Shown one piece after another: positions 1-64,000 of a DNA stretch of 64,000 nt. This DNA is from an uncultured Acidobacteriota bacterium. GTDB taxonomy: Bacteria; Acidobacteriota; UBA6911. How positions within the stretch are numbered: position 1 is the first letter of the stretch; the number at the start of each line of letters is the position of its first letter. The stretch is taken from the NCBI GenBank assembly GCA_963843575.1, contig CAWJKZ010000009.1:189016-253015 (forward strand), read 5' to 3'. The translations under genes were made by a program, and so were the position numbers. Under the pieces are notes generated by a model. That model searched no databases. It was not told the DNA's origin and saw nothing but the letters and a program-made list of their open reading frames with translations.

Positions 1-88
1 GCCGCCGCCGCGGAAATGGCTGCCAGGATTACGGCCGGGGCAAATCGCTTCGGCATGAATTCCTCCTCCGGCAAAATGCAACAATACA

Positions 89-200
89 ACAAGTGGGTCC
101 GGGCTTCAGCCCGGACGCCTTTTGATCTGATCTATGTGGCAACGGGCGCGCGCTATAGCGACCGCAAACAGCGTCCGGGCTGAAGCCCGGACCCACTTGT
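89..200. repeat. REP-like inverted pair, family A (CAAGTGGGTCCGGGCTTCAGCCCGGACGC ... GCGTCCGGGCTGAAGCCCGGACCCACTTG)
   Basis: Two palindromic ~30-nt units in inverted orientation; a near-identical element occurs at 27355-27451. Confidence 0.85.
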
Positions 201-540
201 GATTCCTGATGATATGCCCCGACATTAGGGCATCTCACCTTACAGATTTAAGTATCTAATAGATTTTGCCTCCCTGCGTCTAAGCCTCCAGACGGCAAAT
301 CCGCGATCGACAGCGGCAGGGTCAAAGAGCGGTGCGTCGAATGCCACGGCCCTGGGAAGCGCAAGGACGTCCGGAGGGTGCATGAGGTAGGAGGCTCAGA
401 TCACTGAACCGTTGGACAGCCTCCGGCTTTTTCCCCGTCTCTCCTTTCGCCTCCGCTCCAGCCCACTTTCCGCTTTATGTCCTGCTTTACCTAATGTACA
501 AAGTTGCTTCCAACTACGCCGTATTCAAAAGGGGTGTCTC

Positions 541-669
541 GTGTACATCGATTGGATGACGTGGAGTGTCTGGAGCTTCGGACTGGCCCTCCTTCTGTAC
601 TGGTGTTTCGAGACCATCCGGGAATTCAAGGCGCTTTTCTCCAAGCGCAGGAAAAGGGAGACACTGTAA
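541..669 (+). CDS. small single-pass membrane protein (42 aa, MYIDWMTWSVWSFGLALLLYWCFETIREFKALFSKRRKRETL)
   Basis: GTG start after AAGGGG; hydrophobic helix followed by a basic tail; TAA overlaps the kinase ATG (TAATG coupling). Confidence 0.6.
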   Translation: MYIDWMTWSVWSFGLALLLYWCFETIREFKALFSKRRKRETL

Positions 670-1640
670 TGGATATTGTGGTCGTCGGCGAACTCAATGT
701 CGATCTGGTGTTGACCGGACTCTCCTCGCTTCCGGCCTACAAGGAATTGCGGCTCGCCAGGGACATGAGGTTCACGCTTGGCAGTTCCTCCGCGATATTC
801 GCGTGCAACGCGGCCCGCCTGGGTGCCAGCGTCGGCTTTGTCGGCAAAGTGGGCGATGATGAATTCGGCGACTTCATGCTGCGCAGCCTGCGCCAGAGCG
901 GCGTCGAAACGTGCAGCATCATCCGGCATCCGGGGGGGCGAACCGGCATCTGCGTCTTGATGTCTTTCCCCGACGACTACTCGATGGTGAGCTTCCCGGG
1001 TATCCGCGAGACCTTCCGGCTCGACGAGGTCGACTTCGACTACGTGAAGACCGCCCGGCACCTGCACATGTCGAGCTTCTACCTCCAGCCGGCCCTGCGG
1101 CCGGGCGTCCCGGAACTGTTCCGCCGGGCGAAGGAAGCCGGGATGAGCACGTCGCTCGATCCGGATCAGGACCCGGCAGGCCGTTGGAACGGAGGCCTGC
1201 GCGATGTGCTGCCCTACGTGGATCTCTTCCTCCCAAACGAGCAGGAGGCCATGGGAATATCCGGCGCCCCGGACCTCGACGCCGCCGTCAACGCACTGCG
1301 CGCGCCGGGCCGGACGATCGTCGTGAAGCGTGGCGCCGCCGGAGTCCTGCTGGCCACGGGCGACAAGACCGTCAGGGCGCCGGGCTTCCCGGTCCGCGCA
1401 TTGGACACGACGGGTGCGGGGGACAGCTTCAACGCCGGCTTCGTTTTTCGATTCCTGCAGCGAGCCGGGATGGACCAGTGCGTCACCTGGGGCAACGCGT
1501 GCGGCGCCCTCTCTACGCGGGCGCTGGGGGGAACTGCGGGCTTCCCATATCCCGCGGACGTCGAACGCTTCGTGACCGAGCGCGCTGCCGAGGCGGACGC
1601 GATCAGGGAGGCGTTCCTGTCGATGAGAGAGCCGGCATGA
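669..1640 (+). CDS. PfkB/ribokinase-family carbohydrate kinase
   Basis: N-terminal VVVGELNVD, GKVGDDEFG and DTTGAGDSF PfkB signatures; AAGGGAG RBS. Confidence 0.92.
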   Translation: MDIVVVGELNVDLVLTGLSSLPAYKELRLARDMRFTLGSSSAIFACNAARLGASVGFVGKVGDDEFGDFMLRSLRQSGVETCSIIRHPGGRTGICVLMSFPDDYSMVSFPGIRETFRLDEVDFDYVKTARHLHMSSFYLQPALRPGVPELFRRAKEAGMSTSLDPDQDPAGRWNGGLRDVLPYVDLFLPNEQEAMGISGAPDLDAAVNALRAPGRTIVVKRGAAGVLLATGDKTVRAPGFPVRALDTTGAGDSFNAGFVFRFLQRAGMDQCVTWGNACGALSTRALGGTAGFPYPADVERFVTERAAEADAIREAFLSMREPA

Positions 1641-3247
1641 TAGCGATCGATTACGTCACAGTCGTGGTGTTTCTCGCGGGTATGCTCTGGCTGGGTTCGC
1701 GTTTCTACCGCTGGATAGGCAGTCCGGACGACTTCTATGTCGCCGGCCGGCAGCTCACCCCCTTCATGCTGGCGGCCAGCATGACCACGGCGAACATAAG
1801 CCTGTTCAGCCTCATCGGGGTGAGCGGCACGGCATATCAGAGCGGCATTTCGATAATCTGGCTGACCTGGACGGGCAATATGGCCCTCGTGCTCAGCGGG
1901 CTGTTCGTGATTCCCGTTCTGCGCAGGCTGCGGATTCGAACGATCCCGGAATTCCTGGAAATGCGCTACAACGGCGGCGTGCGTATCCTCGTGGGTGTTC
2001 TCTGGGTGTTCCGTCTTGCGTTCTGGATCGGAGTCGTGCTTTACGCGGGCGTCACCGCGGCGCAGCGGCTCACCGGGATTCAGTCCTTTACCCTCTGGGT
2101 TGTCGTATTCTCACTCATCGTCGTGATTTACACGACCGCGGGCGGCATGTGGTCCATTGTGTTGACCAACAATGTCGGTTTCATGCTGATGATGAGCAGC
2201 GTCCTTCTGATACTGCCGATGGCGATGATGGCGGTGGGATGGTGGCCCGGCCTGACGGCGAACCTGCCGGCGGGCCATCTCGATTTTCTCACGCAAGCCG
2301 GGAAATACAATTGGAAAACCGTCATCGCATTCCTCCTTCTGGGGATCCAGTGGGCGACGCTGGACCAGGGACTGCTGCAGTCGGCGTTTTCCGCGCGCGA
2401 CGCCCGTGTCGTTTCCAAGGGCATGGTTCTGTCGGGATTCATGATCACGCCATTTGCGTTTCTGTGGATCACTCCCGGGCTCGCGGCCCGCATTCTTTAC
2501 CCGGGGCTGCCGACGGCCGAAATGGCGGTCCCCACCCTGATCGTGCACCTCCTGCCGGCGGGAATCCTGGGATTTGTGACCTGCGGCTTTCTGGCGTCGG
2601 GACTGTCGACTATTGGCTCCAACCTTGCCGCGGCAGCCACTCTTACCGCAAACGACATCTACGGCCGCTATCTGAACAAGAAGGCGTCGCCGCGCCAGCT
2701 GCTGATCGCTGTCCGGCTGGCAACCGTGCTGGCCGGGATTCTGATGATAGCCATAACGTACCTCGTCCCTTACATGGGCGGGGCCGTGGATGCGTACCTG
2801 ACGATCATAAGCATCATGGACATGCCGCTTTTCGTCATAGCGATCCCGTTCGGCCTGCTGTGGAAGAGAGCGAACTGGCAGGGTGCGATGGCGGGATACC
2901 TTGCGGGCTCCATCGCCGGCGCCGTTCTGAGGTTCGGATTCCATTTGGATGTCGCACCGGTGACGATCCTCAGCGGCGCCGTGGCGGCGGTCGTCTGCCC
3001 CATAGTCAGTCTCCTGACCCCGAGGAGCGGCCAGATCCCTCAGCCCGATCCCAGCGACATCGAAAGCGCCCGGCCGACGGCCGCTTTCGGACGAACAGCC
3101 AGCCTGTGGATCCTCTGGATTGGACTTGCCGCGGTGCTGGCCGGGATCGTGATGGCCGGCCAGGCTGTGCCACACGCTTCGGCCGTTGCACTGGTGGGTT
3201 TGGCCGTCTTCTTCATCGGCGGCGCATGGAGGGCCAAAACGATTTAA
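1637..3247 (+). CDS. sodium:solute symporter (SSS) family protein
   Basis: DFYVAGR and RTIPEFLEMRY motifs, many TM helices; ATGA overlap with the kinase stop. Confidence 0.9.
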   Translation: MIAIDYVTVVVFLAGMLWLGSRFYRWIGSPDDFYVAGRQLTPFMLAASMTTANISLFSLIGVSGTAYQSGISIIWLTWTGNMALVLSGLFVIPVLRRLRIRTIPEFLEMRYNGGVRILVGVLWVFRLAFWIGVVLYAGVTAAQRLTGIQSFTLWVVVFSLIVVIYTTAGGMWSIVLTNNVGFMLMMSSVLLILPMAMMAVGWWPGLTANLPAGHLDFLTQAGKYNWKTVIAFLLLGIQWATLDQGLLQSAFSARDARVVSKGMVLSGFMITPFAFLWITPGLAARILYPGLPTAEMAVPTLIVHLLPAGILGFVTCGFLASGLSTIGSNLAAAATLTANDIYGRYLNKKASPRQLLIAVRLATVLAGILMIAITYLVPYMGGAVDAYLTIISIMDMPLFVIAIPFGLLWKRANWQGAMAGYLAGSIAGAVLRFGFHLDVAPVTILSGAVAAVVCPIVSLLTPRSGQIPQPDPSDIESARPTAAFGRTASLWILWIGLAAVLAGIVMAGQAVPHASAVALVGLAVFFIGGAWRAKTI

Positions 3248-3433
3248 CGTCAGGCGTCGGTCTTTGGGCTAATGATGCAACACCCTTTCCGCCGCCAGCC
3301 GGTTCTGTGGCGCTGGCCGACGCTAAGACGACTCGTGGTACGGGCTTATTGCGGCGTAGCTAACCCGATAGCCCGCTCTCCTCCTGGCACGCGCCCTTTG
3401 ATATGAAGCGTGCCATCATCAGGTTTCCCCGCA

Positions 3434-4573
3434 CTATGCCGGCAATATCTTTTTCCAGATCCGTATGTAGTTGCCGCCGAGTATCTGTCCGATGGCTTGG
3501 TCGTTGAACCCACGCTCGGCCAGCATCTTGATGAAGTTCTCCCAATGCTGCCGCATGGTTTCCGCTTCGACACCGGTAGGTGTGCCGAGGCCCTGCGTGA
3601 ATCCCGGTACATGGCCTACGGCCGGGTGCCCGGCGTCGTGGCCGAGCCAGCCGATCCCGATATGCTCGGTTCCTACGGTTTTGGCCAGGTGCTCCACTTC
3701 GTCGACCAGCAGTTTGTAGGGGGTCTCGCGCTCAATGTACCGGATCCCGACGATCCCGTCGGTGGATGCGATCGCCTTGACTTCGTCCTCCATGAGTTCC
3801 AGGTCTGTTTTCAGGAACGGGTGTATGTTCTGGTGCGTCGAGACGATCGGGTGTTTCGAGATCTCGCAGGCATGCAGGACCCCGTTGGCGGAAAGATGAG
3901 AGACGCCGATCATCATCCCGAGGCGGTTCATCTCCTGAACCACCTCCACTCCGAACCTGGAGAGTCTGCCGGACCTCTTGCCTTCCCGCCACCCATCGCC
4001 GAGCTGATTCCGGGCATGATGGGTCAGCTGCATGCCACGTACTCCCAGCCGGAAGAACTGTCTCAGGAGCGCCATCCTGCGCTCCGGACGGAATTCGGGC
4101 TCGGGGGGGATCTCGATCGAAGCGCCTCCCTCCATATCTAGGAAGAACTGCACCTTGCCGACATTGGGCTTCGTCGGTACGTCCGCCTTGGTTCTGATGA
4201 TCGAGGCTTTCCCGTTCGTCTTCTCGATCTCCATCAGGACCATGTCGAGAGTTCTCAAAGAACCCTCCAATATGGGTTCGTTCCCGTCGCGCTCCTGGAC
4301 CGAATCGCCGGCGGGCGGCATGATGACGACGCTCACACCGGCTTCGAGGAGCCTGGGGACCAGATGGTCCCGCATGGGCGAGAGCTGGGACTTGTCGCGG
4401 ATCTTGAGCCTGTCGCTCAGTTCCCAGATGTCGCGGTGGCCTTCGACGATAATGTAGTCCTCGGGCCGTCCGGCTGGGGCGGCGGCGTTGGACCAGGCGC
4501 CGGGGACCGCGCCGGCTCCCAGGGCGACCGCAGATCGTTTTACGAATCCTCTACGCGTGATCTGTTCCGGCAT
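3434..4573 (-). CDS. Tat-exported membrane dipeptidase (peptidase M19 / amidohydrolase fold)
   Basis: TRRGFVK twin-arginine signal; MEGG, QLTH, GLSRFGVEVVQEMNRLGMMIGVSH and ILGGNYIR motifs. Confidence 0.85.
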   Translation of the reverse strand: MPEQITRRGFVKRSAVALGAGAVPGAWSNAAAPAGRPEDYIIVEGHRDIWELSDRLKIRDKSQLSPMRDHLVPRLLEAGVSVVIMPPAGDSVQERDGNEPILEGSLRTLDMVLMEIEKTNGKASIIRTKADVPTKPNVGKVQFFLDMEGGASIEIPPEPEFRPERRMALLRQFFRLGVRGMQLTHHARNQLGDGWREGKRSGRLSRFGVEVVQEMNRLGMMIGVSHLSANGVLHACEISKHPIVSTHQNIHPFLKTDLELMEDEVKAIASTDGIVGIRYIERETPYKLLVDEVEHLAKTVGTEHIGIGWLGHDAGHPAVGHVPGFTQGLGTPTGVEAETMRQHWENFIKMLAERGFNDQAIGQILGGNYIRIWKKILPA

Positions 4574-4651
4574 AAAACGCTCCTTTGCGCATGTTCTCCG
4601 TTTCGTGCAGCGCCCGCTCCTCATATAATTACACACAACGCCCGGGAAGAG

Positions 4652-4674
4652 GGCCGCGGCGGCCCGCCGCGGCC
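4652..4674. terminator. GC-rich hairpin GGCCGCGGCG-N3-CGCCGCGGCC, putative terminator or small repeat
   Basis: Perfect 10-bp stem just downstream of the minus-strand ABC permease; the same stem occurs at 20528-20553. Confidence 0.45.
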
Positions 4675-4684
4675 TTCCGTCGCA

Positions 4685-5698
4685 TCAGGCCCGAACCGTC
4701 CGGTCCCGCCGGTCCGTGCCGAGCAGGTTGAGGCAGAGCAGGGTGAGGAAGACGCAGGCGAGCGGGGCGAGGTTCCACCAGAAGTCGGTGAGGACGCGCG
4801 GGTCGCGGACGTTGCGCAGCATCGAGCCCCAGGACTCGCCCTGGTCGGAGAAGCCGACGTCCAGGAACGACAGGACCACCTCGCCGAGCAGGAAGACGGG
4901 GGCGGCGACGGCGGCCTGGGCGGCGGCGAGCGACGACAGCGGCGGGAGCATGTGGTTGCGCAGCAGCTGCCGGCGGGTGCAGCCCAGGGCGCGGGCGGCC
5001 TCGACGTAGCCGGTGCTGCGCAGCTGCAGCACGAGGCCGCGCACGGCGCGGGCGAGCGGGGGCCATGACACGGCGGCGATGGTGCCGGCGGTGAGCAGGA
5101 GGGTCTCGCCGAAGCCCAGGCGGCGCGGCAGCAGCGCGCGCAGCGCGAGGATGAGGTAGAGCGAGGGGATGGCCAGGACGAACTCGGAGAAGCGCATGAG
5201 GGCGGCGTCGGCCCAGCCGCCGGCCATGCCGGCGACGCAGCCGAGCAGGAGCCCCAGGGCGCCGTAGAGGGCGATCCCGAGTCCGACGACGAGCAGCGAC
5301 GTCTGTGCCCCGGCCAGGAGCCGCGCCAGCACGTCGCGCCCGAGCTCGTCGGTGCCGAGCGGGTGCAGCGGCTCGCCGTCGGCGCCGGCGAGGTGGACGT
5401 CGGCCGGGAAGAGCCCGAGGAGGCGGTAGCGGTAGCCGGAGACGAAGAACCGGACGGGGTGCGCGGTGCCGGGGAGCTCGCGGTAGACGACGTCGACCGG
5501 GTCGGCGAGCTCGCGGCCGCGGATGTAGGGGCGCCAGTGGAACGCTCCCCGCTCGTCGACGAACCGCAGGCGGGCCGGGGGGGCGAAGAAGCGCTCCAGG
5601 TCCTGCTCCGCCGGGTGGTGCGGCGCCAGGAAGTCGGCGAGCGCGGCGGCGGCGACGAGCGCGAGGGCCAGGAGGCGGGCGGCCGAGCCTGCGTTCAC
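4685..5698 (-). CDS. peptide/nickel ABC transporter permease (DppC-like)
   Basis: LGTDELGRDVLARLL and YVEAARALG (EAA loop); GTG start overlapping the upstream permease stop. Confidence 0.88.
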   Translation of the reverse strand: MNAGSAARLLALALVAAAALADFLAPHHPAEQDLERFFAPPARLRFVDERGAFHWRPYIRGRELADPVDVVYRELPGTAHPVRFFVSGYRYRLLGLFPADVHLAGADGEPLHPLGTDELGRDVLARLLAGAQTSLLVVGLGIALYGALGLLLGCVAGMAGGWADAALMRFSEFVLAIPSLYLILALRALLPRRLGFGETLLLTAGTIAAVSWPPLARAVRGLVLQLRSTGYVEAARALGCTRRQLLRNHMLPPLSSLAAAQAAVAAPVFLLGEVVLSFLDVGFSDQGESWGSMLRNVRDPRVLTDFWWNLAPLACVFLTLLCLNLLGTDRRDRTVRA

Positions 5699-6696
5699 GG
5701 CGTCCCTCCGCGAGCCTCCGCGCGGGTGCGCGGGTCGAGCCAGTAGAGGAGGAGGTCGGCGGCGAGGTTGCCGGCGATGAGCAGGGCGCCGCTGGCGACG
5801 ACGCAGCCGACCAGCAGCAGCACGTCGCGGCTGAACAGGGCGTTGTAGGTGACCTGGCCGAGCCCGGGCCAGGAGAAGATCACCTCCAGGACGAGGCTGC
5901 CGCTGAGCACGCCGCCGAAGATGGGGCCGGAGGTGGAGAGGACCGGGTTGAGCGCCGGCCGCAGGACGTAGCGGAGCAGGAGGCGCCCCGGCGGGATGCC
6001 GCGGGCCCGGGCCGCGCGCACGTACGGCTCGTCGAGCGCCTCGCCCGCCGCCGCCCGCTGGATGCGCTCGACCGAGGCGGCGATGGGGACGGCCAGGCAG
6101 GCGAGGGGCAGGGCGAGGTGGTGCAGCCGCCCGAGCAGCCAGGCCGCGGCCCCGGGATCGAGCTCGCGGCTCGGGTCCATGGAGCCGAGGGGGAACCAGT
6201 GGGTGCGGGCGGCCAGCAGCAGGGCCCCCAGGCCCAGCACGATGGAGGGGAGCGAGAGGGCGACGGTGGAGCCGAGGTCCATCAGCCGGCCCGCCGGCCG
6301 GCCGCGCCACAGGGCGTGGGCCGTGCCGGCCAGCACGCCGAAGCCGATCCCGAGCAGCAGGGCGGGGAGGCCGATCCAGAGGGTGTTGGCCGCGGCGCCG
6401 GCCACGACCCCGGCCACCGGGCTGCCGTAGTAGAGCGACTGGCCGAGGTCGAGCCGGGCGAGCCCGGCGAGCCAGCGGCCGTAGCGCACCGGGAGCGGCT
6501 GGTCGAGGCCGTAGCGCTGCCGGAGCTGTTCGAGGGTGGCGCGCGAGACCGACGGGTCGAGCTGCTGCGCGGAGAAGAAGTCTCCCGGGATCATGGAGGA
6601 GAGGGCGAAGGTGCCGAGCGTGACCAGCGCCAGGACCGCGAGGTACTGGGCCAGCTTCCCGAGGATCCGGGTCCTGCGCGGCGCGTCCCCGGTCAC
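5695..6696 (-). CDS. peptide/nickel ABC transporter permease (DppB-like)
   Basis: YGLDQPLPVRY, YVRAARARGI and EVIFSWPGLG motifs. Confidence 0.88.
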   Translation of the reverse strand: MTGDAPRRTRILGKLAQYLAVLALVTLGTFALSSMIPGDFFSAQQLDPSVSRATLEQLRQRYGLDQPLPVRYGRWLAGLARLDLGQSLYYGSPVAGVVAGAAANTLWIGLPALLLGIGFGVLAGTAHALWRGRPAGRLMDLGSTVALSLPSIVLGLGALLLAARTHWFPLGSMDPSRELDPGAAAWLLGRLHHLALPLACLAVPIAASVERIQRAAAGEALDEPYVRAARARGIPPGRLLLRYVLRPALNPVLSTSGPIFGGVLSGSLVLEVIFSWPGLGQVTYNALFSRDVLLLVGCVVASGALLIAGNLAADLLLYWLDPRTRAEARGGTP

Positions 6697-8457
6697 GGGG
6701 CGCCTGCCGTCAGTTCTTCGGCGTTCCACAGCAGGTGCGGGACGAGCACGGACGGGCGCACGTTGCCGAGCCGGGTCTTCCAGCCCGTCAGGATGTTGGG
6801 GACGACGGTGGGGATGGCGGGCATCTCTCTCGCCCAGAGCTGCTGGAGGCGGCCGAAGGTGCGGATGCGCTCGGCGGGGTCGAGGGTGCGGACGAGCTCG
6901 GAGGCGAGCGCGTCCATCTCGGCCTCCCAGGGGCGGGAGGGTCTGGGCTGGCGCGGGTGCCAGAAGTGGAAGCTGCCGCTGCTCTGCCACATGTCGGACT
7001 GCAGGTCGGGGGCGACGTCGGTGGTGGTGAACCCGAACAGGATGGCCTCGTAGTCGAAGGCGTTCATGAAGCGCTGGGCGACCTCGTTGGGGAGCAGCAG
7101 CTGGACGTCGAGCCGGATCCCGACCTTGCGCAGGTCGTCCTGGAGGATGCGGGCGGTTTTTTCGCGCACGGCGTTGCCGCGGGAGGTGAGGAGGGTGACG
7201 GCGAGGGGGCGGGGCGGGGCGCCGTAGTCGAGGACGCCGTCGCCGTCGGGGTCGCGAAGCCCGGCGCGGGCGAGGAGTTCGCGGCGCGCGGGCGGGGTCG
7301 TACGCGGTGGCGGGGAGCTCGCGGTCGTACCAGATCTTGTTGCCGGGGCTGACGGGCCCGTACTGCGGGGTGGCGAGGCCGAGCAGGGCGGAGCGGCTGA
7401 TGCCGGGGCGGTTGAGGGCGTGGGAGACGCCGCGGCGGAACTCGGCTTTTTCGAACAGGGCGCGTTTGGCGGGGTCGATCCAGGGCTTGCCGGCGGGGGA
7501 GTTGCCGGGGTTGAGGTTGAACCAGAGGAAGTCGAAGGAGATGCCGGGGCCGAGGTCGCGCACGGTGTAGCCGGAACCGGGCTGGGCGCGGCGGAGGGCG
7601 GCGTAGTTTTCGGCGTTGAGCAGGTTGACGAGGTCGAGTTCGCCGGCCTGGAACCGCAGGGCTTCGGCGTTGCTGTCGGGGACGACGAGGAAGGTGATGG
7701 AGTCGAGGTAGGGGAGGGTGCGTCCGGCGCCGTCGCGTTTCCAGTAGTGGGGGTTTCGTTCGAGGACGACCTTGACGCCGCGCTGGTAGGAGCGCAGGCG
7801 GAAGGGGCCGAGGCCGGCGACTTCGACGGGGTTGGCGGCGGGTCCCCAGGCGGAGGGGAGGGTGTGCTGGCGGTAGGGGGCGGCGAGGCGGCTGCGGGGG
7901 ACGATGGGGACGGAGTCGAGGGAGCGGAGTCCCATGCCGACGGGGCGCCGGTAGGAGAAGCGGACGGTGTAGTCGTCGACCTTGGCGACGGCAGGGAACT
8001 CGCCGTCGACCTTGACCTGGTCGGCGAGGGAGACGGCGGTTTCGGGGTCGGCGATGACCTGGAAGGTGAACAGGACGTCGTCGGCGGTGAAGGGGGAGCC
8101 GTCGGAGAAGCGCAGGCCGCGGCGCAGGCGCAGGAGGTAGCTGCGTTTGTCGGGCAGGAGTTCCCAGGAGCGGGCGAGGGCCGGCTCGAGTTCGAGGGTG
8201 ATGCGGTTGATGTGGACGAGGTCGGCCGAGAGCCGGTCGGTGATCATGGCGTTGGCGACCCCGGTGGCGAAGAGCCTGTTGAAGGAGGCGGGGTCGTTTG
8301 CGACGGCGACGACGAGGTTGCCGCCGGGCGCGCCGGAGAGGTTTTTCAGGACGAGGTAGTCGGCCGTGCCGGCAGGCTGAGCCGGCGCCGCGCGCACCGC
8401 CAGGAAGCCGAGCGCCAGCAAGGGCAAGGCGGCCGCGAATCGCAGCAATCTAGGCAT
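6693..8457 (-). CDS. ABC transporter substrate-binding protein, family 5 (frameshift near 7270)
   Basis: Signal peptide; LRRGLRFSDGSPFTADDVLFTF family-5 motif; C-terminus continues in ORF 6693..7169. Confidence 0.85.
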
Positions 8458-8768
8458 GCGCGCAGTTTCAGGGAAATCGCTTTTGGAGTCAAGAAATTGC
8501 CCGTTCCGGGGGAAGTATGCTGGCTGCAACACCTGCGAGCGTCGGCGAAGCGGATCTTGGCTGTCGATTCGTTTGACAACTCGGAATTCGATGTACTACC
8601 TTGTGGACCTGCCTGCAGTTCCGGTCCAAACATCGCAGGACTGGAGCCCCGGCCGATCGTGCGGTTGGGCGGGGTCGCATCTGATCCAAAGCACGAATAT
8701 GGAACTTTCCGTGCGATGCAGATCCCAAGTGGAACTGAGGGTTTCCTCGGGTACTTCTCCCGACTCCA

Positions 8769-10300
8769 GGAGTCCGTCCGAGAATTAGCTGATTTCTATT
8801 GATCCCTGCCACGGGGATCCTTACTTTATCGGCCATGGCAAAAACCTACCGTCCCTACTGTCCGGAGCAACTGTTTCTGCTGCCTCCAAGCCTGCAGGAC
8901 TGGCTTCCCGAGAACCACCTGGCCTACTTTGTCAGCGATGTCGTCGATCAACTGGATCTTTCGGAGATCGAGTCGTATTACGAGAAGGATGATCGCGGCC
9001 AGCCGCCCTACCATCCGCGGATGATGACGAAGGTTCTGGTTTATGCTTACTGCGTGGGAGTCTTCTCGTCCCGCAAGATTCAGAAGCGGCTGATGGAGGA
9101 TGTGGCCTTTCGGGTTCTGGCGGCGGGCAACCAGCCCGATTTCCGCACGATTTCCGATTTCCGCAAGATTCACCACAAGGCGCTGGAAGGGCTGTTTCAG
9201 CAGGTGCTGCGACTGGCGCTGGAAGCTGGAGCCATAAAGCTGGGCCGTGTGGCGCTCGATGGCACGAAGGTAAAAGCGAACGCCTCCAAGCACAAAGCGA
9301 TGAGCTACGGGCGCATGAAGGAGGACGAACGCTCCCTGAGGGAGGAAGTCCGGAAGTTGCTGGCGCAGGCCAAGGCGGCGGATGAGGAAGAAGACGCCCG
9401 TTACGGAAAGGACAAGAGCGGCGACGAGCTTCCCGAGGAACTGAGCCGACGGGAGACGAGGCTGAAACGGATTCGTGAAGCCAAGCGAGCTCTGGAGCAG
9501 CGAGCCCGGGAAGAGGCTGAAGAGGACGGCAAGGACAAGGAAGAAGCCAAGCGAAGCCAAACCCAAGGAGAAGGCCCAATACAATTTCAGCGATCCGGAA
9601 TCGCGCATCATGAAAGGGGCGGATGGCTTCGTGCAGGCCTATAACGCGCAGGCCGCCGTGGAAAGCACGTCGCAACTGATTGTGGCGCAGGCGGTCACGC
9701 AAGAGGCCAACGACAAGCAGCAGGTTGTCCCGATGGTGGAAACCATCGAGCAGCAAGCCGGACAAAAGCCGGAGCAGTTGTTGGCCGACAGCGGATATTG
9801 CTCGGACCAGAATCTGGAGCATCTGGAACAAGAAGCCATCGATGCCTACGTGGCGACCGGGAGGCAGAAACATGGCGAGGCGAAAGCTTGTGCGCGAGGG
9901 CCGCTGCCGAAAGGGGCGAAGCGGGTCGACCGGATGAGACGCAAGCTTCAGACGCAAAGCCGGGGCGGCGATCTATGCGGGACGGAAGTCGATCGTCGAA
10001 CCGGTTTTCGGGCAGATCAAACATGCGCGGGGATTCAGACAATTCTACCTTCGGGGAATTGAGAAGGTGCGGGCGGAGTGGGCACTGGTGTGCCTGACGC
10101 ACAACATTTTGAAGATGTATCGCCTCTGTTTCGTCTGAAAAGTCCACTGGAGCCCTTAAATACACTGATGTTTATGCCCGAAAGTCCACACGCAGAAGTC
10201 GGACAAAACAATTTCGACCAAAAAAGAGTCCTGGTGACGAACCACTTTCGGGCCTTTGCCCTGAGAACCCCCGTTAATTCGCATTTCTCGGACGGACTTC
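8769..10300 (+). mobile_element. IS1182-family insertion sequence
   Basis: Terminal inverted repeats GGAGTCCGTCCGAGAA (8769) / TTCTCGGACGGACTTC (10300) flanking a transposase. Confidence 0.85.
8835..10138 (+). CDS. IS1182-family transposase (two frameshifts, near 9550 and 9960)
   Basis: LFLLPPSLQDWLPENHLA, PYHPRMM, PDFRTISDFR, ALDGTKVKANAS, YNAQAAV and LADSGY motifs. Confidence 0.88.
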
Positions 10301-10411
10301 TAGCGTATTTCCGTTCCGAGTTAAATCCTTGCTCAAAAACAGTTCTCGACCGTTGGTCTGGGTGACCTTGTATTGAGAACTCGGAGCTTCTCCCCCGGAA
10401 TCACTTGAAAT

Positions 10412-11398
10412 GGGGGTATCCCCTTGACTCAAGTGACCACAATATGTGGCGTACGGGCTCGTGGGAGATTATCCTCGAACGCTAGCCGAGTTCGAAGCCC
10501 GTTTCGCGACCGGGGGCGCGTGTCGAGCGTATCTGGTTCAATTGCGTTTGGCCGGACGGGTTCTGGTGCCCTACCTGCGGGCAGGGAAAGGCCTGGCGCG
10601 CGGCCGACGCTCTTCCACTGCGCGAACTGCGGACGGCAGAGCTAAGTCACTGCCGGGACGATCTTTCAAGACACGCGGACGCCGCTGCCCACGTGGTTTC
10701 GCGCCATGTGGTGGGTCACGAGCCAGAAGACGGACGCGAGTGCAACAGGCCTCCAGCAGGTGTTGGGCTTGGGGAGCTACGAAACGGCGTGGATTTGGCT
10801 GCACAAGTTGAGTCGAGCGATCGTGCGCCCGGGGCGCGATCGGCTGACGGGCATAGTCGAAGTCGACAAGACGTACCTGAGTGGGCCTGAGGAGGGCGTC
10901 CGCGGCCGGCAAACCGAAAAGAAGGCGTTGGTTGCAGTCGCGGTTGAGGAGGTAGGCGAGGGGATGGGACGTATCCGGATGCGCCGGATCCCCGACGCCT
11001 CGGCTGACAGTATCCAAGCCTTCGTCGAGGAGGCCGCATGCCGGGCAGTCTCCTCCACACCGACGGATTCTTCAGTTACGACCGGCTGGAGAAATGTGGC
11101 TACCGGCATCGGATCACGTTTCTCAAAGGGCGCAAGGAATCGGCGGCGGAGCTGCTGCCGCGGGGCCACCGCGTGGTGTCCCTGCTCAAACGGTGGCTCC
11201 TCGGCACGCACCAAGGTGCCGTCAGCCATGCCCACCTGGATTACTATCTCGATGAGTTCACTTTCCGGTTCAACAGGCGTACATCCCGGCATCGCGGAAA
11301 ACTGTTCTACCGGTCGCTCGTCAAGCACGTGCGAGCTGCGCGGCCAGGACGGCGGCACCACAACTAATAGTGGCTACTTGAGTCAAGGGGATACTCCC
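10412..11398 (+). mobile_element. IS1595-family (ISXO2-like) insertion sequence with frameshifted transposase
   Basis: 23-bp inverted repeats GGGGGTATCCCCTTGACTCAAGT / ACTTGAGTCAAGGGGATACTCCC; VEVDKTY, HTDG and YLDEFTFRFNRR motifs across frames. Confidence 0.88.
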
Positions 11399-11475
11399 AA
11401 TTCATTCGATTCTGCGGTTTCAGCGTGGAAACCGTAGGTGTTAAAAACATCATGGTAGTTCGTCAGGGGGTATGA

Positions 11476-14400
11476 ATGGAGAGCGAGTTGCGGTCAGGCG
11501 AGCTTATAGGCCTGCGATATGCGGTTGAGGGCAGTCTGGGCAAAAGCGGACTAGGACAAACCTACAAATGCCGAGACTTATTCAATCAGGAGCAATATGT
11601 AGTTGTGAAAACCTTGCGGCGTGAAGCAAATGATAGTTTGATCCGAGCTATTCCCGCACTGATACGGCTCCGGCATCCGGGCCTTATACGGATCTTAGAT
11701 TTTGGAACTCTCTGCGACGGCGAAACGGCCTTCATTGTGGAGGAATTTGTTGATGGGAAGGACGTGTTCCACTCAACTCTAGGACGTAGTGTAAGAGAGC
11801 TCGTGCGCACCTTAGTAGACTTGTGTCGGGCTTTGCAGTATCTCCATATCAATGGTATTGCACATAGAAATCTGAAGCCAAGCAACATCGTGTTGGTTGC
11901 TGACAGCGGTAAAACAGAGACACTAAAACTACTTGATTATGGGCTGCTCCCCTCTACGCCCGGCTTTCAGAATCTAGCAGGTGCTAACAGGCTGGCCTAT
12001 ATGGCGCCTGAGATTCTTATGGGGCAATTACCAAGTTTGCGAACGGATCTGTACGCGTTGGGTGTTGTAGCGTATGAACTGTTTCTGCGCCGGTTGCCGT
12101 TTGATGATGACGACGAAGGCTATTTAGTGCAAAAGCACCTTCATGGCGAGGTTGATACCCGGCAATTCCAACGGATGCAGGGCGGGACCGCGCTGTCGCA
12201 GATTCTACGCACACTTCTTGAGAAGAACCCGGATAAGCGGCCATCATCTCCCGAAGAGGTAGTTCGACTGTTGAGCGTGGCGACAGGACTCGACTATGCT
12301 TCTACCTGCGCGACGACATCCGAGACCTACTTCTCAGTGGGGCCATTTGTCGGTCGGCTTAAGGAGATGGCGCTGCTGCAGAATATAGCGACGGAAGTGA
12401 AAACAAGTCGACATGGCAGGTCGGTTTTTGTCACTGGGGAAGGTGGAAGCGGAAAGACGAGGTTAATGGAGGAGTTCCGGACTTGGGCGCTGCTAAGCGG
12501 ATGGCGTGTTGTTGAAGGCAGTTGCTGGCCGGCAGAGGAGAAGACCTATTTGCCTTACCGGCAAATCCTTTCCGCAATGGATAGGCTTGATCCGGTGGGG
12601 ACCGTTGCGGCTGATAAATGCACCATATTTCGATTTGACGATCTCACAACGGTAAGCTCAGTGGCAGAATTGGATCCCACGTCCGATGCGGCTGCCCGGC
12701 AGTTTCGTGACAGACTCACTCGTGAGATGTTACGTCGACTATCGGGCCGACCTACGATTCTTTTGTTCCACGACTTCCACTACGCAGACGAAGCAACTGT
12801 GGCAATCTTAGATTACCTCTTATCGGATATAGCGTCAGAATCTCTGATGGTTTGCGTGAGCCTGCGCACGACAGGTGACCTTGCCGAGCCAATCAGGCGC
12901 GTGGTGGACCGACGTGTTAGGCTGCAGCACTCCAACAGAATCGAATTAGCGCCTTTAACAGAAGGGGATGTGGAGAACTGGGTTACCGGGCTAACTGGAT
13001 CACAAACGCTAGGTTTACGGTTGGGAAAATGGTTGCATCGAGGCGGAGGTGGTAATGCATTCTTTGTAGAAGAGATAATGAAGCACCTCATTGACCGTAC
13101 CATACTGCATCGCGTGTCTGGAAATTGGTTCCTGGACTCTGCAGCGATGGACCGGATGGAGGTTCCGGCTAGTGTAGCACTTCTCATTGGTAAACGGTTG
13201 AAGCTACTATCTGATCTAGCAGCTGAAATCTGTCGGTGGATCGCGGTGTTCAGGTGTGACGTTTCGCAGGAACTGCTTTGCTGCGCCAGCAATGTGTGCC
13301 TGGACGCGATGGACAAGGCGATCGCTGAGCTCATAGAAAGACGATTGGTGGAGAGGTGCTCTGATAGTGGGGAGGTCCATTTTCAGTTTTGCCACACACT
13401 GGTGGGCGATGTCGTTCGTGAACTCATCGTGCCGCGCAAACGCCGAAACATGCACTTGCGAATCGCTGAGGTGATCGAAGATGCATCCGAACCTGGGTCC
13501 CACATCCAAGAACTCGCATTTCACTATACAGAGTGCGGGAGCGGCCTGAAGGCAGTGCATTACGCACTTCGCGCCGCAGCCATATATAAGGCGGAATTCT
13601 CAAGCGAGCCGGCACTCAGGATGTGCGAATTCGTCCTTCGCCACGGGGACGGAATGTCTCACGATGAGATATCTGAAGTTGCCATAATGGCGGCCGAATT
13701 ATGCTGCGCCCTGGGCGTATCGAAACGTGCTCGCCGTATTCTAGCTGGTCAGCTGATTCCTCCCAGTTCGGGGAGGCGGGGGATGCGAGGCCGTCTTCAG
13801 CTTTCTCTAGCCAGATGCTACCAATTCTCTGGACAATTATCGAAATCAAAGTCCATTGCACAACGTGGATTGAGGACACTCAGCAGGCAGCACTGCGATG
13901 CGGCGGTGGACCTTATTCGCCCCGCACTGTTAGCCCAGATTGCATTTTGCCTGATGGCTGAGTCGCGGCCACGATCAGGACTTCGGTTGGCGAGGAAGGC
14001 TCTGAAGGATTTAGGTGACGCGGCAGATGGGACGCTAGTTGGGCACCTTCACACCTTGATTGCAGGTCTTTGTTGTATAGCCTGCGAATTTGAAGAGGGT
14101 CGTCAGGCAGCACTGAAGGCGATTGAGATACTTGAGCCGTTAAATGCCATTGATCTGTTACCCATTGCATACAGTCACCTAGGAATTAACCTTGCGGGAT
14201 TGGGACGTCTGGCAGATGGAGTGGAGACCCACAGGAAGGCAGTCAATCTGAGTCGGAAGTCACGCTCGGCGCTGCTTAAATGTCAGGCAATGTGTAATTT
14301 GGCCGAGTGTTATCATCGGTCTGGACAAATTGCGGCTGCGTACACGCAATGTCGGGAGATGCTGAAAATAGCGGACGAGGTTGATAATACTCAGATCCAA

Positions 14401-16827
14401 TATGCAGGTGACGTTTGTCTTCTTGGCATTGAGATTGCGGATGGCGAATATGCTGGTGCGACTAAGACATTAGACAGGATTCGTAAAATGGATTGTCGTA
14501 GACTTCCAATCTATGCTCGGGCTCAGGCATTGTATTATGCTGCATCGTTAGAGGTGCGACTGGGTGAATATCGTGCTGCGGAAGTCGATTTAGATGAGCT
14601 TGAGTCTTTTGTTGGGAAGGAGACGCCAATTTATGAGGCAAGCTTAGGCCTCATGCTAAGGCTATGGATTAGTCACCGGAGGGGAGAGCATGAGTTCGCA
14701 GTGAGGCAAATGATTGTTCTTAGGAGATTGCTTCGGCGGCGGCATTGGTTATTCCAATTGGCCTTGTTGGATCTGCAATTATCTAAGATCTATTTTGACA
14801 GTGATGATGTTGAAAAGGCAGGACGTTCTGCGCGGTCGGCGGTGCGACTGGCAAAGAGAATTCCCGCTGTCCAGATTCAAGCTGAGGCTCAACTCGTGCT
14901 TGCCCGTGCGTTGTTGGCGAGTGACGGTGCAGGTTCAGGATCATCGGAATCTGTGGAAAGTATTAAACAAACTGAGCGGAGGTGCAAAGAAGTGAAGGAG
15001 ATGCTAGAGGCCGCTGGTGCAGGGAACCATACGTGGCAGGTTTGCTGCGAGTTGGCTAGAGTCGCTATGGTGCAGCATAGCCAAGCAGAGGCTTCACTGC
15101 ATTGCGAGGAAGCGCTTGGAGGTATAAGGTCCTATGAATACAAGCTAGGACCGTTACATAAGAAACTTGATGAGTGTCGTTTCGCGAGGAACCAATGTGA
15201 AAGAATGATGGAGCAGTGTAGGCCGTTGCCCGGTAGGTTATGTGCAGATCCGGGCCTAATGGAGGAGATTCAGCTACGAATGCTGTTGCGATTCAGTGCT
15301 ATTATGAACTCTATAACACCACTGAATGAATTAGTTAAAACCGTAGTTAATTTGCTAGAAGAGATGCATAAGCGCAGTCAAGTGATGCTCTTTATGGTAG
15401 GAGATACGGAAGGGCAGCTGCGACTCGTGCGTGGAAATTGCGACGCGGCGGAAGAGGACGCTGCTACGGTCGGCATTGTGAATTACGTTTACAGAACCTC
15501 GAGCCCTTTTGTCACTGGGGATGGCTTCATGGATCAACGTTTAGGTTCAGTGATAGATGAAAAAGTGTGCGGCACTATTTTCTGTGGTCCGGTCAGAACG
15601 TCTGATGGAATTGTTGGAGTTATTTACATTGCGAATCGCGAGCGAACGGGACCTATAGAGGTTGGGAACATCAACGCATTTGAGACCTTCTGTAATCTCG
15701 CTGGCATCGCAATAGGAAATGCGATCAGGAATAGAAATCTTGCAGAGGAGAAAGAGCGGCTTGAGCTTAGAGTGGAAAGAGCTGAAAATTCTCAGAACAA
15801 CATTATTGGGCGAAGCGAAGTTATGCAAGCGCTTAAAAGAAGAATTGCCGTCGTTGGCTCTTCGCCACTTGACGTTCTTATAATGGGTGAGAGTGGTACG
15901 GGCAAGGAATTGGTTGCGAAGGCCTTGCATAAGGTGGGTAGGCGGAGTGGAATGCCTTTGATTGCGCTGGATTGTGGAGCGTTGACGGATAACCTTATTG
16001 AAGGTGAATTGTTTGGGTATCGGAAGGGCTCGTTTACCGGTGCGACCGAAACGAAGGCGGGGCTGATTGAGTCGGCGAATGGGGGGGTACTTTTTCTGGA
16101 CGAGGTATCGAATTTGCCGCTGCGATTGCAGGGCAAATTATTGAGGGCTTTGCAGGAGAGAGAGATAAGACGATTGGGGGAAATCGTCCCACGGAGAGTC
16201 GATATTCAAATTATTGCTGCAACTAATAAGGAACTCCGATATGAAGTTCAGAAGGGTAGGTTCCGGAAGGATCTATTCTATCGAATTAATTCAGTCGAAA
16301 TTCGAGTCCCGCCACTTCGCGAACATAGAGAGGATGTCGCTGAATTGGTAGAGCATTTTATGAAGGAATTGACTGTCGCTGAGAATGGTAGAGCGAAATG
16401 CTTCGGCAGAGAGGCACTTGGTGTTCTAAAGGCGTATGGATATCCTGGGAATGTGAGAGAATTAAAGAATATTGTGCAAAGCGCATACTATTGTGCTCTT
16501 TCCTCAACAATAACGCTGCAGGATCTGCCATGCGAATTTCGTGAAGTGGAGGCCATGGAGCTGGACGATAATAGCGCTGCAAGCATTATCGAACTGCTGA
16601 GGAACCGTAAGGGAAATTTTGAAGAACTGGTCAAGACTCCTTTTATTAGACACGAATTCGGTGTGTCTGTGCTTCGGGAAATTATAAGGGCATTCTTGCG
16701 GGACGCAAAGGGTCGATATCGCTTAGCGTTTAGGGCGATGCAGGTGCCGGAAAGGGATTATTCGGTTACGATACAATTTCTGAAGCGCCACAGGGGTTAT
16801 CTCGATTTTAGATTATTTAGGTGGTAA
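11476..16827 (+). CDS. giant Ser/Thr kinase-like + P-loop ATPase + TPR + GAF + sigma54-interacting activator (1783 aa)
   Basis: HRNLKPSN/LLDYG/YMAPE kinase domain; GEGGSGKT; helical repeats; GESGTGKE, GSFTGA, LFLDEV and YPGNVRELKN of a bacterial enhancer-binding protein. Confidence 0.9.
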   Translation: MESELRSGELIGLRYAVEGSLGKSGLGQTYKCRDLFNQEQYVVVKTLRREANDSLIRAIPALIRLRHPGLIRILDFGTLCDGETAFIVEEFVDGKDVFHSTLGRSVRELVRTLVDLCRALQYLHINGIAHRNLKPSNIVLVADSGKTETLKLLDYGLLPSTPGFQNLAGANRLAYMAPEILMGQLPSLRTDLYALGVVAYELFLRRLPFDDDDEGYLVQKHLHGEVDTRQFQRMQGGTALSQILRTLLEKNPDKRPSSPEEVVRLLSVATGLDYASTCATTSETYFSVGPFVGRLKEMALLQNIATEVKTSRHGRSVFVTGEGGSGKTRLMEEFRTWALLSGWRVVEGSCWPAEEKTYLPYRQILSAMDRLDPVGTVAADKCTIFRFDDLTTVSSVAELDPTSDAAARQFRDRLTREMLRRLSGRPTILLFHDFHYADEATVAILDYLLSDIASESLMVCVSLRTTGDLAEPIRRVVDRRVRLQHSNRIELAPLTEGDVENWVTGLTGSQTLGLRLGKWLHRGGGGNAFFVEEIMKHLIDRTILHRVSGNWFLDSAAMDRMEVPASVALLIGKRLKLLSDLAAEICRWIAVFRCDVSQELLCCASNVCLDAMDKAIAELIERRLVERCSDSGEVHFQFCHTLVGDVVRELIVPRKRRNMHLRIAEVIEDASEPGSHIQELAFHYTECGSGLKAVHYALRAAAIYKAEFSSEPALRMCEFVLRHGDGMSHDEISEVAIMAAELCCALGVSKRARRILAGQLIPPSSGRRGMRGRLQLSLARCYQFSGQLSKSKSIAQRGLRTLSRQHCDAAVDLIRPALLAQIAFCLMAESRPRSGLRLARKALKDLGDAADGTLVGHLHTLIAGLCCIACEFEEGRQAALKAIEILEPLNAIDLLPIAYSHLGINLAGLGRLADGVETHRKAVNLSRKSRSALLKCQAMCNLAECYHRSGQIAAAYTQCREMLKIADEVDNTQIQYAGDVCLLGIEIADGEYAGATKTLDRIRKMDCRRLPIYARAQALYYAASLEVRLGEYRAAEVDLDELESFVGKETPIYEASLGLMLRLWISHRRGEHEFAVRQMIVLRRLLRRRHWLFQLALLDLQLSKIYFDSDDVEKAGRSARSAVRLAKRIPAVQIQAEAQLVLARALLASDGAGSGSSESVESIKQTERRCKEVKEMLEAAGAGNHTWQVCCELARVAMVQHSQAEASLHCEEALGGIRSYEYKLGPLHKKLDECRFARNQCERMMEQCRPLPGRLCADPGLMEEIQLRMLLRFSAIMNSITPLNELVKTVVNLLEEMHKRSQVMLFMVGDTEGQLRLVRGNCDAAEEDAATVGIVNYVYRTSSPFVTGDGFMDQRLGSVIDEKVCGTIFCGPVRTSDGIVGVIYIANRERTGPIEVGNINAFETFCNLAGIAIGNAIRNRNLAEEKERLELRVERAENSQNNIIGRSEVMQALKRRIAVVGSSPLDVLIMGESGTGKELVAKALHKVGRRSGMPLIALDCGALTDNLIEGELFGYRKGSFTGATETKAGLIESANGGVLFLDEVSNLPLRLQGKLLRALQEREIRRLGEIVPRRVDIQIIAATNKELRYEVQKGRFRKDLFYRINSVEIRVPPLREHREDVAELVEHFMKELTVAENGRAKCFGREALGVLKAYGYPGNVRELKNIVQSAYYCALSSTITLQDLPCEFREVEAMELDDNSAASIIELLRNRKGNFEELVKTPFIRHEFGVSVLREIIRAFLRDAKGRYRLAFRAMQVPERDYSVTIQFLKRHRGYLDFRLFRW

Positions 16828-16841
16828 ACGGAGTGGATGAA

Positions 16842-19295
16842 CTAGGTTTGATCTTTGGCTCTGGGAGAGAATTCAATTATGTGTCTGCTGGAGTCGTCCT
16901 CGACAGGATTGCCGAGCTTGGCATGCTCGGTGAGCTGCTGTTGGGCACAGCGTAGAAGGGCAACGAGGCTGTCGCCATCATTAGGGTATGAGGATACGGC
17001 AAAATTGCAGTTTGCATAGACATTGTGTGCGAAAATGTTCGGCGTCGCCGTGTTCCATACCTGAGACTGCAGGCGTTGCCCATATCGAACAGCCTGTTCT
17101 GCACGAACGCCTGGGAGTAAAGCGATAAAGGACTGATAACCATATCGGACGAGGACGTCGGTTTGCCTTATCTCAGCTCGAAATAGGTCGGCGATATTTT
17201 TGGCGACCGCGCTGGCAGTTTCCGTTCCGTACAAATTCACAATATGGTGGTAGTTTCTGATGTCAAAAAAGAGAAGGGATAGTGGAGAGCTATTTTGCCG
17301 GGCGAGGTTTGTTAATTGTTCGCCTGCAACATATAGGTAGGGTACGCCATGAGTATCGGTGAGAGGGTCTCGATGAGTTGGTTGGTGAAATGCGGTGGTT
17401 CCCGCGGAGCTCGCCAACAATGGAGCAAGCTGCTCGGCGACGGCCTGAAGGAGAGCAAGTTGGGTGCTAGAAAAGGAACGACTGGCTTCACTGTAGAGTG
17501 TAATTGCGCCCAGGCACTTTCCGTCGAAGAGCAACGGCACCGAGAGGACATCTGAGAAAGAGGCCAAGCGTCCTGGGAGATCGTGAAATTCAAGTGCAGG
17601 ATTAGTATTATAAATTGGCCGCTTATATGCAGCAACCCAACCACTGACGCCTTTGCCTAACTCAAGGCGGAAATCTAGTAGTTGATCTGCATACTTTCCC
17701 GAGGTGTGAACTGCACGAACCGAATTGCTACCCTCGTCGGTAAAGAAGGCACACATGGTGAATGGTATAAGTCGACGCAGTCGTCTCGATACAACGTCAA
17801 AAACATCAGTTAGTTCCAGTTGTCTGCCGATGCTATGGCAGAATTCGAAGAGGTGGATGAGCTCCGAAGATGACGGCACGTTCGGAATTAGATCAGAGAT
17901 GCTCAAGTTGGAACAAGAAAGTTCACGGTCGACAGTCTCGAAGTACCTTCGAAAGGAAAGTTCCGGCATATTTTGAGCTGCTTCATCAGCAGATTTTTCG
18001 AGAGCAGCAATATGTTGCACAAGAATATTCACAAGTGACGGATCATATGCGGTTCCGGCTTGTGACTTCAAAAGTTCGACTGAATCCTGTATCCCGAATG
18101 ATAACTTATACGGTCTGTTTGAGCGGATGGCATCAAAGGCGTCGGCTATCGCCAGAATACGAGCGCCGAGCGGTATCTGGTCGGCTTTAAGCCCGTCAGG
18201 ATAGCCTTGGCCGTCCCAACGTTCATGATGACAACGGACATACAGCGCGACTGGGAAAGGGAAACGGATCTGACGGAGTATTTCATCTCCGGCTGCTGCA
18301 TGCATCTTCATCTTATCGAATTCTTGCTTACTGAGGCGCCCCGGTTTGTTGAGAATATAATCGTCTATTGCCAATTTGCCGATGTCGTGTAACAGCGACC
18401 CTGTTTCAATTGCCATCAGGTCGTTTGGATCTGTTATGCCAGCGAGTTTAGCCAAGCCAAGAGCATAGGCTCTGACGCGACGTATGTGTCCGTAAGTGGT
18501 CTGGTCCTTCGCGTCGACAGCCAGCGCAAGTGATTCGACGGTTCTGAGGTAAAGTTGTTCTTGTTCTTTGAGGTGTTTCTCGGCCTCCATGGCTTTGGCT
18601 TTGTTCAGCTTGTTCCAGCCCCAGACCACACCGATGAGAGGGGCGACCGCCAGCGGAACCCAGGGCGAGTCGTCTCGATACAGCTTGACAATAAAAGCAG
18701 CGGAAACGGCGGATACCGAAAATTCAACTCCGAGTGACAAATAGTTTTGTGTCCAAAATTTTATTACATGCTGACCGCTGGCGAATGAGATGGCAGTTGC
18801 GGTGGAAAGAGAGTTAAGAATGAAGAAGGTGGTTGTCAGCGCCACAATAGGCAAGAGGATCTCAGTTCCGTTTCGACTGAGCGTCGGATTTAGATAACAA
18901 TAGATGTGGCTATAGAGCCAGGCACAACAAACGGTGCTCGAAATATTAAAAACGACGCGGTATGGGTATATCTTCGGTCTGTTGGGTACGAGAAGCGATC
19001 CGGCGAGCGTGTGCGATAGAGTTGCGACAATACAAGGAGAGGTGCCATATATCATGGCGATTGCCATGACGTAGGCATCGCCGATTCCCACAATGGTGCT
19101 TACCGACGGCAGAAGTAGATAAAAGGGAACGGTGAGGACAGTAAGGACAATAAGGACGATCCATCCGCTATCATTTGGATGTGAATTATATACTAGATCC
19201 CAAAACGAATACCAGATAACTGGAAATGCGAATGCGCTTAACAGGACTATATAGAGCTTAAGTTTTGAAGGAAGGTCGTGCCAAGTCATCGACAT
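16842..19295 (-). CDS. membrane-anchored HD-GYP phosphodiesterase with GAF and degenerate GGDEF domains
   Basis: About six N-terminal TM helices; AVDAKDQTTYGH, LHDIGK and HHERWDGQGYP; GAF (GVSGWVAA); GGDEF site reads YGYQSF. Confidence 0.9.
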   Translation of the reverse strand: MSMTWHDLPSKLKLYIVLLSAFAFPVIWYSFWDLVYNSHPNDSGWIVLIVLTVLTVPFYLLLPSVSTIVGIGDAYVMAIAMIYGTSPCIVATLSHTLAGSLLVPNRPKIYPYRVVFNISSTVCCAWLYSHIYCYLNPTLSRNGTEILLPIVALTTTFFILNSLSTATAISFASGQHVIKFWTQNYLSLGVEFSVSAVSAAFIVKLYRDDSPWVPLAVAPLIGVVWGWNKLNKAKAMEAEKHLKEQEQLYLRTVESLALAVDAKDQTTYGHIRRVRAYALGLAKLAGITDPNDLMAIETGSLLHDIGKLAIDDYILNKPGRLSKQEFDKMKMHAAAGDEILRQIRFPFPVALYVRCHHERWDGQGYPDGLKADQIPLGARILAIADAFDAIRSNRPYKLSFGIQDSVELLKSQAGTAYDPSLVNILVQHIAALEKSADEAAQNMPELSFRRYFETVDRELSCSNLSISDLIPNVPSSSELIHLFEFCHSIGRQLELTDVFDVVSRRLRRLIPFTMCAFFTDEGSNSVRAVHTSGKYADQLLDFRLELGKGVSGWVAAYKRPIYNTNPALEFHDLPGRLASFSDVLSVPLLFDGKCLGAITLYSEASRSFSSTQLALLQAVAEQLAPLLASSAGTTAFHQPTHRDPLTDTHGVPYLYVAGEQLTNLARQNSSPLSLLFFDIRNYHHIVNLYGTETASAVAKNIADLFRAEIRQTDVLVRYGYQSFIALLPGVRAEQAVRYGQRLQSQVWNTATPNIFAHNVYANCNFAVSSYPNDGDSLVALLRCAQQQLTEHAKLGNPVEDDSSRHIIEFSPRAKDQT

Positions 19296-19511
19296 AGGCA
19301 GGCTACGAAAGAGCTCCAGCACTCAAAGCATCGAACCAGAACAAGGAGTGTAATGGTCTTCGTACCGTTGGCATGAGCACCACAAGAACTAGCGGAATGC
19401 GGACTGCTTGTCTCCTAAGGAGTAAGAATACTTAAGTGTTTCATAAAGTTGGGAACAGCGATATCCCTGAGCCCTCGACCAAAGGTAATCGGTCCAGGTT
19501 CGCGATCCCGA

Positions 19512-19571
19512 TTACAGCCAGAGGACACTTGGACTTTCGCGCATTTCAAGAAGTTCTATATCGGTCTGCAC
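19512..19571 (-). CDS. micro-peptide 5: MQTDIELLEMRESPSVLWL (GTG start)
   Basis: AAAGGTGG RBS-like motif; diverged paralogue of the two neighbouring 19-aa ORFs with the same length and C-terminus. Confidence 0.75.
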   Translation of the reverse strand: MQTDIELLEMRESPSVLWL

Positions 19572-19593
19572 GTTTACCACCTTTAGAGGCTTG

Positions 19594-19653
19594 TTAAAGC
19601 CAGAGAACGCTCGGGTTTTCGCGGGATTCGAGGATTTCGATTTCGGTCTGCAT
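19594..19653 (-). CDS. micro-peptide 4: MQTEIEILESRENPSVLWL
   Basis: Same peptide as 19682..19741, differing only by synonymous codons and the stop codon; weak AGGT RBS. Confidence 0.8.
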   Translation of the reverse strand: MQTEIEILESRENPSVLWL

Positions 19654-19681
19654 GTTGTTAAACCTGTGCTTCAGTGCTAAT

Positions 19682-19741
19682 CTAGAGCCAAAGGACGCTC
19701 GGGTTTTCGCGGGATTCGAGGATTTCGATTTCGGTCTGCAT
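19682..19741 (-). CDS. micro-peptide 3: MQTEIEILESRENPSVLWL
   Basis: AGGAG RBS 6 nt before ATG; DNA identity with the next copy is confined to the ORF. Confidence 0.82.
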   Translation of the reverse strand: MQTEIEILESRENPSVLWL

Positions 19742-19803
19742 TTGAGGCTCCTGATGGGTCAAAAATTCGGTTTTGGGTTTCAAACGTGTTTTGCGGGAGG
19801 TGC

Positions 19804-19836
19804 TTACAGCCAGAGAATTGCGCCTGGATGCGACAT
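19804..19836 (-). CDS. micro-peptide 2: MSHPGAILWL
   Basis: AAGGAG RBS 6 nt before ATG; duplicate of 19906..19938 with CTC/CTG and TAA/TAG differences. Confidence 0.78.
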   Translation of the reverse strand: MSHPGAILWL

Positions 19837-19905
19837 GGAATGCTCCTTCTTTGTTACGGTTTGAGGTGAGTTGCCTGCACGATCGCCCGGACGGGCGGCC
19901 CGCGC

Positions 19906-19938
19906 CTACAGCCACAGAATTGCGCCTGGATGCGACAT
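19906..19938 (-). CDS. micro-peptide 1: MSHPGAILWL
   Basis: GGAGG RBS 9 nt before ATG; shares the P-x-x-(x)-LWL C-terminus with the other four ORFs. Confidence 0.78.
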   Translation of the reverse strand: MSHPGAILWL

Positions 19939-20527
19939 GGTTTGTTGCCTCCGATGCTTTGATCATGGTTTTCATCTTAACTAACACCCCGTTGGACCCC
20001 ATTGTCCACCGGCCCCACCGCACCTGCTGTGGGCAGTGTCACACGCGCCGCAGATTCCACTGCAGGTGGACTGCGACTCTAACTCCTATGGACGTAGTTG
20101 CTTACGACAGGTGAGTGCCGGGCGGTGCCGTAGAGACACATCGAAATGGGGGGCAATACTCCCCCACTCCGCGGCGCCCTACGCGCGCTTGACCGCTGCC
20201 GGACCTTCTGCAGCTTCAGCTTCGCTCTTGTTCAATTTGGTCGCGCCCGAAATCATCCGACGGTGGCTGGCCGCCCGACCAGGCGCTTTTCCTTGAAAGA
20301 GCTATTCGAGAATTGCCGACCCCCGCAAACTCCCGGGGGATTCGCTGCCCCTCAACCCTGCCGCGCAAACCCATCAACAAAGGGTCTACGCCCAGTAGCA
20401 ATGCAATTGATTAATATGGAGGCGAGATTAATGACGTCGCCACGGGCATGTCAATAAGAATTTGCAGATTTTTCAGATTATGTGGTTTTGACCGGAAATA
20501 AGGGAATTCACAGAATTCATGAAAATC

Positions 20528-20553
20528 GGGGCCGCGGCGGGCCGCCGCGGCCC
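20528..20553. terminator. GC-rich hairpin downstream of the M50-HlyD gene
   Basis: GGGCCGCGGCG-N3-CGCCGCGGCCC stem immediately after the stop codon; same stem as at 4652. Confidence 0.45.
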
Positions 20554-20560
20554 ACTTTTG

Positions 20561-22957
20561 CTAGGGCAGGTACTCCCAGAATTCGGTGCGCAGCCAGCGG
20601 ACCAGACGGCGCGTCGCAAGCTCGCCCACGCGCCGCTTGCCGCACAGGATCTTCCCCACGCCCGTCATCCCCGCCTTCAACAGCCCGTCCCGGTTCTCCA
20701 GCTCCCCCTGGACCAGCACCATCCGCTCCGAGCCCGACTGCACCGCCACCGGCGATATCGTCTTCACCTCGGCCTCGAACGAACGCTTCGGGTAGCCGCG
20801 CACCTTCATCGTGATCCTGTAGCCCGGGTGCACGTCCGCGATCTCCTTCTCCGGGACCGGCATGTCGATCTTCACCACCCCGAGGCTGACGATGTCGCAC
20901 AGCGCCGCCCCCTTCGCCAGGTACTCCCCCACCCGGTTGCGCAGGTACGGCGTCGCCACCACCCCGTCGATCTCGCTCCTTATCCTCAGCATCTCCAGCT
21001 GCTGCGCCAGGATCCCGGCGCTCGTCTCGAGCTTGGCCACCTCGGCCTCCACCGCCCGGACCGCCTCTTTGCGCGAGCCCGCCTGCAGGATCCTCAGCTC
21101 GCTCTGCGCCTGGGTCACCTCCCGGCGCTTCACCTGGTAGGTGCGGTCCGTGCGCTCGGCCAGCACCCTCAGCTGCCCCTCGGCCTCCGAAAGCTCCTGC
21201 TGCTGCACCTCGAAGGTCGTCCGGTCCCGCTCGACCTCGTTGCGGGCGATGAGCCCCTCCTGCAGCAGCCTGTGGCTCCGCTCGTAGTTGGCGCGCGCCT
21301 GTTCGAGCTCCGCCCGCCTCTTGGCGACCGTCTCGAAAAGCACCTTGCGCTCCTGCTCGACCCGGAGCGTGTTGCTCATCTCGGCCCTCTTGGTCTCCAC
21401 CTGCCGCTGCGCCCGCTCGATCTCCTCGGGCCGCGTCCCCGCCCTGAGCAGCGCCAGCGCCGCCCGCCTCTCCTCGAGGTCGCCGCGCGTCTCCTCGTAG
21501 CTGTTGCTCAGCTCCAGGTTCTCGAGCTCCGCCAGGACGTCGCCGCGGCTCACCCGCGTCCCCTCGTCCACCAGGATCGATTTCAGGGTCCCGTCCACCC
21601 GGGCGCTGATCGACGCGCGCTTCTGCGCGTTGATCGTGAAGTCGCCCGAGACCTTCAGCTCCCACGGGACGAGCGCCACGGCCGCCAGTACCAGCGCCAG
21701 GATCAGGAGCCGCAGCGCCTTGCGCCGGCGCGCGCGCCACTTGTCCGCCGCGGCGTCCGCCGCGGGCGCCGGGCCCGCGGGCGCGGCCGGGCCCCTCCCC
21801 GGGAGCGGGGCCGCCAGCAGCACGACCGCCGACAGCGCCACGATCCCCCACCCCTTGTACTCGCTCACCAGCCAGCCGCCGACGCGCTCGAGCATCACCC
21901 AGGCCAGCGCCGCGGAAAAAAGCAGCGACGCGGTCCCGAACAGCCCGAAGATCGCCTTCTCCCTCGGGGTCGCCCCCGTCGCGGCCGCCCCGCCGAAGAG
22001 CCAGCCGGCCAGGCGGCGGCGCAGGTAGCCGAAGGACTTCGACCGGAGGTTGGGGACCTCCAGCAGGTCGCTCACCAGGTAGTACCCGTCCAGCCGGATC
22101 AGAGGGTTGAAGTTGAACAGCGTCTGGATCCCGGTGAACGCGATCGTCACCAGGCAGACCCGCGACGCGAACGTCTCGACCGCCAGCAGGCGCCACGCGA
22201 AGACCGCGCAGGCCCACACCAGCAGCTGTGCCCAGCCCCCCGCCAGCGTCACCAGCGCCCGCTCGCGCTTGCGCAGCATCCAGGCGTCGCTGATGTTGCA
22301 GTAAAACGCCGGGATGAAGTAAAGGAGCAGGAAGCCCATCTCCTCCGTCTTGCCGCCGTAGTGCTTCAGGGCCAGCCCGTGGGCGAACTCGTGCGCCGTC
22401 ATGACCGCGAACGCCACCGCCACGACGAGCGGGATCGACGAGAGCGACAGCAGCGAGCCCAGCGAGACGAACAGCAGCTCCCGGTTCACCACCGCGATCG
22501 CCGAGGCCCCCGCCACCGCCGCCCACCCCGCCGCCGTGAACGCCGGGTGGAAGCAGAAGCGCAGGCGGCGCTCGAGCCGGGTCAGCAGCGCGTCGGGGTT
22601 GAAGGCGCGGATCTTTATGCTCAGGATGTCGCGCAGCAGCCGGCGCCTCGGCCTGGCCAGGGCCTCCAGCCGGCGCCAGCAGGGCTCCTCGTCCAGGAGG
22701 AGCAGGGCGCGCAGCCGGCCGGCGAAGTCGCGGACCTGCGCCTCGGTCACCGGCGTGCCGAGCCGCGCCGACACCTCGGCCGCGACCGCGGCCGGCGCGC
22801 CGGTGCCGTCGAGCCTGGCGAGGACCGCGGCCTGCACCGCCGTGAAGCGGTAGAAGCGGCGCGCGACCGGGTCCTTGACGACGACGGGCGAACCCGGGTC
22901 CGGCGTCTCGCTCCGGAGCTCCAGGTCCCGCCGCACCTTGATGTGACCCTCTCCCAT
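20561..22957 (-). CDS. PqqD/RRE-like + M50 site-2 zinc metalloprotease + HlyD/membrane-fusion adaptor fusion (putative peptide maturase-exporter)
   Basis: N-terminal VVKDPVARRFYRF...LDG...LL (PqqD-like); HEFAH and FNFNPLIRLDGY M50 motifs; lipoyl-like halves, long coiled coil and beta-barrel of HlyD. Confidence 0.85.
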   Translation of the reverse strand: MGEGHIKVRRDLELRSETPDPGSPVVVKDPVARRFYRFTAVQAAVLARLDGTGAPAAVAAEVSARLGTPVTEAQVRDFAGRLRALLLLDEEPCWRRLEALARPRRRLLRDILSIKIRAFNPDALLTRLERRLRFCFHPAFTAAGWAAVAGASAIAVVNRELLFVSLGSLLSLSSIPLVVAVAFAVMTAHEFAHGLALKHYGGKTEEMGFLLLYFIPAFYCNISDAWMLRKRERALVTLAGGWAQLLVWACAVFAWRLLAVETFASRVCLVTIAFTGIQTLFNFNPLIRLDGYYLVSDLLEVPNLRSKSFGYLRRRLAGWLFGGAAATGATPREKAIFGLFGTASLLFSAALAWVMLERVGGWLVSEYKGWGIVALSAVVLLAAPLPGRGPAAPAGPAPAADAAADKWRARRRKALRLLILALVLAAVALVPWELKVSGDFTINAQKRASISARVDGTLKSILVDEGTRVSRGDVLAELENLELSNSYEETRGDLEERRAALALLRAGTRPEEIERAQRQVETKRAEMSNTLRVEQERKVLFETVAKRRAELEQARANYERSHRLLQEGLIARNEVERDRTTFEVQQQELSEAEGQLRVLAERTDRTYQVKRREVTQAQSELRILQAGSRKEAVRAVEAEVAKLETSAGILAQQLEMLRIRSEIDGVVATPYLRNRVGEYLAKGAALCDIVSLGVVKIDMPVPEKEIADVHPGYRITMKVRGYPKRSFEAEVKTISPVAVQSGSERMVLVQGELENRDGLLKAGMTGVGKILCGKRRVGELATRRLVRWLRTEFWEYLP

Positions 22958-23073
22958 TTACCCCCTTGGGATTTTCCGGCAAGTGTCCGTGTGGCCGCAT
23001 CGTAAGGGGAGCCCGGATGAAAATGCAACTGGATTGAGTGGGACGGAGGGGGGCGGATCGCGCTATTTGCGGC

Positions 23074-23145
23074 GCGGCGCCGAGGCGCCGGGGTGTTTCG
23101 GCCGGGGCGAGAATTGAAAGCGGCGCCGAGGCGCCGCACTCCAGA
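23074..23145. repeat. REP-like family B (AAAGCGGCGCCGAGGCGCCGCACTCCAGA)
   Basis: Palindromic core GCGGCGCCGAGGCGCCGC repeated at 29385-29459 and 34202-34288. Confidence 0.8.
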
Positions 23146-23179
23146 TGTGCTATAGTTCGCATTTTTTGGGAGCCGGCCT

Positions 23180-23875
23180 TTGGATTTCCTGCAGAGAATC
23201 GACGTCGGGAGTGTGGCCATCCAGTTTGCGGTGCTGCTGTTTTCGCTGAGCATCCACGAGGCGGCGCACGCCTGGACCGCCGACTGGTTCGGCGACTACA
23301 CGGCCCGCTATCTCGGGCGCGTCACCATCAACCCGACCGCCCACATCGACCTGATCGGGACCGTCCTGTTCCCGCTGCTGCAGTTCATCGCCAACTTCCC
23401 GCTGATCGGCTGGGCGAAGCCGGTCCCGGTCAACGCCGCGCACCTGCGCAACCCGCGGCGCGACCAGATCTTCATCTCGCTGGCCGGGCCGGGGGCCAAC
23501 CTGCTGGCCGCCGTGGCCGCCTTCCTGATCTTGGTCGCCCTGCGGATGTCCTCCGGCCAGGCCGACGGGCTGATCATGAACATGATCGTCAACATGCGGG
23601 TGCCGCACGACAGGTCGCTCCTGGTCCCCATCGTCGGCTTCCTCTTCTTCGCCCTGGTCATCAACCTCGCGCTCGCCCTGTTCAACCTGATCCCGGTGCC
23701 GCCGCTCGACGGGCACTGGATGCTGTATGGCGTGCTGCCTTATAATGCGGCGCAGGTCCTCGAGCGGGTGAGCTCCTACGGCTTCCTGGTCCTGTACGCG
23801 CTGATGTTCCTGGGCATGTTCAACTTCATCTTCATCCCCGTCCAGTGGGTCCTCACGCTCCTGCTCGTGCTGTAA
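23180..23875 (+). CDS. site-2 protease family (M50) membrane zinc metalloprotease
   Basis: HEAAH, AGPGAN and NLIPVPPLDG motifs. Confidence 0.9.
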   Translation: MDFLQRIDVGSVAIQFAVLLFSLSIHEAAHAWTADWFGDYTARYLGRVTINPTAHIDLIGTVLFPLLQFIANFPLIGWAKPVPVNAAHLRNPRRDQIFISLAGPGANLLAAVAAFLILVALRMSSGQADGLIMNMIVNMRVPHDRSLLVPIVGFLFFALVINLALALFNLIPVPPLDGHWMLYGVLPYNAAQVLERVSSYGFLVLYALMFLGMFNFIFIPVQWVLTLLLVL

Positions 23876-23928
23876 AGCGGGGGGCCGCGGCAAACGGAAC
23901 GGTTTTCTCCGTTTTTTTCGGGTGGGTC

Positions 23929-24722
23929 ATGTCAGACGGCGAGAGGCGCGAACGGCGGGGCGGCGGACGACGCCCGGGAAAGGCCGTCGCCGGACCCCGA
24001 CCAGATCACCATCCGGCTCGACGCCTTCGAGGGGCCGCTCGACCTGCTGCTGCACCTGATCAAGCGCGAGGAGATCGACATCTGGAACATCCCGATCGCG
24101 CGCATCACCGAGCAGTACCTGGAATACCTGCAGCTGATGAAGGACCTCAACATCAACGTCGCCGGGGAGTGGCTCGTCATGGCCGCCACCCTGATCTACA
24201 TCAAGTCGCGCATGCTGCTGCCCCCCGACCCCGTCGCCGAGCAGCCGTCCGAGGAGGGGGGCGAGGACCCGAGGACCGAACTCGTCTACCAGCTGCTGGA
24301 GCACCAGAAGTTCAAGAACGCCGCCCAGATGCTCTACACGCGCGAGGAGGTCGAGAACGCCGTCTGGCACAACCCGCCCCCGGAGGCGATCGAGGAGGCG
24401 GGGGAGGTGGTCGCCGTCACCCTGTTCGACCTGCTCAAGGCGTTCCACGAGGTCGTCAAGCGCTTTGAGGCGCAGCGCGCCATGGAGCTCGACCAGGAGG
24501 AGGTCTCGATCGAGCAGAAGCTGGCCGACATGCGCCGCCTGCTGCTGGTGCACGACAAGCTCGTCTTCTCGACCTTCCTCGAGCTCTGCCCGACCAGGCG
24601 CCACCTGATCGTGACGTTCCTGGCGCTGCTCGAGCTCGTGCGGCTGCGGGAGATCTGGGTGTACCAGAAGAAGGCGTTCGACGAGATCTACATCACCAAG
24701 GGAAAAACGGAGAGCGGTCTGA
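23929..24722 (+). CDS. scpA: segregation and condensation protein A (probable indels near both ends)
   Basis: FEGPLDLLLHLIK, AATLIYIKSRMLLP and IVTFLALLEL motifs. Confidence 0.88.
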
Positions 24723-24727
24723 AGCCC

Positions 24728-25345
24728 ATGGAAATCAGCGAACTCCGGCCCATCCTGGAGGCCATCATCTACGTCGCCGAAGACCCGGTCAAGCCGGAGC
24801 AGTTGAAGGAGGTCTTCGAGGACGAGAGCTTCGACAAGATCGAGCTCGCGCTGGCCGAGCTGGTCGAGGAATTCAACGCGCGCCCCGGCGGCATGGTCAT
24901 CCGGCAGGTGGCGGGGGGCTACCGGATGACGACGCGCCCGGAGCACCACGAGCACATCCGGGCCTACCTGAAGTCGAAGCCGAGCGCGAAGCTCTCGATG
25001 GCGGCGCTCGAGACGCTCGCGGTCATCGCCTACAGGCAGCCGGTCACCCTGGCGGAGATCCTGGCGATCCGCGGCAAGAAGTCGACGACGGCGCTGCAGA
25101 CGCTGCTGGAGAAGAAGCTCGTCGCCATCATCGGGCGCAAGCCGGTCGTGGGCCGGCCGATTCTTTACGGCACCTCCAAGGAGTTCCTGCTCCATTTCGG
25201 CCTCAACGAGCTCTCGGAGCTCCCCACGCTCGCGGAGTTCGCCCAGATGGCCGGGCGACCAGCTCTGACATGGAAAACGCGGAGAGGCTGCAGAAGATCA
25301 TTTCGGCCGCCGGCATCGCGTCGCGGCGCAAGGCGGAGGAGCTGA
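24728..25345 (+). CDS. scpB: SMC-Scp complex subunit ScpB (3' end uncertain)
   Basis: LEAIIY, VAGGYRMTT, ALETLAVIAYRQPVT and YGTSKEFLLHFGL motifs. Confidence 0.9.
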   Translation: MEISELRPILEAIIYVAEDPVKPEQLKEVFEDESFDKIELALAELVEEFNARPGGMVIRQVAGGYRMTTRPEHHEHIRAYLKSKPSAKLSMAALETLAVIAYRQPVTLAEILAIRGKKSTTALQTLLEKKLVAIIGRKPVVGRPILYGTSKEFLLHFGLNELSELPTLAEFAQMAGRPALTWKTRRGCRRSFRPPASRRGARRRS

Positions 25346-26114
25346 TCGCCGGAAGGGAGGGTCACGGTCAACGGCCAGGTCGTGACCGAACTCGGGACCA
25401 AGGCCGATCCCGGCGCGCGACCACATCAAGGTGGACGGCAGGCTGCTGCACCGCTTCCCGGAGAAGGTCTACGTGCTGCTCAACAAGCCGCGCCAGGTGG
25501 TCTCGACCGTGTCGGACCCGCAGCGGCGCACCAAGGTGACCGACCTCGTCGACGCCTCCGGGAAGCTCTACCCGGTGGGGCGGCTGGATTACAACACCGA
25601 GGGACTCATCCTGCTGACCAACGACGGGGAGTTCGCCCGGATCGTCAGCGCCGCCGGGACGCACCTCCCCAAGGTGTATCATGTCAAGGTCCGGTCCACG
25701 GTCGAGGACGCCACGCTGGAGCGGTTGCGCGCCGGCGTGCGGCTGCGCGACGGGACGCAGCTGGCCCCGTGCCGGATCGTTCCGCTGCGGAGGGCCAACA
25801 ACAGCTGGTACGAGGTGACCCTGACGCAGGGGAAAAACCGGCAGGTCCGCAACATGTTCCAGCTCGTGGGCCACCCGGTCATGAAGATCCGCCGCACGCG
25901 GATCGGCTTCCTGACCGACGACGGGATCGAGCCGGGACATTACCGGCACCTGGCCCCGACGGAGGTGGCCAGGATCCTGCGGCTCCGGGGCGCGGCGCGA
26001 GGGCGCGGGCGGGCACGGCCGCGCGGGGGAGTAGGGCTTTGTTCACGGGCATCATCGAGGAGACGGGCCGCATCCGGTCGATGGGGCCGACGGGGCAGGG
26101 CGCCCTGGTGGTGA
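25270..26114 (+). CDS. rluB: 23S rRNA pseudouridine synthase, RluB-like (frameshifted)
   Basis: S4 domain ERLQKIISAAGIASRRKAEELI; YPVGRLDYNTEGL and GKNRQVR; follows scpAB. Confidence 0.85.
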
Positions 26115-26687
26115 TCTCGGCCGCCGCAGTCCCGCCGCATCTGAAGCCGGGGGACTCGGTCGCCGTCAACGGCGTCTGCCTCACGGTGACCCGCGCGGAC
26201 GCGGACTCGTTTGCGGCCGACCTGTCGGGCGAGACGCTCCGGCGCACGACCTTCGGGGCGGCCCGGGCCGGCGCCGAGGTGAACCTGGAACGGCCGCTGG
26301 CGCTCGGCGACCGCCTGGGCGGCCACATGGTCCAGGGGCACGTCGACGGCGTCGGGAAGGTCGCGTCCGTGACCCCGGCCGGCGACGGCATCGTGATCGG
26401 GTTCGACTTCCCCGCGGAGCTCGAGCGCTACCTCGTCCTGAAGGGGTCGATCGCGGTGGACGGGATCAGCCTCACGGTCGCCTCGCTCGAGCAGCGTCGC
26501 TTCACCGTCGCCGTCATCCCGCACACGCTGCGCGCGACCACGCTCCGGCGCCTCGCCCCCGGCGACGCGCGTCAACCTCGAGGCCGACATGCTGGGCAAG
26601 TACTTCGAGCGCTTCTTCCAGCTGGGGGTCCCCAGGGCCGCGGGCCCCGGACTCACCGCCGATTACCTCAAGGAACAGGGGTACTAG
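26039..26687 (+). CDS. ribE: riboflavin synthase (frameshift near 26570)
   Basis: MFTGIIEE start (TTG), SVAVNGVCLTV, GGHMVQGHVDG and KGSIAVDGISLTV. Confidence 0.9.
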
Positions 26688-26691
26688 ACGC

Positions 26692-27336
26692 ATGGCCACT
26701 GACCACCCAGGCTTGATTCTACGGTGCGCCGCGGCGCTGCTCGCGGCCGCCGCGTGCCTCGCCGCCGGGAACGACCCCATCCCGGCCTTCGGCCGCGACA
26801 CCGTGATCGTGTGGAAGATCGAAAACCAGGACACCGTCTCGCAGTTCGTCGTGCGGCTCGCCGAGTTCTCCGCCCGGGCGCTTCCTCGAGTGGGAGGACC
26901 AGACCACCCAGGGGACCATCTACATGAACGAGAAGGCGCTCAAGAACTCGAAGCGCTTCCTGAGCGCTCGCCTGTTCGAGGGGGGCGTCGACACGACGGG
27001 GAAGGACGGCACCACGCTCTGGCTGAGCGAGCGCATCTACGGCGACCTGAGAGAGAAGGGGCGCGCGAAGGTGACGCTCGACGGGGTCGACGGGCTGCTG
27101 ACGCTCGACGGGACGGGCGAACTCCCCGTCGAGGTCAACCGCACCCGGCAGCTGCTCCCCGTCCTCAAGGTCAAGGACGACCGCGGCTCCGAACGCTGGT
27201 TCCTCGACAGCCGGGAGAACTCCCTGATGGTGCGCCACACCGTGCGCGCCTTCGACCAGACCCTGGCCAGCATCACCACCGACAAGGCCAACACCCTCCG
27301 CTGGATCAAGGGCAAGAAACTCACCGCCCCCCACTG
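26692..27336 (+). CDS. hypothetical exported protein (frameshift near 26875)
   Basis: Signal-peptide-like N-terminus; host-like codon usage continues in ORF 26924..27337. Confidence 0.6.
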
Positions 27337-27354
27337 ACCGGCGCAATAACTCAA

Positions 27355-27451
27355 ACACAAGTGGGTCCGGGCTTCAGCCCGGACGCTGTCTGATCTGCTC
27401 TATATAGCAACCGCAAACAGCGTCCGGGCTGAAGCCCGTACCCACTTGTGT
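27355..27451. repeat. REP-like inverted pair, family A
   Basis: Near-identical to 89-200; lies between convergent genes. Confidence 0.85.
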
Positions 27452-27467
27452 TGTTTTTTAGGCAGTC

Positions 27468-28205
27468 TTAGACACGGGTCGGGAAGCAGCCGGGAGAGAC
27501 GCTGTCGTGCGGGAGCGCGGACTCGACGGCCGCCCGGGTGGCGGTCATCAGGCGGTCCCGGTCCTGCAGGGTCATGCCGGCCGTCGGGATCGGGTCGTGG
27601 ATGACGAGGTCCACCGTCCCGCCGCGCACGGCGAATTCGCCGGGCTTCTGGATGAGGCGCGAGTTGACGATCGTGACCGGCAGCACGGGGGTCTGGCCCT
27701 TGATCGCCATGATGAACGCCCCCTTCTTGAAGGGGCCGAGGCGCCCGTCGCGGCTGCGCGTCCCTTCGGCGAAGGCGAGGAACGTGTAGCCGCGGCTCAG
27801 CAGGAGGGCGGCCCGGTCGATGCTCTGGCGCGCCTTGTACGGGTCCGAGCGGTCGACCGCGACGCACTTCACCTGCTTCATCACCAGGTTGAAGACGGGG
27901 ATGGACATCATCTCCTTCTTTACGACGATGCGCAGGTCGCGCGGGATCGTGTAGAAGAGCACCGGCCCGTCGAAATTCCCCTGGTGGTTGCTCACCAGCA
28001 CGTAGTTCTGGCCGGGGACGATCTTCTCCTGGCCGCACATAGAGACCCTGATGCCGGCGACCCAGCCGGCGATCCGGACGCAGAAGCGGGCGATCCGGTA
28101 GATGGTGCGGGTCTCCCCGGCCACCAGGGTCCAGGCCATGACCGGCGGGCCGAGGACGAGGATGTACAGGCCCACGAACAGGTAGATGAACGTCGCGCGG
28201 ATCAT
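27468..28205 (-). CDS. 1-acyl-sn-glycerol-3-phosphate acyltransferase (PlsC family)
   Basis: NHQGNFD and FAEGTRS motifs. Confidence 0.88.
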   Translation of the reverse strand: MIRATFIYLFVGLYILVLGPPVMAWTLVAGETRTIYRIARFCVRIAGWVAGIRVSMCGQEKIVPGQNYVLVSNHQGNFDGPVLFYTIPRDLRIVVKKEMMSIPVFNLVMKQVKCVAVDRSDPYKARQSIDRAALLLSRGYTFLAFAEGTRSRDGRLGPFKKGAFIMAIKGQTPVLPVTIVNSRLIQKPGEFAVRGGTVDLVIHDPIPTAGMTLQDRDRLMTATRAAVESALPHDSVSPGCFPTRV

Positions 28206-28259
28206 CGGGCGATTGTAGCGGGAAATCGCGCCGGCCGGCACCGTTTTTCCGGTAGAATC

Positions 28260-29378
28260 TTGAGCCGGGAGGGCAACGCGTTGGATCGTGTCGAGGAGGC
28301 CATCGAGGCGTTTCGCCAGGGCCGGGTCGTGATCGTCGTCGACGACGAAGACCGGGAGAACGAGGGGGATTTCGCCGTCGCGGCCGAGAAGGTGAAGCCC
28401 GAGGTGATCAACTTCATGGCCAAGCACGGCCGCGGGCTGATCTGCCTGTCGCTCCCGGGCGAGCGGCTCGACGAGCTGCGCATCCCCATGATGGTCGACG
28501 AAAACACCAGCCGGCTCTGCACCGCGTTCACCGTCTCGATCGAGGCGGCGCGCGGCGTCACGACCGGGATCTCCGCCGCCGACCGCGCCCGCACCATCCT
28601 GACCGCCATCGACCCGCGCAGCGGGCCCGACGACCTCGTCCGCCCGGGGCACGTGTTCCCCCTGCGGCCCCGGCCCGGGGGCGTGCTCGAGCGCGCCGGC
28701 CAGACGGAGGCCTCCTCGGACCTGGCGCGCCTGGCGGGACTCTACCCGGCCGCGGTGATCTGCGAGATCATGAACGACGACGGCACCATGGCGCGCGCCC
28801 CGCAGCTGGCCGAGGTCGCGCGCGTCCACGGGCTGACCGTGGTCAGCGTCGCCGAGATCATCGCCCACCGGCTGCGCCACGAGACGTTCGTCCGGAAGGT
28901 GGCCGAGGCCCCCGTCGCCACCGCCCTCGGCGAGTTCCTCGTCACCGTGTTCGAAAACACGCTGGACGGCGAGCACCACGTGGCCCTGACCGCCGGCGCC
29001 GTCCGGCCCGACGTGCCCGTGCTGGTGCGGGTGCAGTCGCAGTCGACCCTGGGCGACGTCTTCCACGCGCAGCGCAACGACACCGGCGCGCAGCTCCGGG
29101 CCGCGCTCGGCATGATCCGCGCGGCCGGCTGCGGCATTCTCGTCTACCTGCGGCAGGAAAGGCAGGGCGCCGCGGTGGCCGCCGAAGTGCGCGCCCTCGC
29201 CCTCGGGGAAGCCGCCCCGGCCGGCGGCCAGCCCGACCTGCGGCTCTACGGCACCGGGGCCCAGATCCTGCGCCAGCTCGGGGCCGGGAAGATCCGGCTC
29301 ATCACCGGCCACCCCAGGAAGATCGTCGCCCTGCAGGGCTTCGGCATCACCGTCGTCGAACAGGTCCCGCTCGAGTAA
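28260..29378 (+). CDS. ribB: 3,4-dihydroxy-2-butanone-4-phosphate synthase fused to a degenerate GTP cyclohydrolase II domain (RibBX-type)
   Basis: DDEDRENEGD, RPGHVFPL and RAGQTEA motifs; GCH II domain lacks the Zn-binding cysteines. Confidence 0.88.
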   Translation: MSREGNALDRVEEAIEAFRQGRVVIVVDDEDRENEGDFAVAAEKVKPEVINFMAKHGRGLICLSLPGERLDELRIPMMVDENTSRLCTAFTVSIEAARGVTTGISAADRARTILTAIDPRSGPDDLVRPGHVFPLRPRPGGVLERAGQTEASSDLARLAGLYPAAVICEIMNDDGTMARAPQLAEVARVHGLTVVSVAEIIAHRLRHETFVRKVAEAPVATALGEFLVTVFENTLDGEHHVALTAGAVRPDVPVLVRVQSQSTLGDVFHAQRNDTGAQLRAALGMIRAAGCGILVYLRQERQGAAVAAEVRALALGEAAPAGGQPDLRLYGTGAQILRQLGAGKIRLITGHPRKIVALQGFGITVVEQVPLE

Positions 29379-29384
29379 TTGTGA

Positions 29385-29459
29385 AGTGCGGCGCCGAGGC
29401 GCCGGGGATTGCGGCCGCAGGATGTAAGCGAAAGCGGCGCCGAGGCGCCGCACTCCAGA
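29385..29459. repeat. REP-like family B
   Basis: Two GCGGCGCCGAGGCGCCG cores between convergent genes. Confidence 0.8.
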
Positions 29460-30593
29460 CTACGGCCTGGGGGACATGGTCGAGGGGGGGGTGTGGAGCT
29501 CGTTGGCGGTGAAATAGCCGGGACGGGCGGAAACCTGGGCGCCGGGCGCGTCCACGCCGACTTCGATGTGGCGGTAGCCGCCGTCCTTGACCGTGTTGGT
29601 GGAGATGTAACCGAGGGTGTACTGGTTCCTCAGTTCCTCGTCCACCTCGGCGTAGACGTTGTCGAGCTGCCCGAAGTTATTCGGGTAGAGCACGCGGCCG
29701 CCGGTCTCGTAGGCGAGTTTCCTCAGCGCCAGGTCCGCCTGGACGAACATCTCCTGGGGCACGTTGTTGTAGTACCCGGCCGCGCTGTACTGGGAGTTGA
29801 TCATCTGGCGCACCGCCTCGGTCTTGCTCACCACGTAGACCGACGCCTCGGATTGGATCGCGGCGTTGAGCGCCTGGGCGTAGGTGGTCGAGCTGTTGTT
29901 GTCCAGCCCGTCGCTCATGATGATGATCGCCTTCTTCTCCCTGATCCCCTTGAACACTTCGTTGGAGACGACATACAGGGCGTCCCAGAGGTTTGTGTTG
30001 TCCTTGCAGTAGACCGACGTAAGAACCGGGTCGATGCGGTCGAACTTCCGCCCCCAATCCATCTTGAGCCGCGTTTCCGTGTTGAAGGTGATCAGGGAGA
30101 ACTGGTCCTCGGGCTTGAGGTGTTCGACGAACCTCTTGGTGGCGTACTTGATGGAACCCCACTCCGTGCGCACGCTGCCGCTGATGTCGAGGACGATGGC
30201 GATCCTCGTGGGCACGCCTTCCTGGGCGAACAGGAGGATCTCCTGCTGCTCCCCCTCCTCGGCGATCCGGAAGGCGCTCTGGGGGAGCCCCTTGATGAAT
30301 CCGCCCCCGGTCTTGCGCACCGTCACCGGGACGGTGACCATGTTGACTTCGACGCCGATCTTGAAGCCTTCCTGGCCGCCGGCGTTCTTCTGGGCGGGCG
30401 GGGCCTGGTCCGCGGGGGCGGGCGCCTGCGCGGCCGGGGGCTGCTGCGCCCCGGCAAAATAACCGCAGCAGAACAGAACCGCCGCCAGAAGTGTCGATGC
30501 GGCCCTGACGAAAACTGCCTTGCTGTGAAATCCTGGGACCAACGCGTCACCTTTCGCGCAGGGCAGCGGGGAGCTTCTGATAGATTCCCCCAA
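29460..30593 (-). CDS. VWA domain protein (acidobacterial type)
   Basis: VNMVTVPVTV, DISGS MIDAS, SDGLDN and ETGG...ELRNQYTLGY. Confidence 0.88.
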   Translation of the reverse strand: MGESIRSSPLPCAKGDALVPGFHSKAVFVRAASTLLAAVLFCCGYFAGAQQPPAAQAPAPADQAPPAQKNAGGQEGFKIGVEVNMVTVPVTVRKTGGGFIKGLPQSAFRIAEEGEQQEILLFAQEGVPTRIAIVLDISGSVRTEWGSIKYATKRFVEHLKPEDQFSLITFNTETRLKMDWGRKFDRIDPVLTSVYCKDNTNLWDALYVVSNEVFKGIREKKAIIIMSDGLDNNSSTTYAQALNAAIQSEASVYVVSKTEAVRQMINSQYSAAGYYNNVPQEMFVQADLALRKLAYETGGRVLYPNNFGQLDNVYAEVDEELRNQYTLGYISTNTVKDGGYRHIEVGVDAPGAQVSARPGYFTANELHTPPSTMSPRP

Positions 30594-31962
30594 AACCCCC
30601 GTTGGACATAATCACGATGAAATCGCCCGGGCGTGCTTCTTCGAGGACCTTTGCGATTATACCGTCCACGGTCCCGGGATTCCAGGCGGCGCGGCCGGCG
30701 GCCTCGAGGTCGCGGACGAGCCGGTCGAGGTCGAGGCGCTGCCCGTCGGGGACCTTCTCGGGTTTGAAGAGCGCGGGGAAGGCGACGCAGTCGGCGAGCG
30801 CGAGCGCCTCGGCCATCTCGGCCTGGAAGACGTTGCGGCGGCTGGTGGCCGAACGCGGCTCGTAGATCGCCCAGAGCCTCCCGGGGTGAAACGTCTCGCG
30901 GATCGCGCTCAGCGTTTCGCGCACCGCCGTCGGGTGGTGGGCGAAATCCTCGTAGATGCGGATGCCGGCCACCTCGTCGCGGAACTGCAGGCGGCGGCGC
31001 ACGCCCTGGAAAGACTCCAGCCCGTCCCTGATGTCGTCTTCGGGCACCCCGAGGTGGTGCAGGACCGCCGTCGAGGCCAGGGCGTTGCGCAGGTTGAACC
31101 GTCCGTAGAGGGCGAGGCGGACGCGGCGGAAGAGCTTGCCGCGGTAGAGCACGTCGAACGCGAGACGCTCGCCGTCGACGCCGATGTCGCGCGCGGTCCA
31201 GTCGAACGGGCCGTCGACGCCGAAGGTCTCCTTGTGGCAGAAGGACTTCGCGCACGACTCGACCGCGTGCGCGCTCTCCCCGCCGACGGCGAGGTAGCCG
31301 CGTTCCGGGATGAGGTTGACGAAGCGCCTGAACTGCAGCTCGATCGCTTCCAGGTCGGGATAGATGTCGGCGTGGTCGAATTCGACGTTGCCGACGACGG
31401 CCACGCGCGGGAGGTAGTGGAGGAACTTCGGACCCTTGTCGAAAAAGGCCGAATCGTACTCGTCCCCCTCGACGACGAAGTGCGGGCCGCCGGCCAGCGC
31501 GTAACTCGACCCGAAGTTCTCGGCGATCCCCCCGATGAAGAAGCTCGGGCCGAGGCCCGCCGCGTGCAGCACCCAGGCGATGATCGACGTGGTCGTCGTT
31601 TTGCCGTGGGTCCCGGTCACCACGACGGGCGTCCTGCCGCGCAGAAAGAAATCCCGCAGCGCTTCCGGAAAGGAGGTGTAGGGGACGCCGAAGTTGAGGA
31701 CGTACTCGATCTCGGGGTTCCCGCGCGACAGGGCGTTGCCGATGACGACGAGGTCGGGTTCGGGCCGGAGGTTGGCCAGGCTGTACCCCTGCGACACGGC
31801 GATCGCCTTCTGCGCCAGGAAATCGCTCATGGGAGGGTAGACGCCCTCGTCCGAACCGGAGACGACGTACCCGCCCTCTTTGAGCATGGCGGCGAGCGAG
31901 GCCATACCCGTGCCGCAGATGCCGACGAAGTGCATGTGCTTGATGCGGTCGAGTCGCTGCAT
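30547..31962 (-). CDS. mpl: UDP-N-acetylmuramate:L-alanyl-gamma-D-glutamyl-meso-diaminopimelate ligase
   Basis: GICGTGM, GTHGKTTT, EGDEYDSAFFDK, DFAHHPTA and MSNGGFGG. Confidence 0.92.
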   Translation of the reverse strand: MQRLDRIKHMHFVGICGTGMASLAAMLKEGGYVVSGSDEGVYPPMSDFLAQKAIAVSQGYSLANLRPEPDLVVIGNALSRGNPEIEYVLNFGVPYTSFPEALRDFFLRGRTPVVVTGTHGKTTTTSIIAWVLHAAGLGPSFFIGGIAENFGSSYALAGGPHFVVEGDEYDSAFFDKGPKFLHYLPRVAVVGNVEFDHADIYPDLEAIELQFRRFVNLIPERGYLAVGGESAHAVESCAKSFCHKETFGVDGPFDWTARDIGVDGERLAFDVLYRGKLFRRVRLALYGRFNLRNALASTAVLHHLGVPEDDIRDGLESFQGVRRRLQFRDEVAGIRIYEDFAHHPTAVRETLSAIRETFHPGRLWAIYEPRSATSRRNVFQAEMAEALALADCVAFPALFKPEKVPDGQRLDLDRLVRDLEAAGRAAWNPGTVDGIIAKVLEEARPGDFIVIMSNGGFGGIYQKLPAALRER

Positions 31963-32057
31963 GGCCCGGATTTGACCACAGGCGCGCCCGCGAAACCCAG
32001 CGAAATCGGCCCGCTTCGGCGATTTTGATTTGGCCGCCGGTGTGGTAAATAGAAGGG

Positions 32058-32270
32058 ATGGATTTCTTGCCGATTTTCAGCGAGGGGCAGCCGCGCGAGG
32101 AGCGCAAGGTCGAGCAGATCTGCCACAACTTCGACATGGACTGCGTCGACCTGGACCACCGGGCCTGCTGGGAAGGGGTGCGCGGGACGATGCCGTGCTG
32201 CGGGCTCGAGGTCGAGTTCGAAAAGGTGCGCGGTATCTGCCCCTTCCTCTGGCTCGAGCAGAACGGGTGA
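32058..32270 (+). CDS. small Cys-rich hypothetical protein (70 aa)
   Basis: AGAAGGG before ATG; GC3-rich codons; six Cys. Confidence 0.55.
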   Translation: MDFLPIFSEGQPREERKVEQICHNFDMDCVDLDHRACWEGVRGTMPCCGLEVEFEKVRGICPFLWLEQNG

Positions 32271-32286
32271 CGGGAAGGGGGCCGGA

Positions 32287-32934
32287 TTACGGCGCCGCCC
32301 CGGGGCGCGCGCGGCCGGGGCCTTCCCGCAAACGGCGCTCGATCGTGCCGCGCAAGGCGGCGGTCAGCGACGCCGGCGTCGCGTCGGCGTTTCCGGGCGG
32401 GATGGGGGGGAGGTATTCCACCAGCACCTTGCGCGGGCGGGGAAGCCACATGTGCCTGTTCCAGACGGCCGCGCCGCCGTGCACGGCCACGGGCAGGATC
32501 GCCGCCCCGGTCCGGAGGGCCAGGCGCGCGGCCCCCGGCTTGAAGTGCATCAGGCGTCCATCGGGCGAGCGTCCCCCCTCGGGGAAAATCATCAGCGCCT
32601 CGCCTTTCTGGAGCACGCCGAGCGCGGTCTTGAACGCGCTCGACTCGGGGTTGTCCAGGCTCACCGGGAAGGCCCCGAACCACCGGAAGACCCGCCCCGC
32701 GACCGGGATGCCGAAGATCTTGTCCCACGCCATGAAGCGGAGCGTGCGATAGACCCGCACGGCCACCCAGAACGGATCGAAATAGGTCACGTGGTTCGCC
32801 ACGATGATGAGCGGCCCCGAACCGGGTATGTTCTCCATCCCCGTGTGCTCGATCCGGAACAACACGCGCATGAAGAGCAGCAGGGCGCCCCGAAGGAGCC
32901 TCACGTGGAGCTTGTCGCGTCCCTGGTCGAGCAT
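32287..32934 (-). CDS. lysophospholipid acyltransferase (PlsC family)
   Basis: NHVTYFD and FPEGGRS motifs. Confidence 0.88.
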   Translation of the reverse strand: MLDQGRDKLHVRLLRGALLLFMRVLFRIEHTGMENIPGSGPLIIVANHVTYFDPFWVAVRVYRTLRFMAWDKIFGIPVAGRVFRWFGAFPVSLDNPESSAFKTALGVLQKGEALMIFPEGGRSPDGRLMHFKPGAARLALRTGAAILPVAVHGGAAVWNRHMWLPRPRKVLVEYLPPIPPGNADATPASLTAALRGTIERRLREGPGRARPGAAP

Positions 32935-32940
32935 GTGGAA

Positions 32941-34187
32941 CTACCCGGCCGGCCGGGAGGCCCCGGCGGGCTCGCCCGACCTGGCGGCGTAGAGCAGGAT
33001 CACGCCGCTGGCGAGCATCATGGCCGGCGCGATGAGGGTCGCACGGTACAGCCCGACGCGGTCCGAAACCATGCCGATGACGGGGGGGAGATGGCGTCGC
33101 CGAGCGCGTGGATGAAGAAGATGTTGACCGCCATGGCCGTCGCCCGGATCGACGCCGGGACGCACCCGAGCAGCACCGCGTTCAACGGGCCGGTGTTGAG
33201 GAAAAGGAAGAACTCGGCCATGAAGATGGCGGGCAGGAAAACGGCGGGGTCGCGGGAGGTGAGTGCCGCGACGGCCACGGGCGCTCCCGCGAACATGCAG
33301 AGCCCCGAGACCCACAGGTAGGAGTTGCGGGTGTAGCGCAGGAAGTAGTCGCCCAGGAATCCGCCGGTGAAGGTGCCGAGGAAGCCGGCGACCACCGTCA
33401 TGGCGCCGAAGATCTCGTTGGCCTGCGAGGTGGTCATGCCGTCGTAGCGTTCCAGGAAGGCCGGCACCCAGCCGACGAGGCCGCCGAGCGCGAAGGTGTA
33501 GGCGACGAAGCCGAGCGTCACGACCACGTAGCGGCGGTTGTGCCAGAGCATCCGGTAGGTGGCGGCGAGGCTCGGGGCCTCGTCGGCGCGGGCCGGGGCC
33601 GCGTCCATGGCCCCGCGGATCGGCTCCCGGATCGTGAGCGCGAGGAGCGCGAACAGCAGCCCGGGAAGCCCCACGAGGAAGAAAGCGCTGCGCCAGCCGT
33701 GGGTGGCCGAGAGCAGGCCCCCCAGGACGAAGCCGAGCGCGCTGCCGACCGGCGTGGCCGCGTAGAATACCGCGAGAGCCCGGCCCCGGCGTTCCTCGGG
33801 GTAGTAGTCGGTGATGATCCCGGGAGCCACGGTGGCGTAACTCGCCTCCCCGATGCCGACGACCGAGCGGGGGAGCAGCATCTGCCAGAAGCTCCTGGCC
33901 AGGCCCGCCCCGGCCGTCGCCACGCTCCAGACCCCGACGCCGGCGGCGATCAGGTACTTCCGCGTGAACAGGTCCCCCATGCGGCCGAACGCGGGCGAGG
34001 TGATCGAGTAGGCGATCATGAAAGCCGAGAGCGTCCACCCCAGCTGCGCGTCCGTGAAGTGCAGCTCCCGCTTGATCGGCTCGAAGACCGCCGCCAGCAC
34101 GTACCGGTCGATGTAGTTCAGGAAGTTGATTGAGGTCAGGATTGTCAGCGCGACGCGGGCGTCGCGCGCCCCTGTGTTCTTCCCCAT
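32941..34187 (-). CDS. MFS transporter, Spinster-like (frameshift near 33085)
   Basis: NFLNYIDRY, GIGEASY and IHALGDAISP motifs. Confidence 0.88.
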
Positions 34188-34201
34188 GCCACCTCACCCG
34201 A

Positions 34202-34288
34202 TTGGAGTAGGCGCCTCGGCGCCGCTGCGTCTGGAGTGCGGCGCCGAGGCGCCGCCACGAAAGCGGCGTCGAGCCGCCGCACTCCAAA
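34202..34288. repeat. REP-like family B cluster (three units)
   Basis: TGGAGT..GGCGCC..GGCGCCGC units in both orientations. Confidence 0.75.
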
Positions 34289-34289
34289 T

Positions 34290-35735
34290 TTACTTTTTCT
34301 CCCGGTCGGACTTCAGCTGCGGGACCAGAGTGACGAGCTTGCGCAGGTCGATGCCCGCCAGGCTCTCGATCATGGGGGGGAGCTGGGCGATGATGTTGGC
34401 GACATCCTGGGTCAGCTTCCCGGCGCCGACGCCGTTGCCGTCGGCACTGACGATGGTGATCGACTCGGTCTTGCCGAGCGGCTCGGCCACGGCGCGGGCC
34501 ACCTCGGGCAGCGTCTGCAGGATGAGCTGCGCGATGGCGGCCTCGTTGTATTCCTTCCACGAGGAGGCCTTCTTCGCCATGGCGTCGGCTTCGGCCGCCC
34601 CCTTGAGGGCGATCACGTCCGCCTCGGCCGTACCGGTGGCCCTGACGACCTCGGCCTGGGCCAGACCCTTGGCCCTCTGGGCTTCCGCCTGGCCCCGCGC
34701 TTCGGCCTCGTAACGGAAACGGGTGGCTTCGGCTTCCGTCTGGATGCGGTAGCGCTCGGCGTCGGCCAGCCGTTTGACGGTGGCTTCCAGCTCTTTCTCC
34801 CTGCGCAGGATCTCCCGCTCCTGCACCGTGATCTGCTGCTCCTTTTCGACGACCGACACCTGCACTTCCTCGCTCTTCAGCGACTGGTTCGTCTTGTAGC
34901 GCTGCAGGTCGTAGGCCAGGTCGGCCTGGGCCTTGGCTTCGTTGGTCGACGCGTCGTACGAGGCTTTCTGCAGGAGGTAATTCTTCTGGGCTTCGGCGAT
35001 CTGGGTTTCGGCCTGGAACTTGGCGATCTCGCCGGCCTGTCGCGCCATGGCGGACTTGATGGCGGCGTCGCGGTCCGCCTCGGCCTGCGCGATGATCGCG
35101 TCCCGTTTCACCTCGGCGGTCCTCGGTTTGCCCAGCGCCTCGAGATAGCCGTGGTTGTCCCGGATGTCTTTCATGGTGAACGAGACGATCCGCAGCCCCA
35201 TGTTGGCCAGGTCCGCGACCGCGACCTCCTGCACCGACGAGGCGAACTGATCGCGGTTCTTGTAGATGTCCTCGACGCTCATGGTGCCGATGATGGCCCG
35301 CAGGTGTCCTTCGACCGTCTGCAGCGCTATCTCCTGGATCTGCTGCGGGGTCTTGCCCAGGAACTGTTCGGAGGAGGTCCGGATGGACTGTTCGTCCCCG
35401 CCCACCTTCACCTGGGCGACGCCGTCCACGATGATGGGGACCCCGGGTTTCGTGTAGACCTCCGGCGTCGTGATGTCGAGCGTCATGATCTCCAGGCTCA
35501 GGAGGTCGACCTTCTCGACCAGCGGCAGGATGAAGGCGCCCCCGCCGCGCCGGATGCGGAAGCCCACCTCGTCGATACGCCCGTCCTGCGTCTTGATCTT
35601 GTATTTGCGCCCCGAGATGACCATGACCTGGTTGGGGCCGACCTTCTTGTAGCGGCGGGCCACCGCGTAGACCGCCAGCATGAAGGCCAGGGCCAGACCG
35701 ACGATGACCAGCGCGAGGTTGAATTCACTGAGCAT
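34290..35735 (-). CDS. flotillin/SPFH domain protein
   Basis: N-terminal TM, SPFH domain, EA-rich flotillin coiled coil. Confidence 0.92.
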   Translation of the reverse strand: MLSEFNLALVIVGLALAFMLAVYAVARRYKKVGPNQVMVISGRKYKIKTQDGRIDEVGFRIRRGGGAFILPLVEKVDLLSLEIMTLDITTPEVYTKPGVPIIVDGVAQVKVGGDEQSIRTSSEQFLGKTPQQIQEIALQTVEGHLRAIIGTMSVEDIYKNRDQFASSVQEVAVADLANMGLRIVSFTMKDIRDNHGYLEALGKPRTAEVKRDAIIAQAEADRDAAIKSAMARQAGEIAKFQAETQIAEAQKNYLLQKASYDASTNEAKAQADLAYDLQRYKTNQSLKSEEVQVSVVEKEQQITVQEREILRREKELEATVKRLADAERYRIQTEAEATRFRYEAEARGQAEAQRAKGLAQAEVVRATGTAEADVIALKGAAEADAMAKKASSWKEYNEAAIAQLILQTLPEVARAVAEPLGKTESITIVSADGNGVGAGKLTQDVANIIAQLPPMIESLAGIDLRKLVTLVPQLKSDREKK

Positions 35736-35774
35736 GAGTGCCTCCCGAACCGAGCCGGCGGTTCACCCGGCGAG

Positions 35775-36353
35775 TCAGCGCGCCGCGGGGTTCCGGGACC
35801 CCTTGCCGACGTTGGAAGCGGCGATCTGGCTCTGCACGTAGTACAGGTTCCCGACTACCCGGACAATCACGACCGGCGTGTCGCGCCCGATGGCGCTGCC
35901 GTCCTCGGAGCGGGCCGGGCCGGCGATGCGCGTCCCTTTCACCGTGATGGCAACCTCGCCCGTGCCGTGCTCGGGAATGGGCGTGATGATCTCGACGATG
36001 CGCCCCACCATGTCGTCCAGCGAGAACTCGCTGCCCGCCTGCGTGTTCCGAAACAGCAGCGTCAGGATGGCGAAGGTGCTGCCGCTCAACACCGCCCCGG
36101 TCAGGATCGCGACGACCACCCCTTTGCCCGTGGGCAGCTGGAAATAGGAATTGGCGAGCATGCCGCCGCCGCCGAACCCGGTCAGGAACGTCGACAGGAC
36201 GGTCGGGCTGAGCGGCGTGATCGGCAGGTCCGTCCCGACGTCCATGTGAGTGTCCCCGGCATCGCCCCCGAAGAGGTGTCCGGCGAGCCCCACCATGAGC
36301 GCGTAGGCGAGCCCGATCACGAAACTCAGAAAATAAATGACTCCGACGGACAT
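35775..36353 (-). CDS. NfeD-like membrane protein (flotillin partner)
   Basis: TM helices plus C-terminal OB-like domain, directly upstream of flotillin. Confidence 0.75.
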   Translation of the reverse strand: MSVGVIYFLSFVIGLAYALMVGLAGHLFGGDAGDTHMDVGTDLPITPLSPTVLSTFLTGFGGGGMLANSYFQLPTGKGVVVAILTGAVLSGSTFAILTLLFRNTQAGSEFSLDDMVGRIVEIITPIPEHGTGEVAITVKGTRIAGPARSEDGSAIGRDTPVVIVRVVGNLYYVQSQIAASNVGKGSRNPAAR

Positions 36354-36594
36354 GAACCCTCCGCGGCGATCGATTGACTTATGGCTTCTCGCCCGATTCT
36401 ATTCGAAATTCCCCGCCGTGAATACGAAATGTCACCTCCTGCGGCGCCGTCCCGGCGGGGCGAAACGCCCGATCCCGCGGCGCCCGCGACCGCGAAGCCG
36501 CGGGCCCGGTACCGCGCGCCCCCGCGGGAGGCCGCAAATCCGCCCGATTTGACTACCCCCGGGCTTTGAGCTAACTTTTAAATCGGGTGGGTAC

Positions 36595-38079
36595 ATGACA
36601 CGAGATTTTCCGCAGACTCTCGGCGAGCTGAAGGGGAGCCCGTACGCCCAGGCGCAGAAGGGCGGCCGCAGCGTCAAGGACGAGATGCGCGCCAACCTGC
36701 AGGCGATGCTGCGCGGGAGCGACACGATCTTCCCCGGGATCGTGGGCTACGACGAGACCGTCGTGCCCCAGATCGTCAACGCGATCCTCAGCCGGCACAA
36801 CATGATCCTGCTCGGGCTGCGCGGGCAGGCCAAGAGCCGGATCCTGCGCTCGCTGGTCCGGCTGCTGGACGAGTGGATCCCCGCCGTCGCGGGCTGCGAG
36901 ATCCACGACTCCCCCTACGGGCCGATCTGCACCTCGTGCCGCCAGCGGCTCGCCGAGATGGGCGACGCCCTGCCGCTCCGCTTCCTGCACCGCGACGAAC
37001 GGTACGTCGAGAAGCTGGCCACGCCCGACGTGACGATCGCCGACATGATCGGCGACGTCGACCCGATCCGCGCCGCCAGGGGCGGCCTCGACCTGTCGGA
37101 CGAACTGACCATCCACTACGGCCTGCTCCCCCGCGCCAACCGCGGCATCTTCGCCATCAACGAGCTGCCCGACCTCGCCGGGAAAATCCAGGTCGGCCTG
37201 TTCAACATCCTGCAGGAAGGGGACGTCCAGATCAAAGGCTACCCGATCCGGCTCCCCCTGGACGTCGCGATGGTGTTCTCCGCCAACCCGGAAGACTACA
37301 CGGCGCGCGGCAAGATCATCACGCCGCTGAAGGACCGGATAGGCTCCGAGATCCGGACGCACTACCCCGCCACGATCGAGGACGGCATGGCCATCACCCA
37401 CCAGGAGGCCTGGACGAACCGCGGCGACGAGATGCTCTTGCCACATACCGAAGTTCGTCGCCGAGATCGTCGAGGAGGTCGCGTTCAACGCCAGGAAAGA
37501 CCCGAGGGTCGACAAGCGCAGCGGCGTAAGCCAGCGCCTCTCGATCACCTGCCTGGAGAACACCGTCTCCAACGCCGAGCGGCGCGCCCTGGTGCACCGG
37601 GAGAAATGCGCCGTGCCGCGGGTCGGCGACATCTACTCGGCGATCCCCTCGCTCACCGGCAAGTTCGAGCTCGAGTACGAGGGGGAACTGCGCGGCGCCG
37701 ACAACATCGCGAGGGACCTGATCCGGGCGGCCGTGGCGGAGGTGTTCCAGCGCTACAACGAGGGGGCCGATTACCAGCGCGTCATCGACTGGTTCGATCT
37801 CGGCGGCACCCTGCGGATCGCGCGGCGACTCCTCCACCGCCGAGTGCACGGATCACTTCCGGTCGATCCAGGGGCTGCTGGACAAGGCCGACGCGCTGCT
37901 GGGACAGGGCGAACACCCCAGGGAGGAGCGCGTCGCGGCCGCGGAGTTCATCCTCGAGGGCCTGTACGCCCTCAAGAAGATCAACCGGACCGAGGACCGT
38001 CTGTTCCACGCCGCGGAGAAGCGCTCACGCGAGACCGTATTTCGAAGACGCGGGCGAAAACCGCAAGAAGTGGAACTGA
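36595..38079 (+). CDS. AAA+ ATPase, magnesium-chelatase-subunit-like (several frameshifts)
   Basis: [23 protein letters not shown] and [10 protein letters not shown]. Confidence 0.85.
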
Positions 38080-38163
38080 CCGTCCCGGCCTCCGGTGCCG
38101 GCGCCGGCGGGAACGGGTGCCCGCGGACGCCGCAACACCTCCCCCCAGGGTAACGGGCGGATC

Positions 38164-39408
38164 ATGCGTGCGATCACGTACTCGAAGTACTCCGGCGAGG
38201 ACTGGGATTCCCTCAGCCTCGAGGAGCTCCTCAACCGGCTTTCCGATTTCCTACTGCAGTCCGGGTTCAACAACCCCTATTTCGACGACTACCGCAACTC
38301 TGACCGCGACCTGCAGGCGCTGCACGACGCCATCCTGAACGCCCTCATCCGCAACGAGCTCCTGCCGGACGATATGCTCCCCGAGGCCGAAAAGGACCAG
38401 AACGGCGAGGGCTCGGAAGACTCCGAGCTGTCGAAGCTGATCCGCCACCTCATAGAGCGGCTCGGCGACGAGGGGTACATCCGGGTCAACCGAAGGTCGA
38501 AACCGGTCACGGGCAAGAAGGGACGCGGCCCGGCGGAAGGACAGGTCAGGTTCGAGCTGACCGACAAGGCCCTGGATTTCCTGGGCTACAAGACCCTCAG
38601 GAACCTGCTCGCCTCCCTCGGCAAGTCGAGCTTCGGCCGCCACGACACCCGGGACCTCGCCACCGGCATAGAGGCCGGCGGGACCACCAAACCCTACGAG
38701 TTCGGCGACGTCCTCAACCTGGACGTCAGCGGCACCATGCTCAACTCGATCCGCCGCGAGGGGCTGAAGGTCCCCCTGGAGCTCGAATACTCCGACCTCG
38801 AGATCCACCAGTGCGAATACCAGTCGTCGTGCGCCACCGTCCTCATGCTCGACTGCAGCCACAGCATGATCCTGTACGGCGAGGACCGCTTCACCCCGGC
38901 CAAGAAGGTGGCGCTGGCCCTGTCGCACCTGATCCGGACTCAATACCCGGGCGACACCCTCCACGTGGTCCTGTTCCACGATTCGGCCGAGGAGATACCC
39001 CTGAGCCGGCTCGCCCAAGTCCAGGTCGGCCCCTTCTACACCAACACCCGCGAGGGGCTGCGACTCGCCCAGCGCATCCTGTCGCGCGAGAACAAGGACA
39101 TGCGCCAGATCGTCATGATCACGGACGGGAAACCGTCGGCCGTCACCGAGCCCGACGGTTCCATCTACAGGAACGCCTTCGGGCTGGACCCCTACGTCGT
39201 GGGCTCGACGTTCAAGGAAGTCAGCCAGTGCCGCCGTTCCAACATCCTGATCAACACCTTCATGCTCGCGCGCGACCACGACCTGGTGGCCTTCGTGCGC
39301 AAGGTGACCGAGATCTGCCGCGGCAAGGCGTACTTCACCACCCCGGGCTCGCTGGGTCAGTATATCCTAATGGACTACATGAGGAAGAAAGTTCAAAAGG
39401 TCCATTGA
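38164..39408 (+). CDS. VWA domain protein partnered with the AAA+ ATPase
   Basis: DCSHSM MIDAS and ITDGKPS. Confidence 0.88.
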
Positions 39409-39462
39409 AAGATTAGAACGGAAGCTTAACGGAGGAAGCTTACTCAAGGCTCTCCTTCGGTC

Positions 39463-41555
39463 TTAGAAGCGGCGGGAATCCAGGACGGTGACGTCGTCCT
39501 GGACGCGGATTTTCCTGATCCGGTCGCCTGCGGCGAGGCGGTCGACCGCGGTCATGCCGCTGATCACGCGGCCGAAGCAGGTGTAGCCGCCGTCGAGGTG
39601 CGGCTGGGGGGCGAGGGTGATGAAGAACTGGCTCCCGCCGGTGTCCTTGCCCGCCAGGGCCATCCCCAGGCTGCCGCGCTCGAAGGGCCTCATGTTGATT
39701 TCGCAGCGGATCGAGTAGCCGGGGCCGCCTTCCTGGTCGTTGCGGGGATCGCCTCCCTGGACGACGAAAAAGGGCACGACCCGCATGAAGGTGAGGCCGT
39801 CGTAGAACCCGCGCTGGGCGAGCGAGGCGAAGTTGGCGACGGTCAGGGGGGCGTCCTCGCGGAAGAGTTCGATCTCGACGTTTCCGCGCTCGGTTTCGAT
39901 GGTGGCGACCGTCCTTTCCCGGCGGTAGGAGGCGACGAGGCCGTAGGTGATGTCGGTGAAGCTGGTCTCGGCGGCCCCGGGGTTTGACGGGAGATCGTTC
40001 GGCCCGCCTTCCGCAGCAGGCGCGTGGCGACGATCCGGGCGTTGCGCGACCGGTCGTGCAGCGCGGCCTCCAGCGCGCGGGCGACGTCCGGCGTCGCGGC
40101 CCACGGTTCGAGCCGCTCCAGGAGCGCCGCCTTGGTCTCGGCGTCCTGACTGGCCGAGATCTTCTGGTAGGCGTTGACGATGGGCAGCCAGGGACTGGTG
40201 GCGCCGGGGGGCGGCTGGTAGGCGGCGAGGGCCGAGCGGAGGATCGGGCCGTCGTGGGACTGCAGGAGGCTTGTCGCGATCCCGTCGAGATCGGGGGTGC
40301 GGGCCTGCGCCAGGGCCTCCAGCACGGCCGGAATCGCGAGGGACCCGGAGCGTTCGTCGAACGAGGCGCGGAGGATCGAGTGCAGCTCCAGGACAGCGTT
40401 GGGGCCGCCGATCTGGCCCAGCGCCCGTGCATAGGCTCGCAGGCCGGGCGGGGTGGAGAAGCATTCCCTTTTGGCAACGCCGAAGAAGCGGTCCGGCTCG
40501 GAGCGGAGCACCTTCGCGAGCGCGACGACCGCCGCGTCGGACGCCGGTCCCGGGGGGCGCAGCAGGAGTTCCAGTGCGGGGGCGGCGTCCGGCGATCCGA
40601 TCTGTCCGAGTGCGGTTGCGGCCTCCGCGGCGAAATTCGTTTCCCCGGGGGGGGCGGTCCCGTCCTCGAACTCCGCCAGCGCGCGGTTGATGGGCTCCAC
40701 GGCGGCGGGGTCGCCCAGCGTGCCCAGGGCGCGGACCGCGCAGGCGCGCACGGCAAGAGTCCGGCCGCGCAGCAGCGGGGTGAGGAGGGGCAGGGCGGCC
40801 CTGTCCGTGCAGATCCCCAGTCCGAGGGCTGCGTGGGCCTGCACGTCGGGGTCGTGGCTGTCGAGCAGCGCGCGGAACACCGGGAACGACTCCCGGTCGC
40901 GCAGCCGGAAGAGCGCGTCGGCGGCGCGCCACTGGATGTCGGGGTCGTCCGACAGGGCGAGGTCGCGCAGCGTCGGAAACTCCCGCGCGAGGCGCATCAG
41001 GGCGGTGACCGAAAACGCCAGGCAGGCGCGGCCCAGGGGGGACCGGTCGTGCCGCATGGCGCGCGCGCGCCTGCCGATTTCGGCGGCGTCGGCCTGCGCG
41101 CCGGCTTTCCCGAGGGCTTCGACGGCCCGCATCCGCACGGAGACGGCCGTATCGTCCAGGTGCCGGAGCAGGCGCGGGATGGACTCCGGGTTGAGCGGCC
41201 TCCCCTCGAATTGCCGCGTATCGCGGTCTTCGATCTCGCCGAGGGCGAAGGCGGCGGCGGCCCGCAGGGGGGCATCCGCGGAATCGAGGGCCCGGTAGAG
41301 CGGGGGCAGCGCCGCGGGGTCGCCGATCCGGCCGAGCGCCACGGCGGCCCACTGGCGGCCTTCGGGGAAGGCCGGGGAGCGCAGGGTCTTTTCGAAGAAG
41401 CCGTCGGCCCCGATGTCGCGCCGGTCGGATCGCTTGAGGATTTCGGCGAAGAGCCTGTTGCGTTCGATTTCGGCCGGGCGCAGCCGGCGGCGCCCGCACG
41501 ACACCGCACCCGCGCACAAGACGATCAGGATCAGCACTCCGGTCGATTTCCGCAT
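39463..41555 (-). CDS. HEAT-repeat lipoprotein with C-terminal cyclophilin-type PPIase (frameshift near 39985)
   Basis: Lipobox-like AVSC, HEAT repeats, FMRVVPFFVVQGGDP and DTGGSQFFIT. Confidence 0.85.
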
Positions 41556-41652
41556 CGTTCGGGGGGCCGCGCCCTGGCGCCGCGACTGGTGATTCGGCTC
41601 AACCGGCGGCGGGCCGGCTGTTCTCCGGGGGCGGTCCGGCGCCGTCTCCGCC

Positions 41653-42171
41653 CTATTGATATTTCAGGCCGGTGATTTCGATCTCGAGCCTTTTCGGGTT
41701 CCACAGCTGCTCGACCGATTCGATCCCCACCGAGAAGGTCCGCTTCTGCATCGGTTCGAGCGGCTTGTTCCCGAGGCCCAGACCGGGCCGGATGGGCGTC
41801 GAGACCCGGTCCTTCGAGAACTTGCCGTAAAGGTCGTAGAGCGTGATGTGCAGTTCGATCGCCTCCAGCTTGCGGTCGCCCTCGTTGGAGATCAGCCCCG
41901 AGATTATGGCGATGCGCGCCTTGCTGAAGGTGATCCCGAGGGAGGCCTTGGCGTCCTCGATGCGGATCTTGTTCTTGTAGTATTCGAAGCCCGGGTCGCC
42001 GGGGCGCAGCATGCCGGGCACCACGACGGGGCCGCCGGCGGTCTTCTCGGGAGCCGGCTGCAGCCTGGCGTACAGGAACAGCGCCGCCGCCGCCGCGGCG
42101 AGCACCGCGAGCGCGATGCCGACTTTCATGAACACGGCGGATTGTTTCGGCTCGGAGGCAAACCCGACCAT
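41653..42171 (-). CDS. hypothetical membrane-anchored protein
   Basis: Single TM followed by a beta-rich domain; host codon usage. Confidence 0.65.
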   Translation of the reverse strand: MVGFASEPKQSAVFMKVGIALAVLAAAAAALFLYARLQPAPEKTAGGPVVVPGMLRPGDPGFEYYKNKIRIEDAKASLGITFSKARIAIISGLISNEGDRKLEAIELHITLYDLYGKFSKDRVSTPIRPGLGLGNKPLEPMQKRTFSVGIESVEQLWNPKRLEIEITGLKYQ

Positions 42172-42196
42172 GCGCCACTGTCCTCCCGCCCCGGCT

Positions 42197-43540
42197 TCAG
42201 CTGCCGCTGACCACCATGCTGCCGATCAGCAGCGTCGGGGCAAAGATCTCGCCCAAAATCACTGGATCATTGCCGACCGCTTCAATCCTTGTCAACATGT
42301 CTTTCAGGTTGCCCGCGATCGTGATTTCCTCTACGGGAAAGGCCGGCGCGCCGCCGTCGATCCAGATGCCCGCGGCCCCCTGGCTGTAGTTGCCGGAGAC
42401 GATGTCCACGCCGAAGCCGATCAGTTCGGTGACGTACAGCCCCCGTTTGATCGAGCGCATCATGGCGTCGGGCGAAGAGTTCCCCGGATGGATGTAGAAG
42501 TTGCTCGGGCCCGACGCGGGGGCCCCGTGAGGGTCGCGGCTGGAATTGGACGTCGTGCGCAGCCTGAGTTTCCGGGCGGCGTAGGAATCGAGGAGGAAAC
42601 TCTCCAGCACGCCATCCCGGATGACGCGGGTGGTCTGCGACGGCACCCCTTCGCAGTCGAAGGGGCGCGACCCCAGGCCGCCGGGCAGCAGGGCGTCGTC
42701 GGTCACGTTGAGCAGAGGGGAGGCCACCCGGGTGCCGAGCCCGTCGAGCAGGAAGGACGCCTTGCGCAGCAGGGCGGTGCCGGACACGGCGTCCGCGACA
42801 TGTTTCAGGAGGAGCGCGGCGGCGGCCGGGTCGAAGAGGACCGGCACCTCGCCGGTCGGCACCTTGCGCGCCCCGAGCCGGCGCAGGGCGCGGCGGGCGG
42901 CTTCTTTCCCGATCTCTTCCGCGGGCTGGAGGAGAGAAAAATCCAGGGCCGTCGAGAGCCAGTAATCGCGCTGTTTCTGCCCGTCCAGTTCAGCCAGGGG
43001 GGACGTGAACAGGGAGTACAGGCTCTTGGAGTATTGCGCGGCGACGCCGAGCGAGTTCGCGTACGCGGTGCCGGTCAGGGATTCGGTGAACCCGGCCCCC
43101 TCGGAGTTGCAGATCCGCGGGTCGTAGTGCAGGGACGCCTCCTCGCAGCGTTGCGCCAATTCGATCCGGGCTCCGGTGTCCATGCCCGGCGGGGCGGGGT
43201 GGCAGAGCGGCAACTCGGGAATGGGGCGCTCGTAGGCCTCCGGCGGGGGCAACCCGGCCGCGGGGTCGTTCCCTACGGCGCGGGCGAGGTCCACGGCCGC
43301 CGCGACGACCGCCTCGATCGTCTCCGGGGAGAAGTCGGATGTGGCCGTGGTCGCGGACCGGTTGTCGCATATCACGCGCAGCCCCAGCTTGCGGGACTCG
43401 GCCTGGAACAGCTTCTCCACGGTCCCCAGCCGCACCAAAACGGAGAACTCCGTCCCCTCGCGCACCGTCGCCTCGGCGGCGGCGGCGCCTGCCTTTGCCG
43501 CCTTCCGGACGACTTCCTGTACCAGTTCTTTCCGATCCAT
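42197..43540 (-). CDS. pmbA: PmbA/TldE metalloprotease subunit
   Basis: SRPFDCEGV, GNYSQGAAG and EEITIAGNL motifs; adjacent to tldD. Confidence 0.9.
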   Translation of the reverse strand: MDRKELVQEVVRKAAKAGAAAAEATVREGTEFSVLVRLGTVEKLFQAESRKLGLRVICDNRSATTATSDFSPETIEAVVAAAVDLARAVGNDPAAGLPPPEAYERPIPELPLCHPAPPGMDTGARIELAQRCEEASLHYDPRICNSEGAGFTESLTGTAYANSLGVAAQYSKSLYSLFTSPLAELDGQKQRDYWLSTALDFSLLQPAEEIGKEAARRALRRLGARKVPTGEVPVLFDPAAAALLLKHVADAVSGTALLRKASFLLDGLGTRVASPLLNVTDDALLPGGLGSRPFDCEGVPSQTTRVIRDGVLESFLLDSYAARKLRLRTTSNSSRDPHGAPASGPSNFYIHPGNSSPDAMMRSIKRGLYVTELIGFGVDIVSGNYSQGAAGIWIDGGAPAFPVEEITIAGNLKDMLTRIEAVGNDPVILGEIFAPTLLIGSMVVSGS

Positions 43541-43571
43541 AGACCTGCGGGCCCCCGGGCCCGCCGCGCCG

Positions 43572-45008
43572 CTACCCGTTGCTGGTGCCACCCACGGTGA
43601 TCTCGTCGACCCTGAGCGTCGGGGTGCCGACGCCCACGGGCACATTCTGTCCCTCTTTCCCGCAGGTCCCGATGCCCTCGTCGAGCCGGAGATCGTCGCC
43701 CACCATCGAGACGCGCGTGAGCACGTCCGGGCCGTTGCCGATGAGGGTTGCACCCTTGACGGGCGCGGTGATGCGGCCGTTCTCGATGAGGTAGGCCTCG
43801 GAGGCCGAGAAGACGAATTTTCCGCTGGTGATGTCCACCTGGCCCCCGCCGAAGTTCACCGCGTACAGGCCCCGGGCGACCGACCGGATGATCTCCTCGT
43901 TCGCGCTGGTGCCCGGGAGCATGAACGTGTTGGTCATCCGGGGCATCGGGATGAAGGCGTAGCTCTCGCGCCGCCCGTTTCCTGTCGGGGCCGCGCCGGT
44001 CAGGCGCGCGCTGAGCGCGTCCTGCATGTATCCCCGCAGGATGCCGTTCTCGATGAGGATCGTCCGGGAGGTCGCGTTCCCCTCGTCGTCGAGGTTTAGA
44101 GACCCTCTGCGGCCCGGAATGGTTCCATCGTCGACGACGGAGCACAGCGGCGAAGCGACCTTCTGGCCGATGCGGCCGGAAAAGGCGGAGAGCTTCTTCC
44201 GGTTGAAATCCGCTTCGAGCCCGTGCCCGATGGCCTCGTGGAGGAGTATTCCCGGCCAGCCGGGGCCGAGGACGACCGGCATGGGCCCGGCCGGGGCGTC
44301 CCGCGCGTCGAGCAGGAGCACCGCCTGGCGGGCCGCCTCGCGCGCGAAATGGCCGGGCGAAGTCCCGTCGAAGAAATCCAGCCCGACACGCCCTCCACCG
44401 CCCTTGATGCCGATCTGACGCTCGCCGCGGGACACGGCGATGCAGGAGACCTGGAGCACGCTCAGAGGCTGCGTGTCGACGGCGCTGTCCCCCAGACTGC
44501 TGCAGACCAGGACGTGCTTGACCTCGTTGGCGAGGACGACCCGGACCTCGGCAATTCGGGAGTCGTAGCTGCGCGCAGCCTGGTCCGCCCTCGTCAGGAG
44601 GTCGAGCTTGAGCGGCAGATCCAGGCTGACCAGCGGGCGGGGAACGGGGTAGAGATCGTGTTTCCCGGGGCGCGAGACGTCGACGGGGCCCACCGGTTTC
44701 GGAGGGGCGCCGTGGGCGATGGCCCTGGCCACCGAAGCCGCGCGCAGGGTCTCCTCGGGCTCGAAACCGTCGGCGTAGGCGTAGCCGGTCTTTTCCCCCG
44801 AGATGACCCGGATTCCGACGCCCTGGGTGATGTTGGTCGAAGCGTTCTTGAGGATGCCTTCTTCGAGGGTGAGCACGTCCCGGGACCGGTACTCGAAGTA
44901 AAGGTCGGCGTAGTCTCCCCCGTCCGACAGCGCGGTCGACAGGAGACGCTCGAGGTCGTTTCGGGACACGCCGAAGCGCTGCGCGAAGACATTGCCTTGT
45001 TCCTGCAT
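43572..45008 (-). CDS. tldD: TldD metalloprotease
   Basis: LHEAIGHGLEADFNRK, PMPRMTNT and CGKEGQ motifs. Confidence 0.93.
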   Translation of the reverse strand: MQEQGNVFAQRFGVSRNDLERLLSTALSDGGDYADLYFEYRSRDVLTLEEGILKNASTNITQGVGIRVISGEKTGYAYADGFEPEETLRAASVARAIAHGAPPKPVGPVDVSRPGKHDLYPVPRPLVSLDLPLKLDLLTRADQAARSYDSRIAEVRVVLANEVKHVLVCSSLGDSAVDTQPLSVLQVSCIAVSRGERQIGIKGGGGRVGLDFFDGTSPGHFAREAARQAVLLLDARDAPAGPMPVVLGPGWPGILLHEAIGHGLEADFNRKKLSAFSGRIGQKVASPLCSVVDDGTIPGRRGSLNLDDEGNATSRTILIENGILRGYMQDALSARLTGAAPTGNGRRESYAFIPMPRMTNTFMLPGTSANEEIIRSVARGLYAVNFGGGQVDITSGKFVFSASEAYLIENGRITAPVKGATLIGNGPDVLTRVSMVGDDLRLDEGIGTCGKEGQNVPVGVGTPTLRVDEITVGGTSNG

Positions 45009-45030
45009 CGAGTCGGGACTCCCGGGGGCG

Positions 45031-46089
45031 CTATTTCGCTGAGGAAAGCTCGGCGGCTTTCTGCTTGTAGGATTCGGACTTCGCCTTGTTTTCGAGGCGT
45101 CCGTACATGTCGCCCAGCAGCGCGTAACAACGGAGCAGCCCTGCCTTGTCGTTGGCTTTGACGAGGAAGGGGACGGCACGCTCGGCCGCGGTGGCGGCTT
45201 CGGCGGTCTTGGAGCCGTAGGCCAGGTGGTCGGCCATGAGAAACAGCGTCCACCCTGCGTTCTGGTCGTCGCCCGCGGCGACGAACATTTTGTGGGCCGC
45301 GTCGAAGTGCTTCATCGGCTCGCTGCTGACGGCGTCGATCCTGCTCAGCGACACTCCCTGGAACATGATGGCCCGGGCCTGCAGGGCCGGTTTTCCCGCC
45401 TGCTTGTTCTGGTCGGCCGAGCGCGTGAACGCTTCCAGGGCGGCGCTGGGGCGGCCCAGTTGCAGGAGCACCTGGCCGAGGTTGAAGTTATAGGAGCCCG
45501 CCCGCAGCGGGTCCTTCTGTTCCTCCGCCATCTTGCGGGCCGTGTCGAATTCCCGCGCCGCCTCTTCTATTTTTTCGTCGTTGCCTGTCTGGAGGCTCCT
45601 GAGGGCGACCCCCAGGTTGTTGTGCACCCCCGCCTGGAGCACCGGGTCGTTGGCCTTGCGGCCCAAGTCCAGCGCTTCCCTCAGCTTGGCTTCGGCCTTG
45701 GCGTATTGCCTGTTGTCGGCGAGCTCGATTCCGGCGATGCGCGCCAGGCGCCCCTGGATCGCGTCGGTGGGAAGGGTCAAACCCTTGGCCTTGCCGGCCT
45801 TGGCAAGGGCCGCGCAGAATCGGTCCGCGCCCTCGACGGCGGCCTTGGCCTCGGCGATCCGCCGTTCGGTGACCTGCAGGTCGGCGGCGTCCAGGATCGA
45901 CTTCAGAGCCGCCGGCACCAGGGCCGGGGATTTTGCGGCGGCCCGCACCGCGTCGCTGGTCTTGTTCTGAACGATGAGGTCCTGGAGCGTCGGAGCCGGC
46001 TTCGCGGTTTTCGCGGGCTTCTTTTGCGCCGGAAGGGAGGGCGCCAGGCAACTCATTCCGAGCATCGCCGCCAAAAGTGCCTTGTGCAT
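45031..46089 (-). CDS. exported TPR protein
   Basis: Signal peptide; HNNLG and FNLGQ TPR-like repeats. Confidence 0.75.
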   Translation of the reverse strand: MHKALLAAMLGMSCLAPSLPAQKKPAKTAKPAPTLQDLIVQNKTSDAVRAAAKSPALVPAALKSILDAADLQVTERRIAEAKAAVEGADRFCAALAKAGKAKGLTLPTDAIQGRLARIAGIELADNRQYAKAEAKLREALDLGRKANDPVLQAGVHNNLGVALRSLQTGNDEKIEEAAREFDTARKMAEEQKDPLRAGSYNFNLGQVLLQLGRPSAALEAFTRSADQNKQAGKPALQARAIMFQGVSLSRIDAVSSEPMKHFDAAHKMFVAAGDDQNAGWTLFLMADHLAYGSKTAEAATAAERAVPFLVKANDKAGLLRCYALLGDMYGRLENKAKSESYKQKAAELSSAK

Positions 46090-46217
46090 GAGGTCTCGTC
46101 CTTGTGAGAGCAGTCAGTATAGCAGAACGAAAATCGGGACCGGCGAAATCGTCGGGATACCACCTTGTCGGCCCCTCGCCGGGTATGGTAGCCTTCGATT
46201 TTTCAAGGACCTGGGAG

Positions 46218-47576
46218 ATGACGACGCGCTTAGCCACGATTGTTCTGCTCACTGCTCTGTCGGTTTTGGCCTCCGGTGTGGGAGGGGTTGCCCAGGACGC
46301 GCCCGCATTGCCGGACCTGAACTACAAACGGCTGCTGAATGACCTGCAGTTGATCGTGGCGTCCCCGCCCCAGGGCGCCGGGGACGAGATGGCGATCGGG
46401 CTGGTCCTGCGTTACGGCTCCACCTTCGACCCGGTCGACAAGGGAGGGGTAGCCTACCTGCTCACCCGCATGCTCGGCAAGGCCACCCAGGACCGGTCCG
46501 GGAAGGACATCCAGGACGAGCTGAACTACCTCGGCGTCAGCCTCGACATCCGCTGCGGCTGGGACGGGATCCATTTCCTCGTGCGCGGTCGGAGCGCGGT
46601 GTACGAACGCGCGCTCCTGCTGCTGTACCAGGTTGTGGGCGAGGCCGTGTTCGACGATGCCGAGTTCGCCAGGGTCAAGGGCGAGGTCCTCGACGAGATC
46701 GCCCGGCCGGAGGACCCGAGGCAGCAGGTCCGGTCCCAGCTGGAATCCGCCATGTTCCGGGGGACTTCCTATGGCAGGCCGCTGCGGGGAACGCGGGGGT
46801 CGGTGCAGAATATCGTGGTCGGCGACCTGCGCCTGTTTTACCGCAGGTTCTTCTCGCCCAACTCCGCGGCGCTCGCGGTCGTCGGGTCCGCGCCCCAAGC
46901 GCAGGTGCTGCAGAAAACGACCCGCATCTGGGGTGTGTGGGTGCGCCGGGATGAAGTCCCCTTCAGCTTCCTGCCGCCGCGCAACCCCTCCTCGAGAAAC
47001 GTGTTTTTCCAGGACGATGCGAGCTCGCCGGCCGCGCAGTTCATTCTCGGCAACCTGTGGCCGCGGCGCGAGGATCCGGATTACTACGCCGCCTCTCTCG
47101 CGGCGCGCCTCCTGCAGGAGCGCCTGACCAAGGTGCTCCCGACGTCGCTGGTGACGGTTGCCAGCGATCCCCGCCGGATGGCGGGCCCGTTCTACGTGCA
47201 GGGCCAGGCCGCCGCCGACCAGGCTGCCGGGGAGATCGGCAAGATCCTCCAGGTCGTGGAGGAGTTCAAGGGGGCCGCGGTGGCCGCTCCCGACCTCGCC
47301 GCAGCCCAGAAGCGCTGGATCGAGGAGTTCAACCAGGGCCTCAAGACCGCCGAGGGGATCTGCGGCACGATCCTCGAATCGGAACTGTACCGGCTGGGGA
47401 CCAACTACACGGCCAGCTTTCCCGAACTCGTCAGGCGCGTCGACCCCGATGCGGTGAAGAGCGCCTCGAAGGAGTGGATCTTCCCCGGGGGTGTCGTCAT
47501 CGTGGTCCGCGGCCCCGCGACGCCGCTGAAGCCGTCTCTTGCGTCGCTGGGCGAAATACAGACGCTCGCCCCCTGA
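46218..47576 (+). CDS. M16 (pitrilysin) family protein, non-catalytic subunit
   Basis: GSTFDPVDKGGVAYLL in place of HXXEH; FYRRFFSPNSAALAVVG. Confidence 0.8.
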   Translation: MTTRLATIVLLTALSVLASGVGGVAQDAPALPDLNYKRLLNDLQLIVASPPQGAGDEMAIGLVLRYGSTFDPVDKGGVAYLLTRMLGKATQDRSGKDIQDELNYLGVSLDIRCGWDGIHFLVRGRSAVYERALLLLYQVVGEAVFDDAEFARVKGEVLDEIARPEDPRQQVRSQLESAMFRGTSYGRPLRGTRGSVQNIVVGDLRLFYRRFFSPNSAALAVVGSAPQAQVLQKTTRIWGVWVRRDEVPFSFLPPRNPSSRNVFFQDDASSPAAQFILGNLWPRREDPDYYAASLAARLLQERLTKVLPTSLVTVASDPRRMAGPFYVQGQAAADQAAGEIGKILQVVEEFKGAAVAAPDLAAAQKRWIEEFNQGLKTAEGICGTILESELYRLGTNYTASFPELVRRVDPDAVKSASKEWIFPGGVVIVVRGPATPLKPSLASLGEIQTLAP

Positions 47577-47770
47577 GGTTTCCCGCTCCCGGCAATACCC
47601 ATCACACGGCTGCACGGCGTCGTCGCGGGCGGTTTCCCGAGCCCCGGGCCCGGGTTGGACGCCGATTTGGCAAACGAAACCGTCGGGCCGGCGTATATAG
47701 GCAAGACCTCGGGCCTTTGCTATAATTCCGGCAATTGGGTGGACTGGTTGCCCCTGGGTGAAACAAGGAA

Positions 47771-48583
47771 TTGACAAATAGCAGACGCGTAGCAAGTTAC
47801 CGCACCGCCGGCTGTGCAGTTCTTACTATCCTCGGGCTGCTGATCAGCGCCCTGGCTCAGTCGGATGGAACTCGGGCTTTTTTTGATGCAAACGACAGGA
47901 CACCTGTGCCCCTGCAACAGTCGGAACCGGAATTCACCTTTGTGCGCATCGTCTACAACGGACTGGGCGGCTGGGGTTACTACAAGAACTGGTACACGGA
48001 CTGGCCCAAGGCGGATCGGCAATTCATCCTGGGGGTCAAGCGGCTGACCAACATCAAGGTCGCGGACGAAACAAAAACCATCCCGCTGACGGACCCGGAA
48101 CTGTTCCGCTATCCGTTCGTCTACTCGGTCGAGGTCGGGCACTGGGATCTCAGCGAGGCCGAGGCGAAATCCCTGCGCGAATACCTGCAGCGCGGGGGCT
48201 TCCTCTTCTGCGACGATTTCTGGGGGACCTGGGAATGGGAAAACTTCTCCCAGAACATCCAGCGGGTCCTGCCCGGGAGCCGGATAGCGGAAATCCCGCT
48301 CGATCACCCGGTGTTTCATTCCTACTACGACATCCCCCAGATCCTGCAGACGCCGAACGTGGGGAACGCGCTCTACAAGAACTTCACGTACGAGCAGGAC
48401 GGCATCGTCCCCCACTGCCGGGGCATATTCGACCACGAGGGCAGGCTGATGGTGGTGATCAACTGGAACACGGATCTGGGAGACGCCTGGGAGTGGGCCG
48501 ACCTGCCCGGTTATCCGGCGAAGTACTCCACCTACGCCTATCAGATCGGCATAAATGCGATCGTGTACGCCATGAGCCATTAG
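47771..48583 (+). CDS. DUF4159 domain protein
   Basis: FTFVRIVY, LREYLQRGGFLFCDDFWG and NTDLGDAWEW. Confidence 0.85.
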   Translation: MTNSRRVASYRTAGCAVLTILGLLISALAQSDGTRAFFDANDRTPVPLQQSEPEFTFVRIVYNGLGGWGYYKNWYTDWPKADRQFILGVKRLTNIKVADETKTIPLTDPELFRYPFVYSVEVGHWDLSEAEAKSLREYLQRGGFLFCDDFWGTWEWENFSQNIQRVLPGSRIAEIPLDHPVFHSYYDIPQILQTPNVGNALYKNFTYEQDGIVPHCRGIFDHEGRLMVVINWNTDLGDAWEWADLPGYPAKYSTYAYQIGINAIVYAMSH

Positions 48584-48664
48584 GCCGGCGCCGGCCCGGC
48601 CCCCGTGCCCGCACCAGGTGACGGGCCGGTCGGCCGTTTTCGACGGGAGCTTCCTCAAGGGAAG

Positions 48665-50953
48665 ATGAACGCCATATTCGAGCTGCTGTTCAAATACCGG
48701 CCTCCCCTGTTCGAGAAGGGGGCGCTGGCGCTGCGGGCGCCCTGGCCGGGCTACGTCACCTGGCTGCTGGCCGGCGCGGCCGTGGCACTGGCCTTTCTGC
48801 TCTATCGGCGCGTCTCCGGCTCGCTCAGTGCGGGATGGTGGTTCGGCCTGTCGGGCCTGCGCGCCCTGTCGCTGCTGGTCGTGCTCGCGATGTTCCTCCA
48901 GCCTGTCCTCGTGCTGCACTCCGTCATCCCCCAGAAGAGCTTCGTCGCCGTCGCCTACGACGTCAGCAAAAGCATGGAGATCCACGACGGGGCGGAGGGG
49001 CAGTCCAGGCTGGAAATCCAGCAGCACCTGCTGCGCCCCGCCGGGAACCGGCTCGTGGAGGAACTTGCGGCCAAGTTCAAGCTGCGCTACTTCCGCTTCT
49101 CCAGCTCCGCGGAGCGCGCCGGGGGAGTCGAGTATCCGCCGCGGCACGGCAACATGACCGACCTCGACCGTTCGCTCAACCAGGTCGTGGCGGAACTCGG
49201 GAGCGCTCCCGTGTCCGGTGTCGTACTCATTACCGACGGGGCCGACAACCGGTCGCGGAACCTGGCGGTGACCGCCGCCCAGCTGAAGGCTCGCAGGATC
49301 CCGGTCTTCCCGATCGGGATCGGGGCCGACGGTTTCTCCCGCGACACCGAGGTCGTGCGTGTCTCCGCCCCCCGCAAGGTGCTCAAGGACACCATGATCG
49401 AAGCCGACGTGGCGGTGAGGGCCACCGGCTATCCGGGGCGCCGGGCGCGCCTCCAGGTCAAGGAGCGCGATCGTGTGGTGCAGTCCCAGGAGATCACGCT
49501 CGGCAGCGACGGCGAGGTCAAAACCTACAAGGTCAACTTCACCCCCGAGGCCGCCGGCTCCAAGGTGTTCACCTTCAGGGTCGAGCCCTTCCAGGACGAA
49601 CTGATCTCCGAAAACAACGATCGCAGCGTGCTCGTGCGCGTCGAGGACGAACGCCCGGGGATCCTGTACGTCGAGGGTGAACCGCGCTGGATTTACGGGT
49701 TCCTGCGCCGCGCAAGCCTGGAAGACAAGAACCTGCACCTCGTCACCCTGCTGCGGCAGGCGGACGGCAAATTCCTGCGCCAGGGAGTCGAGAGCGGCAC
49801 GGTGCTCGAGAAGGGGTTCCCGGTCGACCGGGCCGAGCTGTTTCAGTACAGGGCGATCATCCTGGGCAGCGTGGAGGCCAGCTTCTTTACCTTCGACCAG
49901 CTCCGCCTGATTTCGGACTTTGTCGGCCAGCGGGGCGGAGGGTTCCTGATGCTGGGCGGCAAGAACTCCTTCGCGCAGGGGGGATATGTCAACACCCCGC
50001 TGGAGGACGTCCTGCCGGTGAATCTGAGATCCGGCGCCGGGAAAGGGGCGGCGCCCCCGTTCAGCGACGTGGAGTTCAAGGCCCGGCTGACCGCCTACGG
50101 GCTCGAGCACCCCGTCACCCGCATGTCTTTGCTGGAGCCCGACAACCGCAAACGGTGGGAGAGCGCGCCGACGCTGGTCGGAATGAACCCGACCTCGGGG
50201 GCGAAACCCGGGGCCACGGTGCTCCTGCAGGGGGCCGGGGACCGGGCGGAAAGCGCCGTCCTGCTTGCCTTTCAACGATTCGGCCGCGGCAAGTCGATGG
50301 CTCTGGCCACCGGGTCGACGTGGCGCTGGCGCATGGAGCAGGACCACCGCGACAACTTCCACGAGCTCTTCTGGAAGCAGATGTTGCGCTGGCTCGTCAG
50401 CGACGTCCCCGACGCGGTGAAGATCGAGACGGAGAAACACTCCTATTCACTGGACGAGCCGGTCGTCCTGCGCGCCGAGGTCAACGATCCCGGCTTCATG
50501 CACCTGAACAACGCCCGCATCTCGGTTCAGGTCAAGGCGCCTTCGGGCCAGTTGGCGACCGTCCCGCTGACCTGGGAGCCGGACCAGGAAGGCGTGTACT
50601 CGGCCACCTACAAGGCCCAGGAAGACGGCATCTACGAGATCTCCACCGAGGCGTTCCAGGGGGAAAAGTCGCTCGGCAGCGCCAAGGCGAGTTTTCGCGT
50701 CGCCGACTCCTCGGACGAGTACCACGACGCCGCCCTCAATTCGTCCCTGCTCAGACAGCTTGCGGCAAACACCGGCGGGCGCTATTACACTCCGGGGGAC
50801 GCGCAGCATCTGGCCGAGGACATTTCCTATGTCGACAACGGCGCGTCCCGCATCGAGGAGAAGGAACTGTGGGACATGCCGGTGCTGTTCCTCCTGCTGG
50901 TCGGCGCGGTCTCGTCGGAATGGATCCTGCGCAAGCGGAAAGGCCTGGCGTGA
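48665..50953 (+). CDS. membrane VWA + glutamine-amidotransferase-like protein
   Basis: DVSKSM, ITDG, GGGFLMLGG, RFGRGKSMA and C-terminal EWILRKRKGL. Confidence 0.8.
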   Translation: MNAIFELLFKYRPPLFEKGALALRAPWPGYVTWLLAGAAVALAFLLYRRVSGSLSAGWWFGLSGLRALSLLVVLAMFLQPVLVLHSVIPQKSFVAVAYDVSKSMEIHDGAEGQSRLEIQQHLLRPAGNRLVEELAAKFKLRYFRFSSSAERAGGVEYPPRHGNMTDLDRSLNQVVAELGSAPVSGVVLITDGADNRSRNLAVTAAQLKARRIPVFPIGIGADGFSRDTEVVRVSAPRKVLKDTMIEADVAVRATGYPGRRARLQVKERDRVVQSQEITLGSDGEVKTYKVNFTPEAAGSKVFTFRVEPFQDELISENNDRSVLVRVEDERPGILYVEGEPRWIYGFLRRASLEDKNLHLVTLLRQADGKFLRQGVESGTVLEKGFPVDRAELFQYRAIILGSVEASFFTFDQLRLISDFVGQRGGGFLMLGGKNSFAQGGYVNTPLEDVLPVNLRSGAGKGAAPPFSDVEFKARLTAYGLEHPVTRMSLLEPDNRKRWESAPTLVGMNPTSGAKPGATVLLQGAGDRAESAVLLAFQRFGRGKSMALATGSTWRWRMEQDHRDNFHELFWKQMLRWLVSDVPDAVKIETEKHSYSLDEPVVLRAEVNDPGFMHLNNARISVQVKAPSGQLATVPLTWEPDQEGVYSATYKAQEDGIYEISTEAFQGEKSLGSAKASFRVADSSDEYHDAALNSSLLRQLAANTGGRYYTPGDAQHLAEDISYVDNGASRIEEKELWDMPVLFLLLVGAVSSEWILRKRKGLA

Positions 50954-51964
50954 CGACAGGAATCGCACGGGGCATGACCGCACTCCTGATCGCGGTTGCG
51001 TGCTCGGGCACGGCTGGCCCGGCCATGCCCGCCGAAAGCCCTGCCGGCCGCTGGGCCATACTGATCGCCGGCATCAGCGGCGACCCGGAGCTCCAGGGCT
51101 CCTTCCTGCAGCAGCTCAAGCGGCTCCGGTCGGTCCTGGAGGGACCTCTCGGATTCCGCGCCCGACCGCGTGTTCGTGTTCGCGGAAGACCCGGCGAAAG
51201 ACCCGGCCCTCGTCCAGTTCAAGTCGACCAGGGAGAACCTGGACAAAGTCTGCCGGGACCTCGCGCCGCGCGTGCGGAAGGAAGACGAGGTGTTTGTCTT
51301 CATCGTGGGGCATGGAAATGCCGAGGGGAGCGTTTACAAACTCAACCTCGTCGGCCCCGACCCCACCGCGGAGGAGCTGGCCGCGACGTTGTACTCCCTG
51401 CCGTCGCAGCACTTCGTCGTCGTCAACACCACGACCTGCAGCGGCGGCAGCCTGGCCGCGCTTTCGCGCAAGGGAAGCATCGTGCTCACCGCGACCAAGA
51501 GCGGGCACGAGAAGAATCAGACGCACCTCGGCGAGTACTTCGTGGAGGCGCTCGAGGCCGGGAACGCCGACAGCGACAAGAGCGGCCGCGTTTCGATCCT
51601 CGAGGCGTTCGACTACGCGTCCCTGAAGGTTTCGGAATACTACACCAGGGAAGGCCACCTGCAGACCGAGCACCCCGTCCTCGACGACAACGGCGACACG
51701 CAGGCGCACGACAAGCCCGCGCCCGACAACGGGGACGGCTTCCTTGCCCGGACCACATACCTGGACGCCGGTCCTGCTGCTGCGGCTGCAGGGGCGGCCA
51801 CGCCGGAGCAGGTCGAACTGGCGCGGCTCTCGCAGGAGCTCGAGAAAGAGATCGAGAGTTTGAAATACCGGAAATCCGGCATGCCCGCGGACGAGTACGA
51901 AAGGCAGCTGGAAGACCTCTTGTTGAAGCTGGCGCGGACGAATGCAAAGCTACAGAAGAAGTAG
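50950..51964 (+). CDS. caspase/C13-like hypothetical protein (frameshift near 51160)
   Basis: WAILIAG, FIVGHG and SGGS; cluster context. Confidence 0.6.
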
Positions 51965-54631
51965 TTCGCGAAGACGGGTCCAGGTGTGTGCGGCCCTGCT
52001 GCTGGCAGGAGCGCTGCTGGGAAATTGCTCCGCGTTCCGGCCGTCGGCCTCCGAGCGCGCCGCCTCGGCCGCGTCCTCCCTCCGCAGTGGCGACTACGCC
52101 AAGGCGCGGGAAGGTTACGAGGCTCTCCTCGAGGCGGATCCTCGGACGGAAGAGAGCCGGGTCGGCCTGCTCGAGACGCTGCTGCAGACCGGCGCCTACC
52201 GCGAGGCCGCCCGGCGGGCCGACGCCTTCCTCGCCGCGCGCGAGGATTCCGCCGGGGTTCACCTGCAGCGCGCGCGCTCTGCCGTCGCGCTCGGCGACTA
52301 CGCCGGCGCCGAGAAGCACCTGCGCCGCGCCGAAGCCCTGGGCGGCGCGCCGCGGCTGGAGGCGCTGCGGGAGACCGCGGAGCTGTTCGAGACCCTGGGC
52401 CGGAGGGCCGAGGCCGCGAGCCCTCTGGGGACGGATTTCGGCGGAGTACGCCTCAGGCAGGGTGCGGGGAAGCCGGGCACTGCGTTCCGCCGCGGTCGCG
52501 GCCTGGCGTCGCGGAAACATCGAGGACGCCAAGGAGATCTTCCTGGACGCCACCGACCCGAAGGCCGGCGAGGTCGCGCCCGAAGCGCTGGCGGACTTCG
52601 GGTACCTGTTCCTCGACAAGTACAACTCCACGGAAGCGCTCTCCGTCTTCCGTGAATGCCTGGCCATCAACAAGTCCTATCCGCCGGCCCTGCTCGGCGT
52701 GGCCCTCGCCAGGAAGTTCGACGGCAGCGGCGACGTCGAGGCCTACGCGCGCCGCGTACTCGAGGTCAACCCGAACCTCACCGGCGCCATCGACCTGCTC
52801 GCCGAATTGAAGATCGAGGAAGAGGACTTCGGGGCGGCCCTCGAGCACCTGCGCCGGGCCGCTGCAGGTCAACCCGTCCGACCTGGAGAGCCTGATGCTC
52901 CAGGCCGTGCTGTGCTACATGCGCGGCGACGCCTCCGGCTACGCGGAGGCCGAGAAGACGGTCCTGTCGCTCAACCCCACCTGCGGCCGCCTGTACTACA
53001 CGATGGCCGAGAGCCTCGTCAGCCGCCGGAAGTACCAGGAGGCGGTCGACTTCAACCGCAAGGCGATCGCGCTCGAGCCGGAACTGTGGGCGGCGCACGC
53101 GAGCCTCGGAATGAACCTGATGCGGGTGGGCGACCTGGAGCAGGGGCGGCGGGAGATCGAGCGCGCCTTCGAAGGGGACCCGTTTAACATCTGGGCGTTC
53201 AACACCCTCGGCCTGCTGGACTCGATGGAGAAATTCTCCAGGCTCCAGAGCGAGCATTTCTCATTCCTCCTCGCGCAGGAGGACAAACCCGTTCTCGGCC
53301 CATACGCGCCCAAGCTGGCTGAGGAGGCCTACGCCAGCCTGACCCGGCGTTACCAGTTCACCCCCAGAGGGCCCCTGCAGGTCGAAATCTTCCCGGATCA
53401 CGGCGGCTTCGCCGTCCGCACCCTGGGTCTTCCGGGCCTCGGCGCCCTCGGGGTGTGTTTCGGCAAGGTCGTCGCGCTCGACTCTCCCCGGGCCCGGAAG
53501 CCGGGCGAATTCAACTGGGGCTCGACGCTCTGGCACGAGCTGGCCCACGTCATCTCGCTGCAGATGACCAACCACAACGTCCCTCGCTGGTACTCCGAGG
53601 GGATCTCGGTCTACGAGGAGCGCAAGGCGCGGCCGGGCTGGGGCGACGACCTCACCCCGCAGTTCGTGAAGGCGTACAAGGACGGGCGGCTGCTCAAGGT
53701 CAGCGAGCTCAACGCCGGCATGATGCGGCCGAAATTCCCCGAGCAGATCGGGTTGTCCTACTACCAGGCTTCCCTCGTGTGCGAGCTGATCGAGCAGAAA
53801 TTCGGGTTCGACAAGATCCGCCAGTCCCTCCTGCTCTTCGCCCAGGGCAAGCCGTCCGAGGAGGTGTTCCGCGAGGCGCTCGGCTGGGACCCGGCGACTC
53901 TGGACCGGGAATACGCCCAGTTCCTCGACGGCCGCCTGCGCGACGCCGCGAAACGCCTCGAATTCAAGGACGGCTCCGGGCCGCACGAGGGGCTTGCGGC
54001 GACGCCCGACAAGCTGGACAAACGGGCGCTCGAGGAGGCGCTGCGCAGGAACCCGGACGATTTTTTCGCCAACCTGCAGATGGGGGCGTCGCTGCGGCGC
54101 GAAAAGCGGGACCCGGAGGCCGAGCCCTATCTGAAAAAAGCCCAGCAGCTTTTTCCCGAGTACGCCGGCGCGGGCAGTCCCTACCAGCTCCTCGGCGAGA
54201 TGTACCTCGAGCAGAAGCGGGATCAGGAAGCGCTCTCGCAGTTCCTGGGCTGGGCGCGCTACGACGAGAATGCGGCGGCCCCGTTGCTGCGGGCCGCCGA
54301 AATCCTCGGCGGCCGCGGGAACTGGGCCGAAGCCGTGTCGGCGCTCGAGAGGGCGGTCTACATCGATCCGTACGACGCCAGGCTGCACACCCTCCTCGGG
54401 GAGGCGGCGGTGAAGTCGGGCAACTGGCCCGTCGCGGAGTCGGCCTACCTGGTGCTGCTCGGGCTGAACCCCTCGGATCCGGCCGGGGCGCACCTGAACC
54501 TGGCCCAGGCGCTCGTGGGTTCCGGCAAGAAGCAGGAGGCCAGGCGGGAGGTGCTGCGCGCCCTCGAGATCGCGCCCAGTTACACGAAAGCACAACAGCT
54601 GCTTCTGCAGCTGAGCGGGGGCAACCCATGA
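51942..54631 (+). CDS. TPR protein with peptidase MA-like HExxH domain (frameshifted)
   Basis: Multiple TPRs; WHELAH...PRWYSEG. Confidence 0.8.
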
Positions 54632-55419
54632 GAGTCGGCAACCGGTGGTGGACCCGGGCGGCCGGGTTCTGGGGCCGGCGGGGCGTCCTCGCCCGTTGTT
54701 GTCCGGGCGTGCTATTGGTCGGGCTTCTGGCAGCCGCGGCGCAGGAGCGGGACGCGCCGGCCCCCGAGGTCAGGAGCAAGTTCACCATGGCCCGGATCAA
54801 GTTCGGGACCGGCGATTTCGGGTGGATGCGCTTCGGCGGCCGCGGATCCGGACCGCCGTGGAGCCACGACACGCCGAGGTCCGAGCAGCACCTGATGAAG
54901 ATCATGTCCGAGGTCACGCGACTCGACGTGAATCCCGACGGTCACATCACCTCGTTCGACGACGAGGACTGCTTCCAATACCCGGTGGCCTACCTGTGCG
55001 AGGTCGGCTACCTCGAACTCTCCGACCAGGAGGCCCACAACATGAGCGAATACCTCCTGCGCGGCGGATTCCTGATCGTCGACGACTTCCGCGGCGAGCG
55101 CGAGCTGGACAACTTCAAGCAGCAGCTGAAGAAGGTTTTTCCCGACCGGTCCCTGGAGGAACTGCCGCGCACGCACCCGATTTTCAACTGCTTCTACGAC
55201 ATCTCGAACCTCTACCCGGCGCCGCCCTACGCCCAGTGGCTCATTCCGCAGTACCTGGGGATCAGCGACGACAAGGGGAGACTGATGATGGCCGTCGACT
55301 ACAACAACGACCTGAGCGAGTACTGGGAGTGGTCCGACAATCCTTTCATGCCCATCGAGGAGACCAACGAGTCCTACAAGTACGGGGTGAATTACCTGAT
55401 GTATGCCCTGACACACTAG
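54628..55419 (+). CDS. DUF4159 domain protein
   Basis: YLLRGGFLIVDDF and YGVNYLMYALTH; paralogue of 47771..48583. Confidence 0.85.
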   Translation: MRVGNRWWTRAAGFWGRRGVLARCCPGVLLVGLLAAAAQERDAPAPEVRSKFTMARIKFGTGDFGWMRFGGRGSGPPWSHDTPRSEQHLMKIMSEVTRLDVNPDGHITSFDDEDCFQYPVAYLCEVGYLELSDQEAHNMSEYLLRGGFLIVDDFRGERELDNFKQQLKKVFPDRSLEELPRTHPIFNCFYDISNLYPAPPYAQWLIPQYLGISDDKGRLMMAVDYNNDLSEYWEWSDNPFMPIEETNESYKYGVNYLMYALTH

Positions 55420-55447
55420 AACCGCACCGCGGGAAAGGAAGCGCAGA

Positions 55448-56471
<1,024 letters not shown>

Positions 56472-56483
56472 GGCGATGCGCTC

Positions 56484-57320
56484 ATGACCACCGTGCACCC
56501 GTCCATGCCGCAGCCGACGCGCTTCATCGACCCTGCGGCGCTGACCCGCATCTCGACGCTGGAGCTCGTGGCCCGGACGGTCGTCGAGGGATTCATTTCC
56601 GGGCTGCACCGTTCCCCGCACCTCGGCTTCAGCGTCAACTTTGCCGAGTACCGGCCGTACCGGCCCGGAGACGACATCCGGAAGATCGACTGGAAGGTAT
56701 TTCGGGCGGCTGGACCGTTACTTCGTCAAGGAGTACGAGGGAGAGACCAACACGAGCATCTCGCTCGTGCTCGACTGCAGCCGGTCGATGGCGTACCAGG
56801 GACAGGGGATCCAGAAGCTCGAGTACGGCCAGTTCCTGGCGGCCTCGCTCGGCTACTTCGCGTTCAAGCAGCGAGACAGCGTCGGGTTCGTCTCCTACGA
56901 CGAGCAGGTCCGGGAGTTCGTCCCGGCGCGCGGGAGCATCGGGCACCTCAACACGGTTCTGCACACCATCGAGCGCACCCAGCCCGGCGAGAGGACGAAC
57001 TTCGTCGGGCCGCTGGTGAGCGTGGCGGAACGGTTGCAGGCGCCGCGGCATCGTCGTGGTCATTTCGGACCTGTACGACGAGCCGGAGAACGTGATGAAC
57101 GGCCTGCGACATCTGGCCTACCGGGGCAACGACGTCATCGTGCTGCACGTGCTCGACCCCTCCGAGTTGCACTTCGATTTCGACCAGAGCGCACAGTTCG
57201 TGGACATGGAGACGAGGGCGGAGATGCACGTCATACCCGGAGTACATCCGGCAGGAGTACCGGCGGATCGTGCGCGACCAGGTCGACTATTTCGAGAAGG
57301 AGTGCCAGAAGGACAGGATG
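56484..57320 (+). pseudogene. DUF58 domain protein, frameshifted and lacking its C-terminus at the junction
   Basis: [25 protein letters not shown] and ISDL; coding signal ends abruptly near 57320. Confidence 0.75.
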
Positions 57321-57379
57321 TATCTGTGTTTCGGGCATTTGTGTTCCGGGTATTTGTTTTTCGGCATGACGAATTCAAA

Positions 57380-58137
57380 ATGAACGACCATCAACTGCTG
57401 CGCTATAGCCGCCATATCCTGCTGAACGAGATCGGCATCGAGGGGCAGCAACGCTTGCTGGACGCCAAAGTGCTGATCATCGGCATGGGCGGGCTGGGCT
57501 CGCCGGCCGCGCTGTACCTGGCCGCCAGCGGGGTGGGCCGGCTGACACTGTGCGACCACGACACGGTGGATTTCAGCAACCTGCAACGGCAGATCATCCA
57601 CCGCACTTCCACCGTGAACCAGCCCAAGGTCGCGTCTGCGCAAACCGCGCTGCACGACATCAATCCCGAGGTGGAATGCATCGCGCTGGATGTGCGCGCC
57701 GACGCGGCGCAATTGCATGAGCTGGTTGCAAACGCCGATGTGGTGCTGGATTGCAGCGACAATTTCGCCACCCGCTATGCGGTCAATCGTGCCTGCCTGG
57801 TCGGCGCAAACCGCTGGTGTCGGGCGCGGCGATACAGTTCGACGGGCAAATCTCCGTGTTCGATTTTCGCCGCGACGATACGGCCTGCTACAACTGCCTG
57901 TTCCCGGAGGACAGTGTGGCTGCAGAGTTGCGCTGTGCGACCACCGGTGTATTCGCGCCGCTGACGGGTATCATCGGCACCATGCAGGCGGCGGAAGCGC
58001 TCAAGTTGCTGATCGGCATAGCACGCGGCCTGAGCGGAAAGCTGCTGACCATCAACGCGCTGGACATGAGCGTCACGCGCAGCAACTTGAGCAAGGATCC
58101 GGCATGCAGTGCGTGCAGCAGTGTCATTCATCCTTAA
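57380..58137 (+). CDS. moeB: molybdopterin-synthase adenylyltransferase, MoeB/ThiF family (frameshift near 57805)
   Basis: RYSRHI, GMGGLG, SNLQRQ and CYNC...CSAC. Confidence 0.88.
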
Positions 58138-58147
58138 AAACTTAGTT

Positions 58148-58279
58148 AGCCACAGAGAACACAGAGATCACAGAGGAGAAACAAACGGTTATCACGAAAT
58201 TTCGATTCACCTTTTGGGTGAACAAGCAGAACATGAAAAAACCGTTTCTTTCTCTGTGTTCTCTGTGAACTCTGTGGCT
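58148..58279. repeat. CACAGAG short tandem / inverted repeat element
   Basis: GCCACAGAGAACACAGAGATCACAGAG ... CTCTGTGTTCTCTGTGAACTCTGTGGC; also at 60178-60240. Confidence 0.8.
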
Positions 58280-58333
58280 TGAATTAAGGTTTTTGGGTTC
58301 ATAAAATACAGGCATTATTTGGAAGGTGGGCAA

Positions 58334-58835
58334 ATGACCGGACTGACGCATTTTTCTGAAACGGGACGGGCGCGCATGGTGGATGTCTCGGACAAGCCCG
58401 GCACGCAGCGCGTCGCAGTCGCCAGCGGTGTGCTGCGCATGCGGCCTGAGACGCTGGCGCGGATACGCTCGCGGCGGCATCGCGAAGGGTGACGTGCTGA
58501 CCGTGGCCGATGTCGGGGCGGTGATGGCGGCGAAGCACACCGCCGACATCATTCCGATGTGCCATACCCTGGCGCTCGCCGGTGTGGAGGTGGTGTTCAG
58601 CGATATTCCGGAAACCGATGCCGGCGGGTGCGTGGGGCTTAAGGTGGTCACGACGACACGTTGTGCCGGACAGACCGGAGTCGAGATGGAAGCCCTGTGC
58701 GCCGCCAGTGTGGCGCTGCTCACCGTCTACGACATGTGCAAGGCGATCGACAGGGGGATGCGTATCGAGTACATCCAGCTGGAAGAGAAACGCGGCGGAA
58801 AGAGCGGTGTCTGGCAGCGTGCGACTAATGTGTAG
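58334..58835 (+). CDS. moaC: cyclic pyranopterin monophosphate synthase (frameshift near 58470)
   Basis: LTHF...[22 protein letters not shown] and YDMCKAID. Confidence 0.92.
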
Positions 58836-58906
58836 GAGCGGGACGTGCTCGAGTTTGTCGAAGCGGCCCGCGAACGGCAATATCGCGGGCATGGCCCGCT
58901 CCTACA
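58831..58906. repeat. GTAG-family REP doublet
   Basis: TGTAGGAGCGGG...CCCGCGA / TCGCGGGCATGGCCCGCTCCTACA. Confidence 0.7.
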
Positions 58907-58946
58907 TGATTCGGTTTTGTGGGTTCAATTCGGGAAGAGAGTTGGA

Positions 58947-59186
58947 ATGATAAGGGTATTGTTCTTCGGGCCGGTCGCGGAACACGTCGGCACAAGCGAG
59001 ATGTCAGTGGAATTCAGAGCCGGGATGCGTTTGCAGGATCTGCGCGCGCAATTGCAGAAGCTGCACCCGGCGGCTTTCGAGATCGTGTGTTTCGCGGCAG
59101 TGAACGGCGAGCATGTGCTGGACATGTCGTTGCCGCTGGCCGAGCGCAGCGAGGTGGTGTTCATGTCGAAATTTTCCGGCGGCTGA
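58947..59186 (+). CDS. moaD: molybdopterin synthase sulfur carrier
   Basis: MIRVLFFG start, AVNGE and C-terminal SGG. Confidence 0.88.
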   Translation: MIRVLFFGPVAEHVGTSEMSVEFRAGMRLQDLRAQLQKLHPAAFEIVCFAAVNGEHVLDMSLPLAERSEVVFMSKFSGG

Positions 59187-59224
59187 AATGACATGATGGA
59201 GTTGAAATGACAGGTGGACATGAA

Positions 59225-59649
59225 ATGAAGGATGCGGTGCGTATCCAGCAGCAGGATTTTTCCCAGGACGAGGAGATTTCTGCGCTGCGCGCCGGCTCGA
59301 AACGGATGGGCGGCATCGCCACGTTCATCGGTTGCGCGCGCGATTTTTCGGAAGGCCGCGAGGTGACGCGGATCAGTTTCGATGCCTACGGCAGCATGGC
59401 TGTCGCGGAGATGAACCGGTTGCGCGACGAGGCGATAGCGAAATTCGGGTTGCTGGACGCGCGCATCGTGCACCGCGTCGGCGTGGTCGGCGCGGGCGAG
59501 CAGATCGTGTTCATCGCGGCGGGTGCCGAACATCGCGCGCCGGCGTTGCAGGCCTGCCACTGGCTGATCGATGAACTGAAGCAGCGCGTGCCGATCTGGA
59601 AAAAGGAGATCACGCCGCAGGGCGATGCATGGGTGACACCCATCCATGA
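59225..59649 (+). CDS. moaE: molybdopterin synthase catalytic subunit (3' end probably indel-affected)
   Basis: GGIATFIG, HRVG, HR and PIWKKE. Confidence 0.9.
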
Positions 59650-59655
59650 GTGCCG

Positions 59656-60160
59656 ATGTCCAAAAATCCGCCGGTATTTATTTTTGTCGGCCACTCCGGC
59701 TCCGGCAAGACCACGCTGATCGAGAAGCTGTTGCGCGAACTGAGCGGCAGGGGGCTGCGCGTCGCGACGATCAAGCATGCGCATCACAAGGTGGTGCTGG
59801 ATACGCCCGGCAAGGACAGCTGGCGCTACAAGCAGGCGGGTGCGGTGATGAGCATGCTGGTCACGTCCAGCGAGTTGCAACTGGTTGCCGATGCGGTCGA
59901 CCGGCGCGAACCGGAACAACTGGCACAGCGTTTTCTGGGCGAGGCCGATCTGGTGCTGGCAGAGGGTTTTTCGCACGCTGCCGGCGTGAAGATCGAGGTG
60001 CTGCGCCGCGAATGTTCCGAGACTGCCGCGCTGTGTCGTCGAAGACGGGCTGATCGCGATGGTCACCGATGTCGGCGAGGCCCATCCGCAGTTGCCGCAT
60101 TTCGCGCTCGACGATATCAGCGGCATCGTCAACTTCATGTTAGAGCGGTCGGCAGGATGA
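59656..60160 (+). CDS. mobB: molybdopterin-guanine dinucleotide biosynthesis protein B (frameshift near 60020)
   Basis: GHSGSGKTT, IKHAHH and DTPGKDS. Confidence 0.9.
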
Positions 60161-60177
60161 TTCTGGAAAAAGAACAT

Positions 60178-60240
60178 GCCACAGAGAACACAGAGTTCAC
60201 AGAGAATATACCGTTTCGTGTTCTCTGTGAACTCTGTGGC
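60178..60240. repeat. CACAGAG inverted repeat element
   Basis: Same units as 58148-58279. Confidence 0.8.
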
Positions 60241-60256
60241 TGGTTAGGGGTTTAGT

Positions 60257-60864
60257 ATGATAGAAGACTGCACTGCGATCATCCTGGCGGGCGGAGATTC
60301 GCAGCGCATGGGCAGCGACAAGGCGAATCTGCTGCTGGGCGAACAGACACTGCTGCAGCGCGTGATCGCGACGATGCAGCAGGTATTTCCCCATGTCATC
60401 GTCAGCGTCCGCCAGCCGCGTCCCGAAATCGATCTGCCGCAAGTCTGCGACGAGCAGTCCGGGGGCGGCCCGCTGGCGGGACTGGCGGCCGGTCTGGGCC
60501 ATATCGCTACGCCGTGGGCTTTTGTGGTGGCCTGCGATATGCCTTTCGTCGAACCGGCGGATGATCTGCAGTCTGCTGGCGCGGACTCATCCGATAAAGG
60601 CCGGAGGGTTATCAGGCCGTCGTGCCTGTCGTGCAGGGCCATCCGCAACCGCTGGCGGCATTCTATGCGGGCAGTTGCCTGGGTACGCTGCGCGCGCATC
60701 TGGCGGGTGGCGGCAAAAACAGTTTGCGCGCCGTGCTCGAGCAGTTGCGGGTGCGTTATGTGGATGAGTCGGAGCTGTTGAAGGCGGATCCCGCGCTGCG
60801 CAGTTTCTTCGACCTGGATACGCCGCAGGATGTGGCAACCGCACGGGAAGATTTTGACGGATAG
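60257..60864 (+). CDS. mobA: molybdenum cofactor guanylyltransferase (frameshifted)
   Basis: ILAGGDSQRMGSDK, GPLAG, ACDMPF, PQPLAAFY and DLDTPQD. Confidence 0.88.
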
Positions 60865-61927
60865 GACCGCTCGGCGAGTAGGAAAACGTTTCTGCAAAGG
60901 TGGCGATAGCACCGGATTGTGTGCCGTCGTATCCGGGCAACGCGTTGACCGTGTCGCGGAACGCCGCGCTGTGCAGGATGTTGCGTGTGGATTTCAGCAG
61001 GCTTTGGTTCAGGGCGCCGGCTTTGCAGGCGAAAAGATAGTTTTCGCGCGCGATCGGAATGAAGTCCAGGTCGAAACGCCTGGCTGCGGTTTCCACGCCA
61101 AAGCCCACGTCGGCCATATTGCTTGCGACGTAAGCGGCCACGGCGGCGTGGGTAAATTCGGCGCTGTCGTAGTCGGCTATGTTCCGGGTGTTGATTTTTT
61201 CCTTGGCGAGCAGCAGTTCGAGCAATATCTTGGTGCCCGATCCGGTTTGCCGGTTGACGAAGCGCAGGTCTTTGCGCAGCAAATCCGCCAATCCCTGTAT
61301 GTTTTTCGGATTGCCTTTCGCGATGAACAGCCCCTGGGTTCGATACGCCAGATGGATCAGCGCATGTTGCTGCGGATCCAGCCATTTCAGGTAGGGCTTG
61401 CCGGCCTGTTTGAATTCGCCGACCGGCACATGGAATCCGGCCAGGTCGCATTCGTTGTGCGACAGGGCCGCGACCGCTTCGAGGCTGCTGCGGTAATTGA
61501 TTTCGACGGGAACGTTGTCTGCGTTGAGTTGTTTGATCAGCGCATCGACGGCAAAGCCGTGGGATGCGGTGATGCGCAATGCGGCCGATTCGCTGGTCAG
61601 GATGGACTCGAGTTCGGAGGCGAAACTTTCCAGTATCGGCGTCAGGCGCGCGGTGGTGCGCTTGTCGGCCCAGATCAGTTTTTCTGCCAACGGCGTCAGC
61701 GACGTCCCTTTGCCCCTGGATTTCTGCAATAGCGGCGCGGAAAACTCGAGTTCGAATTCGCGCAATATGCCCCATGCGTGCCGATAGGAAAGATTTGCGC
61801 TGGCTGCCGCGCTGCTGATGCTGCCCTGATCGCGAATGGCGGTGAGCAATTGCAGCAGCAACGGCAGGGAGACCGCGCTTCCTTTGCGCTTTTTCAGGCT
61901 CCATTCCGGATGGATTTCAAAACTCAT
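60587..61927 (-). CDS. FdsR-like regulator (ModE/LysR-type HTH + periplasmic-binding-protein-like domain); true 3' end probably near 60860
   Basis: GSISSAAASANLSYRHAWG HTH; FVNRQTGSGT and AEFTHAAVAAYVAS; divergent from fdsG. Confidence 0.82.
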   Translation of the reverse strand: MSFEIHPEWSLKKRKGSAVSLPLLLQLLTAIRDQGSISSAAASANLSYRHAWGILREFELEFSAPLLQKSRGKGTSLTPLAEKLIWADKRTTARLTPILESFASELESILTSESAALRITASHGFAVDALIKQLNADNVPVEINYRSSLEAVAALSHNECDLAGFHVPVGEFKQAGKPYLKWLDPQQHALIHLAYRTQGLFIAKGNPKNIQGLADLLRKDLRFVNRQTGSGTKILLELLLAKEKINTRNIADYDSAEFTHAAVAAYVASNMADVGFGVETAARRFDLDFIPIARENYLFACKAGALNQSLLKSTRNILHSAAFRDTVNALPGYDGTQSGAIATFAETFSYSPSGPIRQNLPVRLPHPAAYPGRRNCAARDPPSTAPTHPHNAPATARARRANCFCRHPPDARAAYPGNCPHRMPPAVADGPARQARRPDNPPAFIG

Positions 61928-62034
61928 ATATGCAATATATAACCTATTGAGGGTGTAAGGCGGTGTGTTACCTTTTGTCCGAACAAATAGCCGATAACAA
62001 TTATAAGGTGTATTTATGTTCAAGTATTGCATAT
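61928..62034. promoter_or_regulatory. AT-rich divergent control region with putative FdsR operator(s)
   Basis: ATATG-N10-CCTAT at 61928-61947; inverted ATATGCAATA / TATTGCATAT at the two ends of the spacer. Confidence 0.55.
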
Positions 62035-62051
62035 TTAGCCAGGCTGTCCGG

Positions 62052-62522
62052 ATGCGAAGGCAGACGCAGAATGAGATCCGGCCCGTCAATCTGAGCAGAT
62101 CGCTTCCATCCTTGCCGCACAACAAGGCCGCCCCGGCGCATTATTGCCTATTTTGCACGATATCCAGGATGCATTCGGATATATCCCTCCCGATTCGGTC
62201 GCGCAGATCGCCTCAGCGTTGAATCTGTCGCGCGCCGAAGTGCATGGCGTGATCACTTTCTACCACCATTTCCGCACCACTCCGCCGGCCCGGCACACGA
62301 TACAGATTTGCTGTGCCGAGGCATGCCAGAGCATGGGCGCTGAGCGATTGGTCGAGCATGCCGAGAAAAAGGTGGCAGGCCGCAAGCCGGAGCGATTGCG
62401 AATTGCAGCCGGTGTATTGCCTGGGACTGTGCGCGACATCGCCGGCGATGATGATAGGCGAGGAATTGCACGCGCGCGTCACCCCGGAAAAATTCGACCG
62501 CCTTGTGAATAATATTGGGTAA
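62052..62522 (+). CDS. fdsG: NAD-dependent formate dehydrogenase gamma subunit (frameshifted; start uncertain)
   Basis: [40 protein letters not shown] and YCLGLCA. Confidence 0.85.
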
Positions 62523-62555
62523 CAATATTGGGCTCAACAAGACCGGAGGCGGGTC

Positions 62556-64000
62556 ATGAGCACCCGGATCTTCGTGCCGCGGGATTCTGCAGCGCTGGCG
62601 CTCGGCGCCGACGATGTGGCACAGGCGATTCGCAACGAGGCGACGCGGCGCAGTCGACGTGCACCCTGGTGCGCAATGGCTCGCGCGGGATGCTGTGGCT
62701 GGAGCCGCTGATCGAGGTGCAGACCGAACAGGGGCGCGTCGCGTACGGGCCGGTCAGCCCCGATGATGTGGCCGCGCTGTTTGATGCAAATTTCCACAAC
62801 GGCGGGAAACATGCGCTGGGTCTGGGTCCGACCGAAGCGCTGGCGTACCTGAAAAAGCAGGAGCGGCTGACCTTTGCGCGCGTCGGTATTACCGACCCGC
62901 TGTCGCTGGACGATTATCTCGCCCTCGACGGCTTCAGGGGATTGCGCAACGCGCTGGACATGCAGGCCGCGGCCATCGTGCAGCAGGTCACCGATTCGGG
63001 GCTGCGCGGACGCGGCGGCGCGGCATTCCCGACCGGAATCAAATGGAAGACGGTGCTGAATACGCCGGCACCGCAGAAATATATCGTGTGCAACGCCGAT
63101 GAGGGCGACTCGGGAACTTTCTCCGACCGCATGCTGATGGAAGGCGATCCCCTGCTGCTGGTCGAGGGCATGACCATCGCCGCGCTCGCGGTTGGGGCGA
63201 CGCAGGGTTATATCTACGTGCGCAGCGAATATCCGCATTCGATCCCGATTCTTGAAGAGGCGATCAGGTGGCGCGCAAGGCCGGCTACCTCGGCACAAAT
63301 ATCCTGAATTCGGGCAGGCGTTTCGAGCTGGAAGTACGCAAGGCTGCCGGCTCCTACGTGTGCGGGGAGGAGACCGCGCTGCTGGAAAGTCTGGAAGGCA
63401 AGCGCGGCATCGTGCGCGCGAAACCGCCGCTGCCCGCGATCAGCGGACTGTTCGGCAAGCCCACCGTGATCAACAACGTGATCTCGCTGGCCAGCGTGCC
63501 GGTCATCATGGACAAGGGCGCGGCGTATTACAGGGATTATGGCATGGGGCGTTCGAGCGGCACGCTGCCGTTCCAGCTGGCGGGCAACATCAAACGCGGC
63601 GGGCTGGTCGAAAAGGCGTTCGGCCTGACCTTGCGCGAACTGCTGTACGACTTCGGCGGCGGCTCGGCATCGGGCCGGCCTATCAAGGCGGTGCAGGTCG
63701 GCGGGCCGCTGGGCGCGTACCTGCCCGAGTCGCAGTGGGACACGCCGCTGGATTACGAGGCCTACACCGCATTGTGGGCGGTGCTCGGCCACGGCGGCAT
63801 CGTCGTTCACGACGACCGCGCGGACATGGCGAAACTGGCGCGCTATGCGATGAAATTCTGCGCGATCGAGTCGTGCGGCAAATGCACGCCGTGCCGGATC
63901 GGTGCGACGCGCGGCGTGGAGGTGATGGACAGGATCATCGCAAACCGGTGCCGGACAGGACGGCCGGGCCAGGTCGCGTTGCCTGCGCGACCTGTGCGAC
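62556..64000 (+). CDS. fdsB: NAD-dependent formate dehydrogenase beta subunit (NuoF-like; frameshifted, runs off the window)
   Basis: RNGSRGMLWLEPL, SGLRGRGGAAFPTGIKW, CNADEGDSGTF, YVCGEETAL and ESCGKCTPCR. Confidence 0.9.

Follow-up and report, generated by a model that had tools for sequence, protein, structure and literature searches.

Five Trp micro-peptide genes between a protease-exporter and a membrane HD-GYP sensor in an uncultured acidobacterium look like an apparently undescribed peptide pheromone system

Daptides and MASE9 sensor domains are described systems that resemble parts of the locus considered here. Daptide leaders carry the motif ELExMEAP, in which L(-7) is essential and E(-3) and P(-1) contribute, and Thr is the invariant C-terminus of daptides. 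Galperin and Chou have proposed that MASE9 binds some ligand within the membrane. The window, which is the whole 64,000-nucleotide stretch of DNA that was analysed, contains five Trp micro-peptide genes which, together with the flanking protease-exporter and sensor, look like an apparently undescribed peptide pheromone system. An RRE-M50-HlyD fusion, the five micro-ORFs and a membrane HD-GYP-GAF-GGDEF protein are encoded on the minus strand, and a sigma54 activator on the plus strand converges on them. An earlier note on this DNA had described co-oriented minus-strand parts and a convergent 1783-aa activator, and this description was borne out, as all four parts were confirmed at the coordinates given there.

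The arrangement is conserved rather than due to chance. All 14 relatives that were fetched have M50-HlyD, the intergenic array and HD-GYP in the same order, and an orthologue of the convergent activator adjoins the HD-GYP gene in 13 of them. The co-occurrence in other genomes on which the earlier note had staked its reading is therefore found. Of the 24 genomes of the acidobacterial family, 22 have M50-HlyD orthologues. When 185,579 species genomes were scanned, an HD-GYP gene was located within 4.5 kb downstream at 22 of 62 loci, and at the majority of the other 40 the sequence ends early. Three of the 22 loci are from Terriglobia MAGs and have the same order, with MYGVIWV and a 30-32-aa leader peptide (...EIEELEQKIAPS...). 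G004 is an exception in which each of the three genes is on a contig of its own, and a search at either gene revealed no peptides. In G003, G006 and G008 both the HD-GYP gene and the activator gene are in fragments. G001, a genome of the same genus that is 81% complete, keeps the peptides and HD-GYP, and no activator orthologue was found in it with the window query.

The RRE-M50-HlyD fusion (20561-22957, minus strand, 798 aa; Pfam and NCBIfam) is the putative maturase. It consists of an RRE at about residues 4-90 (22688-22948), an M50 domain at about residues 112-393, and a TM anchor with HlyD at about residues 411-798. Its nearest family appears to be the daptide RRE-peptidases, since residues 20-383 match the NCBIfam family "daptide biosynthesis intramembrane metalloprotease" (E 8.7e-64), although the score of 216 bits does not reach the family cutoff of 300. 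The C-terminal half exceeds the cutoff of HlyD/RND_mfp TIGR01730 (122.5 bits, cutoff 94.9). In the AF2 model (pLDDT 88.1) the N-terminus folds as an RRE, similar to the TbiB1 RRE 5v1v (Z 10.4, rmsd 2.3 over 83 residues), 6jx3_B (Z 10.6) and PqqD 5sxy (Z 8.1). This region had been called PqqD-like or RRE; the RRE fold stands (Z 10.4-10.6), but Pfam PqqD gave no match at E 0.01 or better, and the RRE assignment is thus made because of the fold. The site-2-type protease proposed earlier is supported by the M50 fold (Z 10.7 against RseP 7w6y) and by a core in which HExxH and NxxPxxxLDG are intact. Both HEFAHG and NFNPLIRLDGYY are invariant across 12 M50-HlyD orthologues. Translation of two further long frames over 20517-23162 gives low-complexity sequence, and the DNA there is 71% G+C.

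The five micro-ORFs, all on the minus strand, are of two types. The type-A micro-ORFs at 19906-19938 (ribosome-binding site GGAGG) and 19804-19836 (AAGGAG) both encode the leaderless 10-residue peptide MSHPGAILWL. Type-B peptides have 19 residues with the leader EIEILExRExP. The first two (19682-19741, and 19594-19653 with a weak ribosome-binding site) encode MQTEIEILESRENPSVLWL and differ from each other at synonymous sites and the stop codon only, and the third (19512-19571, ribosome-binding site AAGGTGG) starts with GTG, giving (M)QTDIELLEMRESPSVLWL. A GGAG-type ribosome-binding site precedes four of the five micro-ORFs. Both peptide types were found again downstream of M50-HlyD orthologues (identity at least 47%) at 29 of 37 loci, and six of the eight loci without peptides have less than 600 nt of downstream DNA. 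Arrays in relatives contain up to 4-5 near-identical copies, the Trp near the stop codon is invariant, and several relatives have cores ending in Thr (ILWT, IIWT, IVWT). Codon usage indicates that the peptides are under amino-acid selection. For 14 type-B codons in 40 copies the summed entropy at codon positions 1, 2 and 3 is 4.4, 2.9 and 14.1, a third-position bias that is partly forced by the search pattern, with the Pro, Thr and Gln columns outside that pattern; all four synonyms are in use for the Pro(-1) codon. The type-B leader of the window, I-L-E-S-R-E-N-P, has L(-7), E(-6), E(-3) and P(-1) like daptide ELExMEAP and resembles the leader recognised by the characterised daptide RRE-site-2-protease. 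Since the 19-mers have a daptide-like leader ending in Pro, pentapeptide cores are predicted, and by analogy cleavage after Pro14 would yield SVLWL. The invariant type-A peptide may act as a co-signal or competitor, or it may prime the sensor.

The HD-GYP protein (16842-19322, minus strand, 826 aa) has an N-terminal polytopic membrane domain followed by HD_5/HD-GYP (Pfam, E 1.4e-33), GAF and GGDEF domains. The true start is likely the ATG at 19295 (MSMTW...), which is preferred because the orthologue alignment starts at MTW. HHERWDGxGYP is conserved among orthologues. The GGDEF domain named in the earlier note turned out to be degenerate (RYGYQSF), though its RxxD I-site is present in all 11 aligned orthologues. 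The sensor domain, residues 10-256 (18555-19295, minus strand), is a multi-helix membrane domain. Pfam MASE9 matches only 2 of 11 sensor orthologues (best E 1.3e-4), and the atlas features of the domain score 0.96 against MASE9 clusters. A structure search of 48,161 chains with the domain (AF2 model, pLDDT 82.6) returned ECF S components in all top 15 places (Z 8.2-14.2), the first unrelated chain having Z 6.8. The model thus suggests a MASE9-like domain with an ECF-transporter S-component-like fold of the ligand-binding type.

In three genera the sensor clusters with the peptide core class and against taxonomy, a pattern that recalls pherotypes; it consists of one contrast in each of the three genera, a number insufficient for a sign test, and the core classes were named after the identity table had been seen. 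In genus g1 the window (SVLWL) and G001 (MIVWY) are 87.9% identical in M50-HlyD and 40.1% in the sensor. The corresponding values are 70.2% and 39.1% for G006 (SVLWM) and G016 (MIVWY) in g6, and 67.3% and 33.2% for G017 (SVLWI) and G010 (TIVWY) in g10. Same-class pairs across genera have sensor identities of 51-74% and M50-HlyD identities of 56-60%, and all the pairs listed have HD-GYP catalytic domains of 75-89% identity. In the sensor tree a clade of the window and G001 is rejected by the AU test (p 1.8e-6) and the xIxWY class is a clade (support 97/94). Nucleotide collinearity between the window and G001 (83%) extends from 23063 to 19611, stops inside the type-B array and returns only in the HD-GYP domain. 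The distance from the type-B genes to the sensor domain is no more than about 200-400 nt, and the co-variation could therefore result from hitch-hiking in a single recombination tract. With M50-HlyD controlled, core distance and sensor distance were not significantly correlated among 18 genomes (partial Mantel r 0.17, p 0.09), in a crude test that dropped G001 and loci with incomplete hits, no core or a duplicate genome. The pairing of peptide and sensor claimed earlier therefore gains indirect support from the S-component-like fold, the three-genus clustering and the pairing of Trp micro-ORFs with the sensor gene elsewhere, but the 18-genome correlation is weak.

Elsewhere in the phylum a subtilase takes the place of M50-HlyD, and by sequence these systems appear to be an independent second design. 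A subtilase precedes the MASE9 gene at every one of the nine loci that are informative in other families of the class, and likewise at 11 of the 20 MASE9 sites that were sampled phylum-wide. Its C-terminus carries tandem xxW hexapeptides (QVIWTD, QILWSD, GSLWSD and others) in arrays of more than 20 copies. Between the two genes there is a 7-11-aa Trp micro-ORF at 8 of the 20 sampled sites, ending roughly 30-100 nt before the MASE9 gene; the motif was counted 6 times in the 7,000 nt that lead up to MASE9 genes and once in 162,630 nt elsewhere.

On balance we favour the view that the module is a self-contained ribosomal peptide signalling system with pheromone- or quorum-sensing-like logic. With the same moderate confidence, the sequences suggest that the HD-GYP sensor domain perceives a peptide signal that has first been matured and exported. 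A sigma70-type promoter would give a transcript with a structured leader, two leaderless 10-mers (...AILWL) and three 19-mers. The cytoplasmic RRE of the maturase would bind the acidic EIEILExRExP leader of type B, and the intramembrane M50 site may cut after Pro(-1), a site proposed by analogy with the daptide peptidase MpaP/DapP, to give a hydrophobic pentapeptide, SVLWL in the window. The fused membrane-fusion domain may then take the peptide across the periplasm, probably via an unlinked outer-membrane channel; no linked gene for an inner-membrane transporter or outer-membrane factor was found. The MASE9-like, ECF-S-component-like domain would bind the peptide in or at the membrane, which would gate c-di-GMP hydrolysis, and the GAF domain and the degenerate GGDEF with its intact I-site may exert allosteric control of the HD-GYP protein. 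From synteny, the convergent pseudokinase-STAND-TPR-GAF-sigma54 activator would make sigma54-dependent genes in other parts of the genome respond to the state of the system.

The peptides may instead be secreted bioactive (antimicrobial or surface-active) products of a minimal unmodified daptide-like RiPP, with the HD-GYP protein and activator as the producer's regulators or self-sensors, as in lantibiotic autoinduction. This is unlikely. The closest protease family is that of the leader peptidase of membrane-active antimicrobials, the precursor genes are multi-copy, the HlyD fusion fits secretion, and the ILWT, IIWT and IVWT cores share the C-terminal Thr that is invariant in daptides. However, the predicted peptides have only 5-9 residues, the hypervariable partner is the sensor domain and not the protease, and the same sensor gene with Trp micro-ORFs is also paired with a different protease. 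Moreover, no immunity or ABC genes linked to the module were found, and the ORFs scanned in the window region include no daptide modification genes. The absence of a modifying enzyme asserted earlier holds for the ORFs scanned from 8.8 to 27 kb.

The preferred reading places the receptor in the membrane. It is quite unlikely that the receptor is cytoplasmic, following the logic of Rap/Rgg/PlcR receptors, with re-imported peptides binding the TPR of the activator and HD-GYP sensing something else. The activator (11476-16827, plus strand, 1783 aa) has Pkinase, AAA_16 (STAND), MalT-like TPR, GAF, Sigma54_activat (E 5.5e-65) and AAA_lid_14 domains by Pfam and NCBIfam. The kinase of the earlier note proved to be a pseudokinase: the catalytic Asp is missing, HRD reading HRN in the window and HHH, HGH or HGD in orthologues, and Arg replaces the VAIK Lys in four of five sequences. 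GAFTGA reads GSFTGA, the Walker A and Walker B motifs are both intact, and the C-terminal tail is conserved. The MalT-like TPR is a sensor region, and between G017 and G010, of the same genus and different core classes, TPR identity is 41.6% and 27.9% versus 70-80% in STAND, AAA+ and the C-terminus; the G017 TPR1 segment is about as close to that of the window (43.9%) as to that of G010. These values come from one sequence triple only, however, and fast evolution is general among TPR regions. An oligopeptide-type ABC importer and M19 dipeptidase at 3434-8532 could serve re-import, but transposase fragments at 8799-11437 part them from the module. In addition, G001 has the peptides and HD-GYP without the activator, and the pairing of micro-ORF and MASE9 is phylum-wide.

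A candidate promoter of the peptide transcript at 20425-20454 (minus strand) is sigma70-like, TTGACA-N17/18-TAATCT, as is that of M50-HlyD at 22999-23028 (minus strand), TTGCAT-N17-TACGAT; both are consensus matches only. TTGACA-N16-18-TAnnnT is located 102-180 nt upstream of a leader 18-mer in 26 of the 29 sources holding the 18-mer, and a majority of the 37 orthologous loci have TTGCAa/t...TAtcAT at the equivalent position. A terminator-like hairpin (20529-20553, minus strand; 11 G-C pairs and a T run) is directly 3' of the M50-HlyD stop. A search of the module for a -24/-12 sigma54 promoter found none, either in the window or in 8 relatives. The sigma54 wiring proposed earlier thus finds no support at the promoters, which in both transcription units are conserved and sigma70-like, and synteny is left as its sole argument.

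The 5' leader of the peptide transcript would carry a conserved structured element (20224-20311, minus strand) whose inner helices covary. The 18-mer TCTCGAATAGCTCTTTCA (20311-20294), present with at most 4 mismatches in 29 of 63 scanned sources, opens a long-range helix closed by the strand TGAACAAGAGC. For 25 sequences the helices are 94.4% paired versus 87.0% in shuffles (RNAalifold, pair counts), with 40 compensatory cells versus 10.2 +/- 4.2; slid controls gave 19-46%. Rfam gave no family at E 1 or better except one chance miRNA match. The leader region 19931-20352 is found in RNA contigs with 0-5 differences (4 metatranscriptome runs), and part of the array, 19498-19633, in an RNA-library contig with none; these contigs, from one study, attest presence only, without strand, ends or expression level. 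The micro-ORFs could also be cis-acting leader peptides (upstream ORFs, ribosome arrest or attenuation) that tune HD-GYP expression with this leader RNA, the free peptide being irrelevant, but this is very improbable. The micro-ORFs are in all cases located 5' of the MASE9-HD-GYP gene and read in its direction, at close range in the subtilase-linked systems, the array is preceded by the structured leader, and the invariant Trp is close to the stop codon. However, each copy in the tandem arrays has its own ribosome-binding site, the type-B leader matches an RRE-recognised leader, the neighbouring RRE-protease is conserved, and the long xxW arrays on subtilases suit released peptides and not attenuation.

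An accidental juxtaposition, through horizontal acquisition of a low-G+C island or in a chimeric MAG contig, has almost no probability: near 20.3 kb the G+C content falls from 0.71 in M50-HlyD to 0.50 in the HD-GYP and activator genes, there are the transposase fragments, and the source genome is a MAG (88% complete, 3.3% contamination), but for the module as a whole the idea is refuted by the order repeated in the relatives and in many independent assemblies, and G001 has a like G+C step (0.71 / 0.48).

The module consists of three large genes and an array of micro-ORFs, and the three genes lie where the earlier note had placed them, as confirmed by ORF listing, translation and domain scans. 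Positions 20561-22957 on the minus strand encode a 798-residue protein (M50-HlyD) in which residues 20-383 resemble a daptide metalloprotease and residues ~411-798 an HlyD/RND membrane-fusion protein. Positions 16842-19322, also on the minus strand, encode the 826-residue sensor protein, which has a polytopic N-terminus followed by HD-GYP, GAF and GGDEF domains. Five micro-ORFs are located on the same strand in the gap that separates these two genes. The plus-strand gene at 11476-16827 encodes a 1783-residue activator with Pkinase, AAA_16 (STAND), MalT-like TPR, GAF, Sigma54_activat and AAA_lid domains. The source MAG is 6.68 Mb in 27 contigs, 88% complete with 3.3% contamination.

The earlier note had expected these components to occur together in other genomes, and they do. 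Orthologues of M50-HlyD with 47-90% identity were found in 22 of the 24 sampled genomes of the family, and the co-directional order M50-HlyD, intergenic region, HD-GYP gene is present in all 14 relatives that were fetched (coordinates and tblastn). The large activator converges on the HD-GYP gene in 13 of the 14, the exception being G001, a genome of the window's genus. A species scan (one genome per species, 185,579 genomes) gave 62 M50-HlyD loci; the HD-GYP gene lies downstream within the 4.5-kb flank in 22 of them, and a contig edge ends most of the others. The relative G004 is a true exception, with its three genes on three contigs and no peptides beside either the protease gene or the sensor gene. 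One unpublished genome, G034, has a row in the tallies only and supports no claim. Certain module genes are fragmented or contain stops in three relatives (G003, G006 and G008). In G006 the activator orthologue (locus L040, G006:C2, 473-5865) is broken by one TGA and eight TAG codons and the HD-GYP gene is split, but M50-HlyD and the peptides look intact, therefore the regulator half of this genome may be decaying.

Two types of micro-ORF are found in the array. Type A is leaderless and is present in two copies that encode MSHPGAILWL; type B has a leader and is present in three copies, two encoding MQTEIEILESRENPSVLWL and one (M)QTDIELLEMRESPSVLWL. The two identical type-B copies differ only at synonymous positions and in the stop codon. 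Micro-ORFs of types A/B preceded by an RBS occur downstream of the M50-HlyD orthologues in 13 of the 14 relatives and in 29 of 37 species-scan loci, and six of the eight loci that have no peptides have less than 600 nt of DNA downstream. In total, 40 type-A copies from 31 loci and 40 type-B copies from 25 loci were collected. Type-A peptides have 8-10 residues and an almost invariant (A/G)ILWL end (e.g. MASAILWL, MASGILWL and MNRLGAILWL); being invariant, type A cannot be the specificity determinant. Type-B peptides share M-Q-T-E-I-E-I-L-E-x-R-E-x-P followed by a variable core (SVLWL, SVLWI, TIVWY, MIVWY, TIFWY, TILWT, AIIWT, IVLWGWH and others). Variation among type-B copies concentrates at the third codon position (summed entropies 4.4, 2.9 and 14.1) and the Pro codon is CCG, CCA, CCT or CCC; the search pattern fixes some columns and leaves the Pro, Thr and Gln columns free. 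Judged by their codons, the micro-ORFs are conserved as peptides.

Similar arrangements are found further away. Three Terriglobia MAGs, in which M50-HlyD is 37-39% identical, have M50-HlyD followed by the 7-codon MYGVIWV, a 30-32-residue peptide that contains ...EIEELEQKIAPS... and a MASE9-HD-GYP homologue, and in a Solibacteraceae MAG MTFGVIWI is accompanied by a leader peptide of a similar kind. Five of the longer leader peptides from relatives gave only sub-threshold matches in NCBIfam and Pfam (Amm_Lyn_leader, E 0.015; Sigma54_AID, E 0.042). The gene of microcin C7, mccA, has 7 codons and is among the shortest translated genes, and the type-A relatives of 7-8 codons (MYGVIWV, MASAILWL) are comparable in length; however, the adenylating enzyme of that system is missing here, and the two are unrelated in both chemistry and function. 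A Gemmatimonadales MAG has two precursors with an LEELEQRIAPS leader upstream of M50-HlyD. These precursors (locus L091, 3812-4139) have 47-49 residues, a common leader LRLEELEQRIAPS and Asn/Gly/Pro-rich cores, thus the RRE-M50-HlyD family serves other peptide types outside Acidobacteriota.

The protein proposed to mature the peptides was modeled with AF2 (residues 1-400, 25-sequence alignment, pLDDT 88.1). Residues 4-90 of the model have strands at 13-16, 25-29 and 34-38 and helices at 40-48, 55-66 and 72-84. This region superimposes on TbiB1 (5v1v; Z 10.4, rmsd 2.3 over 83 residues) and on 6jx3_B (Z 10.6), both of them leader-bound RREs of lasso-peptide systems, and also on PqqD (Z 8.1) and the cyanobactin heterocyclase RREs LynD/TruD (Z 7.4-7.9). 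As modeled, the N-terminal domain has the RRE (PqqD-like) fold and is a predicted leader binder. Residues 170-300 match RseP (7w6y; Z 10.7, rmsd 3.0 over 130 residues) and S2P (3b4r; Foldseek probability 1.00). The M50 motifs HEFAHG and NFNPLIRLDGYY are invariant in 12 orthologues, as is NFNPLIRLDG, which has the form NxxPxxxLDG; the Pfam Peptidase_M50 model does not match the protein at E 0.01 or better. The best NCBIfam match of residues 20-383 is NF041824, 'daptide biosynthesis intramembrane metalloprotease' (E 8.7e-64, 216 bits against a cutoff of 300), and a weak match to YydH/LiaK was also obtained (E 4.7e-13, 49 bits against 225). YydH/LiaK, the epipeptide maturation protease, is an M50-type RiPP protease like that of the window, but its radical-SAM epimerase is absent in the window. 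The HlyD half scores 122.5 bits with TIGR01730, above the cutoff of 94.9, also matches HlyD_D23 (E 3.9e-23) and HlyD_3 (E 2.7e-14), and has the barrel-sandwich, lipoyl and coiled-coil hairpin elements after one TM anchor. No inner-membrane transporter or outer-membrane factor gene is found next to M50-HlyD in the window, the family or 13 distant loci. The 13 distant homologues, from Vicinamibacterales, Gemmatimonadales, Chthoniobacterales, Ignavibacteria, Planctomycetota, Zixibacteria and Verrucomicrobiota, have no recurrent neighboring transporter or regulator, and FemAB-like genes are present at two of them.

The closest comparison for this protein is the daptide peptidase. According to the daptide preprint, that enzyme has an RRE fused N-terminally to a site-2 protease and removes the leader, ELExMEAP, in which the essential residues are L(-7) and M(-4) and further contributions come from E(-8), P(-5), E(-3) and P(-1) (bioRxiv 10.1101/2023.03.08.531785). 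MpaP/DapP and the window maturase have the same RRE-then-M50 order but the HlyD/MFP fusion is found only in the latter. Daptide precursors, as described there, are like those of the window in being short and multi-copy, with an acidic leader that ends in Pro and has Leu at -7 and Glu at -3. Numbered from Pro, the type-B leader reads I(-8) L(-7) E(-6) S(-5) R(-4) E(-3) N(-2) P(-1); by analogy with daptides, cleavage is predicted after Pro14 and would yield the pentapeptide SVLWL. The leader EIEILESRENP is similar to that of a daptide precursor, however, the core has 5 residues and ends in Leu; cores have 5-9 residues whereas daptide cores have ~20 aliphatic residues, and the invariant C-terminal Thr of daptides is seen only in some relatives. 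Actinomycetota and Bacillota are the phyla for which daptide models were built, whereas the host of the module belongs to Acidobacteriota. The earlier statement that modifying enzymes are absent agrees with the Pfam scans, in which no daptide tailoring genes (DapB (DUF-RRE), oxidative decarboxylase/ADH, aminotransferase or methyltransferase) were found among the ORFs scanned from 504 to 32752. The module is not a daptide cluster.

The sensor protein has intact HD-GYP metal motifs (LLHDIGK and HHERWDGQGYP in 11 of 11 orthologues; HD_5, E 1.4e-33) and its HD-GYP domain is a predicted c-di-GMP phosphodiesterase. The HD-GYP-GAF-GGDEF architecture described in the earlier note stands, but the GGDEF active site does not: it reads RYGYQSF in the window and is degenerate in 11 of 11 orthologues, all of which keep the RxxD I-site five residues upstream. 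The membrane domain scores 0.96 to MASE9 clusters in an Atlas feature search. Pfam MASE9 (PF20972) does not match the window protein and matches only 2 of 11 orthologues (best E 1.3e-4), which indicates a divergent branch. MASE9-HD-GYP-GAF-GGDEF proteins have an architecture identical to that of the window sensor protein, with intact HD-GYP motifs. Galperin and Chou have proposed that MASE9 binds a ligand within the membrane, and in the accessible part of their paper neither a ligand nor a connection with peptides or proteases is reported (bioRxiv 10.1101/2021.11.05.467447).

An AF2 model of the sensor domain (pLDDT 82.6) was compared with 48,161 chains, and the top 15 are all ECF-transporter S components (Z 8.2-14.2 over 146-186 residues, values that are inflated for helical bundles), including CbiM/NikM (CbiM 4m5c, Z 14.2), RibU (Z 12.0), FolT, ThiT, BioY, PanT and BtuM; the best unrelated chain after these has Z 6.8. 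Pfam ECF-ribofla_trS matches 2 of 11 orthologues weakly. It is likely that the modeled domain shares the S-component fold because the matches form a clean family block and cover the full domain. S components are small proteins of the membrane with a high affinity for the small ligands they bind, and the model suggests that the sensor domain is shaped like a small-ligand binder. Sequence identity to S components is only 6-16%, the model has extra N- and C-terminal helices, and the sensor domain is fused to signaling domains whereas S components dock to an ECF module.

In three genera the peptide cores and the sensor domains vary together. The window and G001 are collinear with 83% nucleotide identity from 23063 down to 19611, a stretch that spans M50-HlyD, the leader, type A and the first type-B copies; the alignment breaks at 19611 and returns only in the HD-GYP catalytic region at ~71%. 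The pair has different cores (g1; SVLWL in the window, MIVWY in G001), and M50-HlyD is 87.9% identical but the sensor domain is only 40.1% identical. The same is seen for G006 and G016 (g6; SVLWM and MIVWY; M50-HlyD 70.2%, sensor 39.1%) and for G017 and G010 (g10; SVLWI and TIVWY; 67.3% and 33.2%), these being three independent contrasts only, with core classes that were named after the identities had been seen. For cross-genus pairs with the same core class the sensor and M50-HlyD identities are 74.1% and 60.1% (window and G006), 53.1% and 57.6% (window and G017), 60.2% and 59.5% (G001 and G016) and 54.8% and 55.9% (G001 and G010). The HD-GYP catalytic domain is 75-89% identical in all of these pairs. 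When 13 sensor domains were placed in a maximum-likelihood tree, the four xI(V/F)WY genomes grouped together as a clade (97/94), a branch of length 1.5 (100/100) separated them and G003 from all others, and the AU test rejected a clade of the window and G001 (p 1.8e-6). At the sequence level this is a pherotype pattern, in which a putative ligand-receptor block is exchanged or kept across taxa and the flanks are conserved. Linkage contributes to the co-variation since the array and the sensor domain are adjacent. A partial Mantel test of core against sensor distance (n=18), which is crude and left out G001 and other loci failing filters, was not significant (r 0.17, p 0.09).

A second association comes from other families of the class, where the MASE9-HD-GYP gene adjoins a Peptidase_S8 subtilase and not M50-HlyD (9 of 9 informative loci). 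The STAND-sigma54 activator is also beside the subtilase in the three loci checked (L105-L107, L105 being masked in part). The C-termini of the subtilases are tandem hexapeptide arrays (QVIWTD more than 25 times, DLITWTN, QILWSD, SVMWTS, GSLWSD, GVLWGD), and the subtilase may carry its own multi-core precursor. Next come one or two Trp micro-ORFs or short multi-core ORFs (MIAQIVYWTD, MMVQIVYWTD, MKIIYWTE, MRIVYWD, MKIWHWGD, MATEINIVHWIDGDQDLNIVHWTDGGSDVNIVHWTD), and then the sensor gene. Array-tailed subtilases that precede a Trp micro-ORF and a MASE9 sensor gene were observed at L106 (5439-7841, minus strand), L109-L113, L115-L122, L125, L128 and L129. A MASE9 profile matches 77 of 301 sampled genomes of the phylum. 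Among the 20 highest-scoring sites outside the window's family, one per genome, a subtilase is directly upstream in 11, and in 8 a micro-ORF of 8-10 codons of the ...(I/V)(I/V)WG(E/D/S) type lies between the subtilase and the sensor gene; one extra match is seemingly spurious. Fixed-motif ORFs number 6 in the 7,000 nt just upstream of sensor genes compared with 1 in the other 162,630 nt, and that single ORF likewise has a subtilase on one side and a sensor gene on the other. A single sensor family and a single Phi-Phi-Trp core thus go with two unrelated proteases and three precursor formats, which would be difficult to account for if the peptides and the sensor did not work together.

The peptides appear to have their own transcript. 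A terminator-like hairpin, G+C-rich and with a T run, is located immediately after the M50-HlyD stop (20553-20529, minus strand), and a promoter-like site, TTGACA-N17/18-TAATCT, lies ~100 nt beyond it (20454-20425, minus strand). The 18-mer TCTCGAATAGCTCTCTCA at 20311-20294 on the same strand is conserved across relatives; when 63 sources were scanned, 26 of the 29 having the 18-mer also had TTGACA-N16-18-TAnnnT 102-180 nt upstream of it. In the leader RNA a long-range helix runs from the 18-mer and closes on TGAGCAAGAGC, and the inner helices covary. In 25 sequences 94.4% of cells are paired compared with 87.0 +/- 1.0% in shuffles, 40 cells are compensatory compared with 10.2 +/- 4.2, and slid controls give 19-46%. 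This structured RNA, possibly a new cis-regulatory element, sits within the 5' leader of the peptide transcript at 20224-20311 on the minus strand, and 25 aligned loci have it at the homologous position. Rfam returned for 19200-20700, at E 1 or better, one chance plant miRNA model (21.5 bits against 57.3) and none of the known riboswitches, including the c-di-GMP classes. Four metatranscriptome runs, all from one sediment study, gave RNA contigs over 19931-20352 (0-5 differences) and 19498-19633; such contigs show presence in RNA libraries and are uninformative on strand, ends, level and absence. The large flanking genes are uncovered in the four contig sets, which cannot show absence. Many further RNA-library contigs have ~40-nt matches to type-B ORFs with flanks that differ, and these presumably come from relatives.

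The activator was described in the earlier note as a kinase with a sigma54 output. In the window the catalytic HRD motif reads HRN, and orthologues have HHH, HGH, HGD or AGS; Arg replaces the VAIK Lys in 4 of 5 sequences, and DFG is degenerate in 2 of 5. Since the catalytic Asp is absent, as is the VAIK Lys in orthologues, the domain is a pseudokinase and the kinase label has to be dropped. The sigma54 part of the description holds for the AAA+ domain, which is intact by its Walker A/B and GAFTGA-loop motifs (Sigma54_activat, E 5.5e-65; GESGTGKE, FLDEV and GSFTGA in the window, GAFTGA in 4 orthologues), but not for a local -24/-12 promoter. Sites of the form GG-N10-GC were scored against TGGCACG-N4-TTGCW (12 specified positions), and none with at least 10 of 12 consensus positions was found in window 8000-27000. 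The best intergenic sites, in the window as well as in 14 relatives, have 8-9 of 12 and are mainly within peptide ORFs, none is conserved across the modules of 8 relatives, and no -24/-12 site is present upstream of M50-HlyD, which has a sigma70-like consensus match at 22999-23028 (minus strand) whose position is kept in relatives. The last 80 residues of the activator are conserved, yet match no Pfam HTH family, and the protein is tied to the module by synteny only.

The TPR region of the activator raises an alternative to sensing in the membrane, namely that re-imported peptide may be read by a cytoplasmic, RRNPP-like TPR receptor. In favor of this, the TPR region is hypervariable: in the same-genus genomes G017 and G010 it shows 41.6% and 27.9% identity compared with 70-80% in the STAND, AAA+ and C-terminal parts, a result from one informative triple of sequences. 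The Pfam and NCBIfam tables of the three module proteins contain no homologues of Rap/Rgg/PlcR, nor of AgrB/AgrC. In the comparison of the window activator (11476-16827) with the loci L029 and L030, two genomes of one genus diverge far more in the TPR region than in the other domains, which are 55-80% identical.

The boldest reading, a possibility that falls short of probable, is a phylum-wide, undescribed group of Acidobacteriota pheromones with a Phi-Phi-Trp core that are made by three precursor routes, read out by MASE9-HD-GYP proteins and exchanged as pherotypes. The sources of the peptides would be very short genes (7-10 codons), precursors with a daptide-like leader that the RRE-M50-MFP 'protease-exporter' cleaves, or tandem arrays on the subtilase tail. 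They would be read inside the membrane, where ECF-S-component-like MASE9 domains would gate c-di-GMP hydrolysis by HD-GYP, and peptide and sensor would co-diversify into pherotypes that are exchanged between genera. The core of the earlier interpretation, with its RRE-guided protease-exporter, real peptides, conserved co-occurrence and plausible membrane receptor, is supported.

The logic of the module resembles that of staphylococcal agr, although the Pfam and NCBIfam tables of its three large proteins show no homologous component. In agr (AgrB-AgrD-AgrC-AgrA) a membrane protease/exporter, a small precursor, a polytopic membrane sensor and a transcription activator are encoded together, and the membrane domain of the sensor and the peptide diverge jointly, forming specificity groups that do not follow species boundaries. 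The thiolactone-forming Cys of agr is absent here, the protease is not the variable part, and the proposed output is c-di-GMP hydrolysis and not histidine-kinase phosphorylation. In those tables the module shows no homology to agr or RRNPP systems, and by analogy it would work most like agr. The M50 protease Eep matures enterococcal sex pheromones and streptococcal SHP peptides in Gram-positive hosts, where a hydrophobic C-terminal pheromone of 5-8 residues is released from a ~20-residue precursor, exported by PptAB and read by cytoplasmic RRNPP receptors. Release of a short hydrophobic C-terminal peptide by an M50 protease is also proposed here, but Eep has no RRE or MFP and its precursors are basic/hydrophobic rather than acidic.

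Peptide pheromones are textbook in Gram-positive bacteria and rare in diderm bacteria. If true, the reading would give a peptide pheromone system in diderm bacteria and the first quorum-sensing route from a peptide to c-di-GMP; the literature searched contains no description of a c-di-GMP phosphodiesterase that reads a ribosomal peptide. To our knowledge MASE9 is a sensor domain without a known ligand, and the peptides would be candidates for the first one. RRE-guided intramembrane proteases would then work outside antibiotic pathways. Genes of 7-10 codons escape standard annotation. The reading suggests how Acidobacteriota, which are abundant in soil and sediment and hard to culture, may coordinate biofilm or exopolysaccharide behavior, and the SVLW-type and IVWY-type sensor/peptide classes are built-in cognate and non-cognate controls. 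Searches on M50-HlyD RiPPs, daptides and RRE-site-2 proteases returned no description of the module, though daptide supplementary lists could mention the fusion, and neither did searches on MASE9, the AILWL/IIWGE/IVYWTD/QVIWTD motifs and acidobacterial peptide quorum sensing, with bioRxiv supplements outside the search.

Several observations concern the surroundings of these genes. At L108 (G031:C22, 1866-8518) a subtilase-linked MASE9-HD-GYP gene is followed by genes for a GT2 glycosyltransferase, a REC-HD-GYP response regulator and Wza-like and Wzz/tyrosine-kinase-like exopolysaccharide export, neighbors that fit a c-di-GMP output on exopolysaccharide. A 231-residue stand-alone Peptidase_M50 gene at 23180-23875 (plus strand) is divergent from M50-HlyD, and it was excluded from the module because it adjoins M50-HlyD in 0 of 14 relatives. 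FGE-sulfatase-like, RlmI-like methyltransferase, CCA/poly(A) polymerase and TPR protein genes are upstream of M50-HlyD in 26-29 of 31 loci from relatives and are not at that position in the window; they were treated as core-genome synteny. The FGE-sulfatase-like gene is divergently adjacent to M50-HlyD, ~150-1000 nt upstream (L043-L079; 29 of 31 loci with enough flank), and may encode a peptide-modifying enzyme.

The G+C content is 0.71 in M50-HlyD but only 0.50-0.54 in the array, in the HD-GYP gene and in the activator. In the 71% G+C DNA at 20517-23162 three ORFs, each of ~800 residues or longer, overlap on both strands, and domain matches and orthologues are shown only for the 20561-22957 minus-strand frame. 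The step is also found in G001 (0.71 and 0.48) and is small in relatives of lower G+C content, which fits an origin of the regulator half by import from such kin and does not fit misassembly. Two insertion-sequence remnants at 8799-11437 (DUF772 and DDE_Tnp_1, apparently frameshifted, and an IS1595-like fragment) lie at the left edge of the low-G+C stretch (~0.49-0.56), which extends to ~20.3 kb in a genome of 0.65-0.72. Just past these remnants, 3434-8532 on the minus strand encodes an M19 membrane dipeptidase and an oligopeptide-type ABC importer, with SBP_bac_5 fused or adjacent to two BPD_transp_1 permease genes, and these could be relevant if the peptides are re-imported.
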